The notes under the pieces are model-generated. The model ran no database searches. It was not told where the DNA came from and was given only the letters and a program-made list of their open reading frames with translations. Below, one piece after another: positions 1 through 64,000 of a stretch of DNA of 64,000 bases (its first letter is position 1; every line of letters begins with the position of its first letter). The position numbers were made by a program, and so were the translations under genes. Source of the stretch: Macrostomum hystrix (Eukaryota; Animalia; Platyhelminthes); NCBI GenBank assembly GCA_950097015.1, contig CATNEN010000030.1, forward strand, positions 3,596,001-3,660,000. The letters are read 5' to 3'.

Positions 1-3000
1 TGTTTACTGTACCGCAACCTTCTTTACTACCTCACGGATGTACTCATGCCCAATGAGAGCAGACCAGTCCAGTTGTCGGACCTGGGTTTTGGGACTCCTA
101 AAAGGTCAGGTAAACACCTTGGCTAAGTTAAAGGAATTTTCCGCTCAGAATAAAAGTACAAACTGAATATTTACAGCTAAATGCAAAACTAGTGCAGATT
201 GGGCACACTTTCATATGGTACTCGTACTTTTACTGGACTTTGTCAACAAAGTCAATGATTTACGTGGTTGTATCACACTTTTTTATTTCGTTTAATAAAA
301 TAACCAGTATTTTTTCATTGCATTCTACTGCAAGAATCTTCCGATTTCTAAAATCTTCCAATTCCTAGAATCTTTTGATTCCTAGAATCTTTTGATTCCT
401 AGAATCTTTTGATTCCTAGAATCTTTTGATTCCTAGAATCTTTTGATTCCTAGAATCTTTTGATTCCTAGAATCTTTTGATTCCTAGAATCTTTTGATTC
501 CTAGAATCTTTTGATTCCTAGAATCTTTTGATTCCTAGAATCTTTTGATTCCTAGAATCTTTTGATTCCTAGAATCTTTTGATTCCTAGAATCTTTTGAT
601 TCCTAGACTCTTTTGATTCCTAGAATCTTTTGATTCCTAGAATCTTTTGATTCCTAGACTCTTTTGATTCCTAGAATCTTTTGATTCCTAGAATCTTTTG
701 ATTCCTAGAATCTTTTGATTCCTAGAATCTTTTGATTCCTAGAATCTTTTGATTCCTAGAATCTTTTGATTCCTAGAATCTTTTGATTCCTAGAATCTTT
801 TGATTCCTAGAATCTTTTGATTCCTAGAATCTTTTGATTCCTAGAATCTTTTGATTCCTAGAATCTTTTGATTCAGTCCTTGAATCTTCCGATTGATTCT
901 AGGAGAGATATTTCCTAGAAAGATCCTAGAATCTTTCGAATTTGATGCAGTGTGTATCATCTAGTCGCACATACTTCAAAAAGCGCGAAGTTTCAGGATT
1001 TATTTCCTGTAGAATCAATTGAAATTTCACGTCGCATGCGTCGTTATAGCAATTCCGGAAAATCTTCTGATTTTTTTCTACAGAGATGCAAGTGGCAGCA
1101 GCCGAGTTCCACCGCCGCGGAGTCCGAGCCTGCGGCGGGCCGCCCACCAGCTGCTCAGCCGGGACGAATGCGCCACTTTCAAAGCCGCGCTGCGGGCTTT
1201 CCGCGAAACCACCACCGCCGAGCAGCTGGTGGACAGCCTGGCGCCCGTCATCGACTCGCCTAGGAAGCTGGGCCTGCTCCGCGACATCGCCCTGCTGCTG
1301 CCGGCAAGCCAGAGGGCCGATTTTGTCCGTCTGGCCAGGCGGCGCTTCCCCGGCTGCGAGCGCCTCTTGCCGCATGGCAACGGCGAGGCCGCCAGCTTTG
1401 GCGGCGAGCATGCCAAGTGCGAAAATCATGATGGCGACGGTGACTGGCCACCGGCTATAACGGATGAAAAGATCACACTAGCAGAGAGTGCGCACGTGCG
1501 GCGATTTAAGGGCGAGGTTGAGAGGCCCAGGGTGATTAAGCTCAATGCGGCTACGTTTCAGGTGATCAGTCTATAATCGATCGATGGTGGTATCTCTGTA
1601 GCCAGAGTTGGCTTCTGATATACTAAGTGGCCCTTTCACATTCAGGTGCGCTATCGGTCTCGACTAGCCTCCACATCATCAGCATCGCATTCAGCCTCTT
1701 CAACATCTGCAGCGTCAGTATCGATCTCAAACTCGTCTCAGGATTCGCCGCCGTTGCGTCTGCAGCATCAGGATCAGCAGCATCTGCAGCCGCCGCCGCC
1801 ATCGACTTCGACCAGCATCGGGGCACCGGGCCGTGCTAGAGCCGCCTCAGTCACCGGACTCCTTGGCCGACGTGATTCCACAGCCAGTGTCGGCGGCGGC
1901 TTCGGCGGCAGCATTGGATTCTTCGGCGGGCCGCAGGACAAAGGCTTCTGGGCTTTGAATAGCCCGCGCCGTGGACTTCAAGAACTTCGACGTCAGGAGA
2001 GATTGCAGGTGCTCGGCGCTGAAGCAGCTGCAGCGGCTGCCACAGCAAAGCTCCACAACGGCAGTGGCTCGACACTGTCACTCGCGCCAACATCTTTGAG
2101 CAAGCCAGGAGTCAGCTTCATGTGTGAGTTCTTTGTCAGAATGACAATCCACGAAGCGCTTTTGTTTACTTCGAACACCTGGGTTATAACACCTGGGTTA
2201 AAAAACACCTGGGTTATAACACCTGGGTTAAAACACCTGGGTTAAAACACCTGGGTTATAACACCTGGGTTAAAACACCTGGGTTATAACACCTGGGTTA
2301 AAACAACAGGGTTAAATCTTAAGCAGAAATAATCGAATAGACAGAGCGCACCGGGCTCGATTCTGCATTGAGATCGAAGGACCATTTTTTAGCTAGTAGA
2401 AACGTTTCTATGAAGCCAAGCACTTTTAAAATCTAAAATTGGTTATCCATACTGTCACAAGCAGTAAGCCAAGAAGCAGGGAAACAGCCTACTGGTTTCC
2501 CTAATAGTACACTAAGCATGGCATGCGGGAATCTGCGGCAGCAAACAGCATGGCAACTAAAATGAAATTCCTTCGATGATATTAACTGAACACGAAGAGC
2601 GGCCCTCACGCAGTCATTCCTCCATCGCAGAGCGGACTTAAAAAAAGTTCAGCTCGAATCGCTGTAAATATTCAGGCATTCACGGCAGCCAATTCTGCTA
2701 TCCAGCATAAAGGCCTCTTCCATTTATGACTTCGCTGCGCCAATAGTCATCTGGCCGATGATTGAAATCTGGCCTAGCAAAAAGTCTAGCCGAAAGCGAA
2801 AGGGTTGGCCACGGCACTGTCGCATGTAATAAGACGCTATTAATTTGAACGCACGGCACCCATTTGATGCCCGTTAGGAGCTCCAGAAGAATGATTCCGA
2901 AAATCCTGTTCGCCTGAAAAGTGCATCTCTGACTATAGCCGGCAGCACGGCCTCCAGACTAAACTAAAATACACATACAACATAGGCCCCCCAAACAACA

Positions 3001-6000
3001 GTCACAGTAGTAACCATAGGCTGGGATTTGCGAGAATGTGTACAGCAGCCTCGCAAATCGCCGCTAGGATCGCCGCTAGGACACATCGTCGAATTTTCAT
3101 CCGAACTGAGCCAGTAGTCAGCCAGCCGGATGACTTCAAGAAGAGCCGCCTCACCTAAAATTCCTGGTAGTCTCTCGTTTTCAATGCAGAAAAAACCTCG
3201 CGAAACAGTTAGGACAAAAATCTGCAGGAGAAAGGACCCGTAACAGAGGAAGTAGCGTGCCGATCTGCGCCAAGGATTTTTTGTCGATGAAAAGAGACCT
3301 TGCTAGCTCTCTCTCCCCGTCCCTCTCCCTCTCTCCATCTTCCTGTCACCGTGCCTCAGTCTCCGTTTGCGGGTCAAAGAAAACTGATGGAGATGATGAT
3401 CGTTTGCAGAAGAAAGTGCGGACGAAAAAGCCTTCTGTAATTTTCAATGGGAAGCATCTCGGCTACCTTGAGAGTTTGGAACGCTAGAACTTGCACTCTT
3501 GACCTTTACGGAGTGAACCTGCGGGACGAATGAGGAAAAAGTTGATTGGGAAGCAGGCTAATATTTTGTTGTTCGGACCCCGTCAAAATACGTCTGCGCA
3601 CGCACGAAGTACTGCACTTTAGCCCCACTGCATTAGTCATACTGTAAAGCTTTTGTTGACATCCGGGATGTATAAACGAACACACTTCAAGGGCAGTTTC
3701 TACTTCTAAGAATACTTTGTTAAAACGCTGCAAACTCCGAAGCAGCATTCATTTTTCACCTTGCTACCAGCGTACCAGCGTACCTTTTTCACCTTGCGCG
3801 GATTCTTCTACCTTGAACAAGTAATGTGTGTTAGCTTTTCAAGACCCTCGAGTACTAAAGGCGTGGATTTTCATTTTTACGAGGTATGCTTGTATTTAGC
3901 TCGTATTTGCATGATTATTTGATTGGACGGGTCCAAATATGTGTATGACAAAGCTCAAGCACAAACATCGGCACTTGACCGTTCTTTGTTAATCTGTAGT
4001 CGATTGTACTATGCCCCCAATCCACTCGTTTTGCAGTGTCTAATGAGACCATGAGCGCAGAACCTGGCCGATACCGAGTCCCAGCTCCGGGTCGCGTCAG
4101 CACACCCGGTAGCCCGCTGGTGAGATCAGCTGCGGCTTCAGCGAGCGTCGGTCAGCAGCTGCTCCGACCGAGAGCCTTCTCAGTCCTGACATCAGCTCAT
4201 CGACCAGCGACATCTGCTCTAGAAGTCAGTGATAGCGGCACCGGCTCCGAAGAGAAGGTTAGGATTGAATTGGCAGACATTTCTTCTGGCAAGACTTTCG
4301 AGAAGCTGGAAGCGGATGAGGTCCTGACAGTCACAACTGGCTATCGAGGCGAACCGGACAGCTGGGATAAGCAGGCCGGAGCAACACACAGCCGACTCCA
4401 AGATGAAGCGACTCTGGATAAAATGGAGGCCCGAGAAACTCAGAAGCTGGAAGCACCCGACAAGGCGCCTCAAGGAGGCCGTAGTCCTCAGATTAATCAC
4501 AGGGCAGCAGCAGAGGAGCTGCGCCAAGTAAATAGCACGCTCGTCACTGCCAACACTTCTCCTAAGAGAACTCAACAGACTTTAATTCAGCCAGATAGGG
4601 GCTACACGGTAACTAAAGAGCCGCACCAGTCAAATAGCAACCAGGCTATGCACAGGTCGCCAACAGGTGAGACGGCACCAGGTGAGACTCGTCCAAACAC
4701 AGGCACAAGAAAATCAGTCACCTACCGAGCAACGGCAGCGGATGAGGAGCAACAATCTTATAGCGCGAAGGTCCAGCACGAAGTGTCTACTGACGATACT
4801 CACCCGGTCACGAGAGACAAATCAGTTACACGCAGCACAGCATCAAATGAGCTACCAAAACCAACAAAGAAGACTGACAACAAGCAGGTTTTACACAAGG
4901 AATTGCCTGAGGAGACTTATCATAAGGCAGGTAGCAAACCTGTGAGACGCAAGGCGTCGGCATGCGAAGCTTATCCTACAGAAGGTTTTATCCTACAGAA
5001 AGAAAAAGCAATGTCAAGCAGAGCGCCGGAATCTGATTGTGCGATAGACGAGGCTGCATCCAAATTAGCTGACAAGCGTGCTGCATCAATGGAGACACCA
5101 AAGAAGGATCAAGTGAGTAAGCGGACAACACCTGTTGCCTCTTCTGGGGACACGTCGGTGTCTGGAGGAAAGAAGTCAGATCCTGGGGTCTTACAGGGGA
5201 GCAATCAGACAGCTGGAGGCGGAGGCACAAGATCGCAGGCATCGCCAGGAGGCAGTCGCGGCAGCAGGCGACAGCGACACCACAGCGGCAGTCGGTGGAC
5301 TCAAACGGAGCCTCCTGCTCAGCTAGAGACGTCCGCCTGCCAGACTGAAGACACAATCGCTGCGAGTGTCTCTACTGAGCCTAGCAACGACGTTGTCCAG
5401 CCGGTCTTGATGAGCCCCGACCAAGGCGGCTGCAGCGCAAGTGGAAGCAATATTCTAGGGTCGGGTAAGTCGTCAATCTCTATGGTACTTGGCCAAATTA
5501 CCATGGTATTATGACCATGCTTTACTTAATAGAGCTAAGCTAGCTCGTATATTAGTTGCTTGCACGTGAAAACTCCAAGCAGCTCGAATGTAGTTTCTTG
5601 AGTGCACAGAGCACGACCCTTTAACAGAGCTTTACTGACCCCCGACTGGACTGGGTATCCTACCAGCTTTGGCTGGAAACACACTACCAACCCAGGATGA
5701 ACAACAGGTTCTTTGAATTCAATGCAATAATACAATACCATCGATAAGGCTTTGTGATTCTGGGTACTGTTCATTGTTACATAAGTAATATCAAAGTGCT
5801 TTTTGACTATCACTAAAGCTTTAGGGTACTGCATGCACAACGAGACACTTACAAGCAGACTCGTAGTACAAAGCCGCTGTAGGCCCATTAAGCTAAATGA
5901 ATGAACTGATAACGCTGCAAACACACAGGAATGGAAGTCTGTCTGAAGGATGATAGCACAACAATTGTAACCTTAAATGCTTATTCTAAGAATCGGTTTC

Positions 6001-7319
6001 TGTGCGACTTCGACTGAAGTTCGAATCTCAGCTGCGCATAATCCTTCTGCTCCAATTGACGATACAGTTATAATTAATCATGAAGGATTAATTAGCTGCG
6101 TCTTTCTAACTTCTCATACATTTGAGAGAAGTTCATCAGGCCCTACGCTTAATTAGGTAGAAGGAACTAGTCCTGTGATGTAGAGTACAGGCATTGGAGG
6201 CTTCGGTATTTACATGTAGTTTGCAGTCTTGTTCTAGTCGACTTTGCCATGAAGGAATGTTGTTCTGTATTTTTCTTTACTACCCAGACTCAATCCGAGA
6301 TCATAAACGGCCGGCGGGGACTCAAACCTCTCCGGACATTAAGCCCGCATCGGCCTGGCCACCTTGGCGGTGTCGCCATCACAGCACCGAGCCTGAAGCT
6401 GGAGTCAAACCTGCAGATATCAGTCAACCTGCATATCACTGCAGCCCGCACTCTCCTCAGCTGCCATCAGCGGTACCTCAGAGTGCCTCGATGCCAGCCG
6501 ACCTTGTCCTGCAGTGGCTCGCCGGCCATATGATGGCGCAGGCGGCTGCAGCAGCTGCAGCAGCGGCGGCAACGACCTCGTCACAGGAGCAGCAGCAGCA
6601 ATTTATAAACAGGCGCGCAGTGACGCTAAAGCGGGACAGCAACTGTCAGCAGCGCTGCCAGTCGCAAGTCCAACAGCATCAGCAGCAGCACCAATTCGGC
6701 ATATCGGTGGCCAGAGGCGGGCCAAAGAAAGCTCCGGACTCAACTCAGCCGTCCTCATCCGTGGTGGTGTCCTCCGTGGCGATTGGCTCGCCAGCGCATC
6801 AGATGGTGAGCAAACGGGGTTTATTCTGTAGTTCTTCTGGATCACCATTGCGCCATCGCTATTAATAGAAGCTGAATCGAACCCGATTGCAAGTAATACC
6901 TGCCCGGACAGCCAGCCGATCAAAAGATGTTTTTATGAAAGAAATTCAGCATAGCGTTTATGGGGCTATAAATCGCGGCTCCCAGTCCATGGACTGAGTA
7001 GCTGTACACAGCCTTTAAAAGCGACGCGCAATAGCTGTCAATGTGCCACACTGGCCCAGGCTAATTTCTCAATCTTTATATTCTATCCAAGTCTATATTT
7101 AGAACTTCCAAACGCGTCCGTTCCGCCAAAGAAAGCACCACAAGTCCTCAAAACACCACCCGATCACGCGCCATGCAGGGTATCCAACCTGGCGACGAGA
7201 TTCTTGAAGTCGACGGAGCGCCAGTGGACACCATGACACTGCAGCAGTTGGCGGAGGCCATCAGCCAGCAGAAGACTGTCAGCCTTCTAGTCATCAGGCC
7301 CAGCAGAGAACACGATTAA
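1..7319 (+). CDS. Whirlin/PDZD7-like scaffold protein (HHD + long low-complexity linker + C-terminal PDZ), 5'-truncated by the window edge
   Basis: Hand-built exons 1-104, 1084-1561, 1646-2123, 4037-5464, 6288-6805 and 7179-7319 have GT/AG ends and compatible phases (2,0,1,1,0); the total of 3147 nt ends at TAA 7317-7319. Exon 2 encodes a harmonin-homology-like domain (LRRAAHQLLSRDECATFKAALRAF...QLVDSLAPVIDSPRKLGLLRDIALLLP). The last two exons join into a PDZ domain (FGISVARGG...VVVSSVAIGSPAHQM|GIQPGDEILEVDGAPVDTMTLQQLAEAISQQKTVSLLVIRP). AATAAA motifs lie near 7400-7420. HHD plus a terminal PDZ fits the whirlin/PDZD7 family. Exact orthology and any extra exons in 2124-4036 are not established. 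Confidence 0.8.
361..874. repeat. 17-bp tandem repeat (ATTCCTAGAATCTTTTG), about 30 copies, inside the 105-1083 intron
   Basis: Directly visible, near-perfect copies, with degenerate copies on both flanks (about 335-360 and 875-945). Confidence 0.97.
2174..2316. repeat. 13-14-bp tandem repeat (AACACCTGGGTTA[T/A]), about 10 copies, intronic
   Basis: Directly visible just after the 2123/2124 donor site. Confidence 0.93.
6975..7050 (+). mobile_element. 3' fragment of the local tRNA-headed SINE family
   Basis: CCCAGTCCATGGACTGAGTAGCTGTACACAGCCTT matches the reverse complement of the body of the full copy at 37676-37990. Confidence 0.55.
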
Positions 7320-7566
7320 AACTCCTAGTGTCCAACACGCGCGCCTATACAGTGCACACGGACCTTACAGTCATTGTGAAATTGTATTTTATTACCAAAT
7401 AAAGCGCCAAACGAGAATAAAACGTGTGTCCTAAAACATTGTAGCCAACAAAATCGGATTTCAATGCTGCTTTTTCCTTGCGGTTCGCGTGGGCCTTTTG
7501 TGGGTCACTTTTGGTTGAACGGATTCTCTCAAATAGCCAGCTTTCTAGAGACTAAGTATATAATAC

Positions 7567-7824
7567 AGGGGCAGTTTTACTTCCCAAAAGTTTCCCATTA
7601 GGGGATTATGAAATTTGGGGGACATGGAATTGGGATTTATGGAGTTTGGGTGATGTAATATTTGGGGATTATGAAATATGGGGTATGGGATATATTGGTT
7701 ATATATAAAGTTTAGTGTATACTTTATATTGAGAATATGAAGTTAGGAGGATGTGATCCGATGGGGATATGAAACTCTTTTTCATACTTTGAAGTAGCGG
7801 TAAGTGGGGTTTGTGATAGCACCC
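7567..7824. mobile_element. Degenerate G-rich, internally repetitive element (possible old MITE)
   Basis: Loose repeats of a TGGGGATATGAA-like motif. It ends in TTGTGATAGCACCC (7811-7824), identical to the right terminus of the MITE at 38308-38321. The left terminus and TSD are not resolved. Confidence 0.35.
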
Positions 7825-8644
7825 AAATGATGCATACTCGTGAAATTCATAAGTCTTGAAGAAGGAAGTTCAATAACTAACAGCAGTTAATTAACAGGGA
7901 AATTGAGCCAAACGATAAACACAGCACTATTACAGGCTAAAAAAGCTACAATATATTTGTTTCTTTTACACAGCTGCAACCTATATTGAGCACAAACAGA
8001 TACTTGGATATAAGATATGAATTGAAATTTGAAACTTCTCGAGCTGAAAATTGAATAGAAAATTACAAAACAAGACAGCGAAAAAAACTGGCATTTTACT
8101 GTGTTGGTTTCAAAGCACTTAGATTTTTGTGAATCGAATGACTAACTGGCAGAGTGAGGAAGGACTCTCGTTATAACTTTCAAGTATTACTTGTAGTCAC
8201 ATAGAAAGCAACAATTGTTACAGTTCTTATGTAACCAAAAAGTTAATAGTGAGTTTTAATGACTTAACCGTTTATATAATTGATCTAAAATTGAAGTTGA
8301 TCTACAAAAAAATAAAGCGCGCATGCTGTGGGCAAAAAAAATATTAGAAAATAGTCAAAAAAGAACAAACACAAAGTTCTTGTGCGGCGATTCGCAAAAA
8401 CACCGAATGATAAATAAACAAAAAAACATCAGCAAACAAATAAAAACATTAAAAATGTAAACAAACAACACTCTTATAAATGCTATACAAGCAGCGTGTA
8501 GACACGGAATTTACAGGTGTAGAAGTTCATTGTATGACCCTAAAAACCAAGTATGACCCAAGTCTATCTAGTATATACCAAATAAATATACTTATTTGGT
8601 TTTGTATTTAATGTCAAACGAGCAACAAGCTGGTGATCATCGTG

Positions 8645-8646
<2 letters not shown>

Positions 8647-8674
<28 letters not shown>
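8647..8674. repeat. (CA)14 microsatellite
   Basis: Directly visible. Confidence 0.97.
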
Positions 8675-8675
<1 letters not shown>

Positions 8676-9608
8676 CGGTGTGACAACTGATTTGAAGAAA
8701 TCGATAGTTTGAAATCAATGCTATGATATGCAGCGCAGCATAAGGTTAATCAGCGAACCAACCGGCAAAGCAAAAAAAACACAGACATAGAAGGCAATAT
8801 TACGAGTGCAAACAAAAACTACTTTGGCTAAAGAATGAAGCTATGAAATGAAAATTAACTAAAGCAGTGATATATACAGCTTTAAAGTTTTTAAACATTT
8901 AGAGTAAATATTTGTTTGTTACTTATTGGTTGAAAATGACGCGTTCGATAACACTGTTCATATGTGGCTTTTGTTTGTCAGCAAATTATTGTCTCCTTTT
9001 AGTTAGCTAGTTTGCTAATATCTAAACTCAAACTTTGACGGAAAGAAAGTTTAAATGAACATAGTTTAAAAGTCTACAACACAAAAAACACCAAATATAG
9101 GTATCTAAATATTTTGTAACGTCACAACAATGTTTTCAGATATCCGAGTAGCTACAATAGCTACACCACTAAACGGCAGTTTTTTTAATAAAAAAGTACG
9201 TAGTATAGCAGATTTTGGATTAACACCAACCGCTTATACAATGCATTACAGACAGCACAAAGTATCACACATGACAAGCTATTTAAGTCAAAATAACTGC
9301 TCCATTTATTTCATCGGAGCCACATAACTAGACAAAACTGAAAAGCAAGCAGTGTTTTCTGTTTAAAAAAGTCACATGGATACCCTAACATACTACTCAT
9401 CACAGTGATTCAGTAGTAATCGGAGAAATAATAGTGACAGCCGTGAATGACGTCCATTGAAGGTCGGCAGTAGCAGCGGACCGGTGAGTCGGACGTGTAA
9501 CCGCTATATAAAAGAGATAAATGAGTACAAAAACAATGCATTTTCGGAGTTATGTGACTCAATGCTTAACTATCTGAGTAGTATTGTTCATTGGATTTTA
9601 ACACGCAC

Positions 9609-9688
9609 TCACCCAGCAAATGCAGTAGAGGCAGAACTGCTAGCGCACATGGCAATATCGGAAATGGATGTTGTGCATTTGACGTCTA

Positions 9689-9729
<41 letters not shown>

Positions 9730-10085
9730 GCAGAGCTTGGCTCAGTTTCCTGTAGCTCCATTGGCTCATTGGTGGCGCAGAGCACAATAGCATTGTTATT
9801 GTTGTTATTAGGAATCAGGTTCCAGGCTGCTACTGAATACTGCTCCTGCTGCTGCTGTTGCTGACAGCCAGGAGGTCGCGGCTCAGAGTCCCCGCAGGCG
9901 CTTGTGATGCAGATACGCTTTGCTTCAACTGTGTGCTAAAATTTTTATTTATATTCTTTGTACTCAGTTTCCAATCCCGTAAAAATAAAAAAGCAAACGA
10001 CTAACAATCTCACCTCATCAACAGACATGCCTTTGCGCTTAGCAGTTGAGAAACCATAAAACTGATCATTGTTGTATCCGGGCAT
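9609..10085 (-). CDS. Small orphan protein, about 132 aa, with poly-Q/poly-N/poly-A tracts and a possible bipartite NLS
   Basis: Exon 10085-10014 (MPGYNNDQFYGFSTAKRKGMSVDE, donor GTGAG) and exon 9935-9609 (HTVEAKRICITSACGDSEPRPPGCQQQQQQEQ...poly-A...STAFAG*, acceptor TTTAG) join in phase 0. A TTTTCAG acceptor lies 13 nt upstream of the ATG. The segments are GC-rich islands in AT-rich DNA. The model is not in the ORF track because it is spliced. No family recognised. Confidence 0.6.
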
Positions 10086-11704
10086 TGCTTAGGAATCTCT
10101 GAAAACAGAAGTATTAAAATAGAATACTGGCTAAGCAGATGTTGAGTTGGCTGAAATGCATATTATAGAAAACTGTATATAACGATTTCTTCAAACCATT
10201 TATGTACAATAGCTACACAACATAAACTATGAAAACAGTTTAAAACAGACATGCATCTTTAAAATATAGTGCTTGTAATATTACTGGTATCTAAAACATT
10301 TCCATGTTTACAAATGCTCTCAGTATTAAACATGTGCCAGAAACTTGATGCATAAAATAAGAAATTTTATTTTAAGAGAAAGACCACTCATGCCAAGGTA
10401 CAATATGATTTCATAGTGAATAATGAGAAGCAAATAGAGCTAAAAAATGGACCTTCTCAGTTCCACCAATATTTATAAATAAGGTTACGTAGGGAAAACA
10501 AGTAGCACTAAAGTGCAAAATAAAGACTGCCTGAACAAACAATGAAACATTCTTTATAGAGTTTAAAAATTGAATAAACCCTGTTACAATATAGGCATTT
10601 TTGAATCCTAAATTACAGAGTAAACAATGTATTCAGGATAGGCACATCAGCAAACTCTGCTTCTAAGCCACTTTTATTAATTGTAGGACATGTAAAAAAG
10701 ATTAAATAGTAAAAAAACTTATGAACATACTTCAAGTACTGACACTTTTATAATAGTAATTATTTTCTAAAGCCCCATTATAAAAAATTATTTTGGATAA
10801 TGTCATGTGGACTACAAAATTCAGGCATACATTTCTAGCATGTATACAGGGGTTGGTGGCAGAGTTAAAACATTTGCCTCTTGCACCAATGTCTCTGAGC
10901 TTGATTTTGTGGCAATGCCACATTTTTGGGGTAAAGCCAAGGAGTAAATACTTAGGGGATTGTCATACAATTATGCCCTTAAGGGCCAAGCTCCAAAGCA
11001 CAGTGAAATGTACACTGACTAAAATGAGAAAGTCTGGATAGATATACACATGTGTGAGCATGTGCCTGCATATAGTATGTCTGTGTGTGTTCAAGTCAAG
11101 AGTCAGCAAAATAGGGATGATTGCCTCCTTGCTGGCTATGGGTCTAGTCTTACCAAATAATGTGCCATTGGCCATAGCTTAGTTAAATTTGAATTCTTTA
11201 CTATCCTAATAGTTAAATTTAAAGACTTGTTTATTTGTTGTTTTATTATTTGTGGCCAATTTGACCTGTGACAATTCTGATGTGTGGCCATTTTGACATG
11301 AAAGCTTTATATATGTTGACCTACTTTTAGCACTATATACCTTGAGCTATGGTTGACAGGCATTTTGGTGCCTATGGAATGCATCAAACTGTTATTTGTA
11401 TATGTACATGCATGTATATATACATGAAAGGTTGCATTTTAATTGGAATTGTACTACTAAGGCAGACATATATTTGTTGTATAATGATTTATTTGTGACA
11501 CACAAACAAAAGCTAACAAATAAGCTAATGAAGAGAAAATTAAAAGCTATTGCATGAAAAACATTAAAAACAAAGTAAGTAAAAATTAAAGTTATATACA
11601 ACTAAACGTACAGGTAGAATAACCATAGGTGTAAAGCATCTAACTGTTAATAGCCAACAAAGTGGGTTCTATGATAAGAAGCTGAGTTGGAGTCATCTGA
11701 ACAT

Positions 11705-12134
11705 GGATCCTAGACACTTTGTCATCTTACAACTTTGTCATCCACTTTGAAGGTAGGACACTTTGTCATCTAGCCGATTGGCATGCTTAAAAGTTTGGTC
11801 AGTTTGTCATATACTAGGGGGCCTAATAAAAAGCAATCAAGCTTGTCATCAATAAAGTGAGGGTGGGGTGGTGGGGCAGAGGTGTGAACACTTCACACTC
11901 CAAATTGTCAAGAGGTGTCAAAACTGAATTCATAATAAGAGTTAAAAGATGTGCCAACACAGTATGAGGAGGGGTGGGGTGGTTCTGTTCTAACTTTGAA
12001 ATATTTTGTTTTAGCCTATAGATGACGAAGTGTGCACAAGTCTAAGTCTCTTCATCCACCCTCTGAGATATTGGACAGATTGTCATCTGGATAGGGCCTA
12101 ACAATGTTGTAAGATGACGAAGTGTCAAGGTACC
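11705..12134. mobile_element. MITE (GG termini, 8-bp TSD; Merlin- or Mutator-like)
   Basis: The left end GGATCCTAGACACTTTGTCATCTTACAAC is an inverted match to the right end GTTGTAAGATGACGAAGTGTCAAGGTACC. The direct repeat TCTGAACA lies at 11696-11703 and 12135-12142. Subterminal ACACTTTGTCATC repeats are present. The superfamily is inferred from the termini and TSD length only. Confidence 0.75.
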
Positions 12135-12639
12135 TCTGAACACTGCCCCCTAAGCATTATATATATTTGCTTGCATTTTCCAATTGGCTGCATACTGTCT
12201 GCACAAGGTACCAAAAAGCAAGACCAGGCACCAAAAAGCCTGGCACCTAAATGCCTGGCAACCTGAGCTGTGATCATAATTCATTATTTACAGAAAACAT
12301 AGGCCTAAATACAGATTATTTAATAATTAAAAAAACTATTGCTTTGCCCAACTATAGTCTGTTGCAGTCCATTTTGGTGTTTACACAGACCTGCTACATC
12401 AACACATCAAAAACTCTCCTTCCTAGCAGATCACAGTTTAAAGAACCCAGTGACAGTTGAAAAGGCTAGTTGAGATTAGGGCAAATGTGTCAGCCTAGTT
12501 CTCAATACACAGGAGGGAGGAGACCAAAGTGCTGACTAGCACTGAGCCAAACAACATTCCAATAGGAATAGGCCCTAGCTAGACTTGACATAGGGCCTAT
12601 CCTGGTGCAGCACTGGACCTAGGTGAGGTGGGCATATGC

Positions 12640-13110
12640 TTTGTCTCGTCTAAAACAAACGCGCATAAAAATAGTCACTCAATATAATGACATGACATAC
12701 ACGTCATAACAACCACTATTACGGCAATAAATGATTAGAAAAAGTATACTACGCTGTAATAATAGAAAAATTATGCCGAGATTGAACTTCTGCTAAATAC
12801 ACGGACCAATTTTGCATGAACACACGGATTCGTACGGGTCCAGAAAGCATAGCCTATAAAAAAAGTTTTGTCGCTGGATTACTTTAAAGTCTTAGAAAAA
12901 TTACTAGGATATTATAATCATTTAGAACGTCAATAAACTTGATCAGTGACAAAAAATTCACCTTACTTTTTAATGTAATGCTTATTACTTTCCTGTCAAT
13001 TGCTTTAATGTGTTATTTTCGTGGCACTGATTTGAAAAATAAACGAAAACTTCGGCAATTTGTCGTCAAGTGGAAGTGATTGAAGACGTGACTTGTCGTC
13101 GTGTGTGTCC
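12640..13110. promoter_or_regulatory. Candidate divergent promoter region between the orphan gene (-) and UBE2V (+)
   Basis: A relatively CpG-containing island between two head-to-head genes, with CRE-like ACGTCA/GACGTGAC and ETS-like GGAAGTG motifs. Positional inference only. Confidence 0.3.
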
Positions 13111-13374
13111 TAGCTATATACCTATATACCTAGCTAATAGCTATCCTGTGTTAAACAATGTCCGTAAAACTCTGCTTCCAGTATTGTTAAACTTTTTTTG
13201 TGAGGATCTACCATATCCATATAGTTCTGTGTTCCAATTCCAGCCAGTGGACAATTCAAAGGCTAGGTATTCTACCAGATTCATATATTAATTAGCCTAG
13301 CCTATCTATTTTAACTTTTAAATTGGTTTGTTAGAACTTGAAATTGAATAAAAAAGTTTCAAGTCACAGAAGTA

Positions 13375-16229
13375 ATGGTATCAAATATTGGTAAGTTAAA
13401 GGTGGCTATTCGTGTTAATCTTAATGATTTTTTGGGATTTGTCCCTTTTTTATTTGGTTATCTATTTTATTTTATCTATAGGCCTATATGTAAAATTTCA
13501 TTAACATTATAATTAATATTAGGCTATTAAGTAGCTCCAGGCCTACCTTGCCAAGAAAAAAGTGTTTGATTAAAGTGCTTTAATTTGGCTAAAGATGACT
13601 ACCAGAGTAGGCCTAGCTTTAAAATTGGAACTCACTTGTTTTAAGTTTTAACTTTATACCTAACTAGAGTGCTTGACTTTGCAATTCAAAACTGATGAAG
13701 CTGTCAAGTTTCAATACTCAATACTCTTTGATGAAATTTCTCTATTTAATTTTTTTTAAATATTGTGTAATGAATGTGAATATATGGTTCTGCTTATTTT
13801 TTTAGTTTTGTTAGTACTATGCACTTGTTGGCACTTAACACTTACAAAAAATATATATCTAGAAAACTTTTTGTGTAGTGGAAGTGATTAGATAAATCTT
13901 GTTTCTGTTTTCTACTGTTCAGCTACATAATTCACACAATGATCAATTATCTAAAGTGCCTAAGAATGGGGATTGAGACATGAAAGAATGAATTATTCAT
14001 TTGTATCATTGTTGATTTTCTATGGAAGATGCCTTTGCTATTTAATTAGCTATATTAGATATAATGCTGTGAATAATTTCACAATTGAGTCTATCAGGCA
14101 CTGGACTCAGAGGATAGAAAAATCTGCCGAGCTCAGCCACTTCTATTACAAATTTAAGAAAGATTTCTTCTGAGAAAAGAAAAGACAATAATCTCTAACC
14201 CAGAACAAATGCGCACAATGTCCTGATTTTGTCTAGGAAACCACAAACTGGCATGTGAGACATTGCACAATTTAAGACAGAAAATCCCCTATAAAAACAG
14301 AACTATGAACTATGTCCAAAATGTAAAGTTGAGGTAGAGAACAAAACTCATATATTCTCTTTAGATGCAATTGGTCCATTTATGTTCCAATTAGAAATAA
14401 ATTCTTAGGGAAAGGGGCAGGTACTGTTCGAAATTTCAAAAGCCTAACAGCTGATGACAAAATTGTATATTTAATGACACAGGAAAGCACAGAATTAACA
14501 GAAAGTTTTGTAGACTTCATAGAAAGCATACTTAAAGCAAGATAAAAAAGCTTCTGCCCTGAGGCCCATAGTTAGAATTCAAAAACACAATAGCTATTCT
14601 TCAGTTTTAATTTTCTCTTTAAATTTCTATATATCATTTTTTGTTTTAATGCATTTGTTTATTTCTAAAATTTGTTTTTTCTTCAAATATTTTATTCACC
14701 TAAAATTAATCTTATGCATGCTACTGTTTTCTTATTGCCTTCTTTTTTTAAATCAAATTGTTCAGCCTCAAACATAAAATAAAAAACAGTACCCAATTGG
14801 CGTGTGCACCTCAACAATAATAATAATAACATAGATTTTGTATATATCATTACAAACTGAACTTAGCTACAACTATATTCTCTTGAAAAGCTTATTTTAA
14901 TCTTATTTTTATAATACTGGTACCTTTGAACAACTATTATGTTTTAATCAGTAAAGTTTTTTAATCAGTTGTTTTGCTTTTTATGCACATAAATCAATAT
15001 ATATTTAATTCAGTTTAAACAAAAGTATATAAATGTTAATAATTAAATAATATATAAAACATAAATTATTCATTGCTACAAAGCAATATTTATCTTTGTA
15101 AGAAATTAATGGTTTAGTTCTAAGTATAAAAATCTTCTTTCTTTTGCTATCTTATTTTTTCTGCACCATATAAAAAATTATTTCCATAAGTTAGCATTCA
15201 ATTTTTTTTTCTAGCTACATAAATAGTTTTACAGCTACTAAATTGAGTCCTAAAAACAAGGTTATGAATGTCTAATTTCTTACCATGTGAAACTAAACTT
15301 GAGGTTTAATAATGACTAATGGAAGATCAGGGAATATTTTAGATAACATGCTAACATAATGATTTTCTATGCTTGCTTATTACTAGTATATTTTATGATA
15401 GTACATCAACAATATTTAGGCTTTGTATCTCAATATATAAATTTGATTCTTTATGATATTTTATTTTAGGTTTTTAGGGATACAATTTCTATGATAAGAA
15501 TATAAAGATAAGCCTTATGTCAAATCAATGTTAGCAACATTAAAGTGTAGGAATTTTCATTACTTTTTTAATAGTAAAAATGACTTAAATTTATGTTTTT
15601 ATATAATTTACTTTTTTATTGATTTTACCAAAAGAGGACACTGGTAATTGTAGCAACTTAAATGGTGCTGTTGGCTTCCAGGATACCACTTGCTAGTTTA
15701 ATTAGTATGCATATTTTTGCTGAAAGTTACACTTCGTTTTTAAATGCACATGTTGTACTACTTTTGTGAGTAGTTTAATCCAATCTTAATTTATCCGCCT
15801 CCGATATTCTTCGCAGTGGAGATTCCTCGCAGTTTCTACCTGCTAGAGGAGCTGGACGAAGGCCAGAAGGGTACGCAGGATGGTACCATCAGCTGGGGCC
15901 TGGAGAATGACAATGATCAGACTCTGACACACTGGATAGGCATGATACTAGGCCCTCAAAACACGCCATATGACAATCGCATGTACAATCTACGCATCAC
16001 TTGCGGCGCCAATTATCCGGACCAGGCGCCAGTAGTCAGTTTCATTAGCCGACTGCGCATGACTAGCGTTAATGAAAGCACCGGCGCTGTTGATTCGCGC
16101 CGAGTCGACTGTCTGGCCAACTGGCGACGCGGCTACCACATCAAGACTGTGTTGCTAGAGCTGCGCCGCCAGATGTCATTGAAGGAGAATGCTAAATTAT
16201 CCCAACCACCGGAGGGTAGCTCTTATTAG
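13375..16229 (+). CDS. UBE2V: Ubiquitin-conjugating enzyme E2 variant (Uev1/Mms2)
   Basis: The main exon 15817-16229 encodes EIPRSFYLLEELDEGQKG...SWGLEND.D.TLT.W.GMILGP..TPY.NRMYNL.I.CG..YP..AP...QPPEGSSY*, the unmistakable UEV pattern. The acceptor is TTCGCAG at 15816 (phase 1). The likely first coding exon is 13375-13390 (MVSNI+G|GTAAGT, phase 1), which is less certain. Confidence 0.93.
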
Positions 16230-17085
16230 ATTTAGAACTCTGGACTCCTGTACACAATCTTGTGTAGGAGAACCATTTGAACTCTTGATGAAGTCTAAAT
16301 CAAATTTGCTTCATTGAGAAGAACTGACAGTTGCCCCATTTAACTGCGGTCTCAAAAAATTAGTTAAATCATTCTACCAGTCCATAAAATAACAGCTTAC
16401 AGTCGGCAAGCTACCTAATTGTAAAGCGGAATCGTTTTAGTCACATATCGAATCGCCAGCTTAATAATTTTGCTTCCAAGTTACCCGAGTGGATGACGAT
16501 CCCATAGTTAGTTCTAGTTTTTTTCCTGCCAATTTTCTGGTTAATTGTCTTATCGAGTATAGTTCATTTACTAGTCTTGTCCGTGTGCTAGCATTATTTG
16601 CAATTTATTTGCAAATAAACAAATCTCGGTTTTCATAATCGTAAATCATTATGGAATTAAATATACTTTAATAGTTTAGCAGTAACACTTATTGTAAGCA
16701 GCTGATTATTCTTCAACTCGGTAATAGCATATATTTTACAGTTTTAGTTATCTAATAAGCTAAGTATAATGCTGCCAATGCTAATAAAATTGCTGCCAAT
16801 GCTACTTTGCTGTCAGTAGGCACTAAGAAAAATATAGTAAATTGACCTAAAGCTTGATAGAATATCACAATTTAATATTTTTATTAGGCAAGATGTCTAT
16901 GCAGTGGAAGTGATTCTATTACTTTTTTCATAATAATAATAATATATCGGTGGTCCTTAAATGACGTTCCTTCAAAAATTTTAGTGCGCTATTTTTCAAT
17001 AAAGCAAATCAGTCCTTTTTATCTCGGGCTTTTAATTCTTTTTTATATTATAATATTCTAATATGGAAACTGCACGGTGTGGAAC

Positions 17086-20000
17086 CAGTTTGAGATTTCA
17101 CCCCTGTGCAGTTCCTCTGTTTGTGATTCCACGCCTGTTCAGTTCCTCAGTTTGTGATTCCACACCTGTGCTGTTCATCAGTTTGTGATTCCACACCTGT
17201 TCAGTTCCTCAGTTTGTGATTCCACGCCTGTTCAGTTCCTCAGTTTGTGATTCCACGCCTGTTCAGTTCCTCAGTTTGTGATTCCACACCTGTTCAGTTC
17301 CCCAGTTTGTGATTCCACACCTGTTCAGTTCCTCAGTTTGTGATTCCACACCTGTTCAGTTCCCCAGTTTGTGATTCCACACCTGTTCAGTTCCTCAGTT
17401 TGTGATTCCACACCTGTGCTGTTCCTCAGTTTGTGATTCCACACCTGTTCAGTTCCCCAGTTTGTGATTCCACACCTGTGCTGTTCCTCAGTTTGTGATT
17501 CCACACCTGTTCAGTTCCTCAGTTTGTGATTCCACACCTGTGCTGTTCCTCAGTTTGTGATTCCACACCTGTTCAGTTCCCCAGTTTGTGATTCCACACC
17601 TGTTCAGTTCCCCAGTTTGTGATTCCACACCTGTGCTGTTCCTCAGTTTGTGATTACACACCTGTTCAGTTCCTCAGTTTGTGATTCCACACCTGTTCAG
17701 TTCCCCAGTTTGTGATTCCACACCTGTGCTGTTCCTCAGTTTGTGATTCCACACCTGTTCAGTTCCCCAGTTTGTGATTCCACACCTGTTCAGTTCCTCA
17801 GTTTGTGATTCCACACCTGTTCAGTTCCTCAGTTTGTGATTCCACACCTGTTCAGTTCCCCAGTTTGTGATTCCACACCTGTTCAGTTCCTCAGTTTATG
17901 ATTCCACACCTGTTCAGTTCCCCAGTTTGTGATTCCACACCTGTTCAGTTCCCCAGTTTGTGATTCCACACCTGTTCAGTTCCTCAGTTTGTGATTCCAC
18001 ACCTGTTCATTTCCCCAGTTTGTGATTCCACACCTGTTCAGTTCCTCAGTTTGTGATTCCACACCTGTGCTGTTCCTCAGTTTGTGATTCCACACCTGTT
18101 CAGTTCCCCAGTTTGTGATTCCACACCTGTTCAGTTCCTCAGTTTGTGATTCCACACCTGTTCAGTTCCTCAGTTTGTGATTCCACACCTGTGCTGTTCC
18201 TAGGTTTGTGATTACACACCTGTTCAGTTCCTCAGTTTGTGATTCCACACCTGTGCTGTTCCTCAGTTTGTGATTCCACACCTGTGCTGTTCCTCAGTTT
18301 GTGATTCCACACCTGTTCAGTTCCCCAGTTTGTGATTCCACACCTGTTCAGTTCCTCAGTTTGTGATTCCACACCTGTTCAGTTCCTCAGTTTGTGATTC
18401 CACACCTGTGCTGTTCCTAGGTTTGTGATTACACACCTGTTCAGTTCCTCAGTTTGTGATTCCACACCTGTGCTGTTCCTCAGTTTGTGATTCCACACCT
18501 GTGCTGTTCCTCAGTTTGTGATTCCTCACCTGTTCAGTTCCTCAGTTTGTGATTCCACACCTGTGCTGTTCCTCAGTTTTTGATTCCACACCTGTTCAGT
18601 TCCTCAGTTTATGATTCCACACCTGTGCTGTTCCTCAGTTTGTGATTCCACACCTGTTCAGTTCCCCAGTTTGTGATTCCACACCTGTTCAGTTCCTCAG
18701 TTTGTGATTCCACACCTGTTCAGTTCCTCAGTTTGTGATTCCACACCTGTGCTGTTCCTAGGTTTGTGATTACACACCTGTTCAGTTCCTCAGTTTGTGA
18801 TTCCACACCTGTGCTGTTCCTCAGTTTGTGATTCCACACCTGTGCTGTTCCTCAGTTTGTGATTCCACACCTGTTCAGTTCCCCAGTTTGTGATTCCACA
18901 CCTGTTCAGTTCCTCAGTTTGTGATTCCACACCTGTTCAGTTCCTCAGTTTGTGATTCCACACCTGTGCTGTTCCTAGGTTTGTGATAACACACCTGTTC
19001 AGTTCCTCAGTTTGTGATTCCACACCTGTGCTGTTCCTCAGTTTGTGATTCCACACCTGTGCTGTTCCTCAGTTTGTGATTCCTCACCTGTTCAGTTCCT
19101 CAGTTTGTGATTCCACACCTGTGCTGTTCCTCAGTTTTTGATTCCACACCTGTTCAGTTCCTCAGTTTGTGATTCCACACCTGTGCTGTTCCTCAGTTTG
19201 TGATTCCACACCTGTTCAGTTCCCCAGTTTGTGATTCCACACCTGTTCAGTTCCTCAGTTTGTGATTCCACACCTGTTCAGTTCCTCAGTTTGTGATTCC
19301 ACACCTGTGCTGTTCCTAGGTTTGTGATTCCACACCTGTTCAGTTCCTCAGTTTGTGATTCCACACCTGTGCTGTTCCTCAGTTTGTGATTCCACACCTG
19401 TTCAGTTCCTCAGTTTGTGATTCCACACCTGTTCAGTTCCCCAGTTTGTGATTACACACCTGTTCAGTTCCTCAGTTTGTGATTCCACACCTGTGCTGTT
19501 CCTCAGTTTGTGATTCCACACCTGTGCTGTTCCTCAGTTTGTGATTCCTCACCTGTTCAGTTCCTCAGTTTGTGATTCCTCACCTGTTCAGTTCCTCAGT
19601 TTGTGATTCCACACCTGTGCTGTTCCTCAGTTTTTGATTCCACACCTGTTCAGTTCCTCAGTTTGTGATTCCACACCTGTGCTGTTCCTCAGTTTGTGAT
19701 TCCACACCTGTTCAGTTCCCCAGTTTGTGATTCCACACCTGTTCAGTTCCTCAGTTTGTGATTCCACACCTGTTCAGTTCCTCAGTTTGTGATTCCACAC
19801 CTGTGCTGTTCCTCAGTTTTTGATTCCACACCTGTTCAGTTCCTCAGTTTGTGATTCCACACCTGTGCTGTTCCTCAGTTTGTGATTCCACACCTGTTCA
19901 GTTCCCCAGTTTGTGATTCCACACCTGTTCAGTTCCTCAGTTTGTGATTCCACACCTGTTCAGTTCCTCAGTTTGTGATTCCACACCTGTTCAGTTCCCC

Positions 20001-23000
20001 AGTTTGTGATTCCACACCTGTTCAGTTCCTCAGTTTGTGATTCCACACCTGTTCAGTTCCTCAGTTTGTGATTCCACACCTGTGCTGTTCCTAGGTTTGT
20101 GATTACACACCTGTTCAGTTCCTCAGTTTGTGATTCCACACCTGTGCTGTTCCTCAGTTTGTGATTCCACACCTGTGCTGTTCCTAGGTTTGTGATTACA
20201 CACCTGTTCAGTTCCTCAGTTTGTGATTCCACACCTGTGCTGTTCCTCAGTTTGTGATTCCACACCTGTGCTGTTCCTCAGTTTGTGATTCCTCACCTGT
20301 TCAGTTCCCCAGTTTGTGATTCCACACCTGTTCAGTTCCCCAGTTTGTGATTCCACACCTGTGCTGTTCCTCAGTTTGTGATTACACACCTGTTCAGTTC
20401 CTCAGTTTGTGATTCCACACCTGTTCAGTTCCCCAGTTTGTGATTCCACACCTGTGCTGTTCCTCAGTTTGTGATTCCACACCTGTTCAGTTCCCCAGTT
20501 TGTGATTCCACACCTGTTCAGTTCCTCAGTTTGTGATTCCACACCTGTTCAGTTCCTCAGTTTGTGATTCCACACCTGTTCAGTTCCCCAGTTTGTGATT
20601 CCACACCTGTTCAGTTCCTCAGTTTATGATTCCACACCTGTTCAGTTCCCCAGTTTGTGATTCCACACCTGTTCAGTTCCCCAGTTTGTGATTCCACACC
20701 TGTTCAGTTCCTCAGTTTGTGATTCCACACCTGTTCATTTCCCCAGTTTGTGATTCCACACCTGTTCAGTTCCTCAGTTTGTGATTCCACACCTGTGCTG
20801 TTCCTCAGTTTGTGATTCCACACCTGTTCAGTTCCCCAGTTTGTGATTCCACACCTGTTCAGTTCCTCAGTTTGTGATTCCACACCTGTTCAGTTCCTCA
20901 GTTTGTGATTCCACACCTGTGCTGTTCCTAGGTTTGTGATTACACACCTGTTCAGTTCCTCAGTTTGTGATTCCACACCTGTGCTGTTCCTCAGTTTGTG
21001 ATTCCACACCTGTGCTGTTCCTCAGTTTGTGATTCCACACCTGTTCAGTTCCCCAGTTTGTGATTCCACACCTGTTCAGTTCCTCAGTTTGTGATTCCAC
21101 ACCTGTTCAGTTCCTCAGTTTGTGATTCCACACCTGTGCTGTTCCTAGGTTTGTGATTCCACACCTGTTCAGTTCCTCAGTTTATGATTCCACACCTGTT
21201 CAGTTCCCCAGTTTGTGATTCCACACCTGTTCAGTTCCCCAGTTTGTGATTCCACACCTGTTCAGTTCCTCAGTTTGTGATTCCACACCTGTTCAGTTCC
21301 TCAGTTTGTGATTCCACACCTGTGCTGTTCCTAGGTTTGTGATTACACACCTGTTCAGTTCCTCAGTTTGTGATTCCACACCTGTGCTGTTCCTCAGTTT
21401 GTGATTCCACACCTGTGCTGTTCCTAGGTTTGTGATTACACACCTGTTCAGTTCCTCAGTTTGTGATTCCACACCTGTGCTGTTCCTCAGTTTGTGATTC
21501 CACACCTGTGCTGTTCCTCAGTTTGTGATTCCTCACCTGTTCAGTTCCCCAGTTTGTGATTCCACACCTGTTCAGTTCCCCAGTTTGTGATTCCACACCT
21601 GTGCTGTTCCTCAGTTTGTGATTACACACCTGTTCAGTTCCTCAGTTTGTGATTCCACACCTGTTCAGTTCCCCAGTTTGTGATTCCACACCTGTGCTGT
21701 TCCTCAGTTTGTGATTCCACACCTGTTCAGTTCCCCAGTTTGTGATTCCACACCTGTTCAGTTCCTCAGTTTGTGATTCCACACCTGTTCAGTTCCTCAG
21801 TTTGTGATTCCACACCTGTTCAGTTCCCCAGTTTGTGATTCCACACCTGTTCAGTTCCTCAGTTTATGATTCCACACCTGTTCAGTTCCCCAGTTTGTGA
21901 TTCCACACCTGTTCAGTTCCCCAGTTTGTGATTCCACACCTGTTCAGTTCCTCAGTTTGTGATTCCACACCTGTTCATTTCCCCAGTTTGTGATTCCACA
22001 CCTGTTCAGTTCCTCAGTTTGTGATTCCACACCTGTGCTGTTCCTCAGTTTGTGATTCCACACCTGTTCAGTTCCCCAGTTTGTGATTCCACACCTGTTC
22101 AGTTCCTCAGTTTGTGATTCCACACCTGTTCAGTTCCTCAGTTTGTGATTCCACACCTGTGCTGTTCCTAGGTTTGTGATTACACACCTGTTCAGTTCCT
22201 CAGTTTGTGATTCCACACCTGTGCTGTTCCTCAGTTTGTGATTCCACACCTGTGCTGTTCCTCAGTTTGTGATTCCACACCTGTTCAGTTCCCCAGTTTG
22301 TGATTCCACACCTGTTCAGTTCCTCAGTTTGTGATTCCACACCTGTTCAGTTCCTCAGTTTGTGATTCCACACCTGTGCTGTTCCTAGGTTTGTGATTAC
22401 ACACCTGTTCAGTTCCTCAGTTTGTGATTCCACACCTGTGCTGTTCCTCAGTTTGTGATTCCACACCTGTGCTGTTCCTCAGTTTGTGATTCCTCACCTG
22501 TTCAGTTCCTCAGTTTGTGATTCCACACCTGTGCTGTTCCTCAGTTTTTGATTCCACACCTGTTCAGTTCCTCAGTTTATGATTCCACACCTGTGCTGTT
22601 CCTCAGTTTGTGATTCCACACCTGTTCAGTTCCCCAGTTTGTGATTCCACACCTGTTCAGTTCCTCAGTTTGTGATTCCACACCTGTTCAGTTCCTCAGT
22701 TTGTGATTCCACACCTGTGCTGTTCCTAGGTTTGTGATTACACACCTGTTCAGTTCCTCAGTTTGTGATTCCACACCTGTGCTGTTCCTCAGTTTGTGAT
22801 TCCACACCTGTGCTGTTCCTCAGTTTGTGATTCCACACCTGTTCAGTTCCCCAGTTTGTGATTCCACACCTGTTCAGTTCCTCAGTTTGTGATTCCACAC
22901 CTGTTCAGTTCCTCAGTTTGTGATTCCACACCTGTGCTGTTCCTAGGTTTGTGATAACACACCTGTTCAGTTCCTCAGTTTGTGATTCCACACCTGTGCT

Positions 23001-26000
23001 GTTCCTCAGTTTGTGATTCCACACCTGTGCTGTTCCTCAGTTTGTGATTCCTCACCTGTTCAGTTCCTCAGTTTGTGATTCCACACCTGTGCTGTTCCTC
23101 AGTTTTTGATTCCACACCTGTTCAGTTCCTCAGTTTGTGATTCCACACCTGTGCTGTTCCTCAGTTTGTGATTCCACACCTGTTCAGTTCCCCAGTTTGT
23201 GATTCCACACCTGTTCAGTTCCTCAGTTTGTGATTCCACACCTGTTCAGTTCCTCAGTTTGTGATTCCACACCTGTGCTGTTCCTAGGTTTGTGATTCCA
23301 CACCTGTTCAGTTCCTCAGTTTGTGATTCCACACCTGTGCTGTTCCTCAGTTTGTGATTCCACACCTGTTCAGTTCCTCAGTTTGTGATTCCACACCTGT
23401 TCAGTTCCCCAGTTTGTGATTACACACCTGTTCAGTTCCTCAGTTTGTGATTCCACACCTGTGCTGTTCCTCAGTTTGTGATTCCACACCTGTGCTGTTC
23501 CTAGGTTTGTGATTACACACCTGTTCAGTTCCTCAGTTTGTGATTCCACACCTGTGCTGTTCCTCAGTTTGTGATTCCACACCTGTGCTGTTCCTCAGTT
23601 TGTGATTCCTCACCTGTTCAGTTCCTCAGTTTGTGATTCCTCACCTGTTCAGTTCCTCAGTTTGTGATTCCACACCTGTGCTGTTCCTCAGTTTTTGATT
23701 CCACACCTGTTCAGTTCCTCAGTTTGTGATTCCACACCTGTGCTGTTCCTCAGTTTGTGATTCCACACCTGTTCAGTTCCCCAGTTTGTGATTCCACACC
23801 TGTTCAGTTCCTCAGTTTGTGATTCCACACCTGTTCAGTTCCTCAGTTTGTGATTCCACACCTGTGCTGTTCCTAGGTTTGTGATTCCACACCTGTTCAG
23901 TTCCTCAGTTTGTGATTCCACACCTGTGCTGTTCCTCAGTTTGTGATTCCACACCTGTTCAGTTCCTCAGTTTGTGATTCCACACCTGTTCAGTTCCCCA
24001 GTTTGTGATTCCACACCTGTTCAGTTCCTCAGTTTGTGATTCCACACCTGTTCAGTTCCTCAGTTTGTGATTCCACACCTGTGCTGTTCCTAGGTTTGTG
24101 ATTACACACCTGTTCAGTTCCTCAGTTTGTGATTCCACACCTGTGCTGTTCCTCAGTTTGTGATTCCACACCTGTGCTGTTCCTAGGTTTGTGATTACAC
24201 ACCTGTTCAGTTCCTCAGTTTGTGATTCCACACCTGTGCTGTTCCTCAGTTTGTGATTCCACACCTGTGCTGTTCCTCAGTTTGTGATTCCTCACCTGTT
24301 CAGTTCCTCAGTTTGTGATTCCACACCTGTTCAGTTCCCCAGTTTGTGATTCCACACCTGTTCAGTTCCCCAGTTTGTGATTCCACACCTGTTCAGTTCC
24401 TCAGTTTGTGATTCCACACCTGTTCATTTCCCCAGTTTGTGATTCCACACCTGTTCAGTTCCTCAGTTTGTGATTCCACACCTGTTCAGTTCCTCAGTTT
24501 GTGATTCCACACCTGTTCAGTTCCTCAGTTTGTGATTCCACACCTGTTCAGTTCCCCAGTTTGTGATTCCACACCTGTGCTGTTCCTCAGTTTGTGATTC
24601 CACACCTGTGCTGTTCCTCAGTTTGTGATTCCACACCTGTTCAGTTCCTCAGTTTGTGATTCCACACCTGTGCTGTTCCTAGGTTTGTGATTACACACCT
24701 GTTCAGTTCCTCAGTTTGTGATTCCACACCTGTGCTGTTCCTCAGTTTGTGATTCCACACCTGTTCAGTTCCTCAGTTTGTGATTCCACACCTGTTCAGT
24801 TCCCCAGTTTGTGATTCCACACCTGTTCAGTTCCTCAGTTTGTGATTCCACACCTGTTCAGTTCCTCAGTTTGTGATTCCACACCTGTGCTGTTCCTAGG
24901 TTTGTGATTACACACCTGTTCAGTTCCTCAGTTTGTGATTCCACACCTGTGCTGTTCCTCAGTTTGTGATTCCACACCTGTGCTGTTCCTCAGTTTGTGA
25001 TTCCTCACCTGTTCAGTTCCTCAGTTTGTGATTCCACACCTGTTCAGTTCCTCAGTTTGTGATTCCTCACCTGTTCAGTTCCTCAGTTTGTGATTCCACA
25101 CCTGTTCATTTCCCCAGTTTGTGATTCCACACCTGTTCAGTTCCTCAGTTTGTGATTCCACACCTGTTCAGTTCCTCAGTTTGTGATTCCACACCTGTTC
25201 AGTTCCTCAGTTTGTGATTCCACACCTGTGCTGTTCCTAGGTTTGTGATTACACACCTGTTCAGTTCCTCAGTTTGTGATTCCACACCTGTGCTGTTCCT
25301 CAGTTTGTGATTCCACACCTGTGCTGTTCCTCAGTTTGTGATTCCTCACCTGTTCAGTTCCTCAGTTTGTGATTCCACACCTGTTCAGTTCCCCAGTTTG
25401 TGATTCCACACCTGTTCAGTTCCCCAGTTTGTGATTCCACACCTGTTCAGTTCCTCAGTTTGTGATTCCACACCTGTTCATTTCCCCAGTTTGTGATTCC
25501 ACACCTGTTCAGTTCCTCAGTTTGTGATTCCACACCTGTTCAGTTCCTCAGTTTGTGATTCCACACCTGTGCTGTTCCTCAGTTTGTGATTCCACACCTG
25601 TGCTGTTCCTCAGTTTGTGATTCCTCACCTGTTCAGTTCCTCAGTTTGTGATTCCACACCTGTGCTGTTCCTCAGTTTTTGATTCCACACCTGTTCAGTT
25701 CCTCAGTTTGTGATTCCACACCTGTGCTGTTCCTCAGTTTGTGATTCCACACCTGTTCAGTTCCCCAGTTTGTGATTCCACACCTGTTCAGTTCCTCAGT
25801 TTGTGATTCCACACCTGTTCAGTTCCTCAGTTTGTGATTCCACACCTGTGCTGTTCCTAGGTTTGTGATTCCACACCTGTTCAGTTCCTCAGTTTGTGAT
25901 TCCACACCTGTGCTGTTCCTCAGTTTGTGATTCCACACCTGTTCAGTTCCTCAGTTTGTGATTCCACACCTGTTCAGTTCCCCAGTTTGTGATTACACAC

Positions 26001-29000
26001 CTGTTCAGTTCCTCAGTTTGTGATTCCACACCTGTGCTGTTCCTCAGTTTGTGATTCCACACCTGTGCTGTTCCTAGGTTTGTGATTACACACCTGTTCA
26101 GTTCCTCAGTTTGTGATTCCACACCTGTGCTGTTCCTCAGTTTGTGATTCCACACCTGTGCTGTTCCTCAGTTTGTGATTCCTCACCTGTTCAGTTCCTC
26201 AGTTTGTGATTCCTCACCTGTTCAGTTCCTCAGTTTGTGATTCCACACCTGTGCTGTTCCTCAGTTTTTGATTCCACACCTGTTCAGTTCCTCAGTTTGT
26301 GATTCCACACCTGTGCTGTTCCTCAGTTTGTGATTCCACACCTGTTCAGTTCCCCAGTTTGTGATTCCACACCTGTTCAGTTCCTCAGTTTGTGATTCCA
26401 CACCTGTTCAGTTCCTCAGTTTGTGATTCCACACCTGTGCTGTTCCTAGGTTTGTGATTCCACACCTGTTCAGTTCCTCAGTTTGTGATTCCACACCTGT
26501 GCTGTTCCTCAGTTTGTGATTCCACACCTGTTCAGTTCCTCAGTTTGTGATTCCACACCTGTTCAGTTCCCCAGTTTGTGATTCCACACCTGTTCAGTTC
26601 CTCAGTTTGTGATTCCACACCTGTTCAGTTCCTCAGTTTGTGATTCCACACCTGTGCTGTTCCTAGGTTTGTGATTACACACCTGTTCAGTTCCTCAGTT
26701 TGTGATTCCACACCTGTGCTGTTCCTCAGTTTGTGATTCCACACCTGTGCTGTTCCTAGGTTTGTGATTACACACCTGTTCAGTTCCTCAGTTTGTGATT
26801 CCACACCTGTGCTGTTCCTCAGTTTGTGATTCCACACCTGTGCTGTTCCTCAGTTTGTGATTCCTCACCTGTTCAGTTCCCCAGTTTGTGATTCCACACC
26901 TGTTCAGTTCCCCAGTTTGTGATTCCACACCTGTGCTGTTCCTCAGTTTGTGATTACACACCTGTTCAGTTCCTCAGTTTGTGATTCCACACCTGTTCAG
27001 TTCCCCAGTTTGTGATTCCACACCTGTGCTGTTCCTCAGTTTGTGATTCCACACCTGTTCAGTTCCCCAGTTTGTGATTCCACACCTGTTCAGTTCCTCA
27101 GTTTGTGATTCCACACCTGTTCAGTTCCTCAGTTTGTGATTCCACACCTGTTCAGTTCCCCAGTTTGTGATTCCACACCTGTTCAGTTCCTCAGTTTATG
27201 ATTCCACACCTGTTCAGTTCCCCAGTTTGTGATTCCACACCTGTTCAGTTCCCCAGTTTGTGATTCCACACCTGTTCAGTTCCTCAGTTTGTGATTCCAC
27301 ACCTGTTCATTTCCCCAGTTTGTGATTCCACACCTGTTCAGTTCCTCAGTTTGTGATTCCACACCTGTGCTGTTCCTCAGTTTGTGATTCCACACCTGTT
27401 CAGTTCCCCAGTTTGTGATTCCACACCTGTTCAGTTCCTCAGTTTGTGATTCCACACCTGTTCAGTTCCTCAGTTTGTGATTCCACACCTGTGCTGTTCC
27501 TAGGTTTGTGATTACACACCTGTTCAGTTCCTCAGTTTGTGATTCCACACCTGTGCTGTTCCTCAGTTTGTGATTCCACACCTGTGCTGTTCCTCAGTTT
27601 GTGATTCCACACCTGTTCAGTTCCCCAGTTTGTGATTCCACACCTGTTCAGTTCCTCAGTTTGTGATTCCACACCTGTTCAGTTCCTCAGTTTGTGATTC
27701 CACACCTGTGCTGTTCCTAGGTTTGTGATTACACACCTGTTCAGTTCCTCAGTTTGTGATTCCACACCTGTGCTGTTCCTCAGTTTGTGATTCCACACCT
27801 GTGCTGTTCCTCAGTTTGTGATTCCTCACCTGTTCAGTTCCTCAGTTTGTGATTCCACACCTGTGCTGTTCCTCAGTTTTTGATTCCACACCTGTTCAGT
27901 TCCTCAGTTTATGATTCCACACCTGTGCTGTTCCTCAGTTTGTGATTCCACACCTGTTCAGTTCCCCAGTTTGTGATTCCACACCTGTTCAGTTCCTCAG
28001 TTTGTGATTCCACACCTGTTCAGTTCCTCAGTTTGTGATTCCACACCTGTGCTGTTCCTAGGTTTGTGATTACACACCTGTTCAGTTCCTCAGTTTGTGA
28101 TTCCACACCTGTGCTGTTCCTCAGTTTGTGATTCCACACCTGTGCTGTTCCTCAGTTTGTGATTCCACACCTGTTCAGTTCCCCAGTTTGTGATTCCACA
28201 CCTGTTCAGTTCCTCAGTTTGTGATTCCACACCTGTTCAGTTCCTCAGTTTGTGATTCCACACCTGTGCTGTTCCTAGGTTTGTGATAACACACCTGTTC
28301 AGTTCCTCAGTTTGTGATTCCACACCTGTGCTGTTCCTCAGTTTGTGATTCCACACCTGTGCTGTTCCTCAGTTTGTGATTCCTCACCTGTTCAGTTCCT
28401 CAGTTTGTGATTCCACACCTGTGCTGTTCCTCAGTTTTTGATTCCACACCTGTTCAGTTCCTCAGTTTGTGATTCCACACCTGTGCTGTTCCTCAGTTTG
28501 TGATTCCACACCTGTTCAGTTCCCCAGTTTGTGATTCCACACCTGTTCAGTTCCTCAGTTTGTGATTCCACACCTGTTCAGTTCCTCAGTTTGTGATTCC
28601 ACACCTGTGCTGTTCCTAGGTTTGTGATTCCACACCTGTTCAGTTCCTCAGTTTGTGATTCCACACCTGTGCTGTTCCTCAGTTTGTGATTCCACACCTG
28701 TTCAGTTCCTCAGTTTGTGATTCCACACCTGTTCAGTTCCCCAGTTTGTGATTACACACCTGTTCAGTTCCTCAGTTTGTGATTCCACACCTGTGCTGTT
28801 CCTCAGTTTGTGATTCCACACCTGTGCTGTTCCTAGGTTTGTGATTACACACCTGTTCAGTTCCTCAGTTTGTGATTCCACACCTGTGCTGTTCCTCAGT
28901 TTGTGATTCCACACCTGTGCTGTTCCTCAGTTTGTGATTCCTCACCTGTTCAGTTCCTCAGTTTGTGATTCCTCACCTGTTCAGTTCCTCAGTTTGTGAT

Positions 29001-32000
29001 TCCACACCTGTGCTGTTCCTCAGTTTTTGATTCCACACCTGTTCAGTTCCTCAGTTTGTGATTCCACACCTGTGCTGTTCCTCAGTTTGTGATTCCACAC
29101 CTGTTCAGTTCCCCAGTTTGTGATTCCACACCTGTTCAGTTCCTCAGTTTGTGATTCCACACCTGTTCAGTTCCTCAGTTTGTGATTCCACACCTGTGCT
29201 GTTCCTAGGTTTGTGATTCCACACCTGTTCAGTTCCTCAGTTTGTGATTCCACACCTGTGCTGTTCCTCAGTTTGTGATTCCACACCTGTTCAGTTCCTC
29301 AGTTTGTGATTCCACACCTGTTCAGTTCCCCAGTTTGTGATTCCACACCTGTTCAGTTCCTCAGTTTGTGATTCCACACCTGTTCAGTTCCTCAGTTTGT
29401 GATTCCACACCTGTGCTGTTCCTAGGTTTGTGATTACACACCTGTTCAGTTCCTCAGTTTGTGATTCCACACCTGTGCTGTTCCTCAGTTTGTGATTCCA
29501 CACCTGTGCTGTTCCTAGGTTTGTGATTACACACCTGTTCAGTTCCTCAGTTTGTGATTCCACACCTGTGCTGTTCCTCAGTTTGTGATTCCACACCTGT
29601 GCTGTTCCTCAGTTTGTGATTCCTCACCTGTTCAGTTCCTCAGTTTGTGATTCCACACCTGTTCAGTTCCCCAGTTTGTGATTCCACACCTGTTCAGTTC
29701 CCCAGTTTGTGATTCCACACCTGTTCAGTTCCTCAGTTTGTGATTCCACACCTGTTCATTTCCCCAGTTTGTGATTCCACACCTGTTCAGTTCCTCAGTT
29801 TGTGATTCCACACCTGTTCAGTTCCTCAGTTTGTGATTCCACACCTGTTCAGTTCCTCAGTTTGTGATTCCACACCTGTTCAGTTCCCCAGTTTGTGATT
29901 CCACACCTGTGCTGTTCCTCAGTTTGTGATTCCACACCTGTGCTGTTCCTCAGTTTGTGATTCCACACCTGTTCAGTTCCTCAGTTTGTGATTCCACACC
30001 TGTGCTGTTCCTAGGTTTGTGATTACACACCTGTTCAGTTCCTCAGTTTGTGATTCCACACCTGTGCTGTTCCTCAGTTTGTGATTCCACACCTGTTCAG
30101 TTCCTCAGTTTGTGATTCCACACCTGTTCAGTTCCCCAGTTTGTGATTCCACACCTGTTCAGTTCCTCAGTTTGTGATTCCACACCTGTTCAGTTCCTCA
30201 GTTTGTGATTCCACACCTGTGCTGTTCCTAGGTTTGTGATTACACACCTGTTCAGTTCCTCAGTTTGTGATTCCACACCTGTGCTGTTCCTCAGTTTGTG
30301 ATTCCACACCTGTGCTGTTCCTCAGTTTGTGATTCCTCACCTGTTCAGTTCCTCAGTTTGTGATTCCACACCTGTTCAGTTCCTCAGTTTGTGATTCCTC
30401 ACCTGTTCAGTTCCTCAGTTTGTGATTCCACACCTGTTCATTTCCCCAGTTTGTGATTCCACACCTGTTCAGTTCCTCAGTTTGTGATTCCACACCTGTT
30501 CAGTTCCTCAGTTTGTGATTCCACACCTGTTCAGTTCCTCAGTTTGTGATTCCACACCTGTGCTGTTCCTAGGTTTGTGATTACACACCTGTTCAGTTCC
30601 TCAGTTTGTGATTCCACACCTGTGCTGTTCCTCAGTTTGTGATTCCACACCTGTGCTGTTCCTCAGTTTGTGATTCCTCACCTGTTCAGTTCCTCAGTTT
30701 GTGATTCCACACCTGTTCAGTTCCCCAGTTTGTGATTCCACACCTGTTCAGTTCCCCAGTTTGTGATTCCACACCTGTTCAGTTCCTCAGTTTGTGATTC
30801 CACACCTGTTCATTTCCCCAGTTTGTGATTCCACACCTGTTCAGTTCCTCAGTTTGTGATTCCACACCTGTTCAGTTCCTCAGTTTGTGATTCCACACCT
30901 GTTCAGTTCCTCAGTTTGTGATTCCACACCTGTTCAGTTCCCCAGTTTGTGATTCCACACCTGTGCTGTTCCTCAGTTTGTGATTCCACACCTGTGCTGT
31001 TCCTCAGTTTGTGATTCCACACCTGTTCAGTTCCTCAGTTTGTGATTCCACACCTGTGCTGTTCCTAGGTTTGTGATTACACACCTGTTCAGTTCCTCAG
31101 TTTGTGATTCCACACCTGTGCTGTTCCTCAGTTTGTGATTCCACACCTGTTCAGTTCCTCAGTTTGTGATTCCACACCTGTTCAGTTCCCCAGTTTGTGA
31201 TTCCACACCTGTTCAGTTCCTCAGTTTGTGATTCCACACCTGTTCAGTTCCTCAGTTTGTGATTCCACACCTGTGCTGTTCCTAGGTTTGTGATTTCACA
31301 CCTGTTCAGTTCCTCAGTTTGTGATTCCACACCTGTGCTGTTCCTCAGTTTGTGATTCCACACCTGTGCTGTTCCTCAGTTTGTGATTCCTCACCTGTTC
31401 AGTTCCTCAGTTTGTGATTCCACACCTGTTCAGTTCCTCAGTTTGTGATTCCTCACCTGTTCAGTTCCTCAGTTTGTGATTCCACACCTGTTCATTTCCC
31501 CAGTTTGTGATTCCACACCTGTTCAGTTCCTCAGTTTGTGATTCCACACCTGTTCAGTTCCTCAGTTTGTGATTCCACACCTGTTCAGTTCCTCAGTTTG
31601 TGATTCCACACCTGTTCAGTTCCCCAGTTTGTGATTCCACACCTGTGCTGTTCCTCAGTTTGTGATTCCACACCTGTGCTGTTCCTCAGTTTGTGATTCC
31701 ACACCTGTTCAGTTCCTCAGTTTGTGATTCCACACCTGTGCTGTTCCTCAGTTTTTGATTCCACACCTGTTCAGTTCCTCAGTTTATGATTCCACACCTG
31801 TGCTGTTCCTCAGTTTGTGATTCCACACCTGTTCAGTTCCCCAGTTTGTGATTCCACACCTGTTCAGTTCCTCAGTTTGTGATTCCACACCTGTGCTGTT
31901 CCTAGGTTTGTGATTACACACCTGTTCAGTTCCTCAGTTTGTGATTCCACACCTGTGCTGTTCCTCAGTTTGTGATTCCACACCTGTGCTGTTCCTCAGT

Positions 32001-32243
32001 TTGTGATTCCTCACCTGTTCAGTTCCCCAGTTTGTGATTCCACACCTGTGCTGTTCCTCAGTTTGTGATTCCACACCTGTTCAGTTCCTCAGTTTGTGAT
32101 TCCACACCTGTGCTGTTCCTCAGTTTGTGATTCCACACCTGTGCTGTTCCTCAGTTTGTGATTCCTCACCTGTGCTGTTCCTCAGTTTGTGATTCCACAC
32201 CTGTTCAGTTCCTCAGTTTGTGATTCCTCACTTGTACTGTCCC
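17086..32243. repeat. 31-bp satellite (CAGTTTGTGATTCCACACCTGTTCAGTTCCT), about 489 copies, with higher-order structure
   Basis: Directly visible. There is a small set of substitution variants (GTTCA/GTGCT, CCTC/CCCC, CCTAGG, GATTAC, GATAAC, TTTATG, TTTTTG, GATTCCTC, CATTT). Marker offsets that I checked are exact multiples of 31. Confidence 0.99.
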
Positions 32244-32405
32244 AGTTTCTTTTTCATTTTGCTCAGCATTTTTATATAGTGAGTCACGACTTCTCATTTG
32301 CTCAGCTTGAGTTTCATTCTGGCTTTTGCCATCCTTAATTTGAGTTGCTCGCCCCATTCCCTATGTGGCTCAGTTTCTCCTAAACCACTCAATAAACTCA
32401 AGAAT

Positions 32406-33386
32406 TGTATTACCTGGCGCCGCATCTGCAGCTATACGAGTACAAATATTAATTTTGTAAAACAATGAAAATCATTATGTTGTAGACAACACAAGTCGAT
32501 GATTGATTCGTATATTTCACTTGGCAGAATTAGACACCTGTAAACAGCTTACGATAATGGAACAATTGAAGCCCTTTGCTGAATTCTCTTGCTAAGTGCA
32601 GTTGGAGGAGTTGAATCTCATCGTTGCATTGTCCCAGCGCGCCATTTAAAGTGGCCTGCGATGCACTTCACCGGACGAGATACAACTCTCTCCACTGGGC
32701 CTGCAAGACTCTAATTTACCTGGCTCTAAACTTACCTTTAATTATGGTCGTTCGAGTTCGCTCTTATGAGACCATCGAGCTGTGCTAGAGAGGGAAGGAG
32801 AACCAGCCTGCTTACCCGTGCGAAGGGTTTTATGAATTCGATCGAGCTTGGGGGTTGGTGTTGGCTTATCTATTCACCTCGGCCCTGCAACCCCAGGCAG
32901 GGGGGATAAGATAAGAAATCTGAAGTAAAATGGTTCGAATTTATAAGCCTCGCGCCAACGTGAACCTAGGCCATTGTGGCTGATAAGGCTGCATCATGCG
33001 TACATACGGCCCGTCGGTGCGACAGATTAGAGAGAAGAGGCCCTCCCCTTGAGGCGCGTTCCCAGAAACCTGAGGAGCGGCCGTTCTGGTCTCTGTGAGC
33101 CTAGTTCCCCGCTCTTGTTTTTGCAGTTGCCTGTTGGTATTACCAGGCCCCTTCAGAGCAGAATTGATAATAACCCGACATGCTGATAAAGAGTGTCAGG
33201 ACACCTTAGAATCTATGCCTGCTGTAGCGGTGAATGCGACTGCTTGCTTTTGCTGAAGCAAATCGCTTGCTGCTCAAACTCGTAGCTTTGAGCTGTGTTT
33301 GATTAGTCAAACACTTGACTTGCTCTGGTACCGAGTTTTACAATACAATAAACTGTTTCTCATTGCAGAGTCTTGTTACTTAAACA
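32406..33386 (+). mobile_element. Solo LTR (981 bp)
   Basis: It begins TGTATTA and ends TAAACA, and is flanked by the perfect 5-bp direct repeat AGAAT (32401-32405 and 33387-33391). AATAAA lies about 40 nt before the 3' end. There is no internal gag/pol sequence. Confidence 0.75.
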
Positions 33387-33586
33387 AGAATTTTTGTCAA
33401 ATCTAAAGCAATAGTGTATATTATTAGATAGTCAGAGTGTGATCGAGGTTCGCCCATATGCCTGTTGAGCTTGCGCATACGCATATCACTGATATAGTTT
33501 TTTATTAAAGCCATATATTTTAAATAATCATTTTAAATTCACGCATGTTTTACAACGGTTCATGTTGAATCTGATTGCATGTTGAA

Positions 33587-34550
33587 GCTATATCTCATCG
33601 CACACTGCTATATCTCATCGCACACTGCTATATCTCATCGCACACTGCTATATCTCATCGCACACTACTATATCTCATCGCACACTGCTATATCTCATCG
33701 CACACTGCTATATCTCATCGCACACTGCTATATCTCATCGCACACTGCTATATATCTCATCGCACACTGCTATATCTCATCGCACACTGCTATATCTCAT
33801 CGCACACTGCTATATCTCATCGCACACTGCTATATCTCATCGCACACTGCTATATCTCATCGCACACTACTATATATCTCATCGCACACTGCTATATCTC
33901 ATCGCACACTGCTATATCTCATCGCACACTGCTATATCTCATCGCACACTGCTATATCTCATCGCACACTGCTATATCTCATCGCACACTACTATATATC
34001 TCATCGCACACTGCTATATCTCATCGCACACTGCTATGTCTCATCGCACACTGCTATATCTCATCGCACACTGCTATATCTCATCGCACACTGCTATATA
34101 TCTCATCGCACACTGCTATATCTCATCGCACACTGCTATATCTCATCGCACACTACTATATCTCATCGCACACTGCTATATCTCATCGCACGCTGCTATA
34201 TATCTCATCGCACACTGCTATATCTCATCGCACACTGCTATATTTCATCGCACACAGCTATATATCTCATCGCACACTGCTATATATCTCATCGCACACT
34301 GCTATATCTCATCGCACACTGCTATATCTCATCGCACACTGCTATATCTCATCGCACACTGCTATATCTCATCGCACACTGCTATATCTCATCGCACACT
34401 GCTGTATCTCATCGCACACTGCTATATCTCATCGCACACTGCTATATCTCATCGCACACTACTATATCTCATCGCACACTGCTATATCTCATCGCACGCT
34501 GCTATATATCTCATCGCACACTGCTCTATCTCATCGCACACTGCTATATA
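33587..34550. repeat. 20-bp tandem repeat (ATATCTCATCGCACACTGCT) with 22-bp (+TA) variants, about 47 copies
   Basis: Directly visible. It explains the spurious 33575/33579/34036 ORFs. Confidence 0.98.
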
Positions 34551-34883
34551 TATTCGTATATGGAACGTTCTGACTGTTTTGTATTCGCTAGCTACTCTAC
34601 TATTAGTATCGTATTCGTGCTTTTTCATGGAGGAAAGTTATTTTTTTGCTTGCTTTCGCATTTTAGCAACTGGTTCCTCCCTTTCCATTCTATTGGCTGT
34701 TAACTGCCATAGACGAAAATTCCCTACCCCAGAATCATGGACTTTTCATGATGAATTCAAGGACAACTACGAGTAGAAGGAAAAGGACGGGACACTTCGT
34801 TTCTTTGGAAATTTATTGAAAGCAGATTTTCACGGAAAATGCACTAGCGAGATAAGAACTTTTCACGTTTTTCACATTGAAAT

Positions 34884-35965
34884 CAGGGACAACTAAAACC
34901 CTCGGGACGCGAAACGAGCCAATTCATGGCAAGAAATCTGAGGGGCTCGCTTAAAAGTATTGTTCTATGGCTTTTTCGAGTCTTCTCTGCTATCAAGCAA
35001 ATTAAAATTGCTTTAGCTGCGGCCAGCAGTGAAGCTAAGCTGAATATCAAGAGAAGCATTTTTTATTCACTTGATGAAATGCCAAGAAAGTGCAGCGCAT
35101 TTCCGTGCTCGTCAAATTACAACTCTGAAGCCGTTCGAACACGGATATTTGCGTTTCCCAGAGATCCACAGGAGCGGGAGCGATGGAGAAAGGCGCTGCC
35201 AAATATTCTCCAGGTAAGAAACCAGATAATTTGCTGTCATTACTGAGCTCCATAATTCCGCTTCAATTCTGCATGCCAGTCTCGTCCAAACCACTTGAAA
35301 CCCAAAATTTATTATTTTAGAGAGTGACTGACAATATGGGCGTGTGCGTAAAGCATTAGACTTATCCTGTCTACAGCAGTTTTATTCTGCACTCTCCTAC
35401 GTGCGCAACTCGCGTGCAGAAGCTGTTTTATGTTATTAAGGACTTTCCAACTAAGACACAGTTCAGCATGGACAGTGTGTCCCGTCGGCTAGCCAACGTT
35501 TTTTTCAAAGGACTAGTAAGACGCTCGTCAAAACTCCCACCATACCGACGACATCCCGTGATAGATAGCTTCGGAAGTTAGATGCTCAGTAGGTGAAGTT
35601 CCAGCGTTTCCTTTATGTACGAGCTACTGACTGTTTGTGTCGTCTTGTCCTTTGAGTTCCGTATTTGCTTCTTTTTCTTGCCGTTGGAGTTATATCTTTG
35701 CTTTCATCTTTTATCTTCTTGCCGTTGGAGTTTTTTTGTTGATATGGCGGTTACTTTATTGTAAATATATTGTAACTATATCACTGGTTCCTATTCTTTA
35801 AATTAAATACTCGACATTGCCTCGCTTTTCTATTTAATCTAACCGTTAATGCCTGATAGCAGAGAAGACTCGAAAAAGCCATAGAACAATACTTTTAAGC
35901 GAGCCCCTCAGATTTTTTGCCATGAATTGGCTCGTTTCGCGTCCCGAGGGTTTTAGTTGTCCCTG
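34884..35965 (+). mobile_element. Internally deleted THAP-encoding DNA transposon (P/Galileo- or Kolobok-like) with about 116-bp TIRs
   Basis: 34884-34999 (CAGGGACAACTAAAACCCTCGGG...) is the reverse complement of 35850-35965 with about 2 mismatches. It contains a THAP zinc-finger start. No TSD could be identified. Confidence 0.85.
35079..35213 (+). pseudogene. THAP-domain N-terminal exon of a truncated transposase
   Basis: MPRKCSAFPCSSNYNSEAVRTRIFAFPRDPQERERWRKALPNILQ|GTAAGA matches the THAP pattern MP..C.A..C...F.FP.D...R..W. The distal C..HF is absent because of the internal deletion or splice. Confidence 0.8.
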
Positions 35966-36741
35966 GTTCACTTACTGGGGTTGCCAATTTATTTCATTGC
36001 AGTTGCAGTAAAATTTGTCAGTCACAGAACTCAGAACCAGATAACGGAGCACCGAGTGGCTTGCGTTTCAGATGAGAATTGTGAGAACGTCTATTATGCG
36101 GAGCTTATGGGCACTAATTGTTGAAGGCCTTGCAGTTCCAATTGCCTGTCTCTCTGTATCCTCCAGCTGTAGGCACCAATATCCCTTCCATGCATTATTA
36201 AGCACATCCCATTAATCTTGAAAGCATGCAGCTGTACTGCGTGCAGGCAAAGGGCCTGTATCGGAGGCCAGTTCTATTTATACACCCTTAACATCGAGTG
36301 GGTTCTTTGCTATCCCATCGTCACATAAGCCAGTCATTCTGATGCGACTGTGCCCTAGCCCATAAGCCCATATATATATACATATGTGCGTATACAATCA
36401 CAGGATGCATACAATAGCCTACAATAAAGCCTGCATTGAATAGCTGAACCTGAAAGTTGAGGGCAACCCAACTGAGGTGCACAATGGCCAATTCAATTGA
36501 ATACCTTCTCTCGTGAGGCTGTACAACAACTCAAAAGGTAGGGCCATATATACTGCAATAAATACGAGGAGCAAATAGGGAAGAGCTCTTGGGATTATTG
36601 CCTGAGGAGTAAGCATAGCATTCAATTCTACTTCTAGGAGTGCTTCCATAGGCCTGGCCTATCAGGAAATGATTTTATTGTTTGACAGCATATTTAAGAT
36701 TTCTAGGCCGATGATAATCTGAATCAAATACATAGTTCAGC

Positions 36742-39700
36742 ATGAACGGCAGCAGCCACAAGCGCGAAGTCTCGCGCAAGCCGGCAGTGTCGTTTGCGCG
36801 CCCGCTGCGAGAATTCAGCGAGTACACCACTGCTCACGGGCTGGGACGCCTGGGTGCTCAGCAGACCTTCATAGGCCATGCAATCTGGCTGCTGTTTATC
36901 GTGGCCACCTACTGCGGCATGGCCTATCACATGTACACCCTGCTTGATCGCTTCCTGGCTGTGCCGCTGCTCACCGGGCTGAGCACATCGCTGCCTTTCG
37001 AATTCCCCGACGTCTACGTCTGCCCGAGCGGCGGCGCCCTCTCCATGAGCAAGATCTCCGAGGCCTACAGCCTCGCCGAGGTGCAGCAGCTGCGCGGCCT
37101 CCGTAAGGCCTGCAATCTGAGCTGCCAGCGGGCGCTCAGCAAGCTGGACATTGCTGCCAGCGACCGAAGCGGGGCCAAAGCTGTGCGCCTTAGCCGAGTG
37201 ATGCTGGCATTGTCGGATACGTTGGCTGCCACTGAGAAATCGGTTATAGACACCTACAGGCTGGACTATATGCGACTGAGTGAGTGCTCGCCCTTCTGCG
37301 AATTTTGAATTTCATTCGCTAGTGAAGTTTTTAATACACACCAAAACACGAATTAGCAATGCGCCTCAGTGCAGCCTTGTAAGCCCGTCACAGGAGCACG
37401 CCTTCATCAACTTCGACTTTGATGGTCACCGACCTTTAGCCCTCAATTACGCCAGCTAATGCCTGTACCCATCTTGCTGTTTAAATAATACCAGTGGAGT
37501 GGGGATTCGAACCACCGAACTTTAGTCGTGAGTCCGATGCTCTGACTACTAGGGGGGTTCACAAACTCGAAATTTCACAACGTCGAAAACTCGAAAAGCA
37601 GCTAATTTCATAAGCTCGAAACTTTACAATACACAAACGAGTACCTTATTAAACAGTAATAACTTCTAATCAATAATAATAATAATAATAATTAATTGCA
37701 CCTGCCCCAATTGGGTCAGATGTGCAGCCGACAGCACAGCCGCAGCTAATGCGCGGCGCATCTGAAGGCTGCGTACAGCTGTTCAGTCCACGGACTGGGG
37801 GGACGCCACACCCACCTTCAATTATCCCAGCTGATGCTGGTACCCATTTAACAGCTAGGTGAACTGAAGCAATGCAGAGTTAAGTGTCTTGCTAAAGGAC
37901 GCAAATTGTTCGAGTGGATTCGGGAATCGAACCCCCGACCTTCAAGTCGTGAGTCCGACGCCCTAACCACTAGGCTACAACCTCTGCTCATTCTAATCAA
38001 TACATTATCAAAATGAAGTACTACTCAGAGCTTTTGTCACATGCTGGAAATAGAAACAAAAATATAACACTTGAATATTAATAGCTTTTGGGTTAGTCTT
38101 CAATTTTAACTGCCGCGCTCTGGACTGTCATAAGATTAGACCAGTAGTGAATATACCTTGGATTTCTTGTGCTTAAAAAATTGCGCTGTTGTGAAATTTC
38201 GAGCTTATAAAGTTTTGACGTTGGGATATTTCGAATTTGTGAAATTTCGAGCTTGTGAAGTTTCGACCTTGTGAAAAAATGCTTTTCGGTGTTGTGAACT
38301 TTCGAGCTTGTGATAGCACCCCACTAGGCTACATCCCCTTGATAGTTCTACTGCTAATCAAAGTATCAGGTTCTATAACCTGGTTCAGTTAAAGAGTCTA
38401 CAGTCAAATTCATTAGAATAGCATTGTGAAGTTAGGTGTTCTATTCATATATCTGCAGTTCTTGACTTCCTCATGAGCAGTGAACAACAAAACACTTTTC
38501 TATTGCAATGCTGCGCTTAAATCCGCAGTGAACCTCACCAACTGTCGATTCACGGAGGCCGGCGAAGAGTACAAAGGCAGTGCGAACACGGTGCCCGTGT
38601 ATTCCAGTAGCCTCACCTACATTGCTAACAAGCCACTCGTCACTTATCAGCAGTGCATGAGCTGGAACAGGGCAGCCGAGCACCTGGACAGATCAAATCT
38701 GCTGGCTGCAAAGGCTGCAGCAGCTGACATCCGGAGGCTTGGATTCCCTGACAGCGAGGACCGGTGCCGACAGCCGCGTGGCCTGCCGCTGTCAAAGCTT
38801 TTCCACTTTGCCACGCGTAAGACTTGAGAGAAGTCTTGCGTAAGTCTTGAATTTGCTTAGCTGTAACTCAAACTAGGAAGTTTTGAAGTTGAACCTTCAA
38901 AGGTACCGTTCATTTGAAGTTGAAGCACAGCTTTGGGGAGAATAACTAATGCTATCTGGTGCATTCCAATTAATGGGCGAACCTAAGAGTTACAGCAAGT
39001 GTTAATTTGTACAGCACAGATTTTATCTATCCATGTGCCTGTACGTATGCCCGTGTGCTTGTAAGTATCGGTGTACTTGTAAGTATCCGTGTACCTGTAC
39101 GTATCCGTGTGCCTTTACGTATCCGTGTACCTGTACGTATCTGTGAACCTGTACGTATCTGTGAAGCTGTACGTTTCCGTGTGCCTGTAAGTATCCGTGT
39201 ACCTGTCCGTATCCGTGTACCTGTACGTATCCGTGTGCCTGTAAGCATCCGTGTGCTTATAAGTATCCATGTACCTGTACGTATCTGAGTGCCTGTAAGC
39301 ACTGTAAGCAAGAATTCATTTGAATGAATATAGTTGTCTCCTTTTCAGATAAAGCAATCTATAACGGATCAATCTAATTCAAGGCAAGCTAGCAATGTAG
39401 CTCGTATATGGCCAAGTAAATATTCTAAACCACCACAGGTCCCCTACAGGAGGTCATGACGTGCGTCAGCAAAAGCGGGCCGGGACCCAAGTTTAACTAT
39501 TCATGTTTCACCACGGAACCGTCGCGCATCACTGTGGAAATGTGCGCCGAGTGCTGCTACGTGAAGAACTTCACCTACATTGGCCTGCAGTATGACCATT
39601 GCTACTGCGACAATGACTATCTGACCATGCCAGTGTCCGACAACTGTGACATTGCCTGCTCTGGGGATGAGAGCCAGCTATGCGGAGGCGACGCTGAGCT

Positions 39701-42700
39701 CAGCGTGGTGCAAGTGCGCTCGTCAGGTGAGCTAGGACTGTGCTTTACGAGATTTTTACCTGAGTTTAACTCTTTAATAGCTATTGGTTGATCCCTAAAT
39801 TCCGAAATTGATTCATTTTGTTTCTTTCCTTTTACCAACTCACTCTTCAGAACTTGTCGTCATAGTTTTGACTTCCTGAATACAAATCTTAGTGTGATTT
39901 TTACGTCATAAGTCCCACAAATCCACAGGTGATAGTCCTTTAATGATTCCTTTCGGCAGCAACATGAGCAGATCATTAGGCGGACCCTACTGCTTTTACA
40001 TGGATGAAGAGGATGGTCTATCAGCTTCCTACTGTGACATTCCGTTTTGCCGTGAGTGACCTGAACATATATTGAGTCTCTATCATTATTAAGTTGCAAA
40101 TTATACCATTTACGCGTTCATAGAAGTTTGTTAGACAAATATTTTAAATGTTCGATGATTTTTATCCATCCAATGCACAGTCACGTCTCTATCTGGCCAC
40201 TTCGTCAACGTGCTCCATACAAAGTGCTACTCGTATTTCGGCAAATATACCGAAATAGGACATAATATTAGGCATGTTTTGCATCAATGTTGACCAAGAA
40301 AGTGTACTCTATAGATACTAACTGTTTCTTATCGGACAGAATTTTGTAGATGTGAAACTACAAGCGCTTCTAAATTCAAAATTAGTCAACATGCCCAATG
40401 ACTTAATCCATAAATTTGTTTTAAGCATCACATGGTCCTATACCTGACTTAGCTGCTTGTTTAGCTGTAGGGTGGGTGGACGCAGTGGGGGAGGCGAGGG
40501 ATTCCGTTAATCGCTACTGGCCCGCAAACAGGTAGAAATTTACGGGACGTGCACCTGTTGGGGTTATCCGGAAGCGTTGTCTTATTAGGTTCCTCTGAAC
40601 CAGGTCCATAGGAACTGGTTGAGCCCGAGTTGGCGTAGCCGGTCTCTGTTAAAGAAAGGCCAGTGGTCGACAAAGTGCTCAGTATCTTCGTTGTCATACT
40701 CGCAAAGGGGGCACAATGCACTCTCTAGGTCAACCAGTGCCCAGTGACATTCGATGACCACGGTGGGATCGGGATCAGGGGTGCAGAGCCCAGGAGGGAG
40801 CCAGAGCCGCCATCTAGGGGAGGTTGCCTGCCAGCTCGTTCTGTGGGATCCTGGGATCTGTTCAGGGATCACCTGAAAAAAACTTTCCAAGTGCAACATT
40901 TTGATGTGCTTTTGCAGCTGCACCACCGTCATACGACTGCGCCGTGAGCGCAGTAGAGGAGTCGGTTGATCGCAAGCAACTATCGGCCTACAGTGGCTAC
41001 ATGAATGTCACAACGAAGGGTCGCGAGTGCATGGTTTGGAGTACTGTGAAAAGAAGAATTGAAGATGGCAGCTTGCGCTTGCTGAATGTGCTCGACTTGC
41101 TCGAGGAGCCCGTTGGAAGTGAGTAGCAGCGTTTCTCGGATTTTTTTGCTATACAAAAGTGCATTTTGGTGGTCCTTGAATGTGTGACCAAACCCGAAAT
41201 GACAAAAATGTGTATTTAGTTACAAGCCATAGACAATTCTGAATAACAACTTTGTCGCAGCTTTGATGACATCCTAACCTGTCGCACACAGCTTACACAA
41301 GTGCCAAGGTGATTGCGCTGCACATTCAAACACCGGACTACGCGCTAAGCAACTCCACTAATTATTGTCGGGCCGTGCGAGTTCTGTTCGACGCTGAAAT
41401 TTTATCCGACGGGACTTCAGTGGTCATGTGAGCGTTGCGTCTTTGCTTTGAAACTAAAATTAACAGCAAATAACTTTTAGCTTGATTTTCCTTTCTTTAA
41501 TCTTGCAGACGAGACACAGCCGTCAATTCTGCTGCACCAGGCTGCTTCTATCTGAATGAAGTTGAAGATCAAGTGTTCTTTGAAATCTGCAATGTGAAGC
41601 CGTGTTGTTAGTAGTTTGCTGTAAACCTTACTATATATATTCCCATCTGTAAAATGCACATAATTAAAACTTTGTCGCTTGTATGTTTTATGGCTATAGG
41701 CAGCTTTAACTGTAGCCCTGTACTATAAGCTAGTGGTAAGAGCTTTAGACTTCTGATGATAAGGTCGGGGGTTCGAATTTGAGTCCAAGGGAAGCAATTC
41801 AGTAATGCTTCAGTTCATCCAGTGGTAAAACTAGTACTGTACACGCCTTTAGAAGCGCCATGCAGCCACTGGCTGTGATTTTTTTTATCTCTCTACCTGT
41901 CTATGCCAGATGAAGCGAGCCCTGGAGTCTCCGGCACCATCCGGGACCGGGTCGGCAGGGCGCTTCTCACTCGACAATTCAGCGGCGGCATGACCATCGG
42001 CTTCACCGACTGTCGCTTCTTCACCAAGCGATGCACTCGTGCAGACTTTGAGAATGTGCAGCACCCGGAGCTGGGCGTTTGCCACAGGTTTGTCAAGGAA
42101 AACTTCGTCGACAAGCTCACCAGATCCCAAGTGGCCGAGGCGCAGCTCGAGCTGAAGTATTTTACGGACTCGTCGGATTCGCTTGGAAGAAGATTTGAGA
42201 ACATCAGCAAGATGTCCGGCGTGGTGCACAATGGACTCCATGCACAGAATGCAGATACAGCTCTCACTGTAAGATCAGCTAGACTTCTGTGGGTCATTTT
42301 TAGATGCGATTGAACTCATCCGTGCTTCCTTTCGCTCCTTCCGATCGATAAAACCAACAATAAATAAAGATTTCTGGGCCAAGGACCATTAGTAGAAGAG
42401 GGAATTCATTGAAGTCCAAATCGACCGCATGTTGAGCAGATAGCTCATGGGTTTGTTCTGAATTACTCCTTTTCGAGTCCACGTGGGATAGCCTCAGAGT
42501 TAGTTTTGAGCACAGAACACGCACTTGCCAACATTAACAGTAGAAAGACACTATTTCCCCCCTAGGGATAGACCACGGGGGATATTTCAAATGCCCACTG
42601 CCTACTTCACGATTTCTCCCAAACCTAATGACCTATTTTCGTAAATGTCCACTGCCTACTTCACGATTTCTCCCAAAACTAATGACCTATTTTCGTAAAT

Positions 42701-45192
42701 GTCCACTGCCTACTTCACGATTTCTCCCAAACCTAATGACCTATTTTCGTAAATGTCCACTGCCTACTTCACGATTTCTCCCAAAACTAATGACCTATTT
42801 TCGTAAATGTCCACTGCCTACTTCACGATTTCTCCCAAACCTAATGACCTATTTTCGTAAATGCCCACTGCCTACTTCACGATTTCTCCCAAACCTAATG
42901 ACCTATTTTCGTAAATGTCCACCAAGACCTTGTTTGTAGGTCACTGTTGTGTATTTTGAGATCATTGTTTATAGTTTTTTATGCAAGTCAACGGCTTCTG
43001 ACTTTGCCTTCAACCATAGACTATTGACTCTTCTTGAGTGATTAATTTCTTGCTGTGTGTGCTAGATGTGCATTGTATAGAAGACAATAGATTTGAATAG
43101 ATGTGTATTGTATTGTATTGTATAGCATTTGTATAGTATTAATTACGAATGGATTAACAACACTTTAGCGTATACAATACACTTCATATATCCCCAATTT
43201 ATATAAATGCTTGAGTGCCTTGTTTATTGCCGGAAGCGAATAGTACAGGTACATCTACTGGTCCACTTGATGTTTGGTTGTATTGATGTGTCGTTGTTTT
43301 AATTTATTTGTCACATTATATCTGATCTGAAAATGTAGCTCATACACTCTAATGTTGCCAATGCAGGTGATCATTGTTCCGGACGGCGTCTATCCTTGGA
43401 CGGCGAACTCAATCTCGGTGAGCCCAGCTCAGAGCAAGGGCGTGCTACTCCGGCATGACAAGACAGTGCGCTTCTCCAAACCGCCAAAGCTTTGCCTAAA
43501 GTCACTACCGCCCGTCACCTATGCGATCACCTCATGGTTTCCGAATGTTTCCAAGGAGGCCGACCTGTAAGAATGCCTTGCAAACTACTACAAGATAATC
43601 GCTAAATCTGATTCAATTCGGCACAATCAAAGTTGCATCTGATTTTCTCAAAATTTCTCACAGACCTGCCAGCTACACTGAGGCGGTTTTCAATGAGTCG
43701 AACTGGAGCGACAAAATTGATAAACTCAAATTGCTGCTACAAGCACTGAGCGCCGCTAAGTAAGACTTCTAGTGATTTCCAAGCTTCTTTAGATTAAGAT
43801 AGACAAGAAATATTTCTTGAAAAGGACACCGAAAATGGACATTAGGTTTGATATAACGCCGCGTTTCGCACTTCAATGTGCATAAAAAATTAATCGCAGG
43901 AGGCTGCTGGCAATGCCACATCATTTGGTGAGATTATACGCGCAGCTAGCGAGGAGGCAATTCTGCCCATTCCGCTGACTCCTGAGCACACTCGCATACA
44001 GATACTGTACGCAGGCACACGCTCACACAGGTGTAAACATCTGCCCTGACTTTCTCATTGTCAGGTAGCTACTATTGACTGTGCCTTGGAGGTTCGCATT
44101 GAAGGTCGTAACTCATGAAACATTTCCTACTTCAACAGAGGCCCAGTTCGGCAATTCAAGGAGTACAGATCAGTCAGCAAGGAGCACTGTATCAACCAAT
44201 ACGTTTTGAAACAATTTATCAGCAATTGCAACTGCCTGCCTTCGTTTCTGCCCATTCCGATTCACCTGGCCCAAGCCAGCCCCCTGTGCTTTAACCAGAC
44301 TGACGCCGAGAGTCTGTACCTAGCTGAGCAGTGCTATAAGAAGCAGCTCGATAACATCGAGCTCTACCGCATGTCGGCTCGCTCGGATTGCCAGCCGCCC
44401 TGCGAGACACCCAGCTATTCCATTCGGGAGGTGGCGCACCCCTGGCCCAGTGTGAAACGAGAGCGAGCCCTCAGCTTCCTGGCCGAGCTGGCCGGCCTGC
44501 ACGGATACCCGAATGATGTCAAGCCCACCAGAGGCCCAGTAAGTTTGTACTACGCCTACCTGCGAGCTCTGGAACTGTCTCGCGTACCGCTGAACGCAAG
44601 AAATCTGTCAGATCTGGTTGACTTCGCCTATGAGATTGATATTGTGCAGGACAGGCTGGCCATGATCACAGTGCAAGCGTCGCAGCAGTTTGGCGATGAA
44701 ATTGTGGAAGAGGAGGCGTACCCAGTAAAAAATCTCTTGGCCGACATGGGCGGTGAGTTCTTGAGTGCACTTGTTGAATTTTTGTGCAGTTAGTGACTAG
44801 AACTTCCGACCCCTGGGAGGTCTGGAGTTCGAAGCTCAGCCCAAGGAAAACTGTTTGTGTTCTGGTGTGTGTGGCTAGCAGCAGCTGTTGCAAGATACCT
44901 GCTCAAGATAGGATAACACGAGCAGGAAATCTCTGTCGCACTGTCAGGCGCCCTAGGCTTGTGGTGCGGTGTCTCCGTGCTTACCATCTGCGAAGTGCTT
45001 GAGCTGTGCAGCATACTTAGCCTAGCGCTGAGTCGTCAACATCCGGGCCTACTCAGACGGCAGTCCAGAGTCAGTCGGGACACTTCAGCCTACACAGTGC
45101 CAGAGCCAGCTCCGCTGCCCTTATCCGAACTTGACGTTCGTACAACCGAGGAGTGGAAGGAGCAAGCCGCTAGCCGACAAGCAGCGATATGA
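36742..45192 (+). CDS. DEG/ENaC-family (amiloride-sensitive) cation channel subunit with a kringle-like / WSC / kringle insertion, about 1036 aa
   Basis: Exons 36742-37279, 38481-38816, 39439-39726, 40918-41118, 41292-41427, 41509-41606, 41910-42268, 43367-43566, 43664-43759, 44139-44752 and 44948-45192 all have GT/AG ends and are phase-compatible; the total is 3111 nt. Family motifs: EFSEYTTAHGLGR (HG motif), TM1 IWLLFIVATYCGMAY, FPDVYVC, CRF...C...DF...HPELGVCHRF, thumb cysteines (C...CNC...C...CQPPC), WPS, and pre-M2/TM2 LLADMGG|ALGLWCGVSVLTICEVLEL. Confidence 0.9.
37553..38322. mobile_element. MITE with GGGG termini, subterminal TTTCGAGCTTGTGAA-like repeats and a 5-bp direct repeat ACTAG
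   Basis: The left end GGGGGTTCACAAACTCGAAA is an inverted match to the right end TTTCGAGCTTGTGATAGCACCCC. ACTAG lies at 37548-37552 and 38323-38327. Confidence 0.75.
37676..37990 (-). mobile_element. Full-length tRNA-derived SINE with a (TTA)n tail and a 12-bp TSD
   Basis: The minus-strand head GTAGCCTAGTGGTTAGGGCG...GGTTCGATTCCC carries Pol III A and B boxes. The tail is (AAT)n on the + strand at 37672-37692. The TSD TTCTAATCAATA lies at 37664-37675 and 37991-38002. Confidence 0.88.
38481..38816 (+). CDS. Exon 2 of the DEG/ENaC gene: kringle-like module 1 (N-terminal half only)
   Basis: NCRFTEAGEEYKGSANT...QQCMSW...DRCRQPRG matches the kringle pattern C..G.G..Y.G....C..W...N.CR.P. The three distal cysteines are not seen. 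Confidence 0.75.
39028..39300. repeat. 18-bp diverged tandem repeat (GTACGTATCCGTGTACCT), about 15 copies, intronic
   Basis: Directly visible. It explains the 39007 and 39027 ORFs. Confidence 0.92.
39439..39726 (+). CDS. Exon 3 of the DEG/ENaC gene: WSC domain
   Basis: TC...ITVEMCAECC...FTYIGLQYDHCYCDND...CDIACSGDESQLCGG...LSV matches the WSC pattern (T+..C...C...Y.GLQY..C.C...C...C.G.....CGG...LS+). Confidence 0.85.
40470..40765 (-). mobile_element. 3' fragment of a non-LTR retrotransposon ORF2 (C-terminal CCHC-like zinc motif)
   Basis: The minus strand reads VTGH, then (after a frameshift) LVDLESALCPLCEYDNEDTEHFVDHWPFFNRDRLRQLG, the TGH...CP.C...E...H...(C)P....R motif typical of LINE ORF2 C-termini. 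Confidence 0.65.
40918..41606 (+). CDS. Exons 4-6 of the DEG/ENaC gene: kringle module 2
   Basis: YDC...YSGYMNVTTKGRECMVW...|...TNYCRAV...|...APGCFYLNEVEDQVFFEICNVKPC: all six kringle cysteines are recovered across three exons. Confidence 0.82.
41725..41880 (+). mobile_element. Degenerate, internally deleted SINE copy
   Basis: AGCTAGTGGTAAGAGC...GGTCGGGGGTTCGAAT head, followed by ATGCTTCAGTTCATCCAG and TGTACACGCCTT, which match the family body. Confidence 0.65.
42589..42923. repeat. 54-bp tandem repeat, about 6 copies, intronic
   Basis: AAATG(T/C)CCACTGCCTACTTCACGATTTCTCCCAAA(C/A)CTAATGACCTATTTTCGT repeated. It explains the 42628 ORF. Confidence 0.95.
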
Positions 45193-45642
45193 GAATCTCG
45201 TAATAGAGTACAATGCGAACTCGCATAGCAAATTAATTATCTGACTGACAATTCCTAAACAGATACTAATGAATACTATGGATACTATTGAAAAGCCTTT
45301 TCTAAACATGTTTTGTTATTATTATTGTCGGATCACGCACGCAATATAAGGTGCTGAATATTTAAGTTATTGGATGATAGGATGATTTTTCAATCCGCTG
45401 TCTCCAATAGGCTGCGAATTGGGCCTCAAAATTGGATTTGTGGGTTTTAGGCGCCCTTGTCTAATTGCTGTTTGGCCTGTTAAGCATTACTTCGCTGCTC
45501 ATTACTAAAATGAACATTAGCTTCATTAGCTGACTAAACCTACTGGCTCCGAAACATGCAGTTTTCTTAAAAATGAAACCCGACATCCACAAACTTAAAT
45601 AGTCTCTATTGCATGGGCGTTCAGAGTTTCTCTTGTAGAAAT

Positions 45643-47503
45643 GATCTTATGGATCTTATGGATCTTATGGATCTTATGGATCTTATGAATCTTATGGATC
45701 TTATGAATCTTATGGATCTTATGGATCTTATGGATCTTATGGATCTTATGGATCTTATGGATCTTATGAATCTTATGGATCTTATGGATCTTATGAATCT
45801 TATGGATCTTATGAATCTTATGGATCTTATGGATCTTATGGATCTTATGGATCTTATGGATCTTATGAATCTTATGGATCTTATGAATCTTATGGATCTT
45901 ATGGATCTTATGGATCTTATGAATCTTATGAATCTTATGAATCTTATGAATCTTATGAATCTTATGGATCTTATGGATCTTATGGATCTTATGGATCTTA
46001 TGGATCTTATGGATCTTATGAATCTTATGAATCTTATGGATCTTATGGATCTTATGGATCTTATGAATCTTATGGATCTTATGAATCTTATGGATCTTAT
46101 GGATCTTATGGATCTTATGGATCTTATGGATCTTATGGATCTTATGGATCATATGGATCTTATGAATCTTATGGATCTTATGAATCTTATGAATCTTATG
46201 GATCTTATGGATCTTATGGATCTTATGGATCTTATGGATCTTATGGATCTTATGAATCTTATGAATCTTATGGATCTTATGGATCTTATGGATCTTATGA
46301 ATCTTATGGATCTTATGGATCTTATGGATCTTATGAATCTTATGGATCTTATGAATCTTATGGATCTTATGGATCTTATGGATCTTATGGATCTTATGGA
46401 TCTTATGGATCTTATGGATCTTATGGATCTTATGAATCTTATGGATCTTATGAATCTTATGGATCTTATGGATCTTATGGATCTTATGGATCTTATGGAT
46501 CTTATGGATCTTATGGATCTTATGGATCTTATGGATCTTATGGATCTTATGGATCTTATGGATCTTATGAATCTTATGAATCTTATGGATCTTATGAATC
46601 TTATGGATCTTATGGATCTTATGGTGGATCTTATGGATCTTATGAATCTTATGAATCTTATGAATCTTATGGATCTTATGAATCTTATGAATCTTATGGA
46701 TCTTATGAATCTTATGGATCTTATGGATCTTATGGATCTTATGGATCTTATGGATCTTATGGATCTTATGAATCTTATGAATCTTATGGATCTTATGGAT
46801 CTTATGAATCTTATGGATCTTATGGATCTTATGGATCTTATGGAACTTATGGATCTTATGGATCTTATGGATCTTATGGATCTTATGGATTTTATGGATC
46901 TTATGAATCTTATGAATCTTATGGATCTTATGAATCTTATGGATCTTATGGATCTTATGGTGGATCTTATGGATCTTATGAATCTTATGAATCTTATGAA
47001 TCTTATGCATCTTATGAATCTTATGAATCTTATGGATCTTATGAATCTTATGGATCTTATGGATCTTATGGATCTTATGGATCTTATGGATCTTATGGAT
47101 CTTATGAATCTTATGAATCTTATGGATCTTATGAATCTTATGGATCTTATGGATCTTATGGATCTTATGGTGGATCTTATGGATCTTATGGATCTTATGA
47201 ATCTTATGAATCTTATGAATCTTATGGATCTTATGAATCTTTTGAATCTTATGGATCTTATGAATCTTATGAATCTTATGGATCTTATGAATTTTATGGA
47301 TCTTATGAATCTTATGAATCTTATGGATCTTATGGATCTTATGGATCTTATGGATCTTATGGATCTTATGGTGGATCTTATGGATCTTATGGATCTTATG
47401 AATCTTATGGATCTTATGGTGGATCTTATGGATCTTATGGATCTTATGGATCTTATGAATCTTATGGATCTTATGGATCTTATGAATCTTATGGATCTTA
47501 TGG
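45643..47503. repeat. 9-bp tandem repeat (ATGGATCTT / ATGAATCTT), about 205 copies
   Basis: Directly visible, with occasional 12-bp ATGGTGGATCTT variants. Confidence 0.99.
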
Positions 47504-47819
47504 AGCTTTTCTTAGGCTCTTAACATTAAAGCTGCTGTGATAAAAAGTAGAAAGGGTAGAAAATAGTAATTGGGTAGTGAATATCTTTAAAAAAAGTAAT
47601 TCATTTTAGTAATATTGTCACAATAGAAAATAAATGCGTTCGCGTAGAGAGCCTACAAATTTTTCATTTAAAGCCTGTAAATGTGCATTGTACCTTATGC
47701 CTCTCAGAACTGACTTGTTCTTACTCTTAGAACTTACACTCTGGGAGATTAGCCCACGTTCAAATGAAGTCCTCTACATGGAAGAGGATACAGGTGTGGC
47801 TAGAGCTACCACACGGGCC

Positions 47820-50800
47820 AGTAGCTAGATACGGGTGTGACTACTGCACTCATAAGTAGCTAGATACGGGTGTGACTACTGCACTCATAAGTAGCTAGAT
47901 ACGAATGTGGCTACTGCATTAAATTTAGCTAGATACGGGTGTGACTACTGCACTCATAAGTAGCTAGATACGAATGTGGCTACTGCATTAAATTTAGCTA
48001 GATACGAATGTGGCTACTGCATTAAATTTAGCTAGATACGAATGTGGCTACTGCACTCATAAGTAGCTAGATACGGGTGTGACTACTGCACTCATAAGTA
48101 GCTAGATACGAATGTGGCTACTGCATTAAATTTAGCTAGATACGAATGTGGCTACTGCATTAAATTTAGCTAGATACGAATGTGGCTACTGCATAAAATT
48201 TAGCTAGATACGAATGTGGCTACTGCATTAAATTTAGCTAGATACGAATGTGGATACTGCATTAAATTTAGCTAGATACGAATGTGGCTACTGCATTAAA
48301 TTTAGCTAGATACGAATGTGGCTACTGCACTCATAAGTAGCTAGATACGGGTGTGACTACTGCACTCATAAGTAGCTAGATACGAATGTGGCTACTGCAT
48401 TAAATTTAGCTAGATACGAATGTGGCTACTGCATTAAAATTAGCTAGATACGAATGTGGCTACTGCATTAAATTTAGCTAGATACGAATGTGGCTACTGC
48501 ATTAAATTTAGCTAGATACGAATGTGGCTACTGCATAAAATTTAGCTAGATACGAATGTGGCTACTGCATTAAATTTAGCTAGATACGAATGTGGCTACT
48601 GCATTAAATTTAGCTAGATACGAATGTGGCTACTGCATAAAATTTAGCTAGATACGAATGTGGCTACTGCATTAAATTTAGCTAGATACGAATGTGGCTA
48701 CTGCATTAAATTTAGCTAGATACGAATGTGGATACTGCATTAAATTTAGCTAGATACGAATGTGGCTACTGCATTAAATTTAGCTAGATACGAATGTGGC
48801 TACTGCATAAAATTTAGCTAGATACGAATGTGGCTACTGCATTAAATTTAGCTAGATACGAATGTGGCTACTGCATTAAATTTAGCTAGATACGAATGTG
48901 GCTACTGCATTAAATTTAGTTAGATACGAATGTGGCTACTGCATTAAATTTAGCTAGATACGAATGTGGCTACTGCATTAAATTTAGCTAGATACGAATG
49001 TGGCTACTGCATTAAATTTAGCTAGATACGAATGTGGATACTGCATTAAATTTAGCTAGATACGAATGTGGCTACTGCATTAAATTTAGCTAGATACGAA
49101 TGTGGCTACTGCACTCATAAGTAGCTAGATACGGGTGTGACTACTGCACTCATAAGTAGCTAGATACGAATGTGGCTACTGCATTAAATTTAGCTAGATA
49201 CGAATGTGGCTACTGCATTAAATTTAGCTAGATACGAATGTGGCTACTGCATTAAATTTAGCTAGATACGAATGTGGCTACTGCATTAAATTTAGCTAGA
49301 TACGAATGTGGCTACTGCATTAAATTTAGCTAGATACGAATGTGGCTACTGCATTAAATTTAGCTAGATACGAATGTGGATACTGCATTAAATTTAGCTA
49401 GATACGAATGTGGCTACTGCATTAAATTTAGCTAGATACGAATGTGGCTACTGCATTAAATTTAGCTAGATACGAATGTGGCTACTGCATTAAATTTAGC
49501 TAGATACGAATGTGGCTACTGCATTAAATTTAGCTAGATACGAATGTGGCTACTGCATTAAATTTAGCTAGATACGAATGTGGCTACTGCATTAAATTTA
49601 GCTAGATACGAATGTGGCTACTGCATTAAATTTAGCTAGATACGAATGTGGATACTGCATTAAATTTAGCTAGATACGAATGTGGCTACTGCATTAAATT
49701 TAGCTAGATACGAATGTGGCTACTGCATAAAATTTAGCTAGATACGAATGTGGCTACTGCATTAAATTTAGCTAGATACGAATGTGGCTACTGCATTAAA
49801 TTTAGCTAGATACGAATGTGGCTACTGCATTAAATTTAGCTAGATACGAATGTGGCTACTGCATTAAATTTAGCTAGATACGAATGTGGCTACTGCATTA
49901 AATTTAGCTAGATACGAATGTGGCTACTGCATTAAATTTAGCTAGATACGAATGTGGATACTGCATTAAATTTAGCTAGATACGAATGTGGCTACTGCAT
50001 TAAATTTAGCTAGATACGAATGTGGCTACTGCACTCATAAGTAGCTAGATACGGGTGTGACTACTGCACTCATAAGTAGCTAGATACGAATGTGGCTACT
50101 GCATTAAATTTAGCTAGATACGAATGTGGCTACTGCATTAAATTTAGCTAGATACGAATGTGGCTACTGCATTAAATTTAGCTAGATACGAATGTGGCTA
50201 CTGCATTAAATTTAGCTAGATACGAATGTGGCTACTGCATTAAATTTAGCTAGATACGAATGTGGCTACTGCATTAAATTTAGCTAGATACGAATGTGGA
50301 TACTGCATTAAATTTAGCTAGATACGAATGTGGCTACTGCATTAAATTTAGCTAGATACGAATGTGGCTACTGCATTAAATTTAGCTAGATACGAATGTG
50401 GCTACTGCATTAAATTTAGCTAGATACGAATGTGGCTACTGCATTAAATTTAGCTAGATACGAATGTGGCTACTGCATAAAATTTAGCTAGATACGAATG
50501 TGGCTACTGCATTAAATTTAGCTAGATACGAATGTGGCTACTGCATTAAATTTAGCTAGATACGAATGTGGCTACTGCATTAAATTTAGCTAGATACGAA
50601 TGTGGCTACTGCATTAAATTTAGCTAGATACGAATGTGGCTACTGCATTAAATTTAGCTAGATACGAATGTGGCTACTGCATAAAATTTAGCTAGATACG
50701 CATGTGGCTACTGCATTAAATTTAGCTAGATACGAATGTGGCTACTGCATAAAATTTAGCTAGATACGAATGTGGCTACTGCATTAAATTTAGCTAGATA

Positions 50801-52276
50801 CGAATGTGGCTACTGCATAAAATTTAGCTAGATACGAATGTGGCTACTGCATTAAATTTAGCTAGATACGAATGTGGCTACTGCATTAAATTTAGCTAGA
50901 TACGAATGTGGCTACTGCATTAAATTTAGCTAGATACGAATGTGGCTACTGCACTCATAGGTATAGCTAGATACGAATGTGGCTACTGCACTCATAGGTA
51001 TAGCTAGATACGAATGTGGCTACTGCACTCATAAGTAGCTAGATACGAATGTGGCTACTGCACTCATAAGTAGCTAGATACGAATGTGGCTACTGCACTC
51101 ATAGGTATAGCTAGATACGAATGTGGCTACTGCACTCATAGGTATAGCTTGATACGAATGTGGCTACTGCACTCATAAGTAGCTAGATACGAATGTGGCT
51201 ACTGCACTCATAGGTATAGCTAGATACGAATGTGGCTACTGCACTCATAAGTAGCTAGATACGAATGTGGCTACTGCACTCATAGGTATAGCTAGATACG
51301 AATGTGGCTACTGCACTCATAAGTAGCTAGATACGAATGTGGCTACTGCACTCATAGGTATAGCTAGATACGAATGTGGCTACTGCACTCATAAGTAGCT
51401 AGATACGAATGTGGCTACTGCACTCATAGGTATAGCTAGATACGAATGTGGCTACTGCACTCATAAGTAGCTAGATACGAATGTGGCTACTGCACTCATA
51501 GGTATAGCTAGATACGAATGTGACTACTGCACTCATAAGTAGCTAGATACGAATGTGGCTACTGCATTAAATTTAGCTAGATACGAATGTGGCTACTGCA
51601 CTCATAAGTAGCTAGATACGAATGTGGCTACTGCACTCATAGGTATAGCTAGATACGAATGTGGCTACTGCACTCATAGGTATAGCTAGATACGAATGTG
51701 GCTACTGCACTCATAAGTAGCTAGATACGAATGTGGCTACTGCACTCATAAGTAGCTAGATACGAATGTGGCTACTGCACTCATAGGTATAGCTAGATAC
51801 GAATGTGGCTACTGCACTCATAAGTAGCTAGATACGAATGTGGCTACTGCACTCATAGGTATAGCTAGATACGAATGTGGCTACTGCACTCATAAGTAGC
51901 TAGATACGAATGTGGCTACTGCACTCATAGGTATAGCTAGATACGAATGTGGCTACTGCACTCATAAGTAGCTAGATACGAATGTGGCTACTGCACTCAT
52001 AGGTATAGCTAGATACGAATGTGGCTACTGCACTCATAGGTATAGCTAGATACGAATGTGGCTACTGCACTCATAAGTAGCTAGATACGAATGTGGCTAC
52101 TGCACTCATAAGTAGCTAGATACGAATGTGGCTACTGCACTCATAAGTAGCTAGATACGAATGTGGCTACTGCACACATAAGTAGCTAGATACGAATGTG
52201 GCTACTGCACTCATAGGTATAGCTAGATACGAATGTGGCTACTGCACTCATAAGCAGCTAGATACGAATGTGGCTA
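47820..52276. repeat. 34/35/37-bp minisatellite (core AGCTAGATACGAATGTGGCTACTGCA), about 128 copies
   Basis: Directly visible. The linker variants are TTAAATTT, CTCATAAGT and CTCATAGGTAT. Confidence 0.98.
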
Positions 52277-52833
52277 CTGCACTCATAAGTAGCTAGAAAA
52301 GTAGGCACAATTGATAAATGAATAAAGCAAAACAGAAATCTAGCATTAATAATATTACTGATCCGGCAATCAAAGATGCTAAAAAGGCTGTCACAGAGTA
52401 GAGCGGGCAGAGAGGTGCATGTGCATATATTTATTCTGGGAGTTTTACACAGCGCACTCTGCTTTTAACGCTTTGACATTTGACAATTCTGAATCACTCG
52501 ATAGGGCGCAGGTGTTCACTGTGCATTCTTATTTCAGTAATCGGGCAAAAAATAATTTGAAAAGTTTTTTTTGTTGCAGCAAAACAGTCAGATAAAAGAG
52601 AGATAGAGAGAAAAGCAACATGAGTAGACAAAAACACAAAGCTTTTGCAGATCGATCTGATAAACACGCACAAGAAATGCATGCGCTCAAATATACTCAC
52701 TGATTTTCACTGCTTCAATACGTATTTATAAATAGCTGATTGGGGCCTAAGAACGCCCTGGCAACCCCTATTTTAGATCGCACACCTCCGCACTAGTCCG
52801 AATTTGTCAATCATGCTGGGACCCCCTAGCACC

Positions 52834-55800
52834 TCACTTGAGCCTAGCCTCGTTGTCCCGCGCAATCTCCCTAGTGAGGCGCTCCTTATATGAGAAGATG
52901 TCGCCCTCCCACTTCGTGACCTTGCAGTTGTCGCACACCCAGATCTCCTCAGCAACCTGTTGGATTAGCCTGAAGTCGTGACTAACAAGCAGCAGGCCGC
53001 CTTCGAACTCGTTGATGGCGTCGGCCAGGGCGTCGATAGTTTCGATGTCCAGATGATTGGTCGGCTCGTCCAGCAGTAGCATATGCGGCGTCTTATTAGC
53101 TAACCACGCAAAGATAATACGGCAGCGCTGACCATCGGACAAGGTGCGAATCGGACACACCTGCTGGGCCCCGGTGAGGCCGTAGCGACCCAGAATCTTG
53201 CGCATCTCGTCCCTCTCTGTCACCTCCGGGAATTGCTGCATCATCCAGTCAAGAGAGGTGAACGAAATGTCCAGCATCTCGTGCAGGTGCTGATGATACC
53301 GACCGATGCGGACGTGCGAGTGCCGCCGAATCAGACCGTCGGTTGGCTGCAGCTCGCCAGCGATAAGCTTCAGCAGTGTACTCTTGCCTGTTGGTGTTTT
53401 GGGAATTTCAAGGAGTCAATTTTGTGAATCACGGTTTACTGTTTCAATGACTAACTATGACCTCTTCATGATGTCAAAAAATTCCTGACTTTCATAATGT
53501 CAAACAGTGTCTATGACCGTTTCAGGATGTCAAACAATTGTCTATGACTGTTTCAGGATGTCAAACAGTGTCTATGACTGTTTCAGGATGTCAAACAATT
53601 GTCTATGACTGTTTCAGGATGTCAAACAACGTCTATGACTGTTTCAGGATGTCAAACAATTGTCTATGACTGTTTCAGGATGTCAAAAAATTGTCTATGA
53701 CTGTTTCAGGATGTCAAACAATTGTCTATGACTGTTTCAGGATGTCAAACAATTGTCTATGACTGTTTCAGGATGTCAAACAGTGTCTATGATTGTTTCA
53801 GGATTTCAAACAATCGTCTATGACTGTTTCAGGATGTCAAACAACGTCTATGACTGTTTCATGATGTTAAACAACGTCTATGACTGTTTCAGGATGTCAA
53901 ACAACGTCTATGACTGTTTCATGATGTTAAACAACGTCTATGACTGTTTCATGATGTTAAACAACGTCTATGACTGTTTCAGGATGTCAAACAGTGTCTA
54001 TGACTGTTTCAGGATGTCAAACAATTGTCTATGACTGTTTCAGGATGTCAAACAGTGTCTATGATTGTTTCAGAATGTCAAACAATTGTCTATGACTGTT
54101 TCAGGATGTCAAACAATTGTCTATGACTGTTTCAGGGGTGTCAAACAATTGTCTATGACTGTTTCAGGATGTCAAACAATTGGATCAATGATTGTTTCAG
54201 GATGTCAAACAATTGTCTATGACTGTTTCAGGATGTCAAACCATTGTCTATGACTGTTTCAGAATGTCAAACAATTGTCTATGACTGTTTCAGGATGTCA
54301 AACCATTGTCTATGACTGTTTCAGAATGTCAAACAATTGTCTATGACTGTTTCAGGATGTCAAACAATTGTCTATCACTGTTTCAGGGGTGTCAAACAAT
54401 TGTCTATGACTGTTTCAGGATGTCAAACAATTGGATCAATGATTGTTTCAGGATGTCAAACAATTGTCTATGACTGTTTCAGGATGTCAAACAATTGTCT
54501 ATGACTGTTTCAGGATGTCAAACAATTGTCTATCACTGTTTCAGGGGTGTCAAACAATTGTCTATGACTGTTTCAGGATGTCAAACAATTGGATCAATGA
54601 TTGTTTCAGGATGTCAAACAATTGTCTATGACTGTTTCAGGATGTCAACAATTGTCTATGACTGTTTCAGGATGTCAAACCATTGTCTATGACTGTTTCA
54701 GAATGTCAAACAATTGTCTATGACTGTTTCAGGATGTCAAACAATTGTCTATCACTGTTTCAGGGGTGTCAAACAATTGTCTATGACTGTTTCAGGATGT
54801 CAAACAATTGGATCAATGATTGTTTCAGGATGTCAAACAATTGTCTATGACTGTTTCAGGATGTCAAACAATTGTCTATGACTGTTTCAGGATGTCAAAC
54901 AATTGTCTATCACTGTTTCAGGGGTGTCAAACAATTGTCTATGACTGTTTCAGGATGTCAAACAATTGGATCAATGATTGTTTCAGGATGTCAAACAATT
55001 GTCTATGACTGTTTCAGGATGTCAACAATTGTCTATGACTGTTTCAGGATGTCAAACAATTGTCTATGACTGCTTCAGGATGTCAAACAATTGTCTATGA
55101 CTGTTTCAGAATGTCAAACAATTGTCTATGACTGTTTCAGAATGTCAAACAATTGTCTATGACTGTTTCAGAATGTCAAACAATTGTCTATGACTGTTTC
55201 AGGATGTCAAACAATTGTCTATGACTGTTTCAGGATGTCAAACAATTGTCTATGACTGTTTCAGGATGTCAAACAATTGTCTATGACTGTTTCAGGATGT
55301 CAAACAATTGTCTATGACTGTTTCAGGATGTCAAACAATTGTCTATGACTGTTTCAGGATGTCAAACAATTGTCTATGACTGTTTCAGGATGTCAAACAA
55401 TTGTCTATGACTGTTTCAGGATGTCAAACAATTGTCTATGACTGTTTCAGGATGTCAAACAATTGTCTATGACTGTTTCAGGATGTCAAACAATTGGATC
55501 AATGATTGTTTCAGGATGTCAAACAATTGTCTATGACTGTTTCAGGATGTCAAACAATTGGATCAATGATTGTTTCAGGATGTCAAACAATTGTCTATGA
55601 CTGTTTTCAGGATGTCAAACAATTGTCTATGACTGTTTCAGGATGTCAAACAATTGTCTATCACTGTTTCAGGGGTGTCAAACAATTGTCTATGACTGTT
55701 TCAGGATGTCAAACAATTGGATCAATGATTGTTTCAGGATGTCAACAATTGTCTATGACTGTTTCAGGATGTCAACAATTGTCTATGACTGTTTCAGGAT

Positions 55801-58800
55801 GTCAAACATTGTCTATGACTGTTTCAGGATGTCAACAAATTGTCTATGACTGTTTCAGTATGTCAAACAATTGTCTATGACTGTTTCAGGATGTCAAACA
55901 ATTGTCTATGACTGTTTCAGGATGTCAACAATTGTCTATGACTGTTTTCAGGATGTCAAACAATTGTCTATGACTGTTTCAGGATGTCAAACAATTGTCT
56001 ATGACTGTTTCAGGATGTCAAACAATTGTCTATGACTGTTTCAGGAGGTCAAACAATTGTCTATGACTGTTTCAGGATGTCAAACAATTGTCTATGACTG
56101 TTTCAGGATGTCAAACAATTGTCTATGACTGTTTCAGGATGTCAAACAATTGTCTATGACTGTTTCAGGATGTCAAACAATTGTCTATGACTGTTTCAGG
56201 ATGTCAAACAATTGTCTATGACTGTTTCAGGATGTCAAACAATTGTCTATGACTGTTTCAGGATGTCAAACAATTGTCTATGACTGTTTCAGGATGTCAA
56301 ACAATTGTCTATGACTGTTTCAGGATGTCAAACAATTGTCTATGACTGTTTCAGGATGTCAAACAATTGTCTATGACTGTTTCAGGATGTCAAACAATTG
56401 TCTATGACTGTTTCAGGATGTCAAACAATTGTCTATGACTGTTTCAGGATGTCAAACAATTGTCTATGACTGTTTCAGATGTCAAACAATTGTCTATGAC
56501 TGTTTCAGGATGTCAAACAATTGTCTATGACTGTTTCAGGATGTCAAACAATTGTCTATGACTGTTTCAGGATGTCAAACAATTGTCTATGACTGTTTCA
56601 GGATGTCAAACAATTGTCTATGACTGTTTCAGGAATGTCAAACAATTGTCTATGACTGTTTCAGGATGTCAAACAATTGTCTATGACTGTTTCAGGATGT
56701 CAAACAATTGTCTATGACTGTTTCAGGATGTCAAACAATTGTCTATGACTGTTTCAGGATGTCAAACAATTGTCTATGACTGTTTCAGGATGTCAAACAA
56801 TTGTCTATGACTGTTTCAGGATGTCAAACAATTGTCTATGACTGTTTCAGGATGTCAAACAATTGTCTATGACTGTTTCAGGATGTCAAACAATTGTCTA
56901 TGACTGTTTCAGGATGTCAAACAATTGTCTATGACTGTTTCAGGATGTCAAACAATTGTCTATGACTGTTTCAGGATGTCAAACAATTGTCTATGACTGT
57001 TTCAGGATGTCAAACAATTGTCTATGACTGTTTCAGGATGTCAAACAATTGTCTATGACTGTTTCAGGATGTCAAACAATTGTCTATGACTGTTTCAGAT
57101 GTCAAACAATTGTCTATGACTGTTTTCAGATGTCAAACAATTGTCTATGACTGTTTCAGAATGTCAAACAATTGTCTATGACTGTTTCAGAATGTCAAAC
57201 AATTGTCTATGACTGTTTCAGGATGTCAAACAATTGTCTATGACTGTTTCAGGATGTCAAACAATTGTCTATGACTGTTTCAGGATGTCAAACAATTGTC
57301 TATGACTGTTTCAGGATGTCAAACAATTGTCTATGACTGTTTCAGGATGTCAAACAATTGTCTATGACTGTTTCAGAATGTCAAACAATTGTCTATGACT
57401 GTTTCAGAATGTCAAACAATTGTCTATGACTGTTTCAGAATGTCAAACAATTGTCTATGACTGTTTCAGGATGTCAAACAATTGTCTATGACTGTTTCAG
57501 AATGTCAAACAATTGTCTATGACTGTTTCAGAATGTCAAACAATGTGTGACTGCTTCATATTGACTAATAATCTAGACTACCAAAGTCATAGCGCCATTC
57601 TCCATGTAGCCCAGTGATAAGAGCTTAGGACTTCTGACCAAGAGGTCCAGAGTTCGAAAGCCCTGAAAAACAATTTATGTCCTTCAATAGGTCCCCATTG
57701 CGGCAGGTCACCTAACTAAAAAAAAGGGAAACAGCAATAGCTAGAGTGTAGAAATTTGAGTAGGTGTGACGGCCTGCCCAGTCCACGGACTGAATAGCCG
57801 TACGCAGCGTTGGAAACGCCACAATTTATACAATGCATTCTCAATCATACAGCAAAACATTCACTGCATGCAGAAACTAACCAGCTCCGTTGGGACCGAC
57901 TAGAGCAGCCCGGGTGTCCAAATCCACGCCGAAGTCCAAGTCCTTGTAGATTAGCGGCTTGCCAGGGGCGTACTGAAAGCTCACGTGCTGAATCATGATG
58001 ACCGGAGGCGGAATCGTACCGCAGTCGGGAAAATAGAAGGTGACAGTCTTGTCGTGCACCACCCTCTCAGTGAGGCCCTTGTCTACCATCTTGGCTAGGG
58101 TTTTCTCCTTGCTCTGGGCTTGGCGCGCCAGCTTAGCTGATCCGTGGCCAAACCTGGCTATGTAATTCTTCATATTGGAGATCTGGCCCTGCTCCCATTT
58201 GAATCGCTTCATCTGGTTCTCCTCCAGTTCCAGTCGGGTCTGCACGTACTGGTCATAGTTGCCGCCGTAGTAGATCAGGCGCTTCTTGCGCATGTGAATG
58301 ATGTTAGTGCAGACACCGTTGAGAAAGTCCTGCGAATGGCTGATGATAACCAGGATGCGTTTGTACTGCTTCAGCTCCTCTTCAAGCCAGACGCACGCGT
58401 TTAAATCCAGGTGGTTAGTGGGCTCGTCCAGCATCAGTAGGTGCGGCTTAAGGAATAGCGCCCTAGCCAGGGAGATGCGCATGCGCCAGCCTCCACTGAA
58501 GTGCTTCACCTGGATGGAGATTGTTGCACACGGAAATGGCTAGATACAACTTGGTCCTAGTCTCATTGGTCGAATTTATGATTGGTTGAGTTTTTGAACT
58601 AGATTCAATGGACATGTTTGATTGGTTTGAGTTTCTGAACTAGATTCAATGGACATGTCTGATTGGTTGAGTTTCTGAACTAGATTCAATGGACATGTCT
58701 GAATCTGATTGGTTGAGTTTCTGAACTAGATTCAATGGACACGTCTGATTGGTTGAGTTTCTGGACTTGATTCAATGGGCATATCTGATTGGTTTGAGTT

Positions 58801-59953
58801 TCTGGACTAGATTCAATGGACATGTCTGATTGGTTTGACTTTCTGGACTAGATTCAATGGGCATATCTGATTGGTTTGAGTTTCTGGACTGGATTCAATG
58901 GGCATGTCTGATTGGTTTGAGTTTCTGGACTAGATTCAATGGACATGTCTGATTGGTTTGACTTTCTGGACTAGATTCAATGGACATGTCTGATTGGTTG
59001 AGTTTCTGGACTGGATTCAATGGGCATATCTGATTGGTTTGAGTTTCTGGACTGGATTCAATGGGCATATCTGATTGGTTTGAGTTTCTGGACTGGATTC
59101 AATGGGCATGTCTGATTGGTTAAGTTTCCAACTACGGGCACACTGCTAACAGCAAAAGCCTGACCTGCTTGTCCTGCATCTCGGGCGTGAAGCCCAGACC
59201 GTGGAGAATCTCGGCAGCCCTGGTGGCCGCCTTGTCAGCGTCCAGCTCTTCCAGGCGCTCGTAGGCCTCCATGAGCCGTTCGTGCGATTCTTGATCATCG
59301 CGCAGTGCCAAAGCATTAGCCTCCTCTTCCAGACGGACTCGCTCCTCGTCCACCTCCATGACGCACTCGATGGCGGTCTTATCAGACGGCGCCATCTCGC
59401 GCTGCAATAGAAAAATATCCAAATGAGACTGCACTGGCAGTTCCCTATTAGCCAATGCGGCCAGCAGTGTACTCTTGCCGCAGCCGTTCAAGCCAATCAG
59501 ACCGTAGCGCCGGCCGCAGTTGAGCTCGAGTCTGGTGTCCTGCAGCAACTCCTGGCCGTGGAAGGTGATGCTGAGATTTGAAACGTGAATGTCGCGAGAG
59601 TCCGGATGGCTGGCCAAGACGCCGGTGCAGGCGCGATGGGCCACCACGCGATCCGATAAAAGATTCAGCGTCTCAATCTCGTTGGCTAACGCGGTGGGCA
59701 TGTCATCGTCGGAGCCCATAAAATCTTCGTCTTTGCTCCTGCTGCCGCCGCCACCATTAGCCGAGGCTGAGGCGGCTGCGGATTCGCCAGCTTCCGCTCC
59801 GTTTAGTCCAGTCTCTGGCGTCTCATCCCCAGCGGCACTGCCAGCTTCATCTTCGTCATCGCGCAGTTGTTGCTGCAAGGGCTTCTTGGTGTCTTTGCGC
59901 TTGGCTGCTTCTTTTTTAGCCTGGGCTCGCTTCTTCTTGTGATCGGAAGGCAT
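52834..59953 (-). CDS. ABCF2: ABC-F family translation-associated ATPase ABCF2, about 656 aa
   Basis: Exons 59953-59165, 58509-57882 and 53387-52834 (phases 0 and 1; 1971 nt). The N-terminus is MPSD..KK.A..KKEAAK. Both ABC cassettes are present: GLNGCGKST / FSGGWRMR / [11 protein letters not shown] and GPNGA|GKST / LSDGQR / [11 protein letters not shown]. There are no transmembrane segments. Confidence 0.96.
53440..57552. repeat. 31-bp minisatellite (AAACAATTGTCTATGACTGTTTCAGGATGTC), about 133 copies, filling ABCF2 intron 2
   Basis: Directly visible, with 30-bp variants near the left end and scattered 1-bp indels. Confidence 0.98.
57599..57812 (+). mobile_element. Diverged SINE copy in ABCF2 intron 2
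   Basis: GTAGCCCAGTGATAAGAGC...GAGTTCGAAAGCCC head, with a 3' part CCCAGTCCACGGACTGAATAGCCGTACGCAGC matching the family. Confidence 0.65.
58575..59127. repeat. 40-41-bp tandem repeat, about 14 copies, filling ABCF2 intron 1
   Basis: TCTGATTGGTT(T)GAGTTTCTG(A/G)ACTAGATTCAATGGACATG repeated. Confidence 0.96.
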
Positions 59954-60539
59954 GTTTGGTCTCGTCTGTAGTTTAATTATTCAGTCAGCTGTTGCTAGAG
60001 CAACTGGAAATGTTGCTGAAATTTATTAAAACTATATATCCGTTTTTGGCACTTTTTGCTTACCTTAGTATAATGTTGTAAATGCTTTGTTAATAACTGC
60101 ATGTATCTTGTTTCAATAATTTTCAATTATCAATTTACTATTACATAAATGTACTAGGCCTGGCATATCATTTCAATTTATATTAGACAACAAACTAACC
60201 AGCTATGTTAGCCAAGAATTATTTTTTAAAGTGTTGTACTGCAGTATACATTATATACAAGAACCCATAAAACTATATTAGAGATATCTTTTTGCTTTAT
60301 ATACTAATGTTACATAATTTTTTTAATAAATCTTATCTTATACTTTCTTGCGCATCATGCTATCAATTGTAAGTATGATTAGCATAATATTTTTTCTGCT
60401 AGTTAGGGCTAATAGCTCATATTTTAAACGACATACTTAGCTGCTTAAAGTAGTAAGTTTTTGTCCCTTTTAGTAAAACATTTATTTTAATCTCCCTTGT
60501 TTCTTTAGTTTGCAGTGTATTTTCAGCCACAAAATAAGC

Positions 60540-60850
60540 AATAATAAAAATAATTATTACACCTACCCCAATTGGGCACAGATATACAGCCAACAGCACA
60601 GCTACAGCTTTTGAATGGCATATCTAAAAGCAACGTACAGCTGTTCTGTCTATAGACATGGGAATGCCACATTTCCCTCAATTACCCCAGCTATTACTGG
60701 TACACATTTAACAGCTGGGTGAACTGAACTGAAGCAATGCAGGTTTAAGTGTCTTGCTAAAGGACACTAAAGGTTCCAGTGGAATTTGGAATTGAACTCC
60801 CTGATCTTTAAGAGTAGCCAATCATTTTGGACATACCATTATGGCCTAAA
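60540..60850 (-). mobile_element. Near-full-length, diverged SINE copy
   Basis: CCCCAATTGGGCACAGAT...CAATTACCCCAGCT...ATTTAACAGCTGGGTGAACTGAA...GCAATGCAGG...AAGTGTCTTGCTAAAGGAC is colinear with 37700-37900. Confidence 0.8.
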
Positions 60851-62821
60851 ACCATTTACCCCAAAAAAGCCTAACTGATTCATCCAACTTATAAGTTAAT
60901 ATATAATTGTTAGTTATATCTATATGATAAATTAGTTAAATTAAAAAAGCTTTCTTTAAATCAAATGAATTTGACTATTTATTAGAAAAGATTAAATTTG
61001 ATATTTAGATACTAGATTCTAAATTCTATTGTGATAAAACTATAGCAAAATGTGCATTTCAATTTTGTAATAAGAGAGCTTGTGTTGCATGCACAGCAGT
61101 TGTTCACACAGTGTTTTAAGTACATGCACAACAATTATAGATGTAATATAAATAACTATTATTAATGTTAAAATATTATTTTAATTTGATATCTATGTGA
61201 TTAGTTTTATCCATCAAGGTCCATCAAATGCACAAGGACCCACTTGAAAAAAAGTATCAAATAATGAGCATCTGATGTAGTCCAAACTAGGCCTAGGCCT
61301 AGTTATAGACTGATATGGTTTTGGGCCAAAATGGTTAGGCCCCTATGGCTAAAATCGCTTGTGGCTGAAACAACTAGAATTCACTTTAAGTTTTGAGTCT
61401 GACATACTAACAACAAGGCTACAACCTTTCTGTTACTCTTCTAGCCAAAAAACTGCTCTAGCCCAGAAAGGAGGAGGGCTGCAATACAACAGACATTATA
61501 GGCCTACAGCATAGAGCTGTGTGACGTTGTCTCTCTAATTTAATGTAATTTTAATATGCTAGTTAGAATTATGTACATTAGGCCTATTTTCGTTAGATAT
61601 AATTGTTAGAGATATTTCTTTGGTTTTACATTAATATTTATAATGAATTTGTTTTAGTAGGCCCTATACTATATAGTCGTATTCAAATGTTCTAATTAGG
61701 CCTTTCCAGGAAGACTCTCTCTTCCCCCGTGCCTGGTTCTGGTTCTACGACTGAGTGCTGGCTATTATTTAAGTGTGGCTAATTTCAACTGTAGCCGTAG
61801 GCCCTAACTGCTTTCAAGTGGATCTTGATTCATCTAACATATCTATAAGTCATATAGCCAGCATTCACCGTTAAGCGATCTCGTTATTTGAAGACCCAAT
61901 TTACTGCCGAATAATAATTTACCTTACTGCTATTCAAATAGACCGAACCGCTACGCCTATACATTGGGACCGAAACTTCGTCATAGCTGAGTATATTATA
62001 ATCCATCACGGCCAATCGTGAAGGCACTGTAAATGAGCTCACAGGTTTGAGATGAGCCGATTGGCTAGTTGACAAAAGTGACTAAATACAGGAATGAGTC
62101 CAGTTGACGACCACTTGACGAAATGTGACCAGCAGTGCCAGCACCCGTTTATCTATTTGTGGTAACTTAATTTGGAGCAGCTAGCTACTCAATATTTTGA
62201 AGAAAGAATACACAATTAAGGATTGAGTCCAATAGGATGGACTTGTTACGTTTGCAAAGCAAAGGCTTTTGTCTTTTGATCCAGGAAGAGTGTGCATGCA
62301 AACCGTGGGTCCGTGGCGAAATCTGTGAACAGCGCACTCGAAAAGCGCGTCCGTCTTTAAAATTGCTCGGATAAAATAATTCATAAATTGCACTGAGTTA
62401 ATTTCCAAGTTTTGTACAGTAAAACAAATGCTTAAACAGTTGTGAAATAAATGTACCTCTACATCTGCCTAATTAACATTATTTACGAGCGTTTTGCAAA
62501 TAATATTTAGAAAATAACGCAGCGTGCTTAGAAATGACAATCCCTTATTAAAGATGTTTTCTAAACTTTTTATGAAAATTGCATTCTGAAAAAGCGTTAA
62601 GGACTAGGACTTGAATTAATTCATTAGATTAGATTTTTTACTTCATTGACCAGTTCAAAAACATGAAACTCAAATACAAATACATTTTAATTAAAAATTG
62701 GCGATATAGATCAAAAAATGTTTTTATAAACCTCACCCACCGCATTGTGTTTATTATAAAAATATGATTAGAACAAGCATAAAGCGAATACTGAAGTAAT
62801 TCAGCTATGTATAAAATTGAA

Positions 62822-63070
62822 GGAAGTGGCTATTCGTACGGCAGTCCGGAAATATAATCCAATAATTCACCATGAGTATAAGCTTGCCGCGGGTTGGCGA
62901 ACACGTATAATTTTATCATCTAACCGTGCAGAAATTATCAAACAGTTTTTATTCATAAGAAAAATCTACAAGCATCGCAGTTAACATTTTAGATTTGTTA
63001 TAACTCGTTTAATCATTTCTTGGAAATGCACTACAAGATAGGAGATTTTGCCGTACGAATAGCCACTACC
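62822..63070. mobile_element. 249-bp MITE with GG termini and a 9-bp TSD (Mutator- or Merlin-like)
   Basis: The TIR GG(A/T)AGTGGCTATTCGTACGGCA is 22 bp with 1 mismatch. The perfect direct repeat AAAATTGAA lies at 62813-62821 and 63071-63079. Confidence 0.88.
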
Positions 63071-63573
63071 AAAATTGAAAGCGACAGAAATGTGTCACAA
63101 ATATTTTTGTAGATATTGTTTTTACCAGAGTCAAATTGACGTAGCTTCTAAGTATACAAATATCGTATAAATGGACTGTTTTACAAAAGTTATACATTAT
63201 AAAAAATATTTGAATTTTTTTTAAATTAGTTTTAACTATCGGAATGATTATTCTTAGTTTATTGACAAGAGCGTACAAAATAAACCTGGAAACGGAATTT
63301 TGTCTTCTAACCAGCTTTTGCTCGCTGTCGCAGTTAAAATGTAAAGTATAGTGCTCCTCTGAGAATTGCCAGTCACAAACCAACTCATTCCGTTCTTCTT
63401 TCTAGCGACATCTAAGTCCTCATTTCCTTCGTCTATTCCAGTCATGAGTGGTCGTACAAGTAGTTGATTTGATTTTCTCCCACATCTATCTAATAGTTGG
63501 GCACAAGTAGTCGACAGCATCCTTGCGCATGTACATAGTATACGAGTGTACATGCAGAACACATGCAGAGTTG

Positions 63574-64000
63574 CTATACTGGTTTGAATGCTGCTCGGTC
63601 AGTTGGGTATTGGCAGTTGAGTTTGAGTGCAACGCCGAGTTCTGCCAATTGAAACTGCCTGTCCGTCAAGGGATTTTGGCCGGCCAGGGATGAGCCGCCA
63701 TATAGCGTTTGGGGCAGGGTATTGTGGGACGATTTGTTGTGCATTATCCCAGCTGAGTCACTCGAGAGGACCTGCCAAGCGGCTGCCTCCAAGCTGTAAC
63801 TCGATTCAGCGGGCGGATCAGCTGTACATCTGGACTGCGGCTATCGTGGCTTCCCTGAGGCTGCTGCTTGGCCTGGTCGTTGCAGAGCTGGTCATTGTGA
63901 CGGCTCTGCTCACCTTTTTTCTGACCAGAAATCCGTTGCTCAACAGTCAGCGAGGACGAAGCGGGCAAAGGCAGCTGCCACCGGACGGTGCTGGTGCCCA
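63574..64000 (-). CDS. Probable 3' end of an unidentified gene entering from the right edge
   Basis: A GC-rich segment with an open minus-strand frame from the edge. Either it reads through to the stop at 63744, or it is spliced 63914|GTGAG...AG|63821 into the frame ending at 63574. No family recognised. Confidence 0.35.

What the first reader, a model, noticed from the sequence alone, without database searches (positions are those of the whole stretch)
36742..45192. DEG/ENaC channel with a kringle-like / WSC / kringle cassette grafted into its ligand-sensing finger region
Seen: the spliced model places about 350 aa (roughly residues 180-533) between the post-TM1 FPDVYVC/finger helices and the C.F....C...DF...HP palm segment. 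That insert reads as a kringle-like half, a full WSC domain and a complete kringle. Established: the finger is the most variable, ligand- or protease-sensing part of DEG/ENaC channels (peptides in FaNaC, inhibitory tracts in ENaC); kringles bind proteins; WSC domains bind carbohydrates; and kringle followed by WSC is the architecture of Kremen receptors. Inference: this may be a receptor-channel gated or anchored by glycans or extracellular proteins. I do not recall this combination being described, but novelty needs a database check.
Basis: partly seen in the sequence, partly recalled or inferred. Interest (0 to 1): 0.92.

Follow-up and report, generated by a model that had tools for sequence, protein, structure and literature searches.

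The report
Flatworm sodium channel carrying kringle-WSC modules
This is a real, transcribed flatworm gene for a DEG/ENaC-type sodium channel subunit whose outer "finger" carries a 378-residue insert made of a kringle split by a WSC domain plus a second kringle. The design is shared with Macrostomum lignano genes, I found no paper describing it, and it looks like a built-in docking arm for extracellular partners.

Summary
A 12-exon, 1061-aa open reading frame (36742-45192, + strand) encodes a DEG/ENaC subunit. It has the HG motif, FPDVYVC, a G-V-S pore motif and Pfam ASC matches on two exons.

Six exons (38529-41606, aa 181-558) put 378 cysteine-rich residues into the finger. RNA contigs from four runs join exon 1 to the cassette, link its exons, and join its last exon to the palm exon. 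The cassette acceptor is 38529, not 38481.

The "kringle-like half" is completed by a separate exon after the WSC exon, so the layout is kringle 1 [WSC nested between Cys3 and Cys4] followed by kringle 2. Pfam calls WSC above threshold. It calls Kringle only below threshold; a profile search of solved structures and a predicted-fold comparison of the M. lignano homologue support kringle 2 and the C-terminal part of kringle 1.

All 13 detectable relatives of the channel core are M. lignano proteins. Two long ones are colinear with six of the seven cassette-side exons, and all 22 cassette cysteines are conserved. UniProt lists them only as uncharacterised "WSC domain-containing protein".

Function is inferred. 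Most likely the cassette docks to a matrix or glycan partner and is coupled to gating.

Two unchecked first-stage notes report the same architecture on other pieces of this genome.

The parts
36742..37279 (+). Exon 1 (aa 1-180): N-terminus with the HG motif, TM1, FPDVYVC (beta1) and the first finger helices. Ends in phase 1.
   Evidence: Pfam ASC E 2.7e-11. Donor 37279 seen in RNA contigs of runs X6 and X7. Aligns to FaNaC 61-167, ASIC5 33-113 and ENaC alpha 53-135.
38529..38816 (+). Exon 2 (aa 180-276), phase 1-1: kringle 1 N-terminal part (Cys1, Cys2, Cys3; CRFTEAGEEYKG, C.SWN, RCRQPRG).
   Evidence: Acceptor 38529 from RNA joints. 33-42% identical to M. lignano P0007 and P0002 with all Cys kept. 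Not recognised by Pfam or by fold search. A second donor at 38839 would be out of frame.
39439..39726 (+). Exon 3 (aa 276-372), phase 1-1: complete WSC domain (10 Cys) nested in kringle 1.
   Evidence: Pfam WSC 44.8 bits, E 1.5e-11. The family profile hits yeast Wsc1 (1e-09) and the Kremen1 WSC (2e-07). The homologue model aligns to Wsc1 at Z 8.8 and to Kremen at Z 8.7. An RNA contig starts exactly at 39439, and the joint 39726>39929 is seen.
39929..40051 (+). Exon 4 (aa 372-413), phase 1-1: kringle 1 C-terminal part (GGPYCFY...YCDIPFC; Cys4-6).
   Evidence: RNA joints 39726>39929 and 40051>40918. 49-50% identical to the M. lignano proteins. The profile segment hits the C-terminus of tPA kringle 2 at E 2e-04. 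hhalign to kringle 2 gives E 2.3e-04.
40918..41118 (+). Exon 5 (aa 413-480), phase 1-1: kringle 2 N-terminal part (Cys1, Cys2; Y.GYMNVTTKGRECMVW).
   Evidence: RNA joints. Weak Pfam Kringle match, E 0.029. Profile matches to plasminogen, apolipoprotein(a) and prothrombin kringles.
41292..41427 (+). Exon 6 (aa 480-525), phase 1-2: kringle 2 middle (NYCR, Cys3) with a long loop.
   Evidence: RNA joints 41118>41292 and 41427>41509 in up to three runs. tblastn to P0002, P0005 and P0007.
41509..41606 (+). Exon 7 (aa 525-558), phase 2-1: kringle 2 C-terminal part (PGCFY...EICNVKPC; Cys4-6). End of the cassette.
   Evidence: RNA joints 41427>41509 and 41606>41910. In the homologue model, kringle 2 aligns 76-82 residues to many solved kringles, Z 6.5-7.0.
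41910..42268 (+). Exon 8 (aa 558-677): predicted last finger helix, then the C.F....C...DF...HP...G.C strands (palm and beta-ball).
   Evidence: One 1469-nt RNA contig (X7 record 20) runs through exon 6, exon 7, exon 8 and onward. Aligns to FaNaC 196-239, ASIC5 143-197 and ENaC alpha 279-312.
43367..43566 (+). Exon 9 (aa 678-744): palm strands.
   Evidence: tblastn to six M. lignano proteins. Splice sites chosen by consensus and reading frame. No RNA was laid here.
43664..43759 (+). Exon 10 (aa 744-776): 32-codon exon (NWSDKIDKLKLL).
   Evidence: Matches P0023 at 42% (E 0.014) and P0020 at 50%. Same size as the 96-nt exon of the M. lignano gene in L001. Keeps the reading frame.
44139..44752 (+). 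Exon 11 (aa 776-981): Cys-rich thumb, palm, and the pre-TM2 degenerin site region.
   Evidence: Pfam ASC E 1.7e-12. 13 M. lignano hits, best 4.1e-52. Aligns to FaNaC 340-584.
44948..45192 (+). Exon 12 (aa 981-1061): TM2 with LGLWCGVSVLTICE (G-x-S filter), C-terminus and stop codon.
   Evidence: Motif and hydropathy. tblastn to P0001, P0005, P0006, P0009 and P0011.

Best explanation
The gene encodes a pore-forming DEG/ENaC subunit (two membrane helices, HG motif, G-V-S filter). Its finger domain carries a conserved disulfide-rich arm: kringle 1 with a WSC domain nested in its Cys3-Cys4 loop, followed by kringle 2.

Shown here:
- The exons are spliced in frame into the channel mRNA.
- The arm is extracellular.
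- It sits in the alpha1-alpha3 finger segment.
- It is as conserved as the channel core between this species and M. lignano.

Inferred:
- A trimer would display three such arms at its outer upper corners. This is the region that binds FMRFamide in FaNaC and holds the protease-sensitive GRIP domain in ENaC.
- The arm docks the channel to an extracellular macromolecule (a matrix glycan or protein), and that binding or pulling is passed through the finger and thumb to the gate. This would make the subunit a self-tethered mechanosensitive or macromolecule-sensing channel.

I put the architecture at about 0.9 and this mechanism at about 0.4.
For: Architecture:
- Pfam ASC and WSC on single exons.
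- Seven GT..AG RNA joints chain exon 1 to exon 8.
- One 1061-aa ORF with canonical splice sites aligns end to end with P0007 (aa 22-1039, 36% identity, 668 bits).
- P0002 and P0007 are colinear with six of the seven cassette-side exons: both match exons 1-4 and exon 6; only P0002 matches exon 5, and neither gives a tblastn match to exon 7. Both continue into the palm exons.
- Intron positions are shared with the M. lignano gene.
- All 22 cassette Cys are conserved, and cassette identity (28-50%) is about equal to core identity (34-43%).
- The cassette profile hits WSC and kringle structures. In the predicted homologue cassette the WSC reaches Z 8.8 and kringle 2 reaches Z 6.5-7 over about 78 of 80 residues.

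Position:
- The flanks align to FaNaC up to residue 167 and from residue 196, and to ENaC alpha up to 135 and from 279.
- The GRIP domain lies between alpha1 and alpha2 (PMC6197857).
- The FMRFamide pocket is made by alpha1-alpha3, and the same corner is a proposed matrix-tether site of mechanosensitive DEG/ENaCs (PMC11026163).

Channel competence: HG, FPDVYVC and LGLWCGVSVLTICE are present, and there are only two hydrophobic segments.

Binding role, from established knowledge of the families rather than a test here: kringles and WSC domains are binding modules (Kremen, yeast Wsc1).
Against: - There are no functional data of any kind.
- Both kringles are highly divergent and below Pfam's threshold. 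They lack the canonical NPDGD...PWC lysine-binding stretch, which is interrupted by the WSC in K1 and replaced by a long loop in K2.
- The N-terminal part of kringle 1 was not recognised by any HMM or fold search, and the structure models are of low confidence (pLDDT 62.6 and 51.5).
- The productive exon 2-exon 3 junction is supported only by homology. The single low-depth contig there seems to use an out-of-frame donor.
- RNA depth is very low (about 2-6).
- No partner, tissue or phenotype is known.
Confidence: 0.4

Rival explanations
1. The cassette is a passive structural, folding, assembly or shielding module. It is a bulky glycosylated cap on the finger that does not bind a specific partner and does not take part in gating. 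The channel would be gated by something else (a peptide, pH or a small ligand) or be constitutively open.
For: The kringles have lost their canonical ligand-site motifs. There are seven N-glycosylation sequons in or next to the cassette. Finger regions are the most divergent part of the family even among close relatives (PMC11026163).
Against: All 22 Cys and many non-Cys positions are conserved across roughly 36%-identical proteins, which argues for a specific fold and surface. A 378-aa three-domain arm is a costly shield. The insertion point is the corner used for regulation in FaNaC, ENaC and ASIC.
Confidence: 0.27
2. The cassette is an ENaC-GRIP-like autoinhibitory insert that keeps the channel shut until proteases cut it out.
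For: It lies in the same finger segment as the ENaC GRIP domain (PMC6197857). From general knowledge, kringles are typical of protease-system proteins.
Against: There is no R-x-K/R-R furin-type site in this protein or in P0007, P0002 or P0020. The cassette is a set of compact disulfide-bonded domains, not short excisable tracts. It has no sequence similarity to GRIP.
Confidence: 0.06
3. In this particular gene the cassette-containing transcript is a minor or unproductive form. Either the gene mainly yields a truncated product because donor 38839 brings in the TGA at 38825, or it yields a cassette-less channel, since 37279>41910 would stay in frame.
For: The whole cassette is 1134 nt and is bounded by phase-1 introns. 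The only contig at the exon 2-exon 3 junction fits donor 38839. Expression is very low.
Against: The exon 1>exon 2 joint is seen in two runs and the exon 7>exon 8 joint in two runs. No skipping joint appears among those listed. The ORF is intact over all 12 exons. The junction residues RPLQ are conserved in M. lignano, with the R codon split by the intron.
Confidence: 0.1
4. The kringle and WSC exons belong to a separate gene nested in an intron of the channel gene.
For: None beyond their modular, phase-1 nature.
Against: RNA contigs bridge exon 1 to exon 2 and exon 7 to exon 8. M. lignano proteins contain channel and cassette in one chain. The cassette has no start codon or signal peptide of its own.
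Confidence: 0.02

Closest known systems
Macrostomum lignano predicted proteins PAA82974.1 (P0007), PAA59863.1, PAA46972.1, A0A1I8IV52 (P0002) and BOX15_Mlig034226g1 (P0023), listed as 'WSC domain-containing protein' or 'hypothetical protein'
   Same: Same architecture. The tblastn matches are colinear for most exons: both P0002 and P0007 match exons 1-4 and 6, only P0002 matches exon 5, and neither matches exon 7. The MAFFT alignment covers the whole cassette. The shared layout is TM1, finger helices, kringle 1 N-part, WSC, kringle 1 C-part, kringle 2, palm/thumb, TM2. Identity is 34-40%, all cassette Cys are kept, and intron positions are shared.
   Different: They are paralogues or distant orthologues in another species. 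None is characterised or named as a channel with kringles. Two models (P0011, P0018) lack the WSC and the kringle 1 C-part.
FMRFamide-gated sodium channels (FaNaC; PDB 7yvb, 8on7)
   Same: Closest solved structures to the channel core (E 4.7e-20 for the C-terminal half, 3.9e-06 for the N-terminal part). The finger alpha1-alpha3 corner is the ligand site (PMC11026163).
   Different: FaNaC has about 30 residues where this protein has about 60 + 378 + 24. No peptide-pocket residues could be aligned. Three other M. lignano DEG/ENaCs tested with peptides gave no currents (PMC9234716); it is not known whether they belong to this family.
ENaC GRIP domain (PDB 6bqn, 6wth)
   Same: An extra domain inserted in the finger between helices, at the periphery of the trimer, that controls gating (PMC6197857).
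   Different: GRIP is a small beta-sheet with furin-flanked inhibitory tracts that is unique to ENaC. Here there are three recognisable shuffled modules and no furin sites.
Kremen1/2 (kringle-WSC-CUB Wnt co-receptors; PDB 5fws)
   Same: The only well-known protein that combines kringle and WSC. The WSC of the family profile hits the Kremen1 WSC (E 2e-07; Z 8.7).
   Different: Kremen has the domains in series and adds CUB and a single membrane helix. Here the WSC is nested inside a kringle, a second kringle follows, there is no CUB, and the whole is inside a channel. It is not a Kremen family member.
Nematode EGAS channels (EGF plus ASC domain)
   Same: A precedent for a DEG/ENaC that has acquired shuffled extracellular modules (PMC10424705). 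It was the only multi-domain set near P0007 in the ESM Atlas.
   Different: The modules are EGF domains, not kringle or WSC. It is a different lineage, its function is also unknown, and the position of the EGF domains was not checked here.
MEC-4/MEC-10 touch channel with separate matrix proteins
   Same: From established knowledge: a DEG/ENaC thought to need extracellular tethering. The finger corner is a proposed tether site (PMC11026163).
   Different: There the matrix-binding modules are on separate proteins. Here binding-type modules are part of the channel chain. Mechanosensitivity was not tested.

Membership tests
DEG/ENaC (Pfam ASC, PF00858) | Match to the ASC profile above the curated cut-off | tested here: met
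   43.6 and 47.6 bits on two single exons against a cut-off of 23.6. The homologues score 92-131 bits.
DEG/ENaC (Pfam ASC, PF00858) | Two membrane helices flanking a large extracellular domain | tested here: met
   Only two hydrophobic peaks in the 1029-aa draft model, at about aa 42-62 and aa 948-977. The second peak corresponds to about aa 980-1009 in the final 1061-aa model.
DEG/ENaC (Pfam ASC, PF00858) | N-terminal HG motif, post-TM1 FPxVTxC motif, TM2 G-x-S filter with LGL..G.S.LT..E | tested here: met
   HG at aa 32, FPDVYVC at aa 88, LGLWCGVSVLTICE at aa 983.
DEG/ENaC (Pfam ASC, PF00858) | Trimeric, amiloride-sensitive cation channel | not testable with these tools
   Needs expression and electrophysiology.
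WSC domain (PF01822) | Profile match above the cut-off and the Cys-rich WSC fold | tested here: met
   44.8 bits against 27.8 on exon 3. 10 conserved Cys. The homologue model aligns to Wsc1 at Z 8.8 and to Kremen at Z 8.7.
Kringle domain (PF00051) | Profile match above Pfam's curated cut-off (34.3 bits) | tested here: not met
   15.1 bits on window exon 5. At most 30.5 bits for kringle 2 of P0018. No match for any kringle 1 piece. The spliced window protein itself could not be submitted because no reference exists for it.
Kringle domain (PF00051) | Six Cys in kringle spacing with the C..W, (N)(Y)CR and P.C(F/Y) motifs | tested here: met
   K1: C185, C222, C259 | C393, C407, C412. K2: C420, C450, C505, C537, C552, C557. 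All are conserved. Disulfide pairing is not testable.
Kringle domain (PF00051) | Kringle fold | tested here: inconclusive
   Kringle 2 of P0007 aligns 76-82 residues to about 40 solved kringles at Z 6.5-7.0, from a model of pLDDT 62.6. The profile hits prothrombin, HGF and tPA at 1e-05 to 2e-04. The N-part of kringle 1 was not recognised. The split-kringle reading rests on motifs, hhalign E 2.3e-04 and exon phases.
Kremen | Kringle, WSC and CUB in series followed by one membrane helix | tested here: not met
   No CUB match. The WSC is nested in the kringle. The host protein is a two-helix channel.
ENaC GRIP-type protease-gated finger insert | Polybasic (furin-type) sites flanking inhibitory tracts | tested here: not met
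   No R-x-K/R-R anywhere in the window model, P0007, P0002 or P0020.

The most novel reading that the evidence does not exclude
A DEG/ENaC channel that carries its own extracellular tether or receptor. The kringle[WSC]-kringle arm on each finger binds matrix glycans or a secreted protein, and binding or mechanical pull on the arm opens or closes the pore. That would be a natural one-chain fusion of a Kremen/Wsc1-type binding module with an ion channel. It would be testable in the transgenic model M. lignano and would directly probe how force or macromolecules act on the finger.
Probability: 0.3. Interest if true: 0.8.

Novelty: new variant of a known kind. Interest (0 to 1): 0.6.

Why it matters
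The finger corner of DEG/ENaC channels is where peptides (FaNaC), proteases and ions (ENaC) and protons (ASIC) act. It is also where matrix tethers of touch channels have been proposed to attach. How tethering or large ligands could gate these channels is still open.

A natural channel with recognisable binding modules (kringle, WSC) spliced into exactly that segment gives a defined handle. The arm can be deleted, swapped or pulled. Its partner can be fished out with a recombinant cassette. M. lignano relatives make RNAi and transgenic tests possible.

It is also a clean example of exon shuffling into an ion channel, with a WSC exon inserted into an intron inside a kringle. That is an unusual nested-domain layout.

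Limits: the family was found only in Macrostomum, expression here is low, and no function is known.

Tried and rejected
1. Pfam on the whole spliced protein was not possible. The spliced sequence has no reference and I did not type it. I used single exons, M. lignano homologues and local scripts instead.
2. The word-indexed protein search gave little. The cassette of P0007 found only itself. The family profile found only P0007 and P0023. Exon 11 found nothing. These give no information on relatives outside Macrostomum.
3. The ESM Atlas search returned only ASC clusters and one ASC+EGF nematode cluster for the full protein. For the cassette alone, all scores were below 0.8. These are leads only.
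4. The full-length AlphaFold2 model of P0007 was too poor (pLDDT 51.5, cassette under 50) to show how the cassette sits on the channel.
5. The cassette model (pLDDT 62.6) did not resolve the N-part of kringle 1, so the nested-kringle reading is not structurally verified.
6. My first gene model (1029 aa) missed a 32-codon exon. This was corrected.
8. The ENaC-like protease switch is rejected because there are no furin sites.
9. The nested separate gene is rejected by the bridging contigs.
10. The M. lignano channels tested in PMC9234716 (Mlig049925.g2, Mlig051885.g1, Mlig041003.g1) could not be mapped onto this family.
Full report
**What is in the sequence**

On the + strand between 36742 and 45192 there is a run of open segments. 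Translated one by one, they hit Pfam ASC (exon 1, E 2.7e-11; the large 3' exon, E 1.7e-12) and Pfam WSC (39429-39788, E 1.5e-11, 44.8 bits against a cut-off of 27.8). There is one weak Kringle match (40905-41123, E 0.029). These are not chance matches.

**RNA evidence**

Four small public runs from the same organism label hold spliced contigs. The listed GT..AG joints are:
- 37279>38529 (two runs)
- 39726>39929
- 40051>40918
- 41118>41292 (two runs)
- 41427>41509 (three runs)
- 41606>41910 (two runs)

Overlapping contigs chain exon 1-exon 2, exons 3-4-5, exons 5-6-7-8 and exons 6-7-8-onward (one contig of 1469 nt). The cassette exons are therefore part of the channel transcript and are not a nested gene.

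One junction is not directly shown. No joint into 39439 was listed. From the depth table, the 55 remaining letters of the one contig that starts at 39439 must lie within 38773-38969. That fits a second donor, 38839|gtaagt, rather than 38816|gtaaga. The 38839 form would read the TGA at 38825 and shift exon 3.

The in-frame junction 38816>39439 is supported by homology only. M. lignano proteins align across it without a gap, and RPLQ is conserved with the R codon split by the intron.

**Gene model**

With the RNA joints, splice consensus and homology, I obtain 12 exons, all GT..AG, and one ORF of 1061 aa.

A 32-codon exon at 43664-43759 was missing from my first model. It was found by similarity to P0023 and P0020, and it equals a 96-nt exon of the M. 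lignano gene.

The model aligns in one piece with M. lignano P0007 (aa 22-1039 against 12-1035, 36% identity, 668 bits) and with P0023 (40% identity).

Channel hallmarks are present: HG at aa 32, FPDVYVC at aa 88, LGLWCGVSVLTICE (G-V-S) at aa 983, a small residue (Ala) in LLADMGG before TM2, and only two hydrophobic segments.

**The cassette**

Residues 181-558 (378 aa, 22 Cys) come from six exons:
- Exons 2, 3, 4 and 5 are each phase 1-1.
- Exons 6 and 7 together are phase 1-1.

The whole cassette is 1134 nt between phase-1 introns.

What each exon carries:
- Exon 2: the first three kringle cysteines with their motifs (C.FTEAGEEYKG, C.SWN, RCRQPRG).
- Exon 3: a complete WSC domain.
- Exon 4: the last three kringle cysteines (GGPYCFY...YCDIPFC).
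- Exons 5-7: a second kringle with long loops (Y.GYMNVTTKGRECMVW, NYCR, PGCFY...EICNVKPC).

The Kremen-like order (kringle then WSC) is only apparent.

**Strength of the domain calls**

The WSC call is solid:
- Pfam is above its threshold.
- The family profile hits yeast Wsc1 (1e-09) and the Kremen1 WSC (2e-07).
- A predicted structure of the P0007 cassette aligns to Wsc1 at Z 8.8 and to Kremen at Z 8.7.

The Kringle call is below Pfam's cut-off in every test. It scores 15.1 bits in the window and at best 30.5 bits in P0018, and there is no match for any kringle 1 piece.

Support for the kringles comes from three sources:
- The family profile hits prothrombin (1.1e-05), HGF (8.8e-05) and tPA kringle 2 (2e-04) over the kringle 1 C-part and the kringle 2 N-part.
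- In the model, kringle 2 aligns 76-82 of about 80 residues to some forty solved kringles at Z 6.5-7.0.
- hhalign of kringle 1 with the WSC removed against kringle 2 gives E 2.3e-04 over the Cys3-Cys6 part.

The model's confidence is only moderate (pLDDT 62.6). The N-part of kringle 1 was not recognised, so the nested-kringle reading is well motivated but not proven.

**Position in the channel fold**

- A profile of the N-terminal part aligns to Aplysia FaNaC 61-167, ASIC5 33-113 and ENaC alpha 53-135.
- A profile of the part after the cassette starts aligning at FaNaC 196, ASIC5 143 and ENaC alpha 279, at the conserved C.F....C...DF strand.

The cassette, with about 70 helical residues before it and about 24 after it, therefore replaces the roughly 30 residues of FaNaC between 167 and 196. 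That is the finger alpha1-alpha3 segment.

This is the segment that forms the FMRFamide pocket (PMC11026163). In ENaC it carries the GRIP domain between alpha1 and alpha2 (PMC6197857).

The full-length model of P0007 was too poor to show the spatial arrangement (pLDDT 51.5).

**Relatives**

An exhaustive HMMER search of 1.84 billion cluster representatives with the large 3' exon found only 13 proteins, all from Macrostomum lignano.

The long ones carry ASC plus WSC (P0002, P0007, P0009, P0020, P0023) or ASC plus a weak Kringle (P0011, P0018).

By tblastn, P0002 and P0007 are colinear with six of the seven cassette-side exons. Both match exons 1-4 and 6, only P0002 matches exon 5, and neither gives a match to exon 7. 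The MAFFT alignment covers the whole cassette, exon 7 included.

All 22 cassette cysteines are conserved. The cassette is as conserved (28-50% identity) as the channel core (34-43%).

The M. lignano gene has introns at the same protein positions around exons 2, 3 and 8.

The window's own protein is not in the databases.

Earlier notes of this scan call the genome a Macrostomum flatworm and list two more first-stage sightings of the same architecture on other pieces. I could not read those pieces.

**Novelty**

The architecture exists in public predicted proteins, labelled only "WSC domain-containing protein", "Kringle domain-containing protein" or "hypothetical protein".

Full-text searches for DEG/ENaC terms together with kringle or WSC found nothing relevant. 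The single hit mentions kringles of plasmin-system proteases.

A precedent for modular DEG/ENaCs is the nematode EGAS group (EGF plus ASC; PMC10424705). It was also the only multi-domain set near P0007 in the ESM Atlas.

I therefore class this as a new variant of a known kind. It is real and conserved within Macrostomum, but undescribed and uncharacterised.

**Mechanism**

Shown: an intact channel subunit with an extracellular, conserved, three-module arm in the finger.

Inferred: the arm binds an extracellular macromolecule, and that binding or pull is coupled to gating (about 0.4).

The basis is the known binding roles of kringle and WSC modules (established knowledge, not tested here) and the known regulatory role of the finger corner (PMC11026163, PMC6197857).

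The rivals are:
- a passive cap (about 0.27);
- an unproductive or alternatively skipped cassette in this gene (about 0.1);
- an ENaC-like protease switch (about 0.06; there are no furin-type sites);
- a nested separate gene (about 0.02; contradicted by the bridging contigs).

Noticed in passing
window 38816-38841: Two good donors lie 23 nt apart (38816|gtaaga and 38839|gtaagt). The depth arithmetic on the single contig at this junction fits the downstream, out-of-frame donor, which would place the TGA at 38825 in frame. This may be an unproductive splice variant.
   Followed up: partly
window 37591-37985 (intron 1): A tRNA-Val(CAC) is predicted at 37912-37985 on the minus strand. RNA-contig depth here is 1700-6800 with many variant contigs and internal joints, so this looks like a highly repeated or expressed tRNA-related element.
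   Followed up: partly
window 42589-42922 (intron 8): A 54-nt minisatellite (6.2 copies, 97% matches) with RNA-contig depth of about 250-380. It is probably a dispersed transcribed repeat.
   Followed up: no
window 45643-47508: A very long 9-nt microsatellite-like array (about 206 copies) begins about 450 nt after the stop codon. It produces long artificial ORFs on both strands.
   Followed up: no
window 33587-34549 and 39028-39297: Further minisatellites: a 20-nt unit x47 upstream of the gene, and an 18-nt unit x15 in intron 2.
   Followed up: no
window 52834-59953 (minus strand) and 15816-16229: ABCF-type ATPase exons lie on the minus strand, and there is a UEV-like (ubiquitin E2 variant) ORF. 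These are ordinary neighbouring genes.
   Followed up: no
M. lignano proteins P0011 and P0018: These models keep the kringle 1 N-part and kringle 2 but lack the WSC and the kringle 1 C-part. They are either a natural cassette variant or gene models that skipped two phase 1-1 exons.
   Followed up: no
L001:3001-18409 (M. lignano NIVC01000440.1): The M. lignano gene for P0007 spans about 15 kb, with an intron of about 8 kb in the cassette region. tblastn at high identity did not recover residues 365-484 (the exon 4/5 equivalents). This may reflect an assembly difference or short exons.
   Followed up: no
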